A stretch of 23,359 bases of DNA from Phycisphaerae bacterium (GTDB lineage Bacteria > Planctomycetota > Phycisphaerae > UBA1845), in assembly GCA_036477795.1 (NCBI GenBank), contig JAZGDL010000356.1:1-23359 (forward strand), read 5' to 3'. Shown here piece after piece: positions 1 through 23,359 of the stretch; positions within the stretch are counted from its first letter, which is position 1; the number at the start of each line of letters is the position of its first letter. The notes beneath the pieces are model-generated. The model was not told where the DNA came from, did no database searches, and saw only the letters and a program-made list of their open reading frames with translations. The translations under genes were made by a program, and so were the position numbers.

Positions 1-335
1 AAAAGCGCGCGGACCGAACAACTGTCGATCGCCGAAGTCGACCAGTCGATTTCGTCGGCGACCCCCAACTCGTCGAGCAACGCGTGCCAGATTTTTTGCC
101 ACACCCCCACTACCTGCCAGTCGCGCAAACGACGCCAACAGGTCATTCCGCTGCCACAACCCATCTCTTGCGGCAGGTATTCCTACGGCGTGCCGGTCTT
201 GAGCACGAACAAAATACCCGTCAGCGCCGCGCGGTCTGGAATACGCGGCCGTCCGCCTTCTGGTTTGGGCGGCTCCGGTGGAATGTGTGGTTTGATGCGT
301 TCCCATAATTCGTCCGTGAGTAGGGGCTTGGCCAT
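1..335 (-). pseudogene. IS5-family transposase (DUF4096/HTH_Tnp_4-type N-terminus), 5' portion; continues past the left edge; interrupted by an in-frame TAG at 183-185
   Basis: Minus-strand translation from ATG 333-335 (GGAGGA RBS 8 nt upstream) gives MAKPLLTDELWERIKPHIPPEPPKPEGGRPRIPDRAALTGILFVLKTGTP-stop-EYLPQEMGCGSGMTCWRRLRDWQVVGVWQKIWHALLDELG..., the hallmark N-terminus of IS4/IS5 transposases (consensus LTDEEW..IEPLLP..RGRPR.DR..LNAILYVLRTGCPWRDLP....W.TVYRRFRRW...GVWE.I). The TAG lies exactly where the conserved Trp (TGG) of the TGxPWRxLP motif is expected, and the same frame continues to nt 1. The right end of the IS lies near 405-420 (..ggttttgttagagtgcc), not precisely defined. Confidence 0.7.
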
Positions 336-435
336 AATCGTGTCCTCCATGACATTGCGCCACACTAGATATCGGCCAAGCCACAAACCCATCAATAGGT
401 TTTGTTAGAGTGCCTAAGCCGGTATCCTCGCAAAC

Positions 436-478
436 GTCCCCGGCAGGGCTCGAACCTGCAACCTCCGGCTCCGGAACA
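436..478 (-). repeat. Displaced copy of the tRNA-Arg 3' end (anticodon loop to discriminator), direct repeat of 2798-2840; att-like
   Basis: gtccccggcagggctcgaacctgcaacctCcggctccggaa at 436-476 matches 2798-2838 (gtccccggcagggctcgaacctgcaacctTcggctccggaa) with 1 mismatch. Upstream of the anticodon loop the sequence diverges (cactg vs gtcgg) and no D-arm or acceptor 5' strand is present, so it is not a functional tRNA. Confidence 0.75.
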
Positions 479-662
479 GTGCCAGGGTCATGATACAAAG
501 GCCGCAACCTCGTTTCTGGTACTACCAGGGCGGATAGGTCTTTGCAGGTGTTGCATCGATTCTAGTGATTTGCACCCCGTTTCGGGTAGACTACCCGGTA
601 CGTTGTGAGGCGCCGGGGCCGCAAGCTCGACCGGTGGCGACGGTTTCGATTATGCTCGGAGC

Positions 663-1805
663 ATGTGCGCTTCAATTGAAGAGATAATAAAGAACCACAC
701 GACGCATGAGAAGTCGCTGAAGGACGAGGAATCCAAGGAGGCGTACAACGAAGAGGAGGCTCGGATAGCCTTCGGTGACGAATTCATCGACGCACTGAAA
801 GAAGTCAATAACGAATTCTGCGGTGATTGGTGGCAACTTGCGCTACTCCGAGGGAATGAGGATCGGGATCGAAGGACTCAGACGCTACCTGCGACCCGGC
901 CATTAACGCCGTGGAGAAAATTCCGCGCGAAATGCAAGGAAGAGTACATTCACCTCGAAGGAGCGAACCTCACGTATGCCCACCTGGAAAAGGCAAATCT
1001 TGTGGAAGCCCACCTTGAGCACGCGGATCTGCGGTACGCCCATCTCGAGCACGCGGATCTCTCTCATGTCCGCCTCGGGTGCGCGGCTCTTAGCGAGTGC
1101 AATTTGGACGACACCGATGTACGCTTCGCTAAAGGCTTGCTCTTTGACGGCAACCGTGTCACTGGTATCCGAATCGAGGGAAATGCACCCGATCCGTGGT
1201 CCAAGCTGCGGCGCACGTACACGGGGCCGTGGTTTTTCGTTCACCTGCTACTGCTGGCGGTATTCTTTGCCCCTTATGTGGGCAAGGCGGTGTACCTCAG
1301 CGGCAAATCGCATTTTCAACAGTGGTCGTTCGAGCAGTACCAGACCCTGGGCGAACGGTTGCCGGAGGTGGCAGCGATCCAAGAGTATCAGGCCAAGCTC
1401 GAGAAGGAGTTTCACGAAACGCACGAAGAGCGATGGGCGGTACTGATCCTTCTAGGCCTGGACCAAGGCTTCTGGGCGGTAGGGATGGCGATGGTCGTGA
1501 TCTTCTACAATCTGGTCCGTGGGTTTCTGACCCTTCGGGTGAGCGCTTTGCGGGACGCCGAAGAACGGTCCTCGACGACACCGAATCTGTGGGAGTATTA
1601 CGGATACTCCCATCCGCTGAGCAAAAAGCGCATCGTACCGACGATGAGGAAGACCAACCCGCTGAGATGGCCCACCGAGTGCATAGGCCTGTATCGTCTG
1701 CATGTTGCCGCGCGCGTATTGATGCTGGTTGCATTTGCGGCGGTGCTGTACAACACGATTTATTGGGTGGCCAAGACGAAGGTGTGGGTGCCAATCGTGC
1801 TGTGA
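663..1805 (+). CDS. Pentapeptide-repeat protein with C-terminal membrane domain (about 3 TM helices); acidic low-complexity N-terminus
   Basis: 380-aa ORF. Residues ~95-155 are classic pentapeptide repeats (EGANLTYAHLEKANLVEAHLEHADLRYAHLEHADLSHVRLGCAALSECNLDDTDV), encoded by three tandem 30-nt units at 981-1070. Hydrophobic segments at aa ~188-207, 258-286 and 341-367. First ~240 nt are markedly lower in GC (~50%) than the surroundings. The start at 663 is the only in-frame ATG; no strong SD. Confidence 0.7.
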   Translation: MCASIEEIIKNHTTHEKSLKDEESKEAYNEEEARIAFGDEFIDALKEVNNEFCGDWWQLALLRGNEDRDRRTQTLPATRPLTPWRKFRAKCKEEYIHLEGANLTYAHLEKANLVEAHLEHADLRYAHLEHADLSHVRLGCAALSECNLDDTDVRFAKGLLFDGNRVTGIRIEGNAPDPWSKLRRTYTGPWFFVHLLLLAVFFAPYVGKAVYLSGKSHFQQWSFEQYQTLGERLPEVAAIQEYQAKLEKEFHETHEERWAVLILLGLDQGFWAVGMAMVVIFYNLVRGFLTLRVSALRDAEERSSTTPNLWEYYGYSHPLSKKRIVPTMRKTNPLRWPTECIGLYRLHVAARVLMLVAFAAVLYNTIYWVAKTKVWVPIVL

Positions 1806-1885
1806 TGCGCTGCGCGGGCGGTCGAGCCAGTGGTGTGCCGCGGTGATCAGCGGCTGTTTGAGATTGAGAATACGAGGTTCATGCA

Positions 1886-2602
1886 ATGAAGGTATTCATC
1901 AGTTGGTCTGGAGCGCGAAGCAAAATCGTGGCGTCGGCCCTGCGCGAGTGGCTGCCCAACGTGATACAGGCCGCAGAGCCCTGGATGTCGGACAGCGACA
2001 TTGAGGCCGGTTCGCGCTGGTTTTCTGAAATATCAGGTAAGCTGAACGAGCTGCATGTGGGGATCGTGTGCGTGGTACCCGAGAACAGCCGATCTGCATG
2101 GCTGAGTTTTGAAGCTGGAGCCTTGGCCAAGGCGATCGAAGAGTCGCGTGTGTGCCCCTATCTGCTCGATATGCAAAAAGCTGACCTGGCCGGCCCGTTA
2201 TCGCAATTCCAGGCGGTTTGTGCTGATCGCGGTGGAACCTTCGATTTGCTATCCATGATCAATGGCCGTGATGAGGCGCCGGCTATTAGAGACGACGTTT
2301 TGCAAAACTCGTTTGACAAACACTGGCCGGACCTTGAACACCGTTTGCAAGCGATTGGGGAAAGGCTGGCCGGCGAGCCGGAGCCTACCGAGCGCGACCA
2401 ACGTGATATGATCCAGGAAACCCTGGGGTTGGTTCGGCAGCTTGCGCGGCAACCGACCGTCGTCGGAAGACCAACGACCTGGTTGGAAGCTCTTGCGAGT
2501 TCCATGGCACCTCAGAAGGAATTCCCCCCCAATCCGGAGCTGAAAGCATGGATAGAGCGTATATCTTTGAAGCGCGCCGAGTCAGAAAACGATCCCGGTT
2601 AA
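1886..2602 (+). CDS. TIR-like domain protein (TIR_2/DUF1863-like fold) with ~110-aa helical C-terminal extension
   Basis: 238 aa. The N-terminal 85 aa MKVFISWSGARSKIVASALREWLPNVIQAAEPWMSDSDIEAGSRWFSEISGKLNELHVGIVCVVPENSRSAWLSFEAGAL follow the bacterial TIR pattern (FISYS.. start, W...I..AI helix, I.VLS....S.W...E), including the W-x-x-x-E motif (E76, codon 2111-2113) that supplies the catalytic Glu in NADase-active TIRs. GAGG 9 nt upstream of the ATG. GC ~57%, below the local average. Confidence 0.75.
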   Translation: MKVFISWSGARSKIVASALREWLPNVIQAAEPWMSDSDIEAGSRWFSEISGKLNELHVGIVCVVPENSRSAWLSFEAGALAKAIEESRVCPYLLDMQKADLAGPLSQFQAVCADRGGTFDLLSMINGRDEAPAIRDDVLQNSFDKHWPDLEHRLQAIGERLAGEPEPTERDQRDMIQETLGLVRQLARQPTVVGRPTTWLEALASSMAPQKEFPPNPELKAWIERISLKRAESENDPG

Positions 2603-2796
2603 CGGGCAGTATCGATCCGGGAGCTGTGCGGGTTTCCTGCTGACTCTCCTTGCCCTTGTGTGCCATCATGTGTCCCTATTCGTTACGCTGCGCACTTGGG
2701 GCAGCGGTCTTCCAGAACCGCATACCCCGCGGGCGGCTCCGCCGTCACCCACCTTCGCCCACGCCGAACCCTCCGACATTTCCCGCAGACGGTGGA

Positions 2797-2870
2797 CGTC
2801 CCCGGCAGGGCTCGAACCTGCAACCTTCGGCTCCGGAAACCGACGCGCTGTCCAGTTGCGCCACGGGGAC
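2797..2870 (-). tRNA. tRNA-Arg (anticodon CCG)
   Basis: Minus-strand 74 nt: gtccccg tg gcgc aactggaca gcgc g tcggt ttCCGga gccga aggtt gcagg ttcgagc cctgc cggggac g. Perfect 7-bp acceptor stem, 4-bp D stem, 5-bp anticodon stem (one G-U), 7-nt loop with U33 and anticodon CCG followed by G37, 5-bp T stem with a TTCGAGC loop. No encoded CCA. Confidence 0.9.
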
Positions 2871-2920
2871 ACGGAGAAACTGAATGTACCGCCCGCCAGT
2901 GCGCTGTCAACGTGGGACCG

Positions 2921-3040
2921 CTGACGATTGACGATTGGGGATTGACGATTGACGATTGCCCATTCCGGGGTCGCACATCTGCGCTTCCTCCGTCCCTTCG
3001 TCCCTTCCTCTCCCTTCGTGCCTCCGTGCCTTCGTTCGAC
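2921..3040. repeat. Composite intergenic repeat, copy A: heptamer tandem array (TGACGAT)2-TGGGGAT-(TGACGAT)2, a ~45-bp spacer (attccggggtcgcacatctgcgcttcc), then an octamer array (tccgtccc ttcgtccc ttcctctc ccttcgtg cctccgtg ccttcg)
   Basis: Read directly. Homologous to copy B at 4290-4412 in the same order and orientation (the spacers align: attccgGGgtcgcaCAtcTgcGcttccTCcgtcccttcg vs attccgCCgtcgcaGAgtTgcActtccGTcgtcccttcg). A short third copy of the octamer part lies at 17476-17500. Confidence 0.85.
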
Positions 3041-3131
3041 TGGACCCTGCCACCCGCCATCGGTTACGCTTTGGGTCCGGTTCTGTTGGCGGGTAAAGTC
3101 GCCGGCGTTGGTCTGGAGACAAGGGCCGAGA

Positions 3132-4295
3132 ATGACACCGTTGGAAGCCGACACTCCATCGTTTCGATTCAATCGGGCAGAGGCCGGTGGTGGGTTGGGA
3201 GACCTGGGCACGTTCGTTCCGCTGCTGGTGGGCATGGTGAGCCAGTGCGGCCTGCAGCTGGGGCCGGCCCTGTTCTGTGCAGGCCTGATGAACGTTACCA
3301 CCGGCCTGTTGTTCCGCATTCCCATGGCGGTTCAGCCGATGAAGGCCATCGCGGCGGTCGCCATCGCGGAGGGGCTGACGCAGTCGCAGATTCTGGCTGC
3401 CGGCATCCTCACCAGTGTGGTAGTACTGCTGGTGGCCGTCACCGGCCTGCTCGATCTGCTCTGCCGCGTTATCCCGCGCAGCGTCGTCCGCGGACTGCAG
3501 CTTGCCTTGGGTTTGAAGTTGCTGACGCGCGGCTTTGCCCTGATCGTGGGAACGGACGTCTGGATCGGTTGGGACAGCATCGGCCTGGGCGTGCTGTGCG
3601 CCGCGATGGTGCTGATGCTTTACTTCTCCACGCGGGTTCCCGGGGCCCTGGCGGTCTTTGCCGTGGGGTTGATTGCCCTGGTGGCCGGGGAGCCCTCGCT
3701 CCTGTCCGAAACCCGGCTGGGGATGACGTGGAACCTTCCGGACCTTGCCGATCTGGCGGATTGGCGCACGGGCCTGTTTCGTGGGGCGTTGCCGCAGATC
3801 CCGTTGACGCTGCTCAATTCGGTCATCGCAGTGTGCGCCCTGTCGTATGACCTCTTTCCTCGCCGGGCGGCGTCGCCGCGCAAGGTGGCGATCTCCGTAG
3901 CGTTGATGAACCTCCTGTGCTGTCCGTTGGGGGGGTTGCCGATGTGTCACGGCGCGGGGGGGCTGGCGGCGCAGTATCGCTTCGGGGCCCGGACGGGCGG
4001 CAGCGTGGTCATGCTGGGCGTCGCCAAGATGCTGCTGGCCCTATTGTTGGGCAGTTCCCTTCTGCTGTGGCTGGGCCATTATCCCGAATCGGGCCTCGGC
4101 GGCCTGCGGCTCTTCAGCGGGCTGGAACTGGCGATGATCTGCCGCGACCAGCGCACGCGGGTGGATTACTTCGTGATGCTGGTGACCGCGGGGGCGTGCA
4201 TGGCGGTGAACACCGCCGTCGGCTTTGTGGTGGGGTGGCTGATGGCTGCCCTGCTGCTGTGGGGCGTCTTTCGAATCGAGCCGGCAGGGGATTGA
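3132..4295 (+). CDS. MOT1-family transporter (molybdate transporter, sulfate-permease-like superfamily)
   Basis: 388 aa from ATG 3132 (GGAGA upstream). LGDLGTFVPLLVGMVSQCGLQLGPALFCAGLMNVTTGLLFRIPMAVQPMKAIAAVAIAEGLTQSQILAAGILTSVVVLLVAVTGLLDLLCRVIPRSVVRGLQLALGL closely follows the MOT1 signature (GDLGT[FY]IP..., TGLLF.IPMPVQPMK.IAAVA, IP..VVRG.QL..GL). About 10 predicted TM segments. The longer ORF start at 2949 would read through repeat A and is rejected. Stop TGA 4293-4295 lies inside the first heptamer of repeat B. Confidence 0.85.
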   Translation: MTPLEADTPSFRFNRAEAGGGLGDLGTFVPLLVGMVSQCGLQLGPALFCAGLMNVTTGLLFRIPMAVQPMKAIAAVAIAEGLTQSQILAAGILTSVVVLLVAVTGLLDLLCRVIPRSVVRGLQLALGLKLLTRGFALIVGTDVWIGWDSIGLGVLCAAMVLMLYFSTRVPGALAVFAVGLIALVAGEPSLLSETRLGMTWNLPDLADLADWRTGLFRGALPQIPLTLLNSVIAVCALSYDLFPRRAASPRKVAISVALMNLLCCPLGGLPMCHGAGGLAAQYRFGARTGGSVVMLGVAKMLLALLLGSSLLLWLGHYPESGLGGLRLFSGLELAMICRDQRTRVDYFVMLVTAGACMAVNTAVGFVVGWLMAALLLWGVFRIEPAGD

Positions 4296-4412
4296 CGATT
4301 GGTGATTGGTGATTGCGGATTGGGGATTGGGGACTGGGGATTCCGCCGTCGCAGAGTTGCACTTCCGTCGTCCCTTCGTGCCTTCGTGCCTCCGTGCCTT
4401 CTTCCCTTCGTG
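4290..4412. repeat. Composite intergenic repeat, copy B: GATTGNN heptamer array x8 (gattgac gattggt gattggt gattgcg gattggg gattggg gactggg gattcc), spacer, then ccttcgtg/cctccgtg octamer array
   Basis: Read directly. Same architecture and orientation as copy A. Sits between the convergent 3' ends of the MOT1-like gene (stop 4295) and galE (stop 4419). Confidence 0.85.
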
Positions 4413-4418
4413 TCTTCC

Positions 4419-5405
4419 TCAACGGTCGAAGCCCTGAGGGTGGCTATGGTGCCACCGCCAGGCGGTCTCGATGATGGGCACGATGTCGGTGTACTCCGGC
4501 TTCCATCCAAGCTCGGTCTTTATTTTCGAGGGGTCGGCGAACAACGCCGGCGGATCTCCCGCACGACGCGGCGCGGTCACCGCAGGGATGTCATGCCCTG
4601 TCACCTCCCTGGCGGCGTCGATTATCTGCCGCACGCTGGTGCCTTCTCCCGTACCGATGTTGTAATGGCGGAACGTGCCGGCCTTCACCGTCTCCAGTGC
4701 GAGCACGTGGGCCGCGGCCAGATCTTCGATATGAACGTAGTCGCGCAGACAGGTGCCGTCCGGCGTGGGATAGTCGATGCCGAAGATGTTCACGTGGTCG
4801 CGCCGACCCAGCGCCACCTGCAGAACGATGGGAACAAGATGTATTTCCGGGTCGTGGTCCTCGCCGATCAACGCGTCGGCGGCCGCCCCGGCTGCATTGA
4901 AGTATCTAAGGGCGCAGCCGCCCAGACCCCAGGCCGCCGCTGAGTCACGCATCACCCACTCAATCGCCAACTTCGTTCGGCCGTAAGGGTTGATGGGATC
5001 CTTGGGATTCTCCTCGACGATGGGGCAAGCCTGCGGCACTCCGTACACCGCGCATGAAGAGCTGAAAACGAAACGCTGGATTCCGACTTGGGCCATCAAT
5101 CGCAGCAGGTGGACCGTGTTCACCACGTTGTTGTCGTAATACTTGAGGGGCAAGCGCACCGATTCACTCACGTCCAGGCAGGCGGCGAAGTGTATCACCG
5201 CGTCAAAGCCGCCGTCGCGCAAGGCCGCGCCCAGGACGGCATGATCCGCCAGATCGCCTGCCACAAAAGCGGCGCGCTCATCCACCGCCCGGCGGTGGCC
5301 CTGCGAAAGGTTGTCCAACACCACCACCCCGTGCCCGGCCTCGCACAGCGCCCGAACACAATGACTGCCGACGTATCCCGCCCCGCCCGTAACCAGCACT
5401 TTCAT
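4419..5405 (-). CDS. galE: UDP-glucose 4-epimerase
   Basis: MKVLVTGGAGYVGSH.. Rossmann GxxGxxG N-terminus, ...YxxxK short-chain dehydrogenase core (PYGRTKLAIE), 328 aa; full-length similarity pattern to GalE. Start ATG 5403-5405; the upstream in-frame extension to 5501 has no support. Confidence 0.85.
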   Translation of the reverse strand: MKVLVTGGAGYVGSHCVRALCEAGHGVVVLDNLSQGHRRAVDERAAFVAGDLADHAVLGAALRDGGFDAVIHFAACLDVSESVRLPLKYYDNNVVNTVHLLRLMAQVGIQRFVFSSSCAVYGVPQACPIVEENPKDPINPYGRTKLAIEWVMRDSAAAWGLGGCALRYFNAAGAAADALIGEDHDPEIHLVPIVLQVALGRRDHVNIFGIDYPTPDGTCLRDYVHIEDLAAAHVLALETVKAGTFRHYNIGTGEGTSVRQIIDAAREVTGHDIPAVTAPRRAGDPPALFADPSKIKTELGWKPEYTDIVPIIETAWRWHHSHPQGFDR

Positions 5406-5536
5406 ACTTGAATCATACCGCCAATTCTGGTGCAATATACGCCGGTTTTCAATTGATCGGGGGTGTTCCCACAGCGAAGCAGGCGAGCTTATCGGAATCA
5501 ACGCACTCTAACAAGACAAGACGGGTGTTCCGTGCG

Positions 5537-5558
5537 TATAAATAGTCACACGCGTGTG
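5537..5558 (+). promoter_or_regulatory. -10-like TATAAAT (5537-5543) followed by a perfect 12-bp palindrome CACACGCGTGTG (5547-5558), 34 nt upstream of the 5592 start codon; candidate promoter and operator
   Basis: Seen in the sequence. Lies in the divergent galE / Cys-rich-protein intergenic region. No convincing -35. Confidence 0.3.
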
Positions 5559-5591
5559 GACAGAGGAAGTGATGCGAAGGAGGGAGCGTAC

Positions 5592-7331
5592 ATGAAGACA
5601 ACGGCGCTGGCAGCGACAACGGCGATACTTGCAATCATGGTGGCCGCAGCATCGGCTGAGAGCCTCTCGGCCGTGTGGATGTTGAGCTCCTCGGGCTCAG
5701 GTAGGCCGGCGGCAGCCGGCACCGACTGCTGCGTGGAGCACGGCACGGCCGGGTGCGACGACCCGGCCATTGAAGAGTGCGTCTGCGCCATCGACCCGGT
5801 TTGCTGCATCGAGGTGTGGGACAACTTGTGTGTCATATTCGTAGAGGCGGGAGGTTGCGGCGATTGCGGCGGCGGCGGCCCTAGGTGCTGTACTCCGCGC
5901 ACGGCGCCCGGGTGCCCCGAGGATCTCACCATTCAAGGTTGCGTCTGTGACCGGGACCCGTTCTGCTGCAACACGGAATGGGACCAAACCTGCGTCGATG
6001 AGGTCGAGGAATTCGGCTGCGGTTTCTGTGACGGTATTCCCAACGATGCCTGCCCGGACGCGGTTGCCGTCAACTCCGACACTACCCTTGCGATCAACAC
6101 CGACGCGGCGACGACCGACGGGCCTGCGCTTCCGGCCGCCTGCGATGAGGGGGGCGGCTTGGCGTTCGATTCGGACGTATGGTATTGCTACTCGCCGGAC
6201 TGCGACGGCGACGTGACGGTGAGCTTGTGCGGTGAGTCTTTCGACAACCGCCTGGCTATCTACGAGGGGTGCGCATGTCCGGCCACCAACACCCGGATGA
6301 TCGAGTGCAGCGACAACTTCTGCGGTTTCCAGGCGCAGATCACCTTCAACGCTTCGTCGCAAATGAACTACCTGATACGCGTCGGCGGTAACGGCGCTGT
6401 TGGAACGGGAGAATTGCAGATCACCGGCGGCGACACCGACAACAACTTCGATTGCAACGATAACGGCACTTTCGACGGGTGCGACATTCGTTCGGGTGAC
6501 AGTGGCGACTGCAACAGCAACGGCATCCCCGACGAGTGCGAGCTGGACGACGGCCGGGTCCTCATCCAGCAACTACCCAACCAGAGCAACGGTCTGTTCT
6601 CCGATCCGGACTGCGGTGTATGCGAGGCCGCCGGTCAGCAGAGCGTGGCTGATCAGTTCCGCATTTTTGAGACGACAACCATTGAAAGGGTGGTCCTGTG
6701 GGGCGGGTATTTCCCCGACAACATCCCCTCGCTAGACGATGATTTCACCGTGATCTTACAGCGGAGCTGCGCCGGCCTGCCCTGCCTGCCGTTCACCCCG
6801 CAGTCCGGCGTTCCATCAACGCGAATCAGGACCGGCGTTCAATTGTTCGGCGTGGATGAATGGCTCTTCGAGCTGACGCTTCCAACGCCGCTGACCCTCG
6901 ATTCGGGGATCTACTACATCGAGGTATTCAACAACACCGCCGGCAACACCGACAGCTTCTTCTGGGAGGTGGGCAACCGGGACGCCGCCGCCGGAGCGAA
7001 TGGTAACGCCGTGGATGCCAACGCCTCCCCCGGCGTCGAGTGGTTCGCCAACCCGGAAGATCAGGCGTTTCAGTTGCTGGGCCCGCCCTTAAATGATTGC
7101 GACAACAACCGGATTCCCGATGTGTGTCAGAAAGAGCCCGTTCAAGTGCCGGGCGACCTGAACGACGACTGCCAGGTGGACATCGACGATTACGAACTGT
7201 TCCTAGATTGCGTTACGGGCCCCGGCGGCGGTCCCGTTGCCGAAGATTGCCAGGCTGTTGACTTCGACGAAGACGACGACGTTGACCTGCCCGATTGGGG
7301 TGGTTTTCAGGATGTATTCGGGAGCCCGTAA
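5592..7331 (+). CDS. Secreted cysteine-rich protein: duplicated N-terminal Cys module, PPC-like (pre-peptidase C-terminal type) jelly-roll domain, DCNxNGIPDxCE-type acidic Cys motifs, C-terminal dockerin-like Ca-binding repeat pair
   Basis: Start ATG 5592 with GAAGGAGGGAG RBS; signal peptide MKTTALAATTAILAIMVAAASAES. Two copies of C(C)...GC.[DE]..I..CVC..DP.CC...WD..CV..VE..GCG.C. The segment DSDVWYCYSPDCDGDVTVSLCGESFDNRLAIYEGC...MNYLIRVGGNGAVGTGELQI fits the PPC pattern (D.D.Y.F...G.V.I.L....D.DL.LYD.....YYIRV.G...G.Y.L.V). C-terminus DLNDDCQVDIDDYELF ... DFDEDDDVDLPDWGGFQDVF is dockerin-like (D.N.D..V...D...F). Confidence 0.75.
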   Translation: MKTTALAATTAILAIMVAAASAESLSAVWMLSSSGSGRPAAAGTDCCVEHGTAGCDDPAIEECVCAIDPVCCIEVWDNLCVIFVEAGGCGDCGGGGPRCCTPRTAPGCPEDLTIQGCVCDRDPFCCNTEWDQTCVDEVEEFGCGFCDGIPNDACPDAVAVNSDTTLAINTDAATTDGPALPAACDEGGGLAFDSDVWYCYSPDCDGDVTVSLCGESFDNRLAIYEGCACPATNTRMIECSDNFCGFQAQITFNASSQMNYLIRVGGNGAVGTGELQITGGDTDNNFDCNDNGTFDGCDIRSGDSGDCNSNGIPDECELDDGRVLIQQLPNQSNGLFSDPDCGVCEAAGQQSVADQFRIFETTTIERVVLWGGYFPDNIPSLDDDFTVILQRSCAGLPCLPFTPQSGVPSTRIRTGVQLFGVDEWLFELTLPTPLTLDSGIYYIEVFNNTAGNTDSFFWEVGNRDAAAGANGNAVDANASPGVEWFANPEDQAFQLLGPPLNDCDNNRIPDVCQKEPVQVPGDLNDDCQVDIDDYELFLDCVTGPGGGPVAEDCQAVDFDEDDDVDLPDWGGFQDVFGSP

Positions 7332-7380
7332 ACGGGCTACGCCAGCGGGAAACAACACCAATCCCGGTTGGAACTTGCCG

Positions 7381-7716
7381 TTACCTTCCATCCCCGAGCC
7401 GCAGGCTCTTAGCCCGCGCTGGTCTGTCGATTACGATCACATCCGCCTCGTGGTCCGCACGGCGGACCCTACTTGCTGCTTTCGAAGAGACGATGCTACC
7501 CGGAATCACGCTGCAGGAACACAAGGGAAGCGGGATGCCGATGGCCGACGCCTTGATCACCTCCGCCAGACCCGGTCGCCCGAGGTGCCGCGATATCCTG
7601 GAAACCGGCACCAGCACTTGGATGACACCTGCAAGCAGGCATCCCACCAGCAGCCAGGGGGCCGACTCCGCCAGCATGCCCCAGCAATTCACCATCCACT
7701 GCGTCAGGAAGTACAT
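7381..7716 (-). pseudogene. Remnant of a COG0701-type predicted permease (CSC-motif, ArsP-like family), N-terminal ~80 aa only
   Basis: WLLVGCLLAGVIQVLVP...ISRHLG...AEVIKASAIGIPLPLCSCSVIP matches the conserved N-terminus of this permease family (P.CSC..IP motif). After ~aa 80 the reading frame gives non-membrane sequence and stops at 111 aa (full-length members are ~300-350 aa). Confidence 0.45.
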
Positions 7717-7846
7717 TGATCCTCACCTCGAGGATCGAAACGTGTTTGACATGAATTGGAATGGTCGCTGCCCGATTCGCTTCCGTATGACCAACCGGGG
7801 CGGGCACCCCTGCCCGCCCCGGCTGAAGGTTACTTAACATCATCCT

Positions 7847-10800
7847 CTACGGACACGTCGGCCCCGTCCATGTGTCACCCCCGCCCGCGGCGGTGGCACC
7901 GAAACATTGGAAGATGTCGGCGAAGAACGTGACCTGCTGGTCCGGCACGGTGGGCCAGTTGCCCTGCGTGTCAACCTCGATCCCAGGATCAGGCCCCGTA
8001 AAGTTGGGGAATCCCGCGGCGGCAGTGTTACTGAACTGCTTGAACAAGTCGGCAAAGAACGTGGTCTGCCCGTCCTTGCTGGAGTCGCACCACACCCACG
8101 TCGGAAGGTCAGGCCGCACCGAAGCCGCGTCCGGGCCGGCGCAGTCGATGCAGCGCGCCGTCACCGTCGGTCTCGAGATAGGCCCAATGGGGTCGCAGCT
8201 TTCATCACCGATACCCTGGCAAGCGGCCGCATCCTTGTGATCGCATAAGCTCCCGTCGTCGCACACATAACCCCACGCGAAACTGGGACACACCGGCCTG
8301 CCGGTGACATACAGGGCGTTGAGACCGCCGCTGGTCCACTGATCCGGCGTCAGGAAGTCGGCCGTCGCACAGGTGGGCTCCGACGCAATGCCGATGTTGA
8401 CCAAAACAGTTCCAGCCGGGTCGTCAGGGTAGTTCGTCCGGACCAACTTCACCCAGCCCTCGTTCGACACAGGGTCGCAGCTTTGATCGCCGATGCCCTG
8501 GCAGGCGTTCGGGTCGGCCGGATCGCACTTCGATCTGTCGTCACACTCATTTCTGGTGCCGCACACGATGTGAAACGCCACTGGATCGGTAACGCTGGCA
8601 TCTGGTCGGATCTCGATGTACCGCGAGGCGATGTTGCTGATCACGACCGGCTCAAGACACGGCGGCTCGCAAACATCGGCGATCCCGTTCGCCGGGTTGA
8701 CGTCATTGCAATTCGTGCCGTTGCCATGGAACGTCGAGCCGGAGAGATTCTCGCAGCACGCTCTGTTCATCACGTCACAGCTCAGGCCGGTGATGCCGAA
8801 ACAGCAGGCACCGACTTCGGTGCTGCACACGCTGCTCGGTCCCAGCGGCGTGGACCCCTTGGCAAGACAGCAGGCGCGATCGATCTCGGTGCAGGTGCCG
8901 TCAGCATGGCAACAGGCTTCTATTCCCAAGCAGAGACTGCCGGCACCCTGGAACGCGCCGACACACTCCGCCTCCGTTGCGATGGTACAGTTGGCGTCGG
9001 CGTCGCAGCAGGCGCCGGGCCGGTCGTCACAGCAACGCCCATTGCTTGCGCTTATGCTACCCGCGAGGTTCAGCCCGGTGACCACACCCCAGATGTTCTC
9101 GACCACCACAGTGACGCAGTTTCGCCCGACCACAAACAGGTTGGGGTCGGTGGCTTTGACGTGCGTCGGTGCTGCGGTGTTGAACGACGGCGCCGGCGTC
9201 GAGCCGATCGACACACCGTTCAGGAACACTTCGGCGGCGTCGTCGGCACGCAGGTCGATGAGCAGCCGGGGGTCGCGGAAGCGCTTGTCCAGACAGAAGC
9301 AGAACTCGTAGCAGTAGTCGCCGTTGGGGCCGGTGGTGTTGGCGCTGATCCAACGGGTACCGGCGATGGTCAGCCACATAGGATTGGGGGTGATCACCAG
9401 CGCCGGCCGCGGCAGCGTGCCTTGCGGCGAGGGCTCGCAGGTCACCTCCCAGGTATCGTCGGGATCACCGATGGGAATCAAGCCGCCGGTATCGTCGTCG
9501 ACACCGGTGCCGATGTTGATGGTCAACTTCTCCGGCGGACAGCAGTTGCAGCAGATATCAACACCGCCTTGGGGGTTGTCTACGACGGTCCGTTCGCAGG
9601 CCGTACCGTCGGCACAGGTGCCGACGCAATCCGGCATTGCCGGAGGCGGCGTCGACAAGTCCACATGACACTCGTCGGTTCCAAGGCAATCGCAATCGAT
9701 GACGGTGACGTCCCCGGTGAGCAAATCGAAGTTCACGCACTTGGGTTGACAGATTTCTACGACGGGCGTGACCGGGCAAGTGATCGGCTCACAACCCTGG
9801 CCGTCTTGCGTCGGCTCGCATATGGGATCGCAGGCATCGTCGATGCCGTTGCCGTTGTTGTCACCTTCACAGGCGGACCCGACGCCCAGGAAGCTGCTAC
9901 CGGTCAAATCCGCGCAGCAGGTCTCGTCCATCTCCGCGCAGCGCTCGTTTACGCCGTCGTTGAAGCAGCAGGCCCCGACCTGCCCGCAAACGGTGCCGGC
10001 GCCGTGGAAGGTGCCGCTCCGCAGGACGCAATCAGCGAGGCTCATGACCGCGCAGGTCTCCCGGATGCCGTCCAAATCGGTATCATAGCAACACGCTCCG
10101 ACATCTATGGGCGCACAATCGCAGGTCATATCCCCGCCCTGCGGATAATCTAACGAATCGATGCTGGTATTGCCCGTCGGGCTCCCGTCGATGTGGACCT
10201 GGCAAACTTCACCCGCAACCGGGCAATCGCCGTCGCAGGACAGAATCGACCCGCTGATTTTGATGTCACCGCAACAGTCCGGCTCACAACAATTACACTC
10301 GGTCGGCTTGAAATCCCCGCCGATAAAGATCGTGACCACACTCGGCAGGCAGGTCTCAAGCAATGTGGGATCGTCGGTCAGACAGTCGCGCTTGTGCATG
10401 TTCACGCACAACGGTACCGGCGGCGCCGGCGGCAGCGGGCAGAACTCGTCGCACGTGTCGTCGATGCCGTTGCCGTTGCCGTCACCCAGACACGGCACCC
10501 CAGCGCCCTGGAAGACGCCGTTAATGTCATCACAGCAGGTCTCGTCCATGACCTCGCAGCGCTCGTTGACGCCGTCCGGGGGGGTGTCGTCGTCGAAGCA
10601 GCACGCCCCCACCTGGCCACAGCTCGTACCGGCGCCGTGGAACGTGCCGAACAGGGCGTCGCACTCGGCCTGTGTCATCTCCGCGCAGCTTTCCTTGATC
10701 CCGTCACCGTCTGCGTCGAAGCAGCAGGCCCCATCCGGGGGAAGCGTGACGCAATCGCAAGTCGCCTTGCCGGGTGGAAGACTGAACACGCTCGCGGTCG

Positions 10801-12721
10801 AAACGCCCTGCGACACGCCATTGACGAAGATGACGCAGGGGCCCTGCGGATTCGGCTCCGGACACCCGCCGAGACACGATATCTCACCGATGGCGATGTT
10901 GATCTGGATAGGCCCACACTTCTCCGTAAAGCAATCGCACGCGAGCACGTTGATCCCGGCCGCACCGATCTCAACCGAGCTAGGCCAGCACGTTGCGTTG
11001 GGATCGTCGCTGATGCAATCCGTAGCCTGCAGAGTGGCGCAGGGATCGTCCGCCGGCGGACCCGGCAGGTCACACATCTTCTCACAGTCGCAGCAAACCT
11101 CTGTGACGCCGCCAACGGTGGTCACGGTCTCAACACAAACCTCATCGGCGGCGCAATTACCTACGCACCTCGGCTGAAGAGGCGGATCGAAAGGACTGGG
11201 CTCGGGGTGACAATCGGTCGGAGTTCTACACTCACAGTCCACGACAGTGACCGCCGGTGTGGCGCTGGGATCAAATCTCAGGCAACGCGGAATACAATCT
11301 TCGCCCGGGACGGGGCATTGGAAGGTCTTGCAGTCGGACAGGTCGTCCAGCGGTTCACACACCGCCGGCTCCGGCTCGCAAGCGCAGCAGATGCGCTGTA
11401 TACCCGCGCCGATGTCGGTCACCGTGCGGACGCAGATTTCGTCAGGCGGGCAGAACCCGATGCACGATGGTTCGGCCGCGGCTGACACGTTGACATAGCA
11501 CTGGTCCGAACCGACACATTCACACAACGAAGCGGTCACTGTACCCGAATTTAGATCAACATCTACACAACGTCTTCTGCACTTTTCGGTGTCGATGGGG
11601 CACACCACGGTTGTGCATTGGTCGGTACCCGGAATCGGCTGACATTCCGCCGGCTCGCAGGCGTCGTCTATGAAATTGCCGTCGTTGTCACCCAGACAGA
11701 CCGTGCCGGACCCCAGCGGCGTGCCGCCCAACTCGTTCTCGCAGCACAGCGGGTCCACTTCATCGCAAAGGATCTCGCCCAAGGCACCGGGATAACAGCA
11801 CGCCTCGATCGCCCCGCCGCACGTTGAAGCCGCCGGCTGCACGCTGCCGCCTTTTGCCTCACAGCAGATGGGGTCCATGTCGTCGCAGGTGCCGTCCGGC
11901 AGGCAGCAGGGTTGATCACCGGTACAGACGCTTCCGTCACCACCGTAGACGCCGCCTTGAGCCTGGCACTCCTGTGCCGTAAGCGGTTCGATGCATACAT
12001 TGGGTGGCCCCAACCGGCAGCAGGCACCGGTCGGCTCAACCGGGTCGCACGGAGGGCATGTCCAATCCAACCCGCCTTGTGGATTCTGCGTCCCAACCGC
12101 GTCAGGACAGAATATCCCCGTAGGGCACTTCTCGATGCACATGACCGAACCACCCTGTACCACAGGCCGACACGCGCCGGGCTCGGGTACTTCGCAGTCG
12201 CACTCCGACACCGCAAAATCACCCGCCGACGTTTGATGAATCACCTTAGGAACACAGGCTTCCGACGGATCGTTGGGGCAGGGGCCCTTGCATTTGAGGC
12301 TGCACGTTCCCGCAAGACAAGGGTTGCACTCCGACGTTAGCTGGCATTGGCCGGGGTTCCCGCTGTCCAGACATTCGCACGCATACGAGATCGTGCCGTC
12401 GAGATTGCCCTTGCCGAGCAGCGTGCACGTAAGTGCCGGGTCGGTACACGGCTGGCTACAGAAGATCGTCCCCAAGTTCGGATTGTAGTCTACGTGGCAC
12501 ACCGGCTTGGCGCAGTCGCAGCACTCGATGCGAATGAAATTACCCGACGAATCCGCCAGAATCTCGACCGGCACACAACCTTGGGTGGCCACCGCACAGG
12601 TACCGGCGCAGCTCGTGCCCGCCGGATTGGTCGAGCACGGGGCAGCAGCCTCACTGCACACCGGCAAGATCATGATACTACAAAACGCCATCAGTCCGAT
12701 GGGGGCAATCAGCGTCTTCAT
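7847..12721 (-). CDS. Giant (1624 aa) secreted, modular, extremely cysteine-rich repeat protein
   Basis: ATG at 12719-12721 with AAGGAG 7 nt upstream; signal peptide MKTLIAPIGLMAFCSIMILPVCSEA. Two alternating module types: (1) 'ACC' modules (aa ~233-357, 665-760, 875-966, 1236-1352), e.g. ACCFDADGDGIKESCAEMTQAECDALFGTFHGAGTSCGQVGACCFDDD..GVNERCEVMDETCCDDINGVFQGAGVPCLGDGNGNGIDDTCD; (2) 'CxC...TV...CCxCE' modules x3 (aa ~381-449, 476-547, 993-1062), e.g. CRRRCVDVDLNSGTVTASLCECVGSDQCYV...CIGFCPPDEICVRTV...ICCACE. Also a Cys-poor beta-rich region (aa ~1090-1230), a duplicated CQGIGD[QE]SCDP motif and a duplicated TTFFAD[LI]F[KQ][QC]F C-terminal motif. Confidence 0.85.
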   Translation of the reverse strand: MKTLIAPIGLMAFCSIMILPVCSEAAAPCSTNPAGTSCAGTCAVATQGCVPVEILADSSGNFIRIECCDCAKPVCHVDYNPNLGTIFCSQPCTDPALTCTLLGKGNLDGTISYACECLDSGNPGQCQLTSECNPCLAGTCSLKCKGPCPNDPSEACVPKVIHQTSAGDFAVSECDCEVPEPGACRPVVQGGSVMCIEKCPTGIFCPDAVGTQNPQGGLDWTCPPCDPVEPTGACCRLGPPNVCIEPLTAQECQAQGGVYGGDGSVCTGDQPCCLPDGTCDDMDPICCEAKGGSVQPAASTCGGAIEACCYPGALGEILCDEVDPLCCENELGGTPLGSGTVCLGDNDGNFIDDACEPAECQPIPGTDQCTTVVCPIDTEKCRRRCVDVDLNSGTVTASLCECVGSDQCYVNVSAAAEPSCIGFCPPDEICVRTVTDIGAGIQRICCACEPEPAVCEPLDDLSDCKTFQCPVPGEDCIPRCLRFDPSATPAVTVVDCECRTPTDCHPEPSPFDPPLQPRCVGNCAADEVCVETVTTVGGVTEVCCDCEKMCDLPGPPADDPCATLQATDCISDDPNATCWPSSVEIGAAGINVLACDCFTEKCGPIQINIAIGEISCLGGCPEPNPQGPCVIFVNGVSQGVSTASVFSLPPGKATCDCVTLPPDGACCFDADGDGIKESCAEMTQAECDALFGTFHGAGTSCGQVGACCFDDDTPPDGVNERCEVMDETCCDDINGVFQGAGVPCLGDGNGNGIDDTCDEFCPLPPAPPVPLCVNMHKRDCLTDDPTLLETCLPSVVTIFIGGDFKPTECNCCEPDCCGDIKISGSILSCDGDCPVAGEVCQVHIDGSPTGNTSIDSLDYPQGGDMTCDCAPIDVGACCYDTDLDGIRETCAVMSLADCVLRSGTFHGAGTVCGQVGACCFNDGVNERCAEMDETCCADLTGSSFLGVGSACEGDNNGNGIDDACDPICEPTQDGQGCEPITCPVTPVVEICQPKCVNFDLLTGDVTVIDCDCLGTDECHVDLSTPPPAMPDCVGTCADGTACERTVVDNPQGGVDICCNCCPPEKLTINIGTGVDDDTGGLIPIGDPDDTWEVTCEPSPQGTLPRPALVITPNPMWLTIAGTRWISANTTGPNGDYCYEFCFCLDKRFRDPRLLIDLRADDAAEVFLNGVSIGSTPAPSFNTAAPTHVKATDPNLFVVGRNCVTVVVENIWGVVTGLNLAGSISASNGRCCDDRPGACCDADANCTIATEAECVGAFQGAGSLCLGIEACCHADGTCTEIDRACCLAKGSTPLGPSSVCSTEVGACCFGITGLSCDVMNRACCENLSGSTFHGNGTNCNDVNPANGIADVCEPPCLEPVVISNIASRYIEIRPDASVTDPVAFHIVCGTRNECDDRSKCDPADPNACQGIGDQSCDPVSNEGWVKLVRTNYPDDPAGTVLVNIGIASEPTCATADFLTPDQWTSGGLNALYVTGRPVCPSFAWGYVCDDGSLCDHKDAAACQGIGDESCDPIGPISRPTVTARCIDCAGPDAASVRPDLPTWVWCDSSKDGQTTFFADLFKQFSNTAAAGFPNFTGPDPGIEVDTQGNWPTVPDQQVTFFADIFQCFGATAAGGGDTWTGPTCP

Positions 12722-12834
12722 GGCTCGCTCCTTAACTGCTCTCCGGGTTCCCGCACCTCGATTTCGGGAACCAAACCATATTCACTATCGCGCGCGCAAT
12801 AAGGCGCGGCGCTCTGCTCTTTTCGAATACGCAG

Positions 12835-12945
12835 TGGGTGGGTGGCCCACCTCGTTTCGAGGTGGGGGACACGATGATCCACACACCAACGTCGAAGCTT
12901 GTCGTATCATCCAGCCCCCACCTTCAAAGAAGGTGGGGCACCCGC
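12835..12945. repeat. ~110-bp MITE/REP-like structured repeat, copy D1 (three stem-loops)
   Basis: gggtgggtggCCCACCTCGtttCGAGGTGGGggacacgatgatccacacaccaacgtcgaagcttgtcgtatcatccagCCCCACCTTCaaaGAAGGTGGGGcaccc is ~93% identical to 17813-17925. Contains a 9-bp hairpin with ttt loop, a gatgat/atcatc inverted pair around an AAGCTT core, and a 10-bp hairpin with aaa loop. Lies in the divergent promoter region between the giant gene and the sigma factor gene. Confidence 0.85.
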
Positions 12946-13166
12946 AACGACGCAAGCGGCCATAAATGCCAGGGTCGTAAACCGCCTCGACTTGTTCCTC
13001 TCCATCGCTGGCTCGTTATCGGTCTGTCCTCCAGTGAACGATTGGCGTCCTACCGGCCTAGACCGGTTACGAGGCGCAGAACACATCCCCAGCCGCCCTT
13101 TGCAGCAAACACGGGCAGTTTCGGTTATACTCCTGGAGGTGTATGTAGCTTCCTAGCTCCATACGC

Positions 13167-13208
13167 ACCGTTTTGAGCTGGATCGGCTCAAGAAAACGGT
13201 ATTTTTTT
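13167..13208 (+). terminator. Rho-independent terminator-like hairpin plus T8 tract on the + strand, 20 nt upstream of the sigma factor start
   Basis: accgttttgagc (13167-13178) pairs with gctcaagaaaacggt (13186-13200): 12 bp with a 3-nt bulge, 7-nt loop, followed by atttttttc (13201-13209). No + strand gene ends upstream of it, so it is either an insulator/attenuator for the sigma gene or the end of an unannotated + strand transcript covering D1. Confidence 0.5.
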
Positions 13209-13227
13209 CGGAATGTGCGTTAAGCCC

Positions 13228-13803
13228 ATGGCTTCCGAAGAGGTCACTCAGGTCCTGGCCGATCTGACACGTGGTGATACGGGGTCCGCCGCGCGCCTGT
13301 TGCCCCTGGTGTATGAGGAGCTCAGGCGGCTGGCCGACCAGTACCTGCGCGACGAACGCCCTGATCACACGCTCCAGGGAACGGCCCTGGTTCACGAGGC
13401 CTTTCTCCGTCTTGTGGATCAGAAGGACGCCAAGTGGCAGAACCGGGCGCACTTCTACCGCGTGGCCGCCATGGCGATGCGGCGCATCCTGGTCAACCAC
13501 GCCCGCGATCGGCAGCGCATCAAACGTGGCGGAGGAAGACGCAAGTTCTCGCTCGACGACATAGACACGCAAGCCGAGGCGCAGTCGCCGGACCTTATCG
13601 CCCTGGATGAAGCACTGACCAAGCTCAGTTTGCTGGACCACCGCAAAGCGCAACTCGTTGAACTCCGCTACTTCGCCGGGTTTACGATCGAAGAATCGGC
13701 CCGGATCCTGGAGATCTCGCCGGCCCAACTGAAGCGCGAGTGGACGCTCGCCAAGACTTGGCTGCTGCGCGAACTTCGCCGTGGAGGTGAGTGTGAACGC
13801 TGA
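13228..13803 (+). CDS. ECF-type RNA polymerase sigma factor of the TIGR02999-like (kinase-associated) group
   Basis: MASEEVTQVLADLTRGDTGSAARLLPLVYEELRRLADQYLRDERPDHTLQGTALVHEAFLRL... with sigma70 region 2 and region 4 (LVELRYFAGFTIEESARILEISPAQLKREW) and the characteristic ..LAKTWLLRELRRG C-terminal tail. Alternative start ATG 13213; neither has a good SD. Confidence 0.85.
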   Translation: MASEEVTQVLADLTRGDTGSAARLLPLVYEELRRLADQYLRDERPDHTLQGTALVHEAFLRLVDQKDAKWQNRAHFYRVAAMAMRRILVNHARDRQRIKRGGGRRKFSLDDIDTQAEAQSPDLIALDEALTKLSLLDHRKAQLVELRYFAGFTIEESARILEISPAQLKREWTLAKTWLLRELRRGGECER

Positions 13804-16800
13804 GCGGTGGCAAAGAGTCGGGGAAGTCTTCGATTCGGCCGTAACGCGGGATGCGGCCGAGCGGGCGGCATTTCTTGCAGATGCCTGCGGTGGCGATTCG
13901 GACTTACGCCGAGAGGTGGAATCACTTCTCGCCCACCGGGCCGACGCGGAGCCGTTTCTCGAAACGCCGCCCCTGAGCGACGTGCGACGGCTACTGGATC
14001 AGAATGGCCCGGGCGCCCTAGTAGGAGAGCGCGTCGGCGCCTACCGGATCGTAGAGATGATCGCGTCCGGCGGGATGGGCACCGTGTATCTGGCCGCGCG
14101 GGCGGACGACCAGTACCGCAAGCAGGTAGCCATCAAGATCGTAAGGACCGGGGATCGAACACCGGAACTTGTCGAACGTTTTCGTATCGAGCGGCAGACG
14201 CTTGCCGGTCTGGAACACGCCAACATCGCCAGGCTGATTGACGGCGGAATCACCGAGGAAAACCGACCGTACTACGTCATGGAGTTCGTTGAAGGGCGAC
14301 CGATCGACCAATACTGCGAGGTTGCCAAGGACGGCGGTCTGTCAACCAGGGAACGACTCGAGCTGTTCTGCACAGTTTGTGAGGCCGTCGGCTATGCCCA
14401 TCAGAACCTGGTGATTCATCGCGACCTCAAACCCAGCAACATCCTGGTTACGAACGACGGTATTCCGAAGCTTGTGGACTTCGGCCTGGCCAAGACGCTT
14501 GGCAACACGCTCGGCGACGCAGACGGTCCGACCGTGCAGGGAGAATTCATAGGCACCGTGGCGTATGCCGCCCCGGAGCAGGTGAAAGGGGATGTCGGGA
14601 GTGTAGACACACGCACGGACGTCTACGCACTCGGAGTGGTGCTGTTCCGGCTGCTTACGGGGCGTTCGCCCTATCCTTCGGGCGGTTCCCTCTCGGACGT
14701 GCTCCACCATATCCTGGAGACGGCCCCGAATCCGCCTTCGACGTATTATCGACATGGTGATGATGAACTCGATGCGATCGTTCTCAAAGCGTTGTCCAAG
14801 GAGAAGGAGCGTCGCTACCAATCCGCCGCGGCACTTAAGGAGGATATCCATCGCTACCTGGCGGGTGATCCCGTCCTTGCCAAGGGCGAGTCCTCATGGA
14901 ACTGGTACGTCGTCAAGAAAACCGCACGGCGGCACCGCCTGCCGCTTGCCATCTCGGCGGCGTTTGTGGTCCTTGTTTCCGCGTTTGCGGTTGTGATGAC
15001 GATTCAGGCCGGGCGCGTGGCGAATCAGCGCGACATCGCCGAAAAGGCGCTCAGAAGCAACAAGATCGAACGCGGTCGGGCGATGGGGCTGGCCGGGAAC
15101 ATGACGCATGCCGAGCGCTTGATCTGGCGCGAGTACCTCGCCGGTGCCGGCGTGACCGGATCCCCGACGTCCGGTCCGATTGGCGCGGGTTTGAGTTTGG
15201 ACGAAGCCCACTGGGCGCTCTGGGAGCTCTATGCCCATCACCCGTGTGTCCTGACGACCACGGACCCGTACAACAGCCGCATCTCTGCGGTCGCGTTGAG
15301 TCCCGATGGAACATCCCTGGCGTCGAGCGGTAGCGGCGGGGTCATCACATGGTTTGATTTTCCTTCGGGCCGGCAGCGCCCGGGATTCACCACCACCGGT
15401 CTGCACTCCGATGAGCCTGGGAAGATCGTCACCAACGACAGCTTCTACCCAAGAATCTCATTCAGCCCCGATGGGCGGTTCATCGGTGTCGGAACTCAAG
15501 AACGAACGGTGGAGTTGTGGAACGTCGAGACGGGTCGCCGGGCGGTGGTGCTCGGCGCAAGCGAGGCCAGTGTCGAACCCACAGCGTACACATCAGGCGA
15601 ACGTGCGGTGTTCCAGTCGATCGTCTTTTTCCCGGACGGTCGCACCATCGCCACGTCTAGCGGCGAGAACGTCATTCGGATTTGGGACGTGGCATCGAAA
15701 ACGTGTACGCGCGTCTTGGAAGGACATGGCAATCACGTCAGAAGACTGGCGATCAGCCCCGATGGCCGCACACTGTTATCCGCGTCCGCTGATGGTCTTG
15801 TCATGCTGTGGGATGTCTCGACGGGCCGTCGCGTCGGTATGCTCCAAGGCCCGGGGCAATTTATAAACTGCGTTCGCTTCAGTCCGGATGGTCGGCACTT
15901 TGCCGCGGTGGGCAACGATCTCACCGTCTTTCTGTGGGAGACTACGCCGCCGCACGGTCGCCGATTGCTGACCGGCCACACCGCCTGGGTCCGGGCCGTC
16001 GCATTCCATCCCCGCGCACCGCTGCTGGCCACGGGCAGCGGTGACAATACCGTGATCCTGTGGGACATTCCCACCGGGCGGGTGATCCGAAGGCTCGCCG
16101 GGCACGCCCGTGAAGTCGTCGCGTTGTGCTTTGCCCCCGACGGCCGATATCTCGTCTCCGCCGATTGGGATTCGATCAAGGTCTGGGATGTGAACGAGCG
16201 TAGGCACTTTCGCAAACTGGTCGGGGTCACGGGTCCGGTTTTTTCCGCCGTATTTTATCCGGGCGGCCGGAGGGTCGCTTTCTGCAGATCCGACGAAGAC
16301 CGCTCCGTTCGTATCTGCGACCGATTCACGGGCGAGATCCTACACATTCTCAAAGGACACACCGCTCCCGTGTCGTCCGTCGCGGTGAGCCCGGACGGCA
16401 CCGTGCTCGCGTCGGCAAGCTACGATCACACGGTGAGGTTGTGGGATGCGGTGACCGGTTCCTGCAAGAAAGTTCTTACCGGGCATCAGGGCGGGATCAA
16501 CGCGGTGTGTTTCCGCGACGACGGGCGCGCGATCGCTTCCGGCAGTGACGACGGAACCATTCGTTTATGGGAAGTGCCGTCCGGACGGCACCTGGCGACG
16601 CTCGAGCAACACAGCCAGCGGATCCCGTCGGTTCGCTTCAGCCCCGTCGATCAGACACTGGCCGCCTCAACCGGGAGGGATGGCGAGATCGTTTTGTGGG
16701 ATACCGCGACACGCCGTATCCGCCGGCGGTGGAAGGCGCACGACATCGGCGTGCGCCCGGTTCGGTTCTCGCATGACGGGAGGATCCTGGCATCGGGTGG

Positions 16801-17197
16801 CGACGACAATCAGATCAGGCTGTGGGACCCGGCCTCGGGCTCATGCGTCGGCACCCTGGCGGGACACGATCAGCATATTTTCGGTTTGGATTTTGCGCGC
16901 GGAGATCACATTCTCGCTTCAAGCAGTCGCGGCAATACGATCAAGCTTTGGGACATCGCCGAACATCGATGTCTGGTTACACTGGAAGGCCACAACGACA
17001 TGGTGTTCTCCGTCCAGTTCAGCCGGGATGGACGGGAGCTGGTGTCGGCCAGTCGGGACGGAATCGTCGGTCTCTGGGACCTGGGTTACTACGATCGTCA
17101 CATCGCTGGCAATCTGGCGTTTCAGCGGACCAGACTCTCAGGAGATCCTAATGGGAGAATCGTCAAAACCCGCAAGACTGGCCGCCGCTTGCCCTAA
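13793..17197 (+). CDS. Ser/Thr protein kinase with a conserved N-terminal extension, one TM helix and a C-terminal WD40 beta-propeller array
   Basis: GTG 13793 with GGAGGTG 6 nt upstream, overlapping the sigma gene stop (13801-13803) by 11 nt. The N-terminal ERWQRVGEVFDSA...AERAAFLADACGGDSDLRREVESLL is typical of kinases partnered with this sigma group. Kinase motifs GGMGTVY, VAIK, HRDLKPSNIL, DFGLAK, APE. TM segment LPLAISAAFVVLVSAFAVVMTI, then >10 WD-type repeats (..SGSDDGTIRLWD.. etc.). Confidence 0.9.
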   Translation: MNAERWQRVGEVFDSAVTRDAAERAAFLADACGGDSDLRREVESLLAHRADAEPFLETPPLSDVRRLLDQNGPGALVGERVGAYRIVEMIASGGMGTVYLAARADDQYRKQVAIKIVRTGDRTPELVERFRIERQTLAGLEHANIARLIDGGITEENRPYYVMEFVEGRPIDQYCEVAKDGGLSTRERLELFCTVCEAVGYAHQNLVIHRDLKPSNILVTNDGIPKLVDFGLAKTLGNTLGDADGPTVQGEFIGTVAYAAPEQVKGDVGSVDTRTDVYALGVVLFRLLTGRSPYPSGGSLSDVLHHILETAPNPPSTYYRHGDDELDAIVLKALSKEKERRYQSAAALKEDIHRYLAGDPVLAKGESSWNWYVVKKTARRHRLPLAISAAFVVLVSAFAVVMTIQAGRVANQRDIAEKALRSNKIERGRAMGLAGNMTHAERLIWREYLAGAGVTGSPTSGPIGAGLSLDEAHWALWELYAHHPCVLTTTDPYNSRISAVALSPDGTSLASSGSGGVITWFDFPSGRQRPGFTTTGLHSDEPGKIVTNDSFYPRISFSPDGRFIGVGTQERTVELWNVETGRRAVVLGASEASVEPTAYTSGERAVFQSIVFFPDGRTIATSSGENVIRIWDVASKTCTRVLEGHGNHVRRLAISPDGRTLLSASADGLVMLWDVSTGRRVGMLQGPGQFINCVRFSPDGRHFAAVGNDLTVFLWETTPPHGRRLLTGHTAWVRAVAFHPRAPLLATGSGDNTVILWDIPTGRVIRRLAGHAREVVALCFAPDGRYLVSADWDSIKVWDVNERRHFRKLVGVTGPVFSAVFYPGGRRVAFCRSDEDRSVRICDRFTGEILHILKGHTAPVSSVAVSPDGTVLASASYDHTVRLWDAVTGSCKKVLTGHQGGINAVCFRDDGRAIASGSDDGTIRLWEVPSGRHLATLEQHSQRIPSVRFSPVDQTLAASTGRDGEIVLWDTATRRIRRRWKAHDIGVRPVRFSHDGRILASGGDDNQIRLWDPASGSCVGTLAGHDQHIFGLDFARGDHILASSSRGNTIKLWDIAEHRCLVTLEGHNDMVFSVQFSRDGRELVSASRDGIVGLWDLGYYDRHIAGNLAFQRTRLSGDPNGRIVKTRKTGRRLP

Positions 17198-17199
17198 GC

Positions 17200-17466
17200 A
17201 ACGTTCCCGCGTCTCGCGCCAGGTTTCGATCTCCTTGAGGAACTCGGTGTCGACTTCGGCGGTGCCGCGTTTGCGTTTGTTGGATTCGGCGTATCTGTCG
17301 AAGGAGCCCTTGAGGATGGCGTCCTTGGCGAAGATACCGGCGATATCGTTCCATTGCTTAGGGTACTGGTGGTAGGTGAAGTAGAAGACGCGGGCGTTCG
17401 ACGGCCTGTCGGTGGTGTTCGGGCGGATGCGGCAGTCGTAGACGGCGAATTCCTCAACTGAGTGAA
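17200..17466 (-). pseudogene. Orphan C-terminal gene fragment without start codon (unknown family)
   Basis: Minus-strand frame reads ..VTLHSVEEFAVYDCRIRPNTTDRPSNARVFYFTYHQYPKQWNDIAGIFAKDAILKGSFDRYAESNKRKRGTAEVDTEFLKEIETWRETRER.. with lower GC and protein-like composition, but no ATG/GTG/TTG start before it runs into the repeat cluster at 17476; the ORF-track extension to 17848 is a translation of repeat DNA. Confidence 0.3.
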
Positions 17467-17475
17467 GAGTGACGG

Positions 17476-17697
17476 CTCTCCTCCGTGCCTTCGTGCCTTC
17501 TGACAGGTGGGTGGCCCACCTCGTTTCGAGGTGTATGTGTTTAGCGTACTGGGTGGCGCAGATTGATGAACCGAAAACGCCTGATCCGAGCCCCAAGCGC
17601 CAGCGCGGGGTGACTACGCGCACCCGTCGCTTGCGCTCGGGGCTCGGAATCGAGCACAAACACGCTAAACCCGTACGAGAAGGTGGGGCACCCCGGG
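17476..17697. repeat. Repeat cluster: octamer-array fragment (ctccgtgccttcgtgccttc, 17476-17500), the D-repeat 5' hairpin (17505-17533), a ~140-bp structured insert, and the D-repeat 3' end (gagaaggtggggcacccc, 17676-17695)
   Basis: Read directly. The insert has a gtttagcgt/acgctaaac inverted pair at its ends and a long imperfect hairpin ccgagccccaagcgc ... gcgctcggggctcgg (17586-17647). Confidence 0.75.
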
Positions 17698-17812
17698 AGC
17701 AGAAACCGCCAGAACGGCTGAGTGATCCAGAGCAGAACGACCAGCGCGAATACGATAAGCGTGACCGTTGCATCGCGACTCCACCGACCAAGAAATCGTC
17801 GCTGTTGGCGCA

Positions 17813-17925
17813 GGTGGGTGGCCCACCTCGTTTCGAGGTGGGGGACACGATGATCCACGCGCCAACATCGGAGCTTGTCGTATCATCCAGCCCCCACCTT
17901 CAGAGAAGGCGGGGCACCCCGCCCG
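17813..17925. repeat. ~110-bp MITE/REP-like structured repeat, copy D2
   Basis: ggtgggtggcccacctcgtttcgaggtgggggacacgatgatccacgcgccaacatcggagcttgtcgtatcatccagcccccaccttcagagaaggcggggcacccc; ~93% identical to D1, same three hairpins. Confidence 0.85.
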
Positions 17926-18169
17926 GCACGGCGGGTGCGATTGACGGCTCTGCTGTTCTGTTAACTCTCCTAATATCGGACCAACAGTGATTTCGCCTGA
18001 GAACACGGAGTAGCTGAGGTTGCCATCTTTGTTACCGATAAACCCGACAGCGAATGTAGCTGCGCCACGTGGGCATTGATGCCGGCGCCCCGCCTGTCAT
18101 TCCAAGTCTGGGTGGCGGCACGCGATGAAACCTTTTGGCGGCAGGTCCCAGCCGTAGTCGGGGGCGCCT

Positions 18170-21487
<3,318 letters not shown>

Positions 21488-21511
21488 TTTTCGCGCGTGC
21501 GCCCTGGCGTA

Positions 21512-23275
21512 TCAGACGGCGGGGATCAAACAGACGTCCTGAATTGAGTGACTGGTCAACTGCGACACAGAGGCGACGCCGTAAGGTGCATCGGGCTGAC
21601 CGGGCCTCCAGCAGATCAACCGGTCTCGCACCTCATTGGTGGCTACAATCACATCAGGGGCGACCTCCACGCGACGCAGCGTCTGCCCGCCTGCTTCATA
21701 GCGGCAGATGAAGGTATCGCCGATGACCCGGGCGAAGACCGCGAGCGAGGTTTCCGTGTAAAACAGCCGGCGCAGACCGCCGAAGTCCAGCACCACCACG
21801 GACTCAGCCGAGCGTTGCCGGCCGGAGTGCAGGATTTCGGGCTGGCCGGTTTCACCAGCCGGCCAGTACAGCACCTCACCCTCCGCGTTGCCCGCGTAAA
21901 CACCATCGCCCGTGGGGCACAGAGCGGAGATCAAGGACCGGCTGCCGCGAAAGCCCACAGGTTCCTGATCAAGCCTGTCGGCCGCCATCCTGATGACCCG
22001 TTCATCGATGGAGAAGTAAACCGCGCCGTTGAGAAACCGGACGCAGCGCACCGCTTTAGCATTTTTGGTCTGGTCGTGCATCAGCCTGCCGGCCGGCCCG
22101 CTGCCGCCGCGGCGCCAATACAGCACCCCGAGCTCCGAATGTGAGGCAAACACCTGGTCGCCCGCGAGTGCCACTGAGTTGACACCACCTTGGACACGAT
22201 CGCCTGAATCCGCGACATAGGTAACCACGTCGCCGCTCCCCTCCACGTCCAACTCATGCAGACCGTGCGCCGCGCCGACGAACAACCGCCGCTCGTTTCC
22301 GGCGTCCAGGTGCATTTGCACGGAGCGCACCGGGCCGATGCTCTCCGGCATGGAAACCCTGGTCACCGGCGTGTCGAGCGAGGCAGGGTCAAAAAAGAGC
22401 AGCTCCCGGCCGGAAGCCACGACGATGCGCTCGGTCACCGCACGGGCACCGTCAGCCGCGAACAGGGCTGCATAAAGCGGGCCCCGATCGACCTCGGAAA
22501 AGGTGCGCACCAGATCCCCGAGATCATGATCGGGCGACCGGTCGGCCAGCGATTTCATTTCGTCCAGAAGTTCAGCCAGCTTCTGCGAATGTTCCTGCCG
22601 CGCGGTTTCGACGGCCATTTCGATACGGCGATTGGCCGCGAATTCCTCCTGCCGCCGGCGGGCGTCGGCCCGCGACCTGACCACCTGCCGGTAGACCGCG
22701 GAGTCGAACCGGACATCGACGGGCTTCTCAATCCGCAGCCCACAGGAGAAGGCTGCCCGCTTGAGCCCGTCGGCCATCTCGGCGGACAGGGTGCCGGCGT
22801 TTGACGGACTGATCAACACCTCCACGCCGCGTCCTTCGGCGATCTCCGCCAGGCTCCGCAGGACGTATGGCTCGAAATGGGCTTGCAGCGCCGCGGTTCG
22901 CGCCACCTGGGCGCTGCCCACAATCGCTTTTTGGAATGAGTGTAGTTCGGAAGCTTCGGCTATCAGCGAGACACGAAAGGAGACCGCGGCTGCACATTGA
23001 TACTCGTCCAGTGAGCTGACCGTGATGCCGTCGAGACTCACGGCCACCGGCGTGGTGCGGACCAGCATCACCTCAGTCACGCCCTCAGCGGATACCGAAC
23101 TCCCCGGGGCACAAACGATGCGATCACCCCGCTCGCGCCCGACCAGCGCCGCCTGGCCCGGCCCCAGTTCAAAGGACCGGGTCAACAGTCCGAACAGCTC
23201 CTCGGGGTCGATCACAACTGCCACCGCGTCCGGCGACTGGAAGAAAGTCTTGGGATCGATGCCTTGCTTGCTCAT
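21512..23275 (-). CDS. Hypothetical protein, 587 aa (N-terminal alpha/beta domain, central coiled coil, C-terminal beta-rich region)
   Basis: Long minus-strand ORF, convergent with the histidine kinase gene (24-bp gap). Its ATG (23273-23275) overlaps the stop of an upstream minus-strand ORF by 4 nt (ATGA). No family recognised from the sequence alone. Confidence 0.6.
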   Translation of the reverse strand: MSKQGIDPKTFFQSPDAVAVVIDPEELFGLLTRSFELGPGQAALVGRERGDRIVCAPGSSVSAEGVTEVMLVRTTPVAVSLDGITVSSLDEYQCAAAVSFRVSLIAEASELHSFQKAIVGSAQVARTAALQAHFEPYVLRSLAEIAEGRGVEVLISPSNAGTLSAEMADGLKRAAFSCGLRIEKPVDVRFDSAVYRQVVRSRADARRRQEEFAANRRIEMAVETARQEHSQKLAELLDEMKSLADRSPDHDLGDLVRTFSEVDRGPLYAALFAADGARAVTERIVVASGRELLFFDPASLDTPVTRVSMPESIGPVRSVQMHLDAGNERRLFVGAAHGLHELDVEGSGDVVTYVADSGDRVQGGVNSVALAGDQVFASHSELGVLYWRRGGSGPAGRLMHDQTKNAKAVRCVRFLNGAVYFSIDERVIRMAADRLDQEPVGFRGSRSLISALCPTGDGVYAGNAEGEVLYWPAGETGQPEILHSGRQRSAESVVVLDFGGLRRLFYTETSLAVFARVIGDTFICRYEAGGQTLRRVEVAPDVIVATNEVRDRLICWRPGQPDAPYGVASVSQLTSHSIQDVCLIPAV

Positions 23276-23359
23276 GATGTCTCCGCAAAGGCCTCATACC
23301 GTGCCAGCGACGCCTTGTTCACCGACGGAGGCGTCGCCTCAATAACACTCATGATATCA
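23272..23359 (-). CDS. 3' end of an upstream minus-strand gene running off the right edge (..DIMSVIEATPPSVNKASLARYEAFAETS-stop)
   Basis: The frame is open from the window edge to the TGA at 23272-23274, which overlaps the downstream ATG (ATGA coupling). Too short to classify. Confidence 0.3.
   Translation of the reverse strand, partial: DIMSVIEATPPSVNKASLARYEAFAETS

What the first reader, a model, noticed from the sequence alone, without database searches (positions are those of the whole stretch)
436..2870. 2.3-kb lower-GC segment bracketed by a 42-nt direct repeat of the tRNA-Arg(CCG) 3' end: integrase-less tRNA-integrated islet
Nucleotides 436-476 repeat nucleotides 2798-2838 (41/42 identical), which is the anticodon-loop-to-3'-end portion of the intact tRNA-Arg at 2797-2870. 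This is the signature left by site-specific integration into a tRNA gene (attL rebuilds the tRNA, attR is the displaced 3' piece). The bracketed segment contains only two genes (pentapeptide/TM protein and TIR protein), is lower in GC than the flanks, and has no integrase. It therefore looks like a minimal or decayed genomic islet, or a cargo that is mobilised in trans. The IS5 copy lies immediately outside the attR-like repeat.
Basis: partly seen in the sequence, partly recalled or inferred. Interest (0 to 1): 0.7.

Follow-up and report, generated by a model that had tools for sequence, protein, structure and literature searches.

The report
Integrase-less islet at tRNA-Arg gene
A 2.3-kb, two-gene piece of foreign DNA sits next to a tRNA-Arg gene in a Phycisphaerae genome, flanked by a duplicated tRNA end, the usual scar of site-specific integration; it has no integrase of its own, so it is an ordinary decayed or hitch-hiking island that carries a phage-type TIR defence gene.

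Summary
Window 434-476 repeats 2796-2838 (42/43), which is the anticodon loop to the 3' end (+1 nt) of an intact tRNA-Arg(CCG) on the minus strand. The fragment lies downstream of the tRNA in the same orientation, and no second full tRNA is present. The 2,319 bp between the repeats hold a pentapeptide-repeat membrane protein and a TIR protein. This stretch has lower GC (57.3%) than every same-size window outside it. It contains no integrase gene or recognisable remnant, and none is annotated from 7.3 kb on one side to 37 kb on the other. An 891-bp IS5-family element with a TAA target duplication sits 17 nt outside the repeat, so it is a later simple insertion.

The TIR belongs to a phage-borne family. 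That family includes the TIR of the validated P2-AC1 defence system. In proviruses it often lies beside a tyrosine integrase, once between a tRNA and the integrase. The best reading is a decayed, CIME-like remnant of a tRNA-integrated element, probably a prophage, that kept both att cores and two cargo genes.

No empty site could be found, because no close relatives exist in the searchable collections. This is a known kind of structure and of low interest.

The parts
1..414 (-). Right-hand part of an 891-bp IS5-family insertion sequence. It lies outside the islet and is not part of it. The window contig begins inside it.
   Evidence: The translation has a DUF4096 N-terminal transposase domain (E 1.8e-26) with an in-frame TAG. 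The full element is L001 6375-7265, with inverted repeats GGCAYTCTAACAAAAC matching 15/16.
415..417 (.). TAA target-site duplication of the IS. The other copy is at contig positions 6372-6374.
   Evidence: Read directly from the sequence. It shows a simple IS insertion with no adjacent deletion.
434..476 (-). Displaced 3' fragment of tRNA-Arg(CCG): the distal att core, covering tRNA positions 32-73 plus 1 nt. It carries G at tRNA position 43.
   Evidence: 42/43 identity to 2796-2838. It is not a full tRNA. A terminator-like hairpin lies about 65 nt further downstream on the tRNA strand once the IS is removed.
477..662 (.). Non-coding distal end of the islet (186 bp); possibly a retained att arm.
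   Evidence: No Pfam match in any frame. It holds a 13-nt near-repeat, 500-512 and 617-629, of unknown meaning.
663..1805 (+). Cargo gene 1: a 380-aa protein with a conserved N-terminal region, pentapeptide repeats (about residues 95-160) and a hydrophobic C-terminal half with 3 segments by a crude hydropathy scan.
   Evidence: Pfam Pentapeptide E 7e-25. It belongs to a conserved family that, among the hits whose source gives an organism name, comes mostly from Planctomycetota. No relatives were found in IMG/VR. Hydropathy count.
1886..2602 (+). Cargo gene 2: a 238-aa TIR-domain protein, with E76 in an invariant FEAGAL motif. It starts 80 bp after gene 1 on the same strand.
   Evidence: Pfam TIR_2 29.5 bits. 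PADLOC PDLC03016 'TIR-TM' E 6.5e-62. phrog_13899 E 1.4e-64. 37% identity to the phage P2_AC1 TIR. Invariant columns.
2603..2795 (.). Non-coding proximal end of the islet (193 bp), between the TIR stop codon and the tRNA 3' end.
   Evidence: No Pfam match in any frame. No terminator-like site on the tRNA strand.
2797..2870 (-). Intact tRNA-Arg(CCG). Its 3' part, 2796-2838, is the proximal att core and carries A at tRNA position 43.
   Evidence: ARAGORN; Rfam 62.1 bits.
2883..2910 (-). Promoter-like site just upstream of the tRNA 5' end (TTGACA-16-TACATT).
   Evidence: Consensus scan, 10 of 12 matches. This is a pattern match only.

Best explanation
A mobile element, most likely a temperate phage or another integrative element with a tyrosine integrase, once integrated into the tRNA-Arg(CCG) gene by site-specific recombination. 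The crossover was in or next to the anticodon loop.

The element's attP carried its own copy of the tRNA 3' part, with A at tRNA position 43. That copy now completes the functional tRNA at 2797-2870. The original 3' part, with G at position 43, was pushed to the far end at 434-476, still followed by its native downstream flank.

The integrase and all other mobility or phage genes were later lost by internal deletion. What remains is a 2.3-kb remnant that keeps both att cores and two accessory genes: a membrane pentapeptide-repeat protein and a phage-type TIR protein that probably acts in anti-phage defence.

In its present form it cannot move by itself. It could only be excised or carried along if an element with a matching integrase entered the same tRNA site, which is CIME-like behaviour. 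The IS5-family element 17 nt outside the distal repeat is a later, independent insertion.

What is shown: the repeat, its position and orientation, the absence of an integrase, the composition, the gene families, and the IS target duplication. What is inferred: the integration event, the deletion, the defence role and any present mobility.
For: Anatomy:
- The repeat is 42/43 identical, against 0 expected by chance.
- The fragment is a 3'-end fragment, downstream of the tRNA gene and in the same orientation. It passes the configuration, orientation, end-fragment and 2-kb length filters of the Islander algorithm and fails only the integrase filter (criteria read in PMC4383910; sequence).
- Identity begins exactly at the anticodon loop. 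This is the 'anticodon-centred' class, which makes up 2083 of 3919 Islander islands.
- It is not a tandem tRNA.

Foreign origin:
- The islet's GC is below all 223 same-size control windows, and its GC3 is 0.63-0.69 against 0.72-0.83 in the right flank.
- No integrase Pfam domain is annotated in contig positions 1-40254, and none is found in the non-coding ends.
- The IS has an intact TAA target duplication, so it did not cause the loss.
- A terminator-like hairpin follows the displaced fragment but not the rebuilt tRNA.

Phage link of the TIR family:
- 140 IMG/VR contigs encode relatives.
- It matches phrog_13899.
- In lambdoid phage mEp390 it lies on the opposite strand between Q and the holin genes, flanked by annotated terminators, a position typical of accessory 'moron' genes.
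- It is the TIR of the P2-AC1 hotspot system, which was shown experimentally to protect against lambda, LF82_P8 and P2 (PMC9122126).
- In provirus L091, the best viral hit, the order is tRNA-His, then TIR, then an integrase-like gene. This is the layout from which deleting the interior would leave an islet like this one.
- Tyrosine integrases were confirmed within 0.13-2.1 kb of the TIR gene in 7 further viral loci.
Against: No empty site or second copy of the islet was found, so insertion relative to an ancestor has not been demonstrated.

The closest searchable genomes share only 66-75% identity in the neighbouring MOT1 protein. They have no tRNA at that position and no conserved synteny, so the ancestral state is unknown.

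The left flank also has rather low GC3 (0.67-0.69), so composition alone does not separate the islet sharply on that side.

The pentapeptide protein has no relatives in viral contigs, which does not fit a purely prophage origin.

The TIR gene is not enriched near the ends of viral contigs overall: 21% lie in the outer 10% of each end, against 20% expected.

The L091 integrase hits are below Pfam's thresholds (24 bits against 27).

The last 8.4 kb of the 48.7-kb contig and the rest of the genome could not be inspected for an integrase.
Confidence: 0.72

Rival explanations
1. The islet is a still-functional minimal element that was never autonomous, or is no longer. It keeps complete attL and attR sites, including arm sites in its two roughly 190-bp non-coding ends. 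It is excised, circularised and re-integrated by a tyrosine integrase supplied in trans or in cis by another element of the same genome that targets tRNA-Arg(CCG).
For: Both att cores are almost identical (42/43). Both ends keep 186 and 193 bp of non-coding DNA, about the size of attP arms; Islander gives attP as about 250 bp in total. CIMEs with exactly this make-up are documented and can be mobilised (PMC5704250, PMC6323972).
Against: No second copy and no related element with an integrase and the same core was found in viral or metagenome collections. No repeated arm-type motif is shared between the two ends beyond chance-level short matches. No integrase is annotated in the 40 kb of contig that could be read.
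Confidence: 0.15
2. The repeat did not arise by site-specific integration. The tRNA 3' half was duplicated by a local rearrangement, such as illegitimate recombination or an IS-associated event, and the two genes between the copies are simply variable chromosomal genes.
For: An IS sits 17 nt from the distal copy. No integrase is present. The left flank is also of somewhat lower GC3.
Against: The duplicated block begins exactly at the anticodon loop and ends 1 nt after the discriminator. That matches the tRNA-gene part of a typical attP and is not an arbitrary segment. Its orientation and side are those expected for integration. The IS has an intact 3-bp target duplication, which indicates simple insertion without rearrangement. 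The interior has the lowest GC on the contig. The TIR gene belongs to a family found next to integrases and att sites in proviruses.
Confidence: 0.08
3. It is an assembly artefact: a chimeric metagenomic contig joined through a conserved tRNA sequence.
For: The sequence is a metagenome-assembled contig, and the window contig starts inside a repeated IS.
Against: Two separately deposited records, a 23.4-kb contig and a 48.7-kb contig, are identical over window 1-4092. The longer one runs through the IS into the left flank. Whether the two were assembled from independent reads is not known. A join through a shared tRNA would create a full tRNA, not a 3' fragment followed by unrelated sequence. 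The longest exact stretch of the repeat is 31 nt, which is short for mis-joining.
Confidence: 0.03

Closest known systems
tRNA-integrated genomic islands as defined by the Islander signature (a tDNA plus its displaced 3' fragment; tyrosine integrase; anticodon-centred attP class)
   Same: An intact tRNA gene plus a cognate 3'-end fragment downstream in the same orientation. The identity block runs from the anticodon loop to the 3' end. The length is above the 2-kb cut-off. The interior is compositionally distinct and carries accessory genes.
   Different: There is no integrase gene or remnant inside, so Islander's integrase filter would reject it. At 2.36 kb it is far below the usual size peaks of 13.6 and 39.9 kb.
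[quoted passage not shown]
   Same: It is flanked by two nearly identical att cores at the 3' end of a tRNA gene. It has no recombinase, relaxase or conjugation genes, only cargo.
   Different: CIMEs are defined mainly in Firmicutes, by their relation to a known ICE or IME and by demonstrated accretion and mobilisation. Here no parent or helper element is known, and the TIR gene points to a prophage rather than an ICE origin. Function of the att sites is untested.
The P2-AC1 hotspot defence system (a TIR plus 1TM and 2TM proteins; PADLOC families TIR-TM, 1TM-TIR and 2TM-TIR), validated in Rousset et al. 2022
   Same: The islet's TIR matches the same PADLOC TIR family (E 6.5e-62) and is 37% identical to the AC1 TIR over 185 residues. 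In both, a membrane-protein gene lies directly upstream on the same strand.
   Different: The 1TM and 2TM partners are absent. The upstream pentapeptide membrane protein shows no similarity to them. The islet TIR lacks the C-terminal extension of the AC1 protein (238 against 315 aa).
Type II Thoeris (a ThsB TIR plus a ThsA with TM and Macro domains)
   Same: A TIR homologue (41% identity) in provirus L092 sits 32 bp downstream of a ThsA-type TM-Macro gene. So members of this TIR family can act as ThsB-like partners of membrane effectors.
   Different: The islet has no ThsA, and no Macro, SIR2 or SLOG domain. The islet TIR hits no PADLOC ThsB profile at E <= 0.1.

Membership tests
tRNA-integrated genomic island (Islander criteria) | Intact tRNA gene plus a cognate fragment in the same replicon and the same orientation | tested here: met
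   tRNA-Arg(CCG) at 2797-2870 on the minus strand. Fragment at 434-476 on the minus strand, 42/43 identical.
tRNA-integrated genomic island (Islander criteria) | The 3' fragment lies downstream of the tRNA gene and is an end fragment, not an internal one | tested here: met
   The fragment covers tRNA positions 32-73 plus 1 nt. It lies on the 3' side of the minus-strand gene.
tRNA-integrated genomic island (Islander criteria) | A tyrosine integrase gene inside or overlapping the island | tested here: not met
   There are only two genes, neither an integrase. Stop-free stretches of at least 25 residues from all six frames of both non-coding ends give no integrase hit. No integrase Pfam domain is annotated in contig positions 1-40254.
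tRNA-integrated genomic island (Islander criteria) | Length 2-200 kb | tested here: met
   The repeat copies are 2,362 bp apart start to start; the interior is 2,319 bp.
tRNA-integrated genomic island (Islander criteria) | Insertion polymorphism: an empty site in related genomes | tested here: inconclusive
   The closest genomes (MOT1 66-75% identical) have no tRNA or shared synteny at the site. Junction and tRNA patterns gave 0 hits in metagenome and viral collections.
CIME (cis-mobilizable element) | Retains attL and attR | tested here: inconclusive
   Both core copies are present at 42/43 identity. Arm-type sites cannot be recognised without the cognate integrase, and no convincing shared motifs were found.
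CIME (cis-mobilizable element) | [quoted passage not shown] | tested here: met
   No recombinase, relaxase or conjugation domains.
CIME (cis-mobilizable element) | Derives from, and can be mobilised by, a related ICE or IME through accretion at the same site | not testable with these tools
P2-AC1 TIR + 1TM + 2TM defence system | TIR protein of PADLOC family PDLC03016 | tested here: met
   E 6.5e-62 over profile positions 1-190 of 293. The AC1 protein itself scores E 2.7e-118 against the same profile.
P2-AC1 TIR + 1TM + 2TM defence system | Adjacent 1TM-TIR (PDLC02977) and 2TM-TIR (PDLC02978) proteins | tested here: not met
   The pentapeptide protein has no PADLOC hit and no similarity to either AC1 membrane protein.
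Thoeris | A ThsA effector (SIR2-SLOG or TM-Macro) next to a ThsB TIR | tested here: not met
   No ThsA or ThsB PADLOC hit for either islet protein. ThsA was seen only next to a homologue in L092.
IS5-family insertion sequence (the neighbouring element, not part of the islet) | DDE transposase with a DUF4096 N-terminus, terminal inverted repeats and a short TNA target duplication | tested here: met
   DUF4096 E 1.8e-26. Inverted repeats match 15/16 and the duplication is TAA. The DDE part was read only from the ORF translation and was not scanned against Pfam.

The most novel reading that the evidence does not exclude
The pentapeptide-repeat membrane protein and the TIR protein could form a new two-gene anti-phage system of the Thoeris or AC1 type. 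In that reading the TIR makes a nucleotide signal or depletes NAD+, and the upstream membrane protein is the effector. The pair would travel as a minimal att-flanked cassette that an integrase supplied in trans moves between tRNA-Arg(CCG) sites in Planctomycetota.
Probability: 0.12. Interest if true: 0.5.

Novelty: new member of a known kind. Interest (0 to 1): 0.22.

Why it matters
It matters little beyond annotation. It marks a precise horizontal-acquisition scar in a poorly sampled lineage (a Phycisphaerae MAG). It also shows that a phage-type TIR defence gene reached this genome through a tRNA-Arg(CCG) integration site.

It is a reminder that island finders which require an integrase miss such remnants.

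The only part with wider potential is the untested pairing of this TIR family with a pentapeptide-repeat membrane protein. If functional, it would add an effector type to TIR-based defence.

Tried and rejected
Search for an empty site:
- 80 genome loci encoding the neighbouring MOT1 transporter were fetched. The 14 closest have no tRNA-Arg at all; the only tRNA found in any of them is a tRNA-Val downstream of MOT1 in L015. They share no synteny with either flank.
- An exact look-up of the MOT1 protein found nothing. The 99%-identical cluster representative led back to the same 48.7-kb contig.
- The tRNA 3'-half in viral contigs gave 0 hits.

Other checks that led nowhere:
- Second full tRNA: rejected.
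- More fragment copies (a tandem array): none in contig positions 1-21146.
- Integrase remnants in the non-coding ends: none.
- DNA similarity of the islet to phage or plasmid records: only generic tRNA hits.
- Fusion evidence linking the two cargo genes: the pentapeptide+TIR fusion protein P0225 is unrelated to the islet TIR, and resembles gene 1 only through generic repeats.
- A conserved partner for the pentapeptide gene: five homologue contexts have different neighbours, and no TIR appears where a neighbour is visible.
- Enrichment of the TIR gene at provirus ends: none.
- Solved-structure relatives of the TIR by sequence: none.
- IS-mediated deletion as the cause of integrase loss: rejected, because the IS lies outside the repeat and has an intact target duplication.
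- A Xer-dependent (IMEX-like) element: considered from general knowledge and set aside, because the duplicated core is a tRNA 3' part. The sequence was not scanned for a dif-like site.
Full report
**Observation.** The window carries one tRNA gene, tRNA-Arg(CCG), on the minus strand (ARAGORN 2793-2871; Rfam 2797-2870 at 62.1 bits). Repeat search finds a direct repeat, 434-476 versus 2796-2838, 42/43 identical. A 28-nt core of it occurs exactly twice in the window and in contig positions 1-21146, with none expected by chance.

Read on the tRNA strand, the repeat starts at the first base of the anticodon loop (TTCCGGA). It runs through the anticodon-stem 3' strand, variable loop, T arm, acceptor 3' strand and discriminator, plus one more base. 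The mismatch is tRNA position 43: A in the intact gene, pairing with U27, and G in the fragment.

Upstream of the fragment there is no tRNA 5' half. The Rfam tRNA model reaches only 18.2 bits there (threshold 29), and ARAGORN calls nothing.

**Source and surroundings.** The window is an entire 23,359-bp MAG contig labelled 'Phycisphaerae bacterium'. A second deposited record, JAZHCF011628374.1 (48,692 bp), contains it at an offset of 6,851. It is identical over window 1-4092. Elsewhere it differs by 7 substitutions and one extra tandem copy of a 107-nt repeat element.

The longer contig shows what lies left of the window. The window starts inside an 891-bp IS5-family element (L001 6375-7265). 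The element has inverted repeats GGCAYTCTAACAAAAC (15/16) and a TAA target duplication, whose right copy is window 415-417. Its transposase N-terminal ORF has an in-frame TAG. The IS is therefore a simple insertion 17 nt outside the distal repeat. It does not bound the islet and cannot explain the loss of genes from inside it.

Beyond the IS lies a PqqD / ScmC-HprK-like / VKOR-DsbA / NTP_transf_5-SET cluster. No integrase-family Pfam domain is annotated in contig positions 1-40254.

**Interior.** The 2,319 bp between the repeats contain two same-strand genes 80 bp apart, plus non-coding ends of 186 and 193 bp. Stop-free stretches of at least 25 residues from all six frames of the two ends give no integrase or other domain hit.

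GC is 57.3%, below all 223 same-size windows elsewhere on the contig (minimum 58.5%, mean 61.6%, sd 1.2). GC3 is 0.63-0.69, against 0.72-0.83 in the right flank. The left-flank cluster is also low, at 0.67-0.69.

A terminator-like hairpin follows the displaced fragment about 65 nt downstream on the tRNA strand once the IS is removed. None follows the intact tRNA inside the islet. This fits the fragment's flank being the original tRNA downstream region. It is weak evidence.

**Cargo gene 1 (663-1805).** This is a 380-aa protein with pentapeptide repeats (Pfam E 7e-25) and a hydrophobic C-terminal half. It belongs to a well-conserved family of unknown function; among the hits whose source gives an organism name, most are Planctomycetota. 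No member was found in IMG/VR. Five homologue contexts show different neighbours and no TIR where a neighbour is visible.

**Cargo gene 2 (1886-2602).** This is a 238-aa TIR protein (Pfam TIR_2, just above threshold) with an invariant FEAGAL motif containing E76.

- It matches PADLOC family PDLC03016 'TIR-TM' (E 6.5e-62) and phrog_13899 (E 1.4e-64).
- The same PADLOC family contains the TIR of phage P2_AC1, which is 37% identical. That three-gene hotspot locus (TIR plus two membrane proteins) was cloned and shown to protect E. coli against lambda, LF82_P8 and P2 (PMC9122126).
- In lambdoid phage mEp390 a homologue lies on the opposite strand between Q and the holin genes, flanked by annotated terminators, a position typical of accessory 'moron' genes.
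- 140 IMG/VR contigs encode relatives.
- In the best viral hit (L091) the order is tRNA-His, TIR, integrase-like gene, methylase, RecT, YqaJ (the integrase hits are below threshold).
- Pfam-confirmed tyrosine integrases lie 128-292 bp from the TIR gene in L149, L154 and L170, and 1.4-2.1 kb away in L137, L121, L146 and L151.
- In L092 the upstream gene is a ThsA-type TM-Macro protein, and one other locus has the AC1 1TM partner.

Against a simple picture, the TIR gene is not enriched at viral contig ends overall, and most homologues appear solitary.

**Interpretation.** The configuration is the classical signature of tyrosine-integrase integration into a tRNA gene. It passes every Islander filter except the integrase filter (PMC4383910). 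The identity block is of the anticodon-centred class, the commonest class in that database.

The most economical history has four steps. An integrative element entered tRNA-Arg(CCG). Its attP-borne 3' part (A43) rebuilt the gene. The native 3' part (G43) was displaced. Internal deletion then removed the integrase and the rest.

The TIR family's recurrent position next to integrases and att sites in proviruses makes a prophage origin plausible. The non-viral distribution of the pentapeptide gene leaves other origins open. [quoted passage not shown] However, neither a parent element nor mobilisation is shown.

Rivals are a still-mobilisable mini-element, a non-integrative duplication, and an assembly chimera. 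They are less likely, for the reasons given in their entries.

**What could not be done.** No empty site, second copy or helper element was found. The closest searchable genomes are only 66-75% identical in the neighbouring transporter. They lack a tRNA there and share no synteny. Exact-pattern scans of metagenome and viral collections returned nothing. Integration is therefore inferred from anatomy, not from comparison.

**Verdict.** The finding is an ordinary decayed or hitch-hiking tRNA islet, a new member of a known kind. The only mildly novel possibility is that the pentapeptide membrane protein and the TIR form a new Thoeris/AC1-like pair. Gene order and an 80-bp spacing allow this, but no conservation supports it.

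Noticed in passing
window 1-417 (full element L001 6375-7265): An 891-bp IS5-family element with 15/16 inverted repeats and a TAA target duplication. Its DUF4096 ORF carries an in-frame TAG at a position where tryptophan is expected, and the DDE part is in another frame. The MAG contig breaks inside it, so the IS is probably multi-copy in the genome.
   Followed up: partly
window 12837-12943 and 17813-17919 (also 17504-17533): A 107-nt intergenic repeat element (94% identity between copies) containing a palindromic GGTGGGTGGCCCACC motif. The 48.7-kb assembly has two tandem copies at the first site where the window has one, so copy number varies between the two assemblies.
   Followed up: partly
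window 2922-3035 and 4287-4417 (also 17480-17501): The MOT1 molybdate/sulfate transporter gene is bracketed on both sides by the same composite of short tandem arrays: a 7-nt unit (GATTGNN) followed by an 8-nt unit (CCTTCGTG). The two copies are 76% identical over 82 nt. The first array lies just upstream of the tRNA promoter-like site. Its meaning is unknown.
   Followed up: no
L001 1667-6220 (contig sequence left of the window): A cluster of NTP_transf_5-SET, a small ORF, VKOR-DsbA, PqqD and a ScmC/HPr-kinase-like gene, which looks like a peptide-modification (RiPP-type) locus. Its GC3 (0.67-0.69) is lower than that of the genes right of the tRNA.
   Followed up: no
L092 7130-8567; L091 386-2553: In IMG/VR proviruses the same TIR family appears once as a ThsB-like partner of a TM-Macro ThsA (L092) and once wedged between a tRNA-His and an integrase-like gene (L091). 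PADLOC's 'TIR-TM' profile therefore covers TIRs used in several different system architectures.
   Followed up: partly
window 7847-12721 (minus strand): A 1,624-aa ORF with internal DNA repeats of about 60-145 nt (repeat families D1, D3, D7) and no Pfam family on record for its product.
   Followed up: no

What the first reader, a model, noticed from the sequence alone, without database searches (positions are those of the whole stretch)
663..2602. Candidate novel two-gene defence/signalling module: pentapeptide-repeat 3-TM membrane protein plus TIR-like protein with catalytic Glu
The 238-aa protein is a TIR-fold protein that retains the W-x-x-x-E Glu (E76, nt 2111-2113) used by NAD+-cleaving and signal-producing bacterial TIRs such as Thoeris ThsB. 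Its only co-islet partner, 80 bp upstream and on the same strand (likely co-transcribed), is a 380-aa protein with an acidic N-terminus, ~12 pentapeptide repeats encoded by 3 tandem 30-nt units, and three TM helices. Known Thoeris effectors are SIR2/SLOG or Macro-TM proteins; a pentapeptide-repeat membrane partner for a TIR protein is not a described architecture. Pentapeptide-repeat proteins (the Qnr/MfpA class) form DNA-mimicking beta-helices, so a membrane-anchored DNA mimic coupled to a TIR NADase could act as an infection sensor or a membrane-disrupting abortive-infection effector. Acquisition by horizontal transfer (att repeats, low GC) fits a defence islet.
Basis: partly seen in the sequence, partly recalled or inferred. 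Interest (0 to 1): 0.85.

Follow-up and report, generated by a model that had tools for sequence, protein, structure and literature searches.

The report
Phage-type TIR gene beside unrelated membrane protein
The two genes are real, and the second is a genuine TIR immune-type enzyme from a family best known from prophages, but its pentapeptide-repeat membrane neighbour is never found next to such a TIR gene anywhere else, so this looks like two cargo genes on a small transferred islet and not a new two-gene defence system.

Summary
Both ORFs, the 80-nt gap, the E76 codon, the pentapeptide repeats, three hydrophobic helices, the tRNA-derived 43-nt direct repeats and the low GC are all confirmed.

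The 238-aa protein is a true TIR. It passes the Pfam TIR_2 cutoff, its AlphaFold model matches only TIR structures, and W72 and E76 are invariant. It belongs to a large, largely prophage-borne family (PADLOC 'TIR-TM' 6.5e-62; phrog_13899 1.4e-64). One member is the TIR of the validated three-gene '2TM+1TM+TIR' system of E. coli phage P2_AC1, so a TIR gene preceded by membrane-protein genes is already described.

The family has a conserved ~185-aa N-terminal module and hypervariable C-terminal tails. It usually sits alone.

The pairing proposed here is not conserved:
- None of 18 genome loci, plus 4 further contigs, that carry a homologue of the pentapeptide membrane protein holds a TIR.
- None of 160 metagenome and viral loci, nor the six further contigs checked by Pfam listing, that carry a TIR homologue holds a pentapeptide protein or any shared neighbour.

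The membrane protein belongs to a small, mostly Planctomycetota family of unknown function. It has 16 repeats and is not Qnr/MfpA-like.

Best reading: a solo defence-type TIR plus an unrelated membrane protein on an integrase-less tRNA-Arg islet. The pair acting as a real system remains possible (about 0.2).

The parts
183..395 (-). N-terminal fragment of an IS4/IS5-family transposase, directly left of the islet
   Evidence: Pfam DUF4096, E 1e-12. The deposited gene call on the + strand (L101 6444-7259) has no Pfam hit and is probably spurious.
434..476 (.). Left att-like direct repeat, a copy of the 3' half of tRNA-Arg
   Evidence: 43 nt, 98% identical to 2796-2838.
663..1805 (+). Pentapeptide-repeat membrane protein (380 aa). 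It has an acidic helical N-domain (aa 1-95), a 16-repeat beta-helix (aa 96-175), and a membrane domain with three hydrophobic helices (aa 178-380).
948..1187 (+). Region encoding the pentapeptide beta-helix (aa 96-175)
   Evidence: Pfam PF00805. A 15-nt tandem periodicity at 1008-1061. Beta-strand ladder in the model.
1806..1885 (+). 80-nt intergenic spacer between the two genes
   Evidence: No promoter-like or terminator-like site was found in it. Co-transcription is possible but not shown.
1886..2602 (+). TIR protein (238 aa). It has a TIR core (aa 1 to about 130), a conserved helical extension (aa 136-188), and a family-variable C-terminal tail (aa 189-238).
   Evidence: Pfam TIR_2. PADLOC TIR-TM, 6.5e-62 over aa 1-185. 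phrog_13899, 1.4e-64. AF2 plus Foldseek.
2111..2113 (+). Codon of E76, the catalytic-type glutamate in the W72-x-x-x-E76 motif
   Evidence: Invariant in alignments A2 and A3. Aligned to the W-x-x-x-E Glu of BtTir/AbTIR-type TIRs.
2793..2871 (-). tRNA-Arg(CCG). Its 3' half (2796-2838) is the right att-like repeat.
   Evidence: ARAGORN. Rfam tRNA, 62 bits. Repeat D4.

Best explanation
The 238-aa protein is a stand-alone member of a widespread TIR family that is often carried by prophages. The family has a conserved N-terminal TIR module of about 185 aa with a W-x-x-x-E catalytic centre, followed by a hypervariable C-terminal tail.

Inferred mechanism: the protein acts on its own as an abortive-infection or superinfection-exclusion enzyme. 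A phage cue, sensed through the helical extension and tail, drives the TIR domains to self-associate. The assembled active site, which uses E76, then cleaves NAD+ or converts it to a signalling nucleotide, and this stops growth of the infected cell.

The upstream 380-aa protein belongs to a separate small family, mostly from Planctomycetota. Its architecture is fixed: an acidic helical domain, a short pentapeptide beta-helix, and a novel three-helix membrane domain. It is probably a regulated channel or membrane-signalling protein, because a sister protein carries a K+ channel pore in place of that membrane domain.

The two genes are neighbours because both are cargo of a 2.3-kb, low-GC remnant of an element integrated at tRNA-Arg(CCG). 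The remnant has no integrase.

What is shown: fold, family membership, conservation of the Glu, distribution on phages, lack of pair conservation, the repeats and the composition.
What is inferred: NADase or signal-producing activity, the trigger, defence function in this organism, and independence of the two proteins.
For: TIR identity:
- establish the fold, the family and the catalytic-type Glu.

Link to a validated defence system:
- tblastn hit to P2_AC1 gene P2AC1_00002, 37% identity, E 4e-36.
- That gene and its two upstream neighbours match the PADLOC models TIR-TM, 1TM-TIR and 2TM-TIR.
- The three genes protect E. coli C against lambda, LF82_P8 and P2 (PMC9122126).

Solo, phage-borne habit of the family:
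- 1807 homologue clusters. The best 120 share aa 1 to about 185 and then diverge into unrelated tails (DUF3553, sigma70_r4, LuxR/XRE HTH, HNH, DUF4241, zinc ribbons). None of them has a TM helix.
- At least 148 IMG/VR viral contigs carry a member.
- Members lie next to endolysin, holin, repressor, restriction-type or reverse-transcriptase genes.
- In 79 metagenome loci, no neighbour family is shared apart from near-duplicate contigs.
- In 80 viral loci there is no AC1-type 2TM or 1TM gene.
- Only 6 of 77 upstream neighbours and 2 of 75 downstream neighbours are close, co-directional and carry a TM helix. The background TM fraction is 14%.

Pair not conserved:
-.

The membrane protein is a separate, fixed architecture:
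- the membrane domain occurs only with pentapeptide repeats or alone, never with a TIR.
- It is absent from viral contigs.
- It has no PADLOC hit.
- Sister protein P0202 has the same N-domain and repeats followed by an Ion_trans_2 pore.

Islet:
-.
Against: - The two genes are co-directional and 80 nt apart, with no predicted terminator between them. They are the only genes between the att-like repeats. Both deviate in GC and GC3 in the same direction. That is what a co-acquired operon would look like.
- The one experimentally validated member of the TIR family works in a locus with upstream membrane-protein genes, and it was never tested alone.
- Partners of signal-producing TIRs can be swapped between non-homologous effectors, so lack of sequence-conserved neighbours does not prove independence.
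- My gene calls in the fetched loci are crude (longest-ORF greedy), and many contigs are short.
- No solo member of this TIR family has been shown experimentally to defend.
Confidence: 0.6

Rival explanations
1. The pair is a working two-gene defence system and a variant of the TIR-plus-membrane-effector design. On infection, the TIR makes an NAD+-derived signal or binds the partner directly. The pentapeptide membrane protein, whose beta-helix would be the cytosolic receiver, then opens or disrupts the membrane and aborts the infection.
For: - Same strand, an 80-nt gap, and no terminator-like site between the genes.
- They are the only two genes of the islet, and they share the same compositional deviation.
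- The homologous TIR in P2_AC1 is preceded by two membrane-protein genes and defends as a three-gene locus.
- A sister of the membrane protein carries a K+ channel pore.
- A pentapeptide-TIR_2 fusion protein exists (P0225).
Against: - No co-occurrence anywhere else. Among loci with a membrane-protein homologue, 0 of 22 hold a TIR. Among the TIR-family loci examined (160 scanned for the partner, 6 more checked by Pfam listing), none holds a pentapeptide protein.
- The membrane protein matches no PADLOC model, including 1TM-TIR and 2TM-TIR.
- Its family is absent from viral contigs, and its neighbourhoods show no defence genes.
- The TIR of P0225 belongs to a different family.
- The HalA match has no sequence support, and the aligned region is unknown.
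Confidence: 0.2
2. The islet is a decaying remnant. The TIR gene is an inactive or functionless leftover of a degraded prophage or integrative element, and neither gene does anything defence-related in this organism.
For: - No integrase lies between the att-like repeats, and the 190 bp next to the tRNA are non-coding.
- An IS4/5 transposase fragment abuts the left repeat.
- The C-terminal tail is short (about 50 aa) compared with a median protein length of 275 aa in viral relatives.
Against: - Both ORFs are intact.
- All 19 invariant positions of the TIR family, including W72 and E76, are retained.
- The models fold with pLDDT of about 86.
- Other family members are equally short (225-243 aa).
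Confidence: 0.1
3. The TIR is a Thoeris-like signal producer (ThsB-type) whose effector is encoded elsewhere in the genome.
For: - The W-x-x-x-E Glu is conserved.
- One family member (P0067) gives a weak PADLOC ThsB hit, 2.8e-05.
Against: - The window protein has no ThsB hit at E<=1.
- No SIR2/SLOG or Macro-TM gene lies within the 19.5-kb L101 stretch of the source contig for which gene calls and Pfam hits were listed, nor next to any relative examined.
- Thoeris genes are normally adjacent to each other (established knowledge).
Confidence: 0.05

Closest known systems
2TM+1TM+TIR system of E. coli P2-like phage AC1 (Rousset et al. 2022, PMC9122126; PADLOC models 2TM-TIR, 1TM-TIR and TIR-TM; by my own recollection, the DefenseFinder name is Rst_2TM_1TM_TIR)
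   Same: The TIR is homologous over aa 1-184 (37% identity, E 4e-36). It matches the TIR-TM model with 208 bits and has the same invariant W-x-x-x-E. In both loci a membrane-protein gene or genes lie upstream on the same strand.
   Different: The upstream protein here is unrelated to the 126-aa and 185-aa AC1 membrane proteins, with no PADLOC hit. There is one partner gene here against two in AC1. The last ~100 positions of the TIR-TM profile are not matched. The host phylum differs (Planctomycetota against Enterobacteria). The arrangement here is not conserved elsewhere.
Solo prophage TIR genes of the same family, such as mEp390_047 of phage mEp390 (phrog_13899)
   Same: 40% identity over aa 1-189. 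The architecture is the same: a TIR module plus an unrelated tail. The gene sits alone in a variable spot, between Q and the holin genes in mEp390.
   Different: The tail sequence is different. The window gene lies on a tRNA islet, not in a recognisable prophage. No function has been shown for mEp390_047 either.
Thoeris (ThsB TIR plus ThsA SIR2/SLOG or Macro-TM effector)
   Same: Both have a bacterial TIR with a catalytic-type Glu. The general idea of a TIR acting with a membrane effector exists in type II Thoeris (established knowledge).
   Different: The window protein has no ThsB model hit. No ThsA-like gene is nearby. The neighbour is a pentapeptide protein, not a Macro or SLOG protein.
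Small cyanobacterial pentapeptide-repeat proteins (Alr5209, Np275, Rfr23) and Qnr/MfpA
   Different: The window protein is membrane-anchored and has an extra N-terminal helical domain. It has only about 4 coils. Its scores are far below the Qnr and MfpA model cutoffs, so there is no evidence that it mimics DNA or protects gyrase.
Pentapeptide-repeat K+ channel proteins such as P0202 (Ion_trans_2)
   Same: P0202 has the same acidic N-terminal module (NE..AR..FGD.F...GDWWQLA) and pentapeptide repeats ahead of a membrane domain.
   Different: The membrane domain here has no selectivity filter and no Pfam or PDB relative.

Membership tests
TIR domain (Pfam TIR_2 / bacterial NADase-type TIR) | Sequence match above the curated cutoff | tested here: met
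   PF13676, 29.5 bits against a gathering cutoff of 28, E 1.2e-6.
TIR domain (Pfam TIR_2 / bacterial NADase-type TIR) | Flavodoxin-like TIR fold | tested here: met
   AF2 model with pLDDT 86.6. The top 43 ranked Foldseek PDB hits are all TIR domains, best E 1e-5.
TIR domain (Pfam TIR_2 / bacterial NADase-type TIR) | Catalytic glutamate in the W-x-x-x-E context | tested here: met
   W72 and E76 are invariant in 36 and 43 homologues. The profile alignment places E76 on the W-x-x-x-E Glu position of BtTir and AbTIR (marginal E of 0.05-0.14).
TIR domain (Pfam TIR_2 / bacterial NADase-type TIR) | NAD+ cleavage or production of a cADPR-type signal | not testable with these tools
   This needs a biochemical assay of the wild type against E76A.
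2TM+1TM+TIR defence system (P2_AC1; PADLOC 2TM-TIR, 1TM-TIR, TIR-TM) | TIR component matching the TIR-TM model | tested here: met
   PDLC03016, E 6.5e-62, 208 bits, but only profile positions 1-190 of 293. The AC1 protein itself scores 393 bits over positions 1-286.
2TM+1TM+TIR defence system (P2_AC1; PADLOC 2TM-TIR, 1TM-TIR, TIR-TM) | 2TM-TIR component present | tested here: not met
   The upstream protein has no PADLOC hit at E<=1. No other small TM gene lies in the islet.
2TM+1TM+TIR defence system (P2_AC1; PADLOC 2TM-TIR, 1TM-TIR, TIR-TM) | 1TM-TIR component present | tested here: not met
   Same as for the 2TM component.
2TM+1TM+TIR defence system (P2_AC1; PADLOC 2TM-TIR, 1TM-TIR, TIR-TM) | Protection against phage | not testable with these tools
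   Shown only for the AC1 locus (PMC9122126).
Thoeris | ThsB-type TIR | tested here: not met
   The window protein has no PADLOC ThsB hit at E<=1.
Thoeris | Adjacent ThsA effector (SIR2/SLOG or Macro-TM) | tested here: not met
   The neighbours are a pentapeptide membrane protein, a tRNA, MFS_MOT1 and an epimerase.
Conserved two-gene module (pentapeptide membrane protein plus TIR) | Homologues of the two genes are neighbours in other genomes | tested here: not met
   0 of 18 genome loci and 0 of 4 further contigs from the membrane-protein side. 0 of 80 metagenome loci, 0 of 80 viral loci and 0 of 6 further contigs from the TIR side.
Qnr/MfpA-type DNA-mimic pentapeptide proteins | Match to the Qnr or MfpA family models | tested here: not met
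   14.4-16.5 bits against cutoffs of 240-450.
Qnr/MfpA-type DNA-mimic pentapeptide proteins | A long, DNA-sized, strongly anionic beta-helix dimer | tested here: inconclusive
   There are only 16 repeats (about 4 coils) with net charge -6. The oligomeric state is unknown.
Pentapeptide-repeat protein (Pfam PF00805) | Repeat match and quadrilateral beta-helix fold | tested here: met
   [not shown]
tRNA-integrated genomic island | Direct repeats derived from the tRNA 3' end that bound the element | tested here: met
   434-476 and 2796-2838 share 42 of 43 nt. The tRNA is confirmed.
tRNA-integrated genomic island | Integrase gene inside the element | tested here: not met
   Only the two genes lie between the repeats. 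No integrase lies within the 6.9 kb of contig to the left of the window (L101 begins at the contig end), nor in the ~12.6 kb of L101 that lies inside the window.

The most novel reading that the evidence does not exclude
The pair is a new variant of TIR-plus-membrane-effector immunity. The TIR's NAD+-derived product, or the TIR protein itself, would gate a channel-like membrane protein through a cytosolic pentapeptide beta-helix. That would make this the first case of a pentapeptide-repeat domain acting as the receiver of an immune effector. It would also hint that the membrane domain is a new pore family, in line with the K+ channel sister architecture and the faint resemblance to HalA.
Probability: 0.12. 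Interest if true: 0.55.

Novelty: new member of a known kind. Interest (0 to 1): 0.3.

Why it matters
As it stands, the locus adds a Planctomycetota member to a TIR family that is already in defence-system catalogues, so it changes little.

Two side results are more useful.
1. This TIR family is very large and mostly prophage-borne. It has a constant enzymatic head and hypervariable tails, and it almost never has the membrane partners of its only validated representative. That raises the question of whether the AC1 membrane genes are needed at all, and what the tails sense.
2. The pentapeptide membrane protein defines a small, uncharacterised family with a membrane domain that has no known relative.

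If the pair did work together, it would show that TIR enzymes can be wired to yet another class of membrane effector.

Tried and rejected
- Conserved partner from the membrane-protein side. I scanned 185,579 species genomes with the family profile and got 18 loci. tblastn and a family HMM found no TIR, and all-against-all clustering found no shared neighbour except Ser/Thr kinases, which are common in Planctomycetota. Pfam on ten adjacent genes gave nothing defence-like.
- Conserved partner from the TIR side. In 80 metagenome and 80 viral loci I found no pentapeptide protein, no AC1-type 1TM or 2TM gene, and no shared neighbour family.
- Rosetta-stone fusions. The membrane domain searched alone (profile A4) occurs only with pentapeptide repeats or by itself. 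The one pentapeptide-TIR fusion found (P0225) has an unrelated TIR and no membrane domain.
- Thoeris, CBASS and Pycsar assignment. PADLOC gave no hit other than TIR-TM.
- Qnr/MfpA DNA mimicry. Rejected on NCBIfam scores and repeat number.
- Promoter and terminator scan of the islet and an Rfam scan. Nothing was found beyond the tRNA.
- Literature. A search for 'TIR-TM' found nothing relevant. No paper links pentapeptide repeats with TIR defence. The original Hailong paper is not held.
Full report
**Observation**

The window comes from a Phycisphaerae (Planctomycetota) metagenome-assembled genome. Both proteins have 100%-identical NCBI entries on a 48.7-kb contig.

Codon 2111-2113 is GAA, which encodes E76.

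tRNA-Arg(CCG) lies at 2793-2871 on the minus strand. The 43 nt that form its 3' half (2796-2838) recur at 434-476 with one mismatch. The two genes are therefore the only content of a 2.3-kb segment bounded by att-like repeats.

Both genes are compositional outliers in the same direction. Their GC is 0.560 and 0.566 and their GC3 is 0.685 and 0.628. Seven flanking long genes have GC 0.606-0.655 and GC3 0.718-0.811.

There is no integrase between the repeats, within the 6.9 kb of contig to the left of the window, or in the rest of the gene-called stretch L101. An IS4/5 transposase fragment (183-395, minus strand; DUF4096, 1e-12) abuts the left repeat.

**The TIR protein**

- Pfam TIR_2 is passed narrowly (29.5 bits against a cutoff of 28). 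The structural evidence is clear, however.
- An AlphaFold2 model built on 43 homologues has pLDDT 86.6. Its top 43 ranked Foldseek PDB matches are all TIR domains: SPARTA TIR-APAZ, plant NLR TIRs, SpbK, SARM1, PdTIR, BtpA, MyD88 and BtTir.
- W72 and E76 are invariant across the aligned homologues.
- A profile search of PDB sequences aligns 'pW-l-l-F-E' with the 'W-T-x-Y-E' of BtTir and AbTIR-type NADases, though only at marginal E-values of 0.05-0.14.

The alternative of a non-TIR flavodoxin-like fold is excluded.

**Which TIR family**

PADLOC gives one strong hit, to the model 'TIR-TM' (PDLC03016, E 6.5e-62), covering aa 1-185 of the protein and positions 1-190 of 293 in the model.

A tblastn search of phage genomes finds only two phages (four records): Escherichia phage P2_AC1 (37% identity, E 4e-36) and lambdoid phage mEp390 (40% identity, E 8e-41).

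In P2_AC1, the hit is gene P2AC1_00002. Two small membrane-protein genes lie immediately upstream on the same strand. The three proteins match the PADLOC models 2TM-TIR, 1TM-TIR and TIR-TM at E 7e-58, 3e-75 and 3e-118.

This is the locus that Rousset et al. cloned from P2-like phage AC1. [quoted passage not shown]

A TIR gene with upstream membrane-protein genes is therefore a described and validated architecture. The claim that such a partnership is undescribed does not hold in general. It holds only for the pentapeptide-repeat part.

**What the TIR family looks like at large**

- The family has 1807 homologue clusters at E<=1e-3.
- The best 120 share about 45-54% identity over aa 1 to about 185. 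After that they diverge completely into tails carrying DUF3553, sigma70 region 4, LuxR or XRE HTH, HNH, DUF4241, zinc ribbons, a second TIR-like domain, or nothing recognisable.
- None of the 120 has a predicted TM helix.
- The protein matches phrog_13899 at 1.4e-64.
- At least 148 IMG/VR viral contigs carry a member.
- Where Pfam-annotated context is available, members sit as single genes next to endolysins, holins, repressors, DUF932, restriction-type domains or a reverse transcriptase.
- In 79 metagenome loci, the neighbours share no family beyond near-duplicate contigs.
- In 80 viral loci, there is no AC1-type 2TM or 1TM gene.
- Only 6 of 77 upstream neighbours and 2 of 75 downstream neighbours are close, co-directional and carry a TM helix. 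The background TM fraction is 14%.

The usual state of this family is therefore a solo gene with a constant enzymatic head and a variable tail. The AC1 three-gene arrangement is the exception.

**The upstream protein**

Pfam Pentapeptide is clear (7.3e-25). An AlphaFold2 model on 37 homologues (pLDDT 85.8) shows three parts:
- a well-defined helical N-domain (aa 1-95);
- a beta-helix of 16 five-residue units (aa 96-175);
- a helical membrane domain with three hydrophobic segments at about 190-212, 262-285 and 345-370.

The protein belongs to a family of about 100 clusters, with full-length homologues at 30-53% identity, found mostly in Phycisphaerae and other Planctomycetota. The family has strongly conserved motifs around the first membrane helix (GNAPDPWSxLRRxYTGPWFF) and after the second (YNxxRxxLTLRVSxLRDAEERS).

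The membrane domain has no Pfam family and no PDB sequence relative. Searched on its own, it is found only behind pentapeptide repeats or alone, never with a TIR or any other defence domain.

A sister protein (P0202) has the same N-domain and repeats, followed by a K+ channel pore with a TTLGFGD filter (Ion_trans_2, 8e-12). That suggests the family consists of channel-like or signalling membrane proteins with a cytosolic beta-helix.

The family is absent from IMG/VR viral contigs and has no PADLOC hit. Its neighbourhoods are heterogeneous, with no defence flavour.

**Is the pair a module?**

I tested it from both sides.

- From the membrane-protein side, 18 loci from a scan of one genome per species contain no TIR. 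Both tblastn with the window TIR and an HMM of 120 family members were negative. Four contigs of the closest homologues contain none either; two of these end too soon after the gene to be informative.
- From the TIR side, 80 metagenome loci and 80 viral loci contain no relative of the pentapeptide protein, not even its repeats, at E<=1e-3. Six further annotated contigs, including the three closest relatives, show none.

The pair is so far unique to this contig.

In its favour remain the local facts:
- same strand, a short gap, and no predicted terminator;
- shared islet and shared compositional deviation;
- the AC1 precedent;
- a pentapeptide-TIR fusion in an unrelated protein (P0225);

**Mechanism I commit to (confidence about 0.6)**

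The TIR is a stand-alone, phage-type abortive-infection or exclusion enzyme.
- Shown: the fold, the conserved catalytic-type Glu, homology to a validated defence TIR, the prophage-borne distribution, and the solo habit with variable tails.
- Inferred from what is established for bacterial and plant TIRs (SARM1, AbTIR, ThsB, SPARTA): activation by self-association, which builds a composite active site around the Glu; NAD+ hydrolysis or signal production; and a trigger read by the helical extension and tail.

The upstream gene is an unrelated, lineage-typical membrane protein. It travels on the same small remnant of an element integrated at tRNA-Arg, which lacks an integrase.

**Rival explanations**

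- The pair is a real variant of the TIR-plus-membrane-effector design (about 0.2).
- The islet is a functionless remnant (about 0.1).
- The TIR is a Thoeris-like signal producer with a remote effector (about 0.05).

**Novelty and score**

The TIR gene is a new member of a known, catalogued kind. The proposed two-gene architecture fails its own conservation test. The membrane protein is uncharacterised, but nothing ties it to defence.

I score interest at 0.3. The most novel reading not excluded is a pentapeptide beta-helix channel acting as a TIR-controlled effector. I give that a probability of about 0.12, and it would be moderately interesting (0.55) if true.

Noticed in passing
window 1886-2602; loci L021-L100 and L109-L188: The TIR family has a constant head of about 185 aa and hypervariable C-terminal tails (DUF3553, sigma70_r4, LuxR/XRE HTH, HNH, DUF4241, zinc ribbons, a second TIR-like domain). 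At least 148 viral contigs carry it. Almost none has the membrane partners of the only validated member (P2_AC1). This suggests single-gene systems whose tails act as sensors or adaptors.
   Followed up: partly
protein P0202 (homologue of window 663-1805): P0202 has the same acidic N-terminal module and pentapeptide repeats, but fused to a K+ channel pore (Ion_trans_2, 8e-12, TTLGFGD filter) in place of the novel membrane domain.
   Followed up: partly
protein P0225: A 386-aa protein that fuses about 35 pentapeptide repeats to a C-terminal TIR_2 domain (5.6e-14). The TIR belongs to a different family and there is no membrane domain.
   Followed up: partly
[not shown]
   Followed up: partly
window 2922-3035 and 4287-4417: Arrays of a heptamer (GATTGAC/GATTGGG-like) followed by an octamer (CCTTCGTC/CCTTCGTG-like) occur on both sides of the MFS_MOT1 (molybdate transporter-like) gene. 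Together they form an 82-nt direct repeat, 76% identical, 1378 nt apart.
   Followed up: no
window 183-395 (-); L101 6444-7259: An IS4/5-family transposase N-terminal fragment (DUF4096, 1e-12) lies on the minus strand. The deposited gene call there is a 271-aa plus-strand ORF with no Pfam hit, and it is probably spurious.
   Followed up: partly
L016 178-3657: Three tandem paralogues of the pentapeptide membrane protein lie in one uncultured bacterium.
   Followed up: no
L002 3-2363, L007 2551-4908, window 13781-17197: Ser/Thr protein kinases lie next to the pentapeptide membrane gene in two of the 18 loci and 12 kb away in the window. This is probably chance, given how common these kinases are in Planctomycetota.
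   Followed up: partly
window 7847-12721 (-) and 5463-7331 (+): Two large ORFs of 1624 aa and 622 aa have no Pfam match at E<=1e-4.
   Followed up: no

Follow-up and report, generated by a model that had tools for sequence, protein, structure and literature searches.

A MOT1-family transporter gene between two heptamer-octamer composite repeats in a Phycisphaerae contig: probable members of a compound simple sequence repeat family

The DNA analysed here, referred to below as the window, is the whole stretch of 23,359 nt formed by positions 1 to 23,359 of contig JAZGDL010000356.1 from a Phycisphaerae bacterium (assembly GCA_036477795.1). It carries a gene for a putative MOT1-family transporter, whose length in the public gene call is equal to that of the open reading frame (ORF) in the window. 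The gene is flanked by a divergent tRNA-Arg gene and a convergent galE gene, and each of the two gaps holds a composite repeat, copy A (2922-3036) on the tRNA-Arg side and copy B (4287-4420) on the galE side. The features are listed in Table 1.

Table 1. Genes and composite repeats at the transporter locus, with two further composites, C and D
Feature	Coordinates	Strand	Remarks
tRNA-Arg(CCG), divergent from MOT1	2793..2871	-	ARAGORN; Rfam 62 bits
tRNA-Arg promoter, TTGACA-16-TACATT	2883-2910	-	promoter scan 10/12
Copy A heptamer tract	2922..2960	+	about 5 units, GATTGAC / GATTGGG / GATTGCC; TRF period 7, 5.3 copies, 86% matches
Copy A linker	2961..2986	+	holds GTCGCAcAtcTGC; exact match to the spacer motif of the initial annotation
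Copy A octamer tract	2987..3036	+	about 6 CCTYCGTS units, one irregular; TRF period 8, 5.9 copies; A0 C25 G7 T18
MOT1-family putative molybdate/sulfate transporter (387 aa), bracketed gene	3132..4295	+	Pfam PF16983, E 1.7e-55
Copy B heptamer tract	4287..4342	+	8 units (GATTGAC, GATTGGT, GATTGCG, GATTGGG, GACTGGG); TRF period 7, 8.0 copies
Copy B linker	4343..4364	+	spacer motif match
Copy B octamer tract	4365..4420	+	about 6-7 units; TRF period 8, 6.2 copies; A0 C25 G10 T21
UDP-glucose 4-epimerase (GalE), convergent with MOT1	4419..5405	-	Pfam Epimerase, E 3e-57; NCBI name GalE
Copy C, miniature composite	17460..17500	+	2 GAGTGAA-type heptamers, 6-nt linker, 2.6 octamers
Copy D	L114 1029-1111		(GAGTGAA)x5 - gatt - (CCCTTCGT)x4.6

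Copies A and B had the same build and the same orientation: a G/T-rich tract of GATTGNN heptamers, a linker, and an A-free, C/T-rich tract of CCTYCGTS octamers. All four arrays were recovered by Tandem Repeats Finder (TRF), the heptamer arrays (period 7) spanning 2922-2958 and 4287-4342 and the octamer arrays (period 8) 2987-3035 and 4368-4417, which bears out the common three-part architecture described in the initial annotation. The heptamer tracts, with the consensus GATTGNN, gave 81-86% matches, and pattern matching against shuffled sequences showed that the array patterns of both copies far exceeded expectation. The heptamer tract of B was the most G-over-C-rich 50-nt stretch in the 40-kb contig described below. 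As had been claimed, the paralogous copies differed in unit number, A having 5.3 heptamers and B 8.0. The spacer motif ATTCCGNNGTCGCANANNTGCNCTTCC had two exact matches in the window (2962-2988 and 4340-4366), where shuffles gave an expectation of 0. The two spacers were identical at 21 of 27 positions, and a stretch of 82 nt could be aligned without gaps at 76% identity, in agreement with the identity of about 75% first given for the spacers; but when array-like bases were discounted, the unique linker core, GTCGCANANNTGC, was identical at only 10 of 16 positions (P ~0.003 per register). The longest exact identity between A and B was 21 nt.

The gene boundaries fell where the initial annotation had placed them: the MOT1 stop codon, TGA (4293-4295), lay inside the first GATTGAC unit of copy B, and the stop codon of galE, at 4419-4421 on the minus strand, adjoined its last octamer. 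The statement that MOT1 was precisely bracketed held for the 3′ side, where the 123 nt separating the convergent stops consisted entirely of copy B; on the 5′ side, however, copy A ended 92 nt before the MOT1 ATG (3132). The other end of copy A was directly upstream of the tRNA-Arg −35 box, its heptamer tract beginning 12 nt upstream of the box and, counted from the 5′ end of the oppositely oriented tRNA-Arg gene, 51 nt upstream. Spurious ORFs ran through the arrays of A and B, as had been cautioned, and public gene calls have also absorbed such arrays, in a gene start at position 1018 of locus L114 and in the MOT1 start of locus L112. For annotation, therefore, these arrays are a source of long spurious ORFs and of erroneous N-terminal extensions.

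Copy C had been described as a third octamer fragment beside another repeat family. The location was correct: TRF placed an octamer array at 17480-17500, and the copy adjoined a truncated copy of a 107-nt two-hairpin repeat. The supposed fragment, however, was a full miniature composite with heptamers, reading GAGTGAA GAGTGAC, the linker ggctct, and then CCTCCGTG CCTTCGTG CCTTC. A hairpin-type repeat family, distinct from the composites, was also present in the window (12838-12943 and 17813-17919). The public contig JAZHCF011628374.1 (48.7 kb), near-identical to the window and rebuilt over positions 1-40254, contained composites A, B, C, and D and one octamer fragment in 40 kb, or about one composite per 10 kb. 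In each of these four composites the order was heptamer then octamer on one and the same strand, with at least two head-to-tail heptamers of a shared, partly degenerate consensus. Compound microsatellites are adjacent simple sequence repeat (SSR) tracts; here the spacing from heptamer to octamer tract was 26 nt in A, 22 nt in B, 6 nt in C, and 4 nt in D. Among these four, the linker core was common only to A and B and was absent from C and D. The gap was divergent for A, convergent for B, and co-directional for C and D. The scan of this contig thus gave 4 heptamer tracts in 40 kb, the comparison class being of the order of 100-200 per genome. A set of about 29 intergenic gaps, 4 of them occupied, would by chance include two occupied neighbours ~37% of the time.

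Outside the arrays the window and JAZHCF011628374.1 differed by 7 SNPs and one 129-nt indel; they were 99.95% identical and had the same gene order. Because the two assemblies agreed at every base across all arrays, an assembly artefact was ruled out. The initial annotation had proposed a comparison of unit numbers between strains or sequencing reads as a means of detecting slippage; in this one genome pair, from the same population, the numbers were identical, and there was no indel in any array and no loss or gain of MOT1. Invariant unit numbers in imperfect tracts are not the behaviour of a contingency locus. The identity of arrays and gene order in the second assembly, together with the 21-nt limit on exact A/B identity, also argues against the proposal that the repeats drive deletion or amplification of MOT1. 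A length of 21 nt is about at or below the minimum for efficient RecA recombination.

The nearest galE relative (74% identical) was at locus L115, on a contig of GCA_044345325.1, the same assembly as the near-identical contig. There galE and tRNA-Arg(CCG) keep their relative orientation, and between them are a 189-aa gene, modAB, modC(TOBE), and truD, with no MOT1; the tRNA-Arg to galE interval therefore differs in gene content between the two, at a distance (74% galE identity) that is too great for an insertion to be recognised. At this locus no arrays were found at the orthologous tRNA-Arg promoter, which has the same hexamers, or at the galE 3′ end, as would fit fast-evolving SSRs. The presence of other genes in place of MOT1 at L115 fits the idea that MOT1 entered, or was exchanged into, the galE-tRNA-Arg interval with one composite, which recombined with a resident one, and that the direct repeats still permit its loss or amplification. 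Consistent with this idea are the linker found in A and B but absent from C and D, the different context of MOT1 in the relatives L112 and L113 (MOT1, a different epimerase, then gidB), and the GC3 of MOT1, which at 0.83 was the window maximum (other core genes, 0.72-0.77). On the other side, C and D bracket no cargo, and neither presence/absence nor copy-number polymorphism was seen between the two assemblies. No recombinase, integrase, or transposase was found among the window genes checked against Pfam, and the composites had no inverted ends, inverted-repeat sites, or target duplication and folded weakly. More distant galE relatives had other neighbours, which makes the L115 synteny thin. 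The contexts of galE relatives at 70-74% identity were mostly unrelated to the window, and among 80 metagenomic and 3 NCBI loci MOT1 had no neighbours in common with it, a comparison that speaks neither for nor against an insertion. MOT1 and galE, however, stood at similar distances from their best homologues (70-76% identity), which argues that MOT1 is no recent import from outside the class. Finally, in a relative (locus L111) MOT1 was bracketed by two copies of an unrelated, REP-like dispersed repeat. In view of this last case, the density of the family, and the ~37% chance of bracketing, we do not retain the reading of MOT1 as a mobile cassette marked by the repeats, and we regard its arrival in the manner just described as improbable. 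The linker shared by A and B may nevertheless reflect a local duplication, perhaps in connection with a remodelling of the interval between galE and tRNA-Arg.

The spacer-independent composite pattern was found at at least 29 loci, where by our own estimate fewer than one was expected by chance. The matches listed came from Phycisphaerae, Vicinamibacteria/Acidobacteriota, Verrucomicrobiota, Chloroflexota, and Xanthomonas, with linkers that varied between genomes. In 661 kb of related Phycisphaerae DNA, arrays of periods 7 and 8 were about as common as those of period 6 and about half as common as those of period 9. Octamer arrays also occurred in 19 IMG/VR stretches. In phage contigs the purine-rich octamer strand was in the sense orientation 1-17 nt past stop codons, and in one phage (L136, protease) the array was 7 nt ahead of a start codon; adjacent genes confirmed with PHROGs encode a terminase, a head-tail adaptor, and a head protease. 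When viral-contig octamer arrays were chosen regardless of heptamers, a heptamer partner was rare and some arrays were paired with an inverted octamer array; at locus L007 the order was heptamer, reverse-complement octamer, octamer, reverse-complement heptamer. These cases rule out heptamer-octamer coupling as a universal property. A literal sequence search of the literature returned no paper mentioning the octamer family (CCTYCGTS)n, although the family is common among bacteria from the environment and in contigs of phages.

We somewhat favour the view that A and B are members of a family of compound imperfect SSRs in intergenic DNA and that the bracketing of MOT1 is incidental rather than a cassette boundary. 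Several observations sit uneasily with it. The 16-nt linker core sets A and B apart from the other members as a pair; the single internal order and single chromosomal orientation in 4/4 composites are more than slippage alone would give; the coupling of heptamers to octamers, complete here and rare for viral octamer arrays, is a lineage-specific feature; the recurrence of the same 7- and 8-nt units across phyla is a hint that selection or horizontal transfer, not neutral slippage, is at work; and the GC3 of MOT1 stands apart from that of the other core genes. A further reading is that the composite is no chance pairing of microsatellites but a discrete, orientation-fixed element, present in some Phycisphaerae, Acidobacteriota, and Verrucomicrobiota, that is duplicated whole and maintained by selection on its function, and whose octamer half, the SD-like (CACGRAGG)n, is common to phage intercistronic regions. 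Such an element might act as a bidirectional, hairpin-free transcription stop or insulator, giving G-rich and then C-rich RNA from either strand, or as a platform for a protein that reads sites of 7- and 8-nt periodicity. We consider its existence unlikely.

At the RNA level, the four readings of A and B were less stable than dinucleotide shuffles (z +0.6 to +2.95), and for the minus strand of copy B 200 of 200 shuffles folded better. No hairpin-plus-T-run terminator was present between the MOT1 and galE stops. Of all Rfam families only tRNA reached its gathering score in the window, with no match to the Moco riboswitch that might be expected close to a molybdate transporter, and a search of 2850-4480 with E up to 5 gave just two chance-level matches, both inside the MOT1 ORF. 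A hairpin, terminator, or structured RNA is ruled out by these three results. A region of the rut type follows a stop codon and consists of some 70-80 nt of RNA that is rich in C, poor in G, and unstructured. The octamer tracts were 45-50% C and 0% A; the reverse complement of the B heptamer tract had 24 C to 3 G and the B octamer tract (plus strand) 25 C to 10 G. By sequence, copy B has the composition of a rut region on both strands, with predicted folding z values of +1.2 and +2.95. The composite might thus be an unstructured, bidirectional Rho-type (rut-like) terminator or insulator, either strand giving G/purine-rich and then C-rich, G-poor RNA. Copy B does fill a convergent-stop gap that has no conventional terminator, the half distal to each gene is C-rich in both directions, and the phage arrays described above have similar positions. 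The heptamer repeats of Xanthomonas and Nostoc are likewise mostly transcribed and close to stop codons (PMC4692102). Copy A, however, separates divergent promoters and would need no terminator, the contexts of C and D are different again, and the arrays are not kept at the orthologous sites of relatives; C-richness, moreover, is an automatic consequence of a G-rich array being present on each strand, and no known RNA family matched. An unstructured C-rich terminator role is possible for composites, judging by composition and predicted folding; as an explanation of the composite itself we find it doubtful.

A different regulatory role is suggested by the position of the A heptamers just upstream of the tRNA-Arg −35 box, that of an activator site or UP element. 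The heptamers would be iterated protein-binding sites tuning the adjacent promoter, with unit number as a switch, and the TTTTGAT heptads at the Vibrio ctxAB promoter provide a precedent (bioRxiv 10.1101/2021.05.14.444153). Yet B and C adjoin no promoter, a single tract mixes different units and is hence imperfect and poorly slippable, unit numbers are equal in the two assemblies, and the L115 promoter has the same hexamers with no array. We consider a contingency locus of this kind highly improbable. Two other properties were rejected. Inspection showed three consecutive GGGG runs and a distant fourth in B, one in A, and none in C or D, which rules out a G-quadruplex as the common property. 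Units such as GATTGAC, GGTGATT, and GAGTGAA contain TGA and put stops in all frames in A-D; arrays of GATTGTC and GATTGCG elsewhere are stop-free, which rules out a three-frame stop-codon trap as a general feature.

Under the SSR-family reading, a member would consist of a G/T-rich GAKTGNN heptamer tract, a short linker, and an A-free, C/T-rich CCTYCGTS octamer tract. We propose that replication slippage, generally accepted as the source of such arrays, creates the tracts and alters their length, and that entire composites spread locally through duplication or gene conversion, as would account for the linker shared by A and B. Given a dense family, composites in both MOT1 gaps, and neither recombination machinery nor polymorphism, the bracketing would be a by-product of density and one local copying event. 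Each array would resemble known intergenic heptameric SSRs in that its G/purine-rich strand begins at the adjacent gene boundary; at copy B the sense 3′ region of MOT1 would open with (GAUUGNN)n and that of galE with (CACGRAGG)n. Any function would be secondary, most plausibly as an unstructured 3′-UTR or terminator region. Where a repeat family is dense, it would be wrong to take direct repeats flanking a gene for cassette boundaries. Planctomycetes also join the bacteria known to have intergenic arrays of short non-triplet units, and if the fixed heptamer-octamer order is functional, it offers a handle on a long-standing question, the excess of heptameric SSRs in the intergenic DNA of bacteria.

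Among known systems, REP/BIME and MITE repeats are similarly dispersed and non-coding, occur in any intergenic context, and can bracket single genes by chance, as at the L111 MOT1; unlike them, the composites have no palindrome, terminal inverted repeats, or target-site duplication and fold worse than random. The TAACTGA direct repeats of marine Beggiatoaceae and some cyanobacteria (MacGregor 2015, PMC4679880) are also short heptamer sets (2-6 copies) spread over many intergenic regions, with patchy phylogeny and no mobility gene. Theirs, however, is one fixed heptamer, mostly directly upstream of starts, whereas here degenerate GAKTGNN units are paired with octamers in all gene-orientation contexts. 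Long SSRs whose units measure 5-11 nt (Mrazek et al. 2007, as cited in PMC4679880 and PMC4692102) and compound microsatellites share with A and B non-triplet units in non-coding DNA, prominent heptamers, several tracts per intergenic region, and presumed slippage; the two tract types here, by contrast, occur together in fixed order and orientation at 4/4 sites, and A and B also share a linker, which is more structure than chance juxtaposition. Heptameric SSRs are over-represented in bacterial intergenic DNA, with the unit GGGGA(C/T)T (STRR-type) in Nostoc/Anabaena and GGGAATC in Xanthomonas, and their unit number varies between Xcc and Xac (Rehm et al. 2015, PMC4692102); the window pair, which is far closer than Xcc to Xac, does not vary. 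The units here, mostly GATTGAC, GATTGGT, and GAGTGAA, have few G-runs and no conserved G-quadruplex potential, and the heptamer tracts are tied to an octamer tract in fixed order in a planctomycete host. In common with those SSRs, they are imperfect intergenic tandems of about 4-8 heptamers, which may likewise have many copies per genome (here 4 tracts in 40 kb of one contig), and GGGGATT and GGGGACT are literally present in copy B. As at the gene boundaries described in PMC4692102, the G-rich strand overlaps the MOT1 stop codon in B and is antisense upstream of tRNA-Arg in A. Copies A and B probably belong to an ordinary compound microsatellite family, and their bracketing of MOT1 is probably incidental.

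The composites that the initial annotation described on either side of a putative molybdate/sulfate transporter gene (MOT1) were borne out, with sequence, Tandem Repeats Finder, motif counts and shuffle counts in agreement. Tandem Repeats Finder detected all four arrays of A and B and also, at 17480–17500, the further octamer array that had been placed at 17476–17500. The proposed spacer motif had two exact matches with none expected from shuffles, and the counts of the array patterns far exceeded shuffle expectation. A and B are 76% identical along an 82-nt ungapped stretch, in line with the spacer similarity of ~75% first estimated. Their octamer tracts contain no A and 45–50% C, and the B heptamer tract is the top 50-nt stretch for excess of G over C in 40 kb of the contig. 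B wholly occupies the 123-nt gap between the convergent MOT1 and galE stop codons, the MOT1 stop codon TGA lying inside its first heptamer; A sits in the divergent gap, beginning just upstream of the tRNA-Arg(CCG) −35 box and ending 92 nt ahead of the MOT1 start. By NCBI annotation the MOT1 and GalE proteins belong to a Phycisphaerae MAG, of which the window is one entire 23,359-nt contig.

Composites, neighboring genes and related arrays (window positions unless a contig is named; L030 and L114 are parts of public contig JAZHCF011628374.1, L121–L136 are IMG/VR contigs)
Feature	Position	Strand	Remarks
tRNA-Arg(CCG)	2793–2871	−	
tRNA-Arg(CCG) promoter	2883–2910		strong match
A heptamers	2922–2960		n=5 (GATTGAC / GATTGGG / GATTGCC)
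A linker	between heptamer and octamer tracts		26 nt
A octamers	2987–3036		~6, CCTYCGTS type
MOT1-family transporter gene	3132–4295	+	NCBI: putative sulfate/molybdate transporter
B heptamers	4287–4342		n=8
B linker			22 nt
B octamers	4365–4420		6–7
GalE-type epimerase gene	4419–5405	−	NCBI: GalE
C	17460–17500		two GAGTGAA-type heptamers, 6-nt linker, 2.6 octamers
D	L114 1029–1111		five GAGTGAA-type heptamers, 4-nt linker, 4.6 perfect CCCTTCGT units
107-nt two-hairpin repeat	12838–12943, 17813–17919; L030 19689–19922		truncated copy 17504–17533
Reverse-complement array pairs	L062 9235–9302, L071 1112–1192, L102 9839–9903, L107 3761–3859, L110 5025–5099, L111 3164–3270, L007 6577–6755		
(CACGRAGG)n in phage structural operons	L121, L125, L127, L136	sense	1–17 nt past stop codons (terminase, head-tail adaptor)
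(CACGRAGG)n	L136		7 nt ahead of head maturation protease start codon
(CACGRAGG)n	L121		8–12 nt ahead of starts of two more ORFs, no PHROGs match

A public assembly includes a 48.7-kb contig (L030, L114) that carries the window sequence at 99.95% identity; we rebuilt 40 kb of it. This part has four composites (A–D), in divergent, convergent and co-directional gaps, and in all four the heptamer tract came first on the same strand. At this density the chance that two neighboring gaps are both occupied is ~37%; in a relative (L111), an unrelated REP-like repeat stands on both sides of MOT1, indicating that such bracketing arises easily. The linker is the sole feature specific to A and B: with array-like bases discounted, 10 of 16 positions of its core are identical (P ~0.003 per register), and as this core is missing from C and D, A and B are probably each other's closest relatives, derived from one local copying event. 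We lean somewhat toward regarding A and B as a locally duplicated pair within a lineage-specific family of compound heptamer/octamer SSRs, one whose general type is already known, and their bracketing of MOT1 as largely incidental. Public gene calls set the start of a HAMP-GGDEF gene (L114 1018–2583) upstream of composite D and that of MOT1 in L112 (10001–11206) upstream of an (AATCCCC)x5 array; as these calls run through arrays, their N-termini are probably over-extended.

The observation itself and its microsatellite interpretation stood; the further proposal, that A and B mark MOT1 as a mobile cassette or mediate its deletion or amplification, was unsupported and has only a low probability. 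Seven SNPs and a single indel of 129 nt, the latter in a different repeat family, separate the window from the public contig. All arrays have equal unit numbers in these two assemblies, and MOT1 is present in both, without loss or gain. The longest perfect identity between A and B, 21 nt, is a poor substrate for homologous recombination, and neither a recombinase gene nor inverted ends nor a target duplication was seen among the window genes and composites. In favor of a cassette, galE and tRNA-Arg(CCG) of the nearest galE relative (L115, 74% identical) are oriented to each other as in the window and the tRNA promoter hexamers are the same, but other genes lie between the two and arrays are absent (508–6755: galE, a 189-aa gene, a modAB fusion, modC (TOBE), truD, tRNA-Arg(CCG)); MOT1 relatives are found in other contexts, and MOT1 GC3 is the highest in the window. 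Judged from these differences, the galE to tRNA-Arg interval has been remodelled at some point, and the ABC-type molybdate transporter of L115 and the MOT1 type of the window may represent non-orthologous replacement at one locus. Such remodelling is expected at 70–75% protein identity and says nothing of repeats as agents, and more distant galE relatives have unrelated neighbors.

Six of the seven SNPs are clustered, at 4093, 4102 and 4108 (three G-to-T changes in MOT1) and at 5340, 5346 and 5364 (5′ part of galE), which suggests short recombination or assembly-consensus patches, not independent mutations. The sole indel is an extra tandem 129-nt copy, in the public contig, of a 107-nt repeat with two GC-rich hairpins (GGGTGGCCCACC...GGTGGGGG / CCCCCACC...GGTGGGGCACCC) present in 2.3 copies in the window; the sequence leading into it on the 5′ side, CCTTCGTGCC(C)TTCTGA, resembles the octamers and thus physically links this family to the octamer arrays. 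A 28-nt inverted repeat (17585–17648; 86% complementary, 8-nt loop) lies in the repeat-rich 970 nt that separate the kinase-WD40 gene from the histidine kinase gene. The 3′ half of tRNA-Arg(CCG) recurs 2.3 kb further downstream as a 43-nt direct copy (434–476 versus 2796–2838, 98% identical). Between the two copies are genes of lower GC3 (0.63–0.69) for a pentapeptide-repeat protein and a TIR-domain protein (663–1805, 1886–2602). The arrangement resembles the att-site signature of a small island linked to a tRNA, with cargo of the defence type and no integrase inside. In L115 an MmeI-type restriction-modification gene comes after tRNA-Arg(CCG). A 1624-aa ORF (7847–12721, minus strand) without a Pfam match, in which internal DNA repeats of ~60–145 nt encode Cys-/Asp-rich motifs (GD.N.NG..D type), probably encodes one of the large secreted repeat proteins typical of planctomycetes.

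On both strands, A and B fold less stably than shuffled controls (z +0.6 to +2.95); they match no Rfam family and contain no Moco riboswitch. RNA from either strand of A and B would be G/purine-rich first and then C-rich and G-poor, in which it resembles a Rho loading site. As there is also no hairpin terminator between the convergent MOT1 and galE, a bidirectional, hairpin-free terminator is a reasonable alternative for the composite, although A lies between divergent promoters and the composites are not conserved in relatives, both of which argue against a required role of this kind.

A linker-independent pattern (three GATTGNN units, a 30–60-nt gap, then CCTTCGTNCC) matched at least 29 loci in species-representative genomes, where by our own estimate chance predicts <1. 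Among the matches listed, about a third were true heptamer+octamer composites, in Phycisphaerae, Vicinamibacteria/Acidobacteriota and Verrucomicrobiota; the others combined a GATTGNN array with one octamer present by chance, known Xanthomonas GGGGATT arrays among them. Linkers in the listed matches varied from genome to genome, and one acidobacterial MAG had its own conserved version at three places. When octamer arrays were picked regardless of heptamers, most of 19 IMG/VR stretches had no heptamer partner, indicating that the coupling characterizes certain genomes and is not intrinsic to the octamer. The reverse complement of the octamer, (CACGRAGG)n, is the purine-rich strand; in these phage contigs it is mostly found in sense orientation, just past stop codons or just ahead of starts, yielding tandem Shine-Dalgarno-like GGAGG/GAAGG motifs. 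Adjoining genes match PHROGs terminase, head-tail adaptor and head protease, and B is arranged likewise on its galE side. Around 80 metagenomic MOT1 relatives (661 kb in all), period-7 and period-8 arrays were about as common as those of period 6 and about half as common as those of period 9; their units were diverse, and many stood in adjacent pairs, the second array being the reverse complement of the first. Such pairs, for example (TGGATGAA)n then (CATTCATC)n, occur in many intergenic regions of related Phycisphaerae and one Vicinamibacterales MAG, and would form hairpins whose arms are 7–8-nt tandem repeats. To our knowledge, this arrangement has not been described.

No paper containing the literal arrays was found by literal-sequence search. 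Among long-unit SSRs, heptameric ones show the strongest over-representation in many bacterial genomes, and slippage favored by polymerase geometry has been proposed as their origin (Mrazek 2007, as summarised in PMC4679880 and PMC4692102). Rehm et al. (PMC4692102) counted ~185 arrays of the GGGAATC type in each Xanthomonas genome and described GGGGA(C/T)T arrays from Nostoc, most of them transcribed. Only two features lift the present elements above the ordinary: heptamers precede octamers in a fixed order and orientation, and the same units recur across phyla. Units reading exactly GGGGATT and GGGGACT are found in B, which also overlaps a stop codon, and with respect to the tRNA the position of A is "upstream, antisense"; the elements are therefore members of the known heptameric SSR class, which they extend by an octamer partner.

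What the first reader, a model, noticed from the sequence alone, without database searches (positions are those of the whole stretch)
12835..12945. Triple-hairpin ~110-bp repeat family (D) with full copies at 12835-12945 and 17813-17925 and split or partial copies at 17505-17533 and 17676-17695
The two full copies are ~93% identical and sit in regulatory intergenic regions (the divergent promoter of the giant gene and sigma factor; upstream of the hybrid histidine kinase). Conserved stem-loops (CCCACCTCG-ttt-CGAGGTGGG and CCCCACCTTC-aaa-GAAGGTGGGG) suggest either a non-autonomous MITE or a structured RNA element (sRNA or REP-like mRNA stabiliser). A + strand Rho-independent terminator at 13167-13208, ~220 nt downstream of D1 and just before the sigma gene, would be consistent with a short D1-containing transcript, or with attenuation of sigma factor expression.
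Basis: seen in the sequence. Interest (0 to 1): 0.55.

Follow-up and report, generated by a model that had tools for sequence, protein, structure and literature searches.

The report
REPIN mobile repeats of a planctomycete
The ~105-bp repeat is a REPIN: two inverted REP hairpins that a RAYT tyrosine transposase encoded elsewhere copies around the chromosome. This is a known kind of bacterial repeat, seen here in Phycisphaerae, and nothing points to a small-RNA gene.

Summary
D1 (12837-12945) and D2 (17813-17921) are 94% identical. A third copy is broken into a left hairpin (17504-17533) and a right end (17677-17695) by an unrelated 143-nt palindrome.

Each full copy is an imperfect palindrome made of two inverted ~30-nt REP units around a variable ~44-nt spacer. 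Each unit has a GGGTGG/GGGTGC foot, a 9-10-bp GC-rich stem and a 3-nt loop. This is the architecture of a REPIN.

In related Phycisphaerae genomes, 193-aa Y1 (HUH) transposases are flanked by the same or cognate hairpins.
- They score above the NCBIfam cut-off for "REP-associated tyrosine transposase".
- Their best solved relative is E. coli TnpA_REP.
- Their stems covary between lineages while the foot stays constant.

Copies have no target-site duplications. D1 is absent from orthologous sigma-factor loci. The public source contig differs from the window only by one extra REPIN beside D1.

The terminator-like hairpin upstream of the sigma gene is conserved in orthologues that lack D1, so it is independent of D1. 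No Rfam family matches.

Verdict: a REPIN/RAYT system, a new member of a known kind. The sRNA idea has no support. Interest is low to moderate.

The parts
12837..12945 (+). D1, a full REPIN (inverted REP doublet) in the divergent intergenic region between the 1624-aa gene and the ECF sigma gene
   Evidence: 94% identical to D2. Folds as a long hairpin of -61.7 kcal/mol, z -5.7. Identical to the second of two tandem REPINs in the public contig L035.
12840..12869 (+). D1 left REP unit: foot GGGTGG (12840-12845), stem CCCACCTCG (12846-12854), loop TTT, stem CGAGGTGGG (12858-12866), tail GGA
   Evidence: Identical to the REP on the 3' side of the RAYT gene in L002. The same 21-mer occurs in 28 Planctomycetota loci from 13 genome assemblies. 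It fits the published REP rules of a GT[AG]G foot, 7-20 bp stem and 2-5 nt loop (PMC6006769).
12870..12913 (+). D1 spacer with a central GATGAT/ATCATC stem. The middle varies between species.
   Evidence: Alignment A6: the arms are nearly invariant, while columns 48-72 vary among 11 copies from 5 genomes.
12914..12943 (-). D1 right REP unit, inverted. Read on the minus strand it is GGGTGC CCCACCTTC ttt GAAGGTGGG GGC.
   Evidence: 24 of 30 nt match the left unit when reverse-complemented. Listed as a hairpin unit.
17813..17921 (+). D2, a full REPIN about 250 nt upstream of the hybrid histidine kinase gene. Left REP 17816-17845, right REP 17890-17919.
17504..17533 (+). Left end of a broken third REPIN: foot plus an almost complete left hairpin, cut after CGAGGTG
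   Evidence: 30 of 30 nt identical to 17811-17840 (family D10).
17534..17676 (+). Unrelated 143-nt palindromic element 'E' that replaces the interior of the third REPIN. Ends GTATGTGTTTAGCG / CGCTAAACCCGTAC; inner 28-nt inverted repeat 17585-17648.
   Evidence: inverted repeat I5. Folds at -71 kcal/mol, z -5.9. The same end abuts a truncated REPIN in L012.
17677..17695 (+). Right end of the broken third REPIN: only the 3' half of the right hairpin plus the foot complement (GAGAAGGTGGGGCACCCCG)
   Evidence: 95% identical to 17903-17921 (family D16).

Best explanation
D1, D2 and the broken third copy are REPINs. A REPIN is a non-autonomous element built from two REP (repetitive extragenic palindrome) units in inverted orientation around a short spacer. 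These belong to a REP family of Phycisphaerae (Planctomycetota).

The likely mechanism rests on E. coli TnpA_REP and the IS200/IS605 enzymes. A RAYT, which is a Y1 HUH tyrosine transposase and in described systems is typically single-copy, is encoded elsewhere in the genome. It recognises each REP as a folded single-stranded DNA hairpin together with the unpaired guide sequence at its 5' foot (here GGGTGG/GGGTGC). It cleaves nearby through a covalent phosphotyrosine intermediate, and moves or copies the doublet without making target-site duplications.

The copies in this window are passengers in permissive intergenic DNA. Any effect on the neighbouring sigma-factor, giant-protein or histidine-kinase genes would be secondary.

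Shown here:
- the architecture of the element;
- its identity with RAYT-flanking hairpins;
- covariation of the stems under a constant foot;
- absence of duplications;
- absence of D1 from orthologous loci;
- a one-copy difference between two versions of this very locus.

Inferred, not shown: catalysis on single-stranded DNA, the cleavage sites, the RAYT of this particular genome, and any host function.
For: **1. Architecture.** Two inverted ~30-nt units, each with a foot, a 9-10-bp GC-rich stem and a 3-nt loop, are separated by a ~44-nt spacer. The whole folds as a long hairpin on both strands.

**2. A RAYT gene flanked by this REP.** In L002 a Y1_Tnp gene (Pfam E 5e-6, frameshifted) is bracketed by inverted REPs. 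The 3' one is identical to the D1 left arm.

**3. The transposase family.**
- Its 193-aa homologues come mostly from Phycisphaerae.
- They score 88-89 bits on NCBIfam NF047646, REP-associated tyrosine transposase, cut-off 80. They stay below the cut-off for IS200.
- The HUH motif (HVH) is invariant in its first histidine and >=90% conserved in its second; the Tyr in DYCHKNP is invariant.
- The best solved relative is 4er8, E. coli TnpA_REP, at E 1.5e-10. IS200-type TnpA proteins reach only about 5e-3.

**4. Close homologues.** All 13 independent close-homologue loci examined carry GGGTG[GC]-CCC...GGG hairpins next to the gene.

**5. Distant homologues (74 loci, 29-39% identity).**
- 58 of 67 have the foot within 200 nt upstream.
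- 61 of 69 have it inverted downstream.
- 96 hairpin units were found, against 0 in shuffles.

**6. Stem covariation across 22 distinct units.** 99% of cells are paired. 6 of 9 pairs change on both sides (40 cells). No shuffle in 500 reaches this, and slid controls give 31-52% pairing.

**7. No flanking direct duplication** in 15 full copies.

**8. Conservation pattern.** The arms are conserved and the spacer varies across 5 genomes.

**9. Orthologous loci.** D1 is absent from sigma loci whose protein is 83-97% identical.

**10. One-copy difference.** The public source contig is 100% identical to the window apart from an extra 128 nt, which is one REPIN plus a 24-nt spacer beside D1.
Against: - The RAYT of the window's own genome was not found. 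The source is an unbinned metagenome contig, and the window encodes no transposase.
- The only RAYT seen with exactly this REP (L002) is frameshifted.
- Copy numbers that could be counted are low: 1-5 exact 21-mer matches per genome assembly. Classical REPIN systems have hundreds. A whole-genome count was not possible.
- The right arm carries GTGC, not GTGG or GTAG, at its foot.
- The units used for the covariation count were picked with a hairpin finder, which inflates the percentage paired. The positional test and the shuffles are the fairer controls.
- The 128-nt difference between the window and L035 could be an assembly collapse, or recombination between tandem copies, rather than transposition.
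Confidence: 0.87

Rival explanations
1. A conventional MITE: an internally deleted derivative of a DDE-type insertion sequence, moved by cut-and-paste through its terminal inverted repeats.
For: The element is short and non-coding, has inverted ends of about 30 nt, and is multicopy and intergenic.
Against: No target-site duplications in 15 copies. The termini are those that flank Y1/RAYT genes. No DDE transposase with these ends was seen. Each terminus is itself a hairpin whose stem covaries, which DDE-type inverted repeats do not require.
Confidence: 0.04
2. A structured RNA. D1 and D2 would encode a small RNA, or a cis-acting RNA element (stabiliser, attenuator or terminator), selected for regulating the adjacent sigma-factor, giant-protein and kinase genes.
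For: Very stable folds, z about -5 to -6. Located in 5' regulatory regions. Hairpin stems covary, including three U-G-compatible cells. REPs in E. coli are known to affect mRNA decay and termination (literature cited in PMC6006769).
Against: No Rfam family. The element is palindromic and folds equally on both strands. No T-run follows either hairpin. No sigma-70-like promoter was found around D1 or D2. D1 is missing from orthologous loci, while the real conserved leader elements lie downstream of it. The same unit flanks transposase genes and sits in unrelated contexts in 13 genome assemblies.
Confidence: 0.06
3. An integron-type recombination site (attC) that marks gene cassettes, suggested because related hairpins sit next to toxin-antitoxin modules in other loci.
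For: It is an imperfect palindrome of about 100 nt. In L007 and L020 inverted units bracket MntA/HepT and PemK toxin-antitoxin genes.
Against: No RYYYAAC / GTTRRRY core sites at the ends. No cassette array and no integrase in the window. The units flank Y1 transposases, not IntI. In L024 the toxin-antitoxin module has a unit on one side only.
Confidence: 0.02

Closest known systems
REPIN-RAYT systems of Pseudomonas fluorescens SBW25 and other Gammaproteobacteria (Bertels and Rainey 2011, PMC3116915; PMC3337134)
   Same: Two REP hairpins in inverted orientation around a spacer form a long hairpin of about 100 nt. They are non-autonomous, intergenic, and cognate to REPs that flank a RAYT gene. 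The arms are better conserved than the spacer.
   Different: The host phylum is Planctomycetota (Phycisphaerae). The foot is GGGTGG/GGGTGC rather than GTAG. The copy numbers that could be counted are low (1-5 exact matches per assembled genome). The RAYT is 193 aa with its own conserved C-terminal tail.
E. coli REP/BIME and TnpA_REP (structure 4er8; Messing et al. 2012, PMC3479197)
   Same: It is the best solved relative of the associated transposase (E 1.5e-10). It shares the HUH and Y motifs, and a hairpin with an unpaired 5' guide tetranucleotide at the foot.
   Different: Only distantly related in sequence, with the match confined to two stretches. The guide is GTGG/GTGC rather than GTAG. 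No biochemistry exists for the planctomycete enzyme.
GTAG REPs with their RAYTs in Rhodopirellula baltica, and 'TIRtrons' with TIRYT transposases of Acidobacteria (Di Nocera et al. 2013, PMC3733652)
   Same: These already document RAYT-type transposases with flanking palindromic repeats in Planctomycetes and Acidobacteria. Some TIRtron repeats share a GGGGWSAS motif, and the D1 left arm contains GGGGACAC. Distant homologues here (29-39% identity) carry the same GGGTGC-CCC...GGG hairpins.
   Different: Phycisphaerae are not mentioned there. In the held library no paper pairs Phycisphaerae with REP sequences. Whether the D family equals one of their listed families could not be checked, because the figures are not held.
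IS200/IS605 insertion sequences and their palindrome-associated derivatives
   Same: A Y1 HUH transposase, subterminal DNA hairpins with a guide tetranucleotide, and no target-site duplication.
   Different: The associated proteins score below the IS200 cut-off and above the RAYT cut-off. Most protein clusters are on one contig. The repeats are symmetric doublets rather than elements with distinct left and right ends.

Membership tests
REP / REPIN (RAYT-associated) | The unit is a short (about 20-65 nt) imperfect palindrome. Its basal stem is GC-rich, 7-20 bp and fully paired, with a loop of 2-5 nt (rules in PMC6006769). | tested here: met
   Left arm: 9-bp stem CCCACCTCG/CGAGGTGGG with loop TTT. 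Right arm: 10-bp stem with loop AAA.
REP / REPIN (RAYT-associated) | An unpaired guide tetranucleotide, GT[AG]G, lies 0-2 nt 5' of the hairpin foot. | tested here: inconclusive
   The left arms have GTGG directly at the foot (GG-GTGG-CCC). The right arms, and most distant relatives, have GTGC. The hexamer GGGTG[GC] is the conserved foot of the whole clade.
REP / REPIN (RAYT-associated) | Two REPs lie in inverted orientation at a conserved spacing and form a long hairpin (the REPIN). | tested here: met
   Element length is 103 nt in 12 of the 13 D-type copies (100 nt in L022) across 5 genomes. The minimum-energy fold is a single long hairpin.
REP / REPIN (RAYT-associated) | A RAYT gene in the genome is flanked by the same REPs. 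| tested here: inconclusive
   Met in relatives. L002 has the identical REP, and 13 further close loci have cognate variants. The window's own genome could not be searched, because the source is a single metagenome contig.
REP / REPIN (RAYT-associated) | The associated protein is a RAYT: HUH and Y motifs, distinct from the IS200 transposase. | tested here: met
   NF047646 scores 88-89 bits against a cut-off of 80. IS200 scores 17-25 bits against 55. H61 and Y148 are invariant and H63 is >=90% conserved. The best PDB hit is 4er8, TnpA_REP.
REP / REPIN (RAYT-associated) | High copy number, over-represented in extragenic space. | tested here: inconclusive
   The window has 2 full copies and 1 broken copy in 23 kb, all intergenic. 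L028 has 3 in 8 kb. Each genome assembly has 1-5 exact 21-mer matches. A whole-genome count was not possible.
REP / REPIN (RAYT-associated) | No target-site duplication, as expected of Y1 transposition. | tested here: met
   The flanks of 15 full copies show no direct duplication.
REP / REPIN (RAYT-associated) | Binding and cleavage of the single-stranded REP by the RAYT; actual mobility. | not testable with these tools
   Indirect evidence only: a one-REPIN difference between the window and L035, and absence from orthologous loci.
DDE-type MITE | Target-site duplications, and inverted repeats that match a DDE insertion sequence. | tested here: not met
   No duplications. The termini match the flanks of Y1 transposase genes.
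Described RNA families (Rfam 15) | A covariance-model match at or near the gathering score. | tested here: not met
   The only family above its gathering score is the tRNA at 2797-2870. Over D1 and D2 the best hits are animal miRNA and mascRNA models at 20-22 bits, against gathering scores of 42-97.
Integron attC | R''/R' core sites (RYYYAAC ... GTTRRRY), a cassette array and a nearby intI gene. | tested here: not met
   No core sites at the element ends. No integrase among the window's genes.

The most novel reading that the evidence does not exclude
In this Phycisphaerae RAYT clade the REP pair may not be limited to empty doublets. Inverted REP units also bracket toxin-antitoxin modules: PemK plus antitoxin in L020 (4919-5709), and MntA/HepT with further small genes in L007 (804-2590). 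The same geometry surrounds the RAYT gene itself. If the RAYT mobilises these in trans, they would be cargo-carrying REPIN-like transposons, which has not been described for RAYT systems.
Probability: 0.1. Interest if true: 0.55.

Novelty: new member of a known kind. Interest (0 to 1): 0.3.

Why it matters
**Annotation.**
- These repeats should be masked as REPINs, not called as sRNA genes or ORFs. The public contig has a 211-aa gene call on the minus strand that runs through the broken copy and element E. It is probably spurious.
- The hairpin before the sigma gene should be studied as part of that gene's leader, independently of D1.

**Biology.**
- The finding extends REPIN-RAYT systems, which have mostly been studied in Gammaproteobacteria, to Phycisphaerae.
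- The foot GGGTG[GC] followed by a CCC...GGG stem base is shared by a large RAYT clade: 6599 proteins at E <= 1e-10. It includes members only 29-39% identical from soil metagenomes.
- That gives a ready-made covariation data set for how RAYTs read their DNA hairpins.

None of this overturns current understanding.

Tried and rejected
- **Rfam.** Searched at gathering thresholds over the whole window and at permissive E-values over both intergenic regions. Only the tRNA and noise-level animal miRNA models appeared.
- **Viral contigs.** The REP 21-mer gave no hit, so there is no sign of a phage origin.
- **Target-site duplications.** None in 15 copies.
- **Clean empty site for D1.**
  - Orthologous sigma loci were found (L036-L039). 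In the closest one (97% protein identity) homology with the window starts only at 13056.
  - Its upstream gene is a 42%-identical relative of the giant protein. It therefore shows absence of D1 but not a precise empty site.
- **Promoter and terminator scan.** It found no sigma-70-like promoter around D1 or D2. It did not flag 13167-13208, whose stem is bulged. Folding that stretch gives -17.9 kcal/mol, z -2.2.
- **Covariation within the D family.** Uninformative, because the arms are almost invariant: 2 of 35 pairs change on both sides. The informative comparison is between RAYT lineages.
- **Element E.** Its ends and core were searched in all fetched loci. Only L012 and a fragment in L004 turned up, so its nature is unresolved.
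- **CGATGAT motif.** I considered that this conserved motif next to the hairpin was the RAYT start codon. I rejected this because homologues start 20-110 nt further downstream.
- **Citreicoccus hit (L029).** It shares only the 21-mer core, without the foot or tail. I treat it as chance.

Full report
**Observation**

The two full copies are real. 12837-12943 and 17813-17919 align without gaps at 94% identity. The 25-nt left end occurs three times in the window, with none expected in 100 dinucleotide-preserving shuffles.

The third occurrence (17504-17533) is the left end of a broken copy, and its right end is at 17677-17695. Between the two fragments lies an unrelated 143-nt palindrome, here called E. 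It has its own inverted ends and folds at -71 kcal/mol, z -5.9.

All copies are intergenic in a chromosomal context typical of Planctomycetota:
- a 1624-aa cysteine-rich protein on the minus strand;
- a PF07638 ECF sigma factor, starting at 13228;
- a Ser/Thr kinase with WD40 repeats;
- a hybrid histidine kinase.

**Anatomy**

The more informative description is that the right hairpin is the inverted copy of the left one:
- left arm: GGGTGG-CCCACCTCG-ttt-CGAGGTGGG-GGA;
- right arm, read on the other strand: GGGTGC-CCCACCTTC-ttt-GAAGGTGGG-GGC.

The element is therefore an inverted doublet of a ~30-nt hairpin unit around a ~44-nt spacer. As a free strand it prefers one long hairpin (-60.3 kcal/mol as RNA, -30.9 as DNA) over three local ones (-45.0 and -25.8). 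Both strands fold equally well.

**Relatives**

An exact-match scan of one genome per species, using 21 nt of the left hairpin, found 29 loci. Of these, 28 are in Planctomycetota/Phycisphaerae genome assemblies, 13 in all, with 1-5 matches each.

Some of these are the same 103-nt doublet (L003, L009, L015, L026, L028 with three copies; L022 is a 100-nt version). Their arms are nearly invariant and the middle of the spacer varies. Others have the same left unit paired with a different right hairpin or a longer interior.

The one hit outside the phylum (Citreicoccus, L029) lacks the foot and tail and is probably chance. No viral contig carries the motif.

**The associated gene**

In L002 an inverted pair of units brackets a 0.6-kb gene that matches Pfam Y1_Tnp, though it is frameshifted there. 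The unit on its 3' side is identical to the D1 left arm.

A repaired version of this protein finds a large family of 193-aa proteins. The named members are from Phycisphaerae, and most protein clusters sit on a single contig. Four members were scored against NCBIfam; three reach 88-89 bits on NF047646, "REP-associated tyrosine transposase" (cut-off 80), the fourth scores 79.4, and all stay far below the IS200 cut-off.

In an alignment of 34 members, the first HUH histidine and the tyrosine of DYCHKNP are invariant and the second histidine is >=90% conserved. The best solved relative of the profile is E. coli TnpA_REP (4er8, E 1.5e-10). IS200-type TnpA proteins reach only about 5e-3.

**Association test**

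I fetched the DNA around 13 independent close homologues:
- L030-L034, via three proteins;
- L040-L045, from the metagenome scan;
- L120-L123.

Every one has hairpins next to the gene of the form GGGTG[GC]-CCC(stem)-loop-(stem)GGG. Usually one lies upstream in direct orientation and one downstream inverted, which is the same geometry as in the doublet.

The 74 distant homologues from the same scan (29-39% identity) behave the same way:
- 58 of 67 have GGGTG[GC] within 200 nt upstream, and in 36 a hairpin follows at once;
- 61 of 69 have it inverted downstream, 43 with a hairpin;
- there are 96 units against 0 in shuffled sequence, with 25 distinct stems.

**Covariation**

I aligned 22 distinct units. 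The foot and the three basal C-G pairs are essentially constant, while the inner stem changes:
- 99% of cells are paired;
- 6 of 9 pairs change on both sides (40 cells);
- no shuffle in 500 reaches this, and sliding the partner drops pairing to 31-52%.

The units were found with a hairpin finder, so the percentage paired is inflated. The shuffle result and the positional test are the fairer controls.

Within the D family itself the arms hardly vary, so nothing can be learned there. This covariation is what recognition of a folded DNA hairpin by a Y1 transposase predicts. It does not argue for an RNA.

**Mobility signals**

- Fifteen full copies have no flanking direct duplication.
- D1 is absent from the orthologous intergenic region of relatives whose sigma factor is 83-97% identical.
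- The public contig that holds this locus (GCA_044345325.1, L035) is 100% identical to the window over the shared 20 kb, apart from an extra 128 nt directly left of D1.
- That extra stretch is one more REPIN plus a 24-nt spacer. It may reflect gain or loss in the population, recombination between tandem copies, or an assembly collapse. I could not tell which.

**The terminator-like hairpin**

The stretch 13167-13208 folds modestly (-17.9 kcal/mol, z -2.2). Both it and a TAnAnT box at 13126-13131 are conserved in orthologous loci that lack D1.

It is therefore a feature of the sigma-gene leader, downstream of D1. A D1-containing transcript is not supported. An attenuator of the sigma gene remains possible but untested.

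**Comparison with what is known**

Published rules define a REP as a hairpin with a 7-20-bp GC-rich basal stem, a 2-5-nt loop and a GT[AG]G guide 0-2 nt 5' of the foot. A REPIN is two such units in inverted orientation (PMC6006769; PMC3337134). The left arm fits these rules exactly, with GTGG at the foot. The right arm has GTGC.

REP and RAYT systems have been reported in Planctomycetes (Rhodopirellula baltica). RAYT-like "TIRYT" genes with palindromic flanking repeats have been reported in Acidobacteria, some sharing a GGGGWSAS motif; the D1 left arm contains GGGGACAC (PMC3733652). In the held library no paper pairs Phycisphaerae with REP sequences.

This is therefore a new member of a known kind.

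**Mechanism and rivals**

The mechanism is inferred by homology to E. coli TnpA_REP (PMC3479197) and IS200/IS605 (PMC6006769). It involves single-strand hairpin recognition, foot-guided cleavage and a phosphotyrosine intermediate.

The rivals each fail at least one tested feature:
- a DDE-type MITE: no target-site duplications, and the ends are those of a Y1 element;
- a structured RNA: no Rfam family, and D1 is absent from orthologous loci;
- an integron attC site: no core sites and no integrase.

**Limits**

- The RAYT of this genome was not seen.
- Whole-genome copy number could not be counted.
- Transcription could not be assessed.
- The origin of the broken copy and of element E is unresolved.

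Noticed in passing
window 17534-17676; L012 553-566: A second 143-nt palindromic element, 'E', replaces the interior of the third REPIN. Its ends are GTATGTGTTTAGCG / CGCTAAACCCGTAC and it has an inner 28-nt inverted repeat at 17585-17648. The same end abuts a REPIN truncated in its right-hairpin loop in another planctomycete genome assembly. This hints at an element that targets REP hairpins.
   Followed up: partly
L035 9482-9612 (left of window 12837): The public source contig carries two tandem REPINs where the window has one. The sequences are otherwise 100% identical over the shared 20 kb. The 24-nt spacer (GCCTTCGTGCCCTTCTGATAAGT) resembles the left flank of the broken copy at 17481-17508.
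   Followed up: partly
window 13126-13131 and 13167-13208: A TAnAnT -10-like box and a bulged hairpin followed by a run of seven T's lie just upstream of the ECF sigma start (13228). Both are conserved in four orthologous loci. This could be a leader attenuator of the sigma gene, unrelated to D1.
   Followed up: partly
window 434-476 and 2793-2871: tRNA-Arg(CCG) lies on the minus strand. Its 3' 43 nt are duplicated 2.3 kb away at 98% identity. The two copies bracket a pentapeptide-repeat gene and a TIR-domain gene. This looks like a small island integrated at the tRNA, with no integrase inside.
   Followed up: no
window 2922-3035, 4287-4417, 17480-17500: Blocks of 7-mer (TGACGAT / GGGGATT) and 8-mer (CCTTCGTG) tandem repeats bracket the MOT1 molybdate transporter gene as an 82-nt direct repeat (76% identity). 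A third 8-mer array directly abuts the left end of the broken REPIN. The arrays were not found in any other fetched locus.
   Followed up: partly
L020 4919-5709; L007 804-2590; L024 1119-1900: Inverted REP units bracket toxin-antitoxin modules: PemK plus antitoxin in L020, and MntA/HepT plus further small genes in L007. In L024 a REP sits upstream of an MntA/HepT pair, with no partner downstream.
   Followed up: partly
L030 11858-15331; L023 3812; L002 5490-5540; L004 and L019: Other hairpin repeat families have quite different stems but carry the same GGGTG[GC] foot. Examples are CACTGCTC-tgt-GAGCAGTG, CATGCCGACC-ctcaa-GGTCGGCATG and CCCATCCTTTGC-ctactg-GCAAAGGGTGGG. This suggests several REP families per genome.
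   Followed up: no
window 17138-17773 (minus strand): The public annotation calls a 211-aa gene with no Pfam hit. It runs through the broken REPIN and element E, so it is probably a spurious ORF created by the repeats.
   Followed up: no
L036 1-429 against window 12721 and downstream on the minus strand: In the closest relative the sigma factor is 97% identical, but the divergently transcribed giant-protein N-terminus is only 42% identical. Homology with the window begins at 13056. This points to a recombination breakpoint, or to a hypervariable surface-protein gene next to a conserved regulator.
   Followed up: partly
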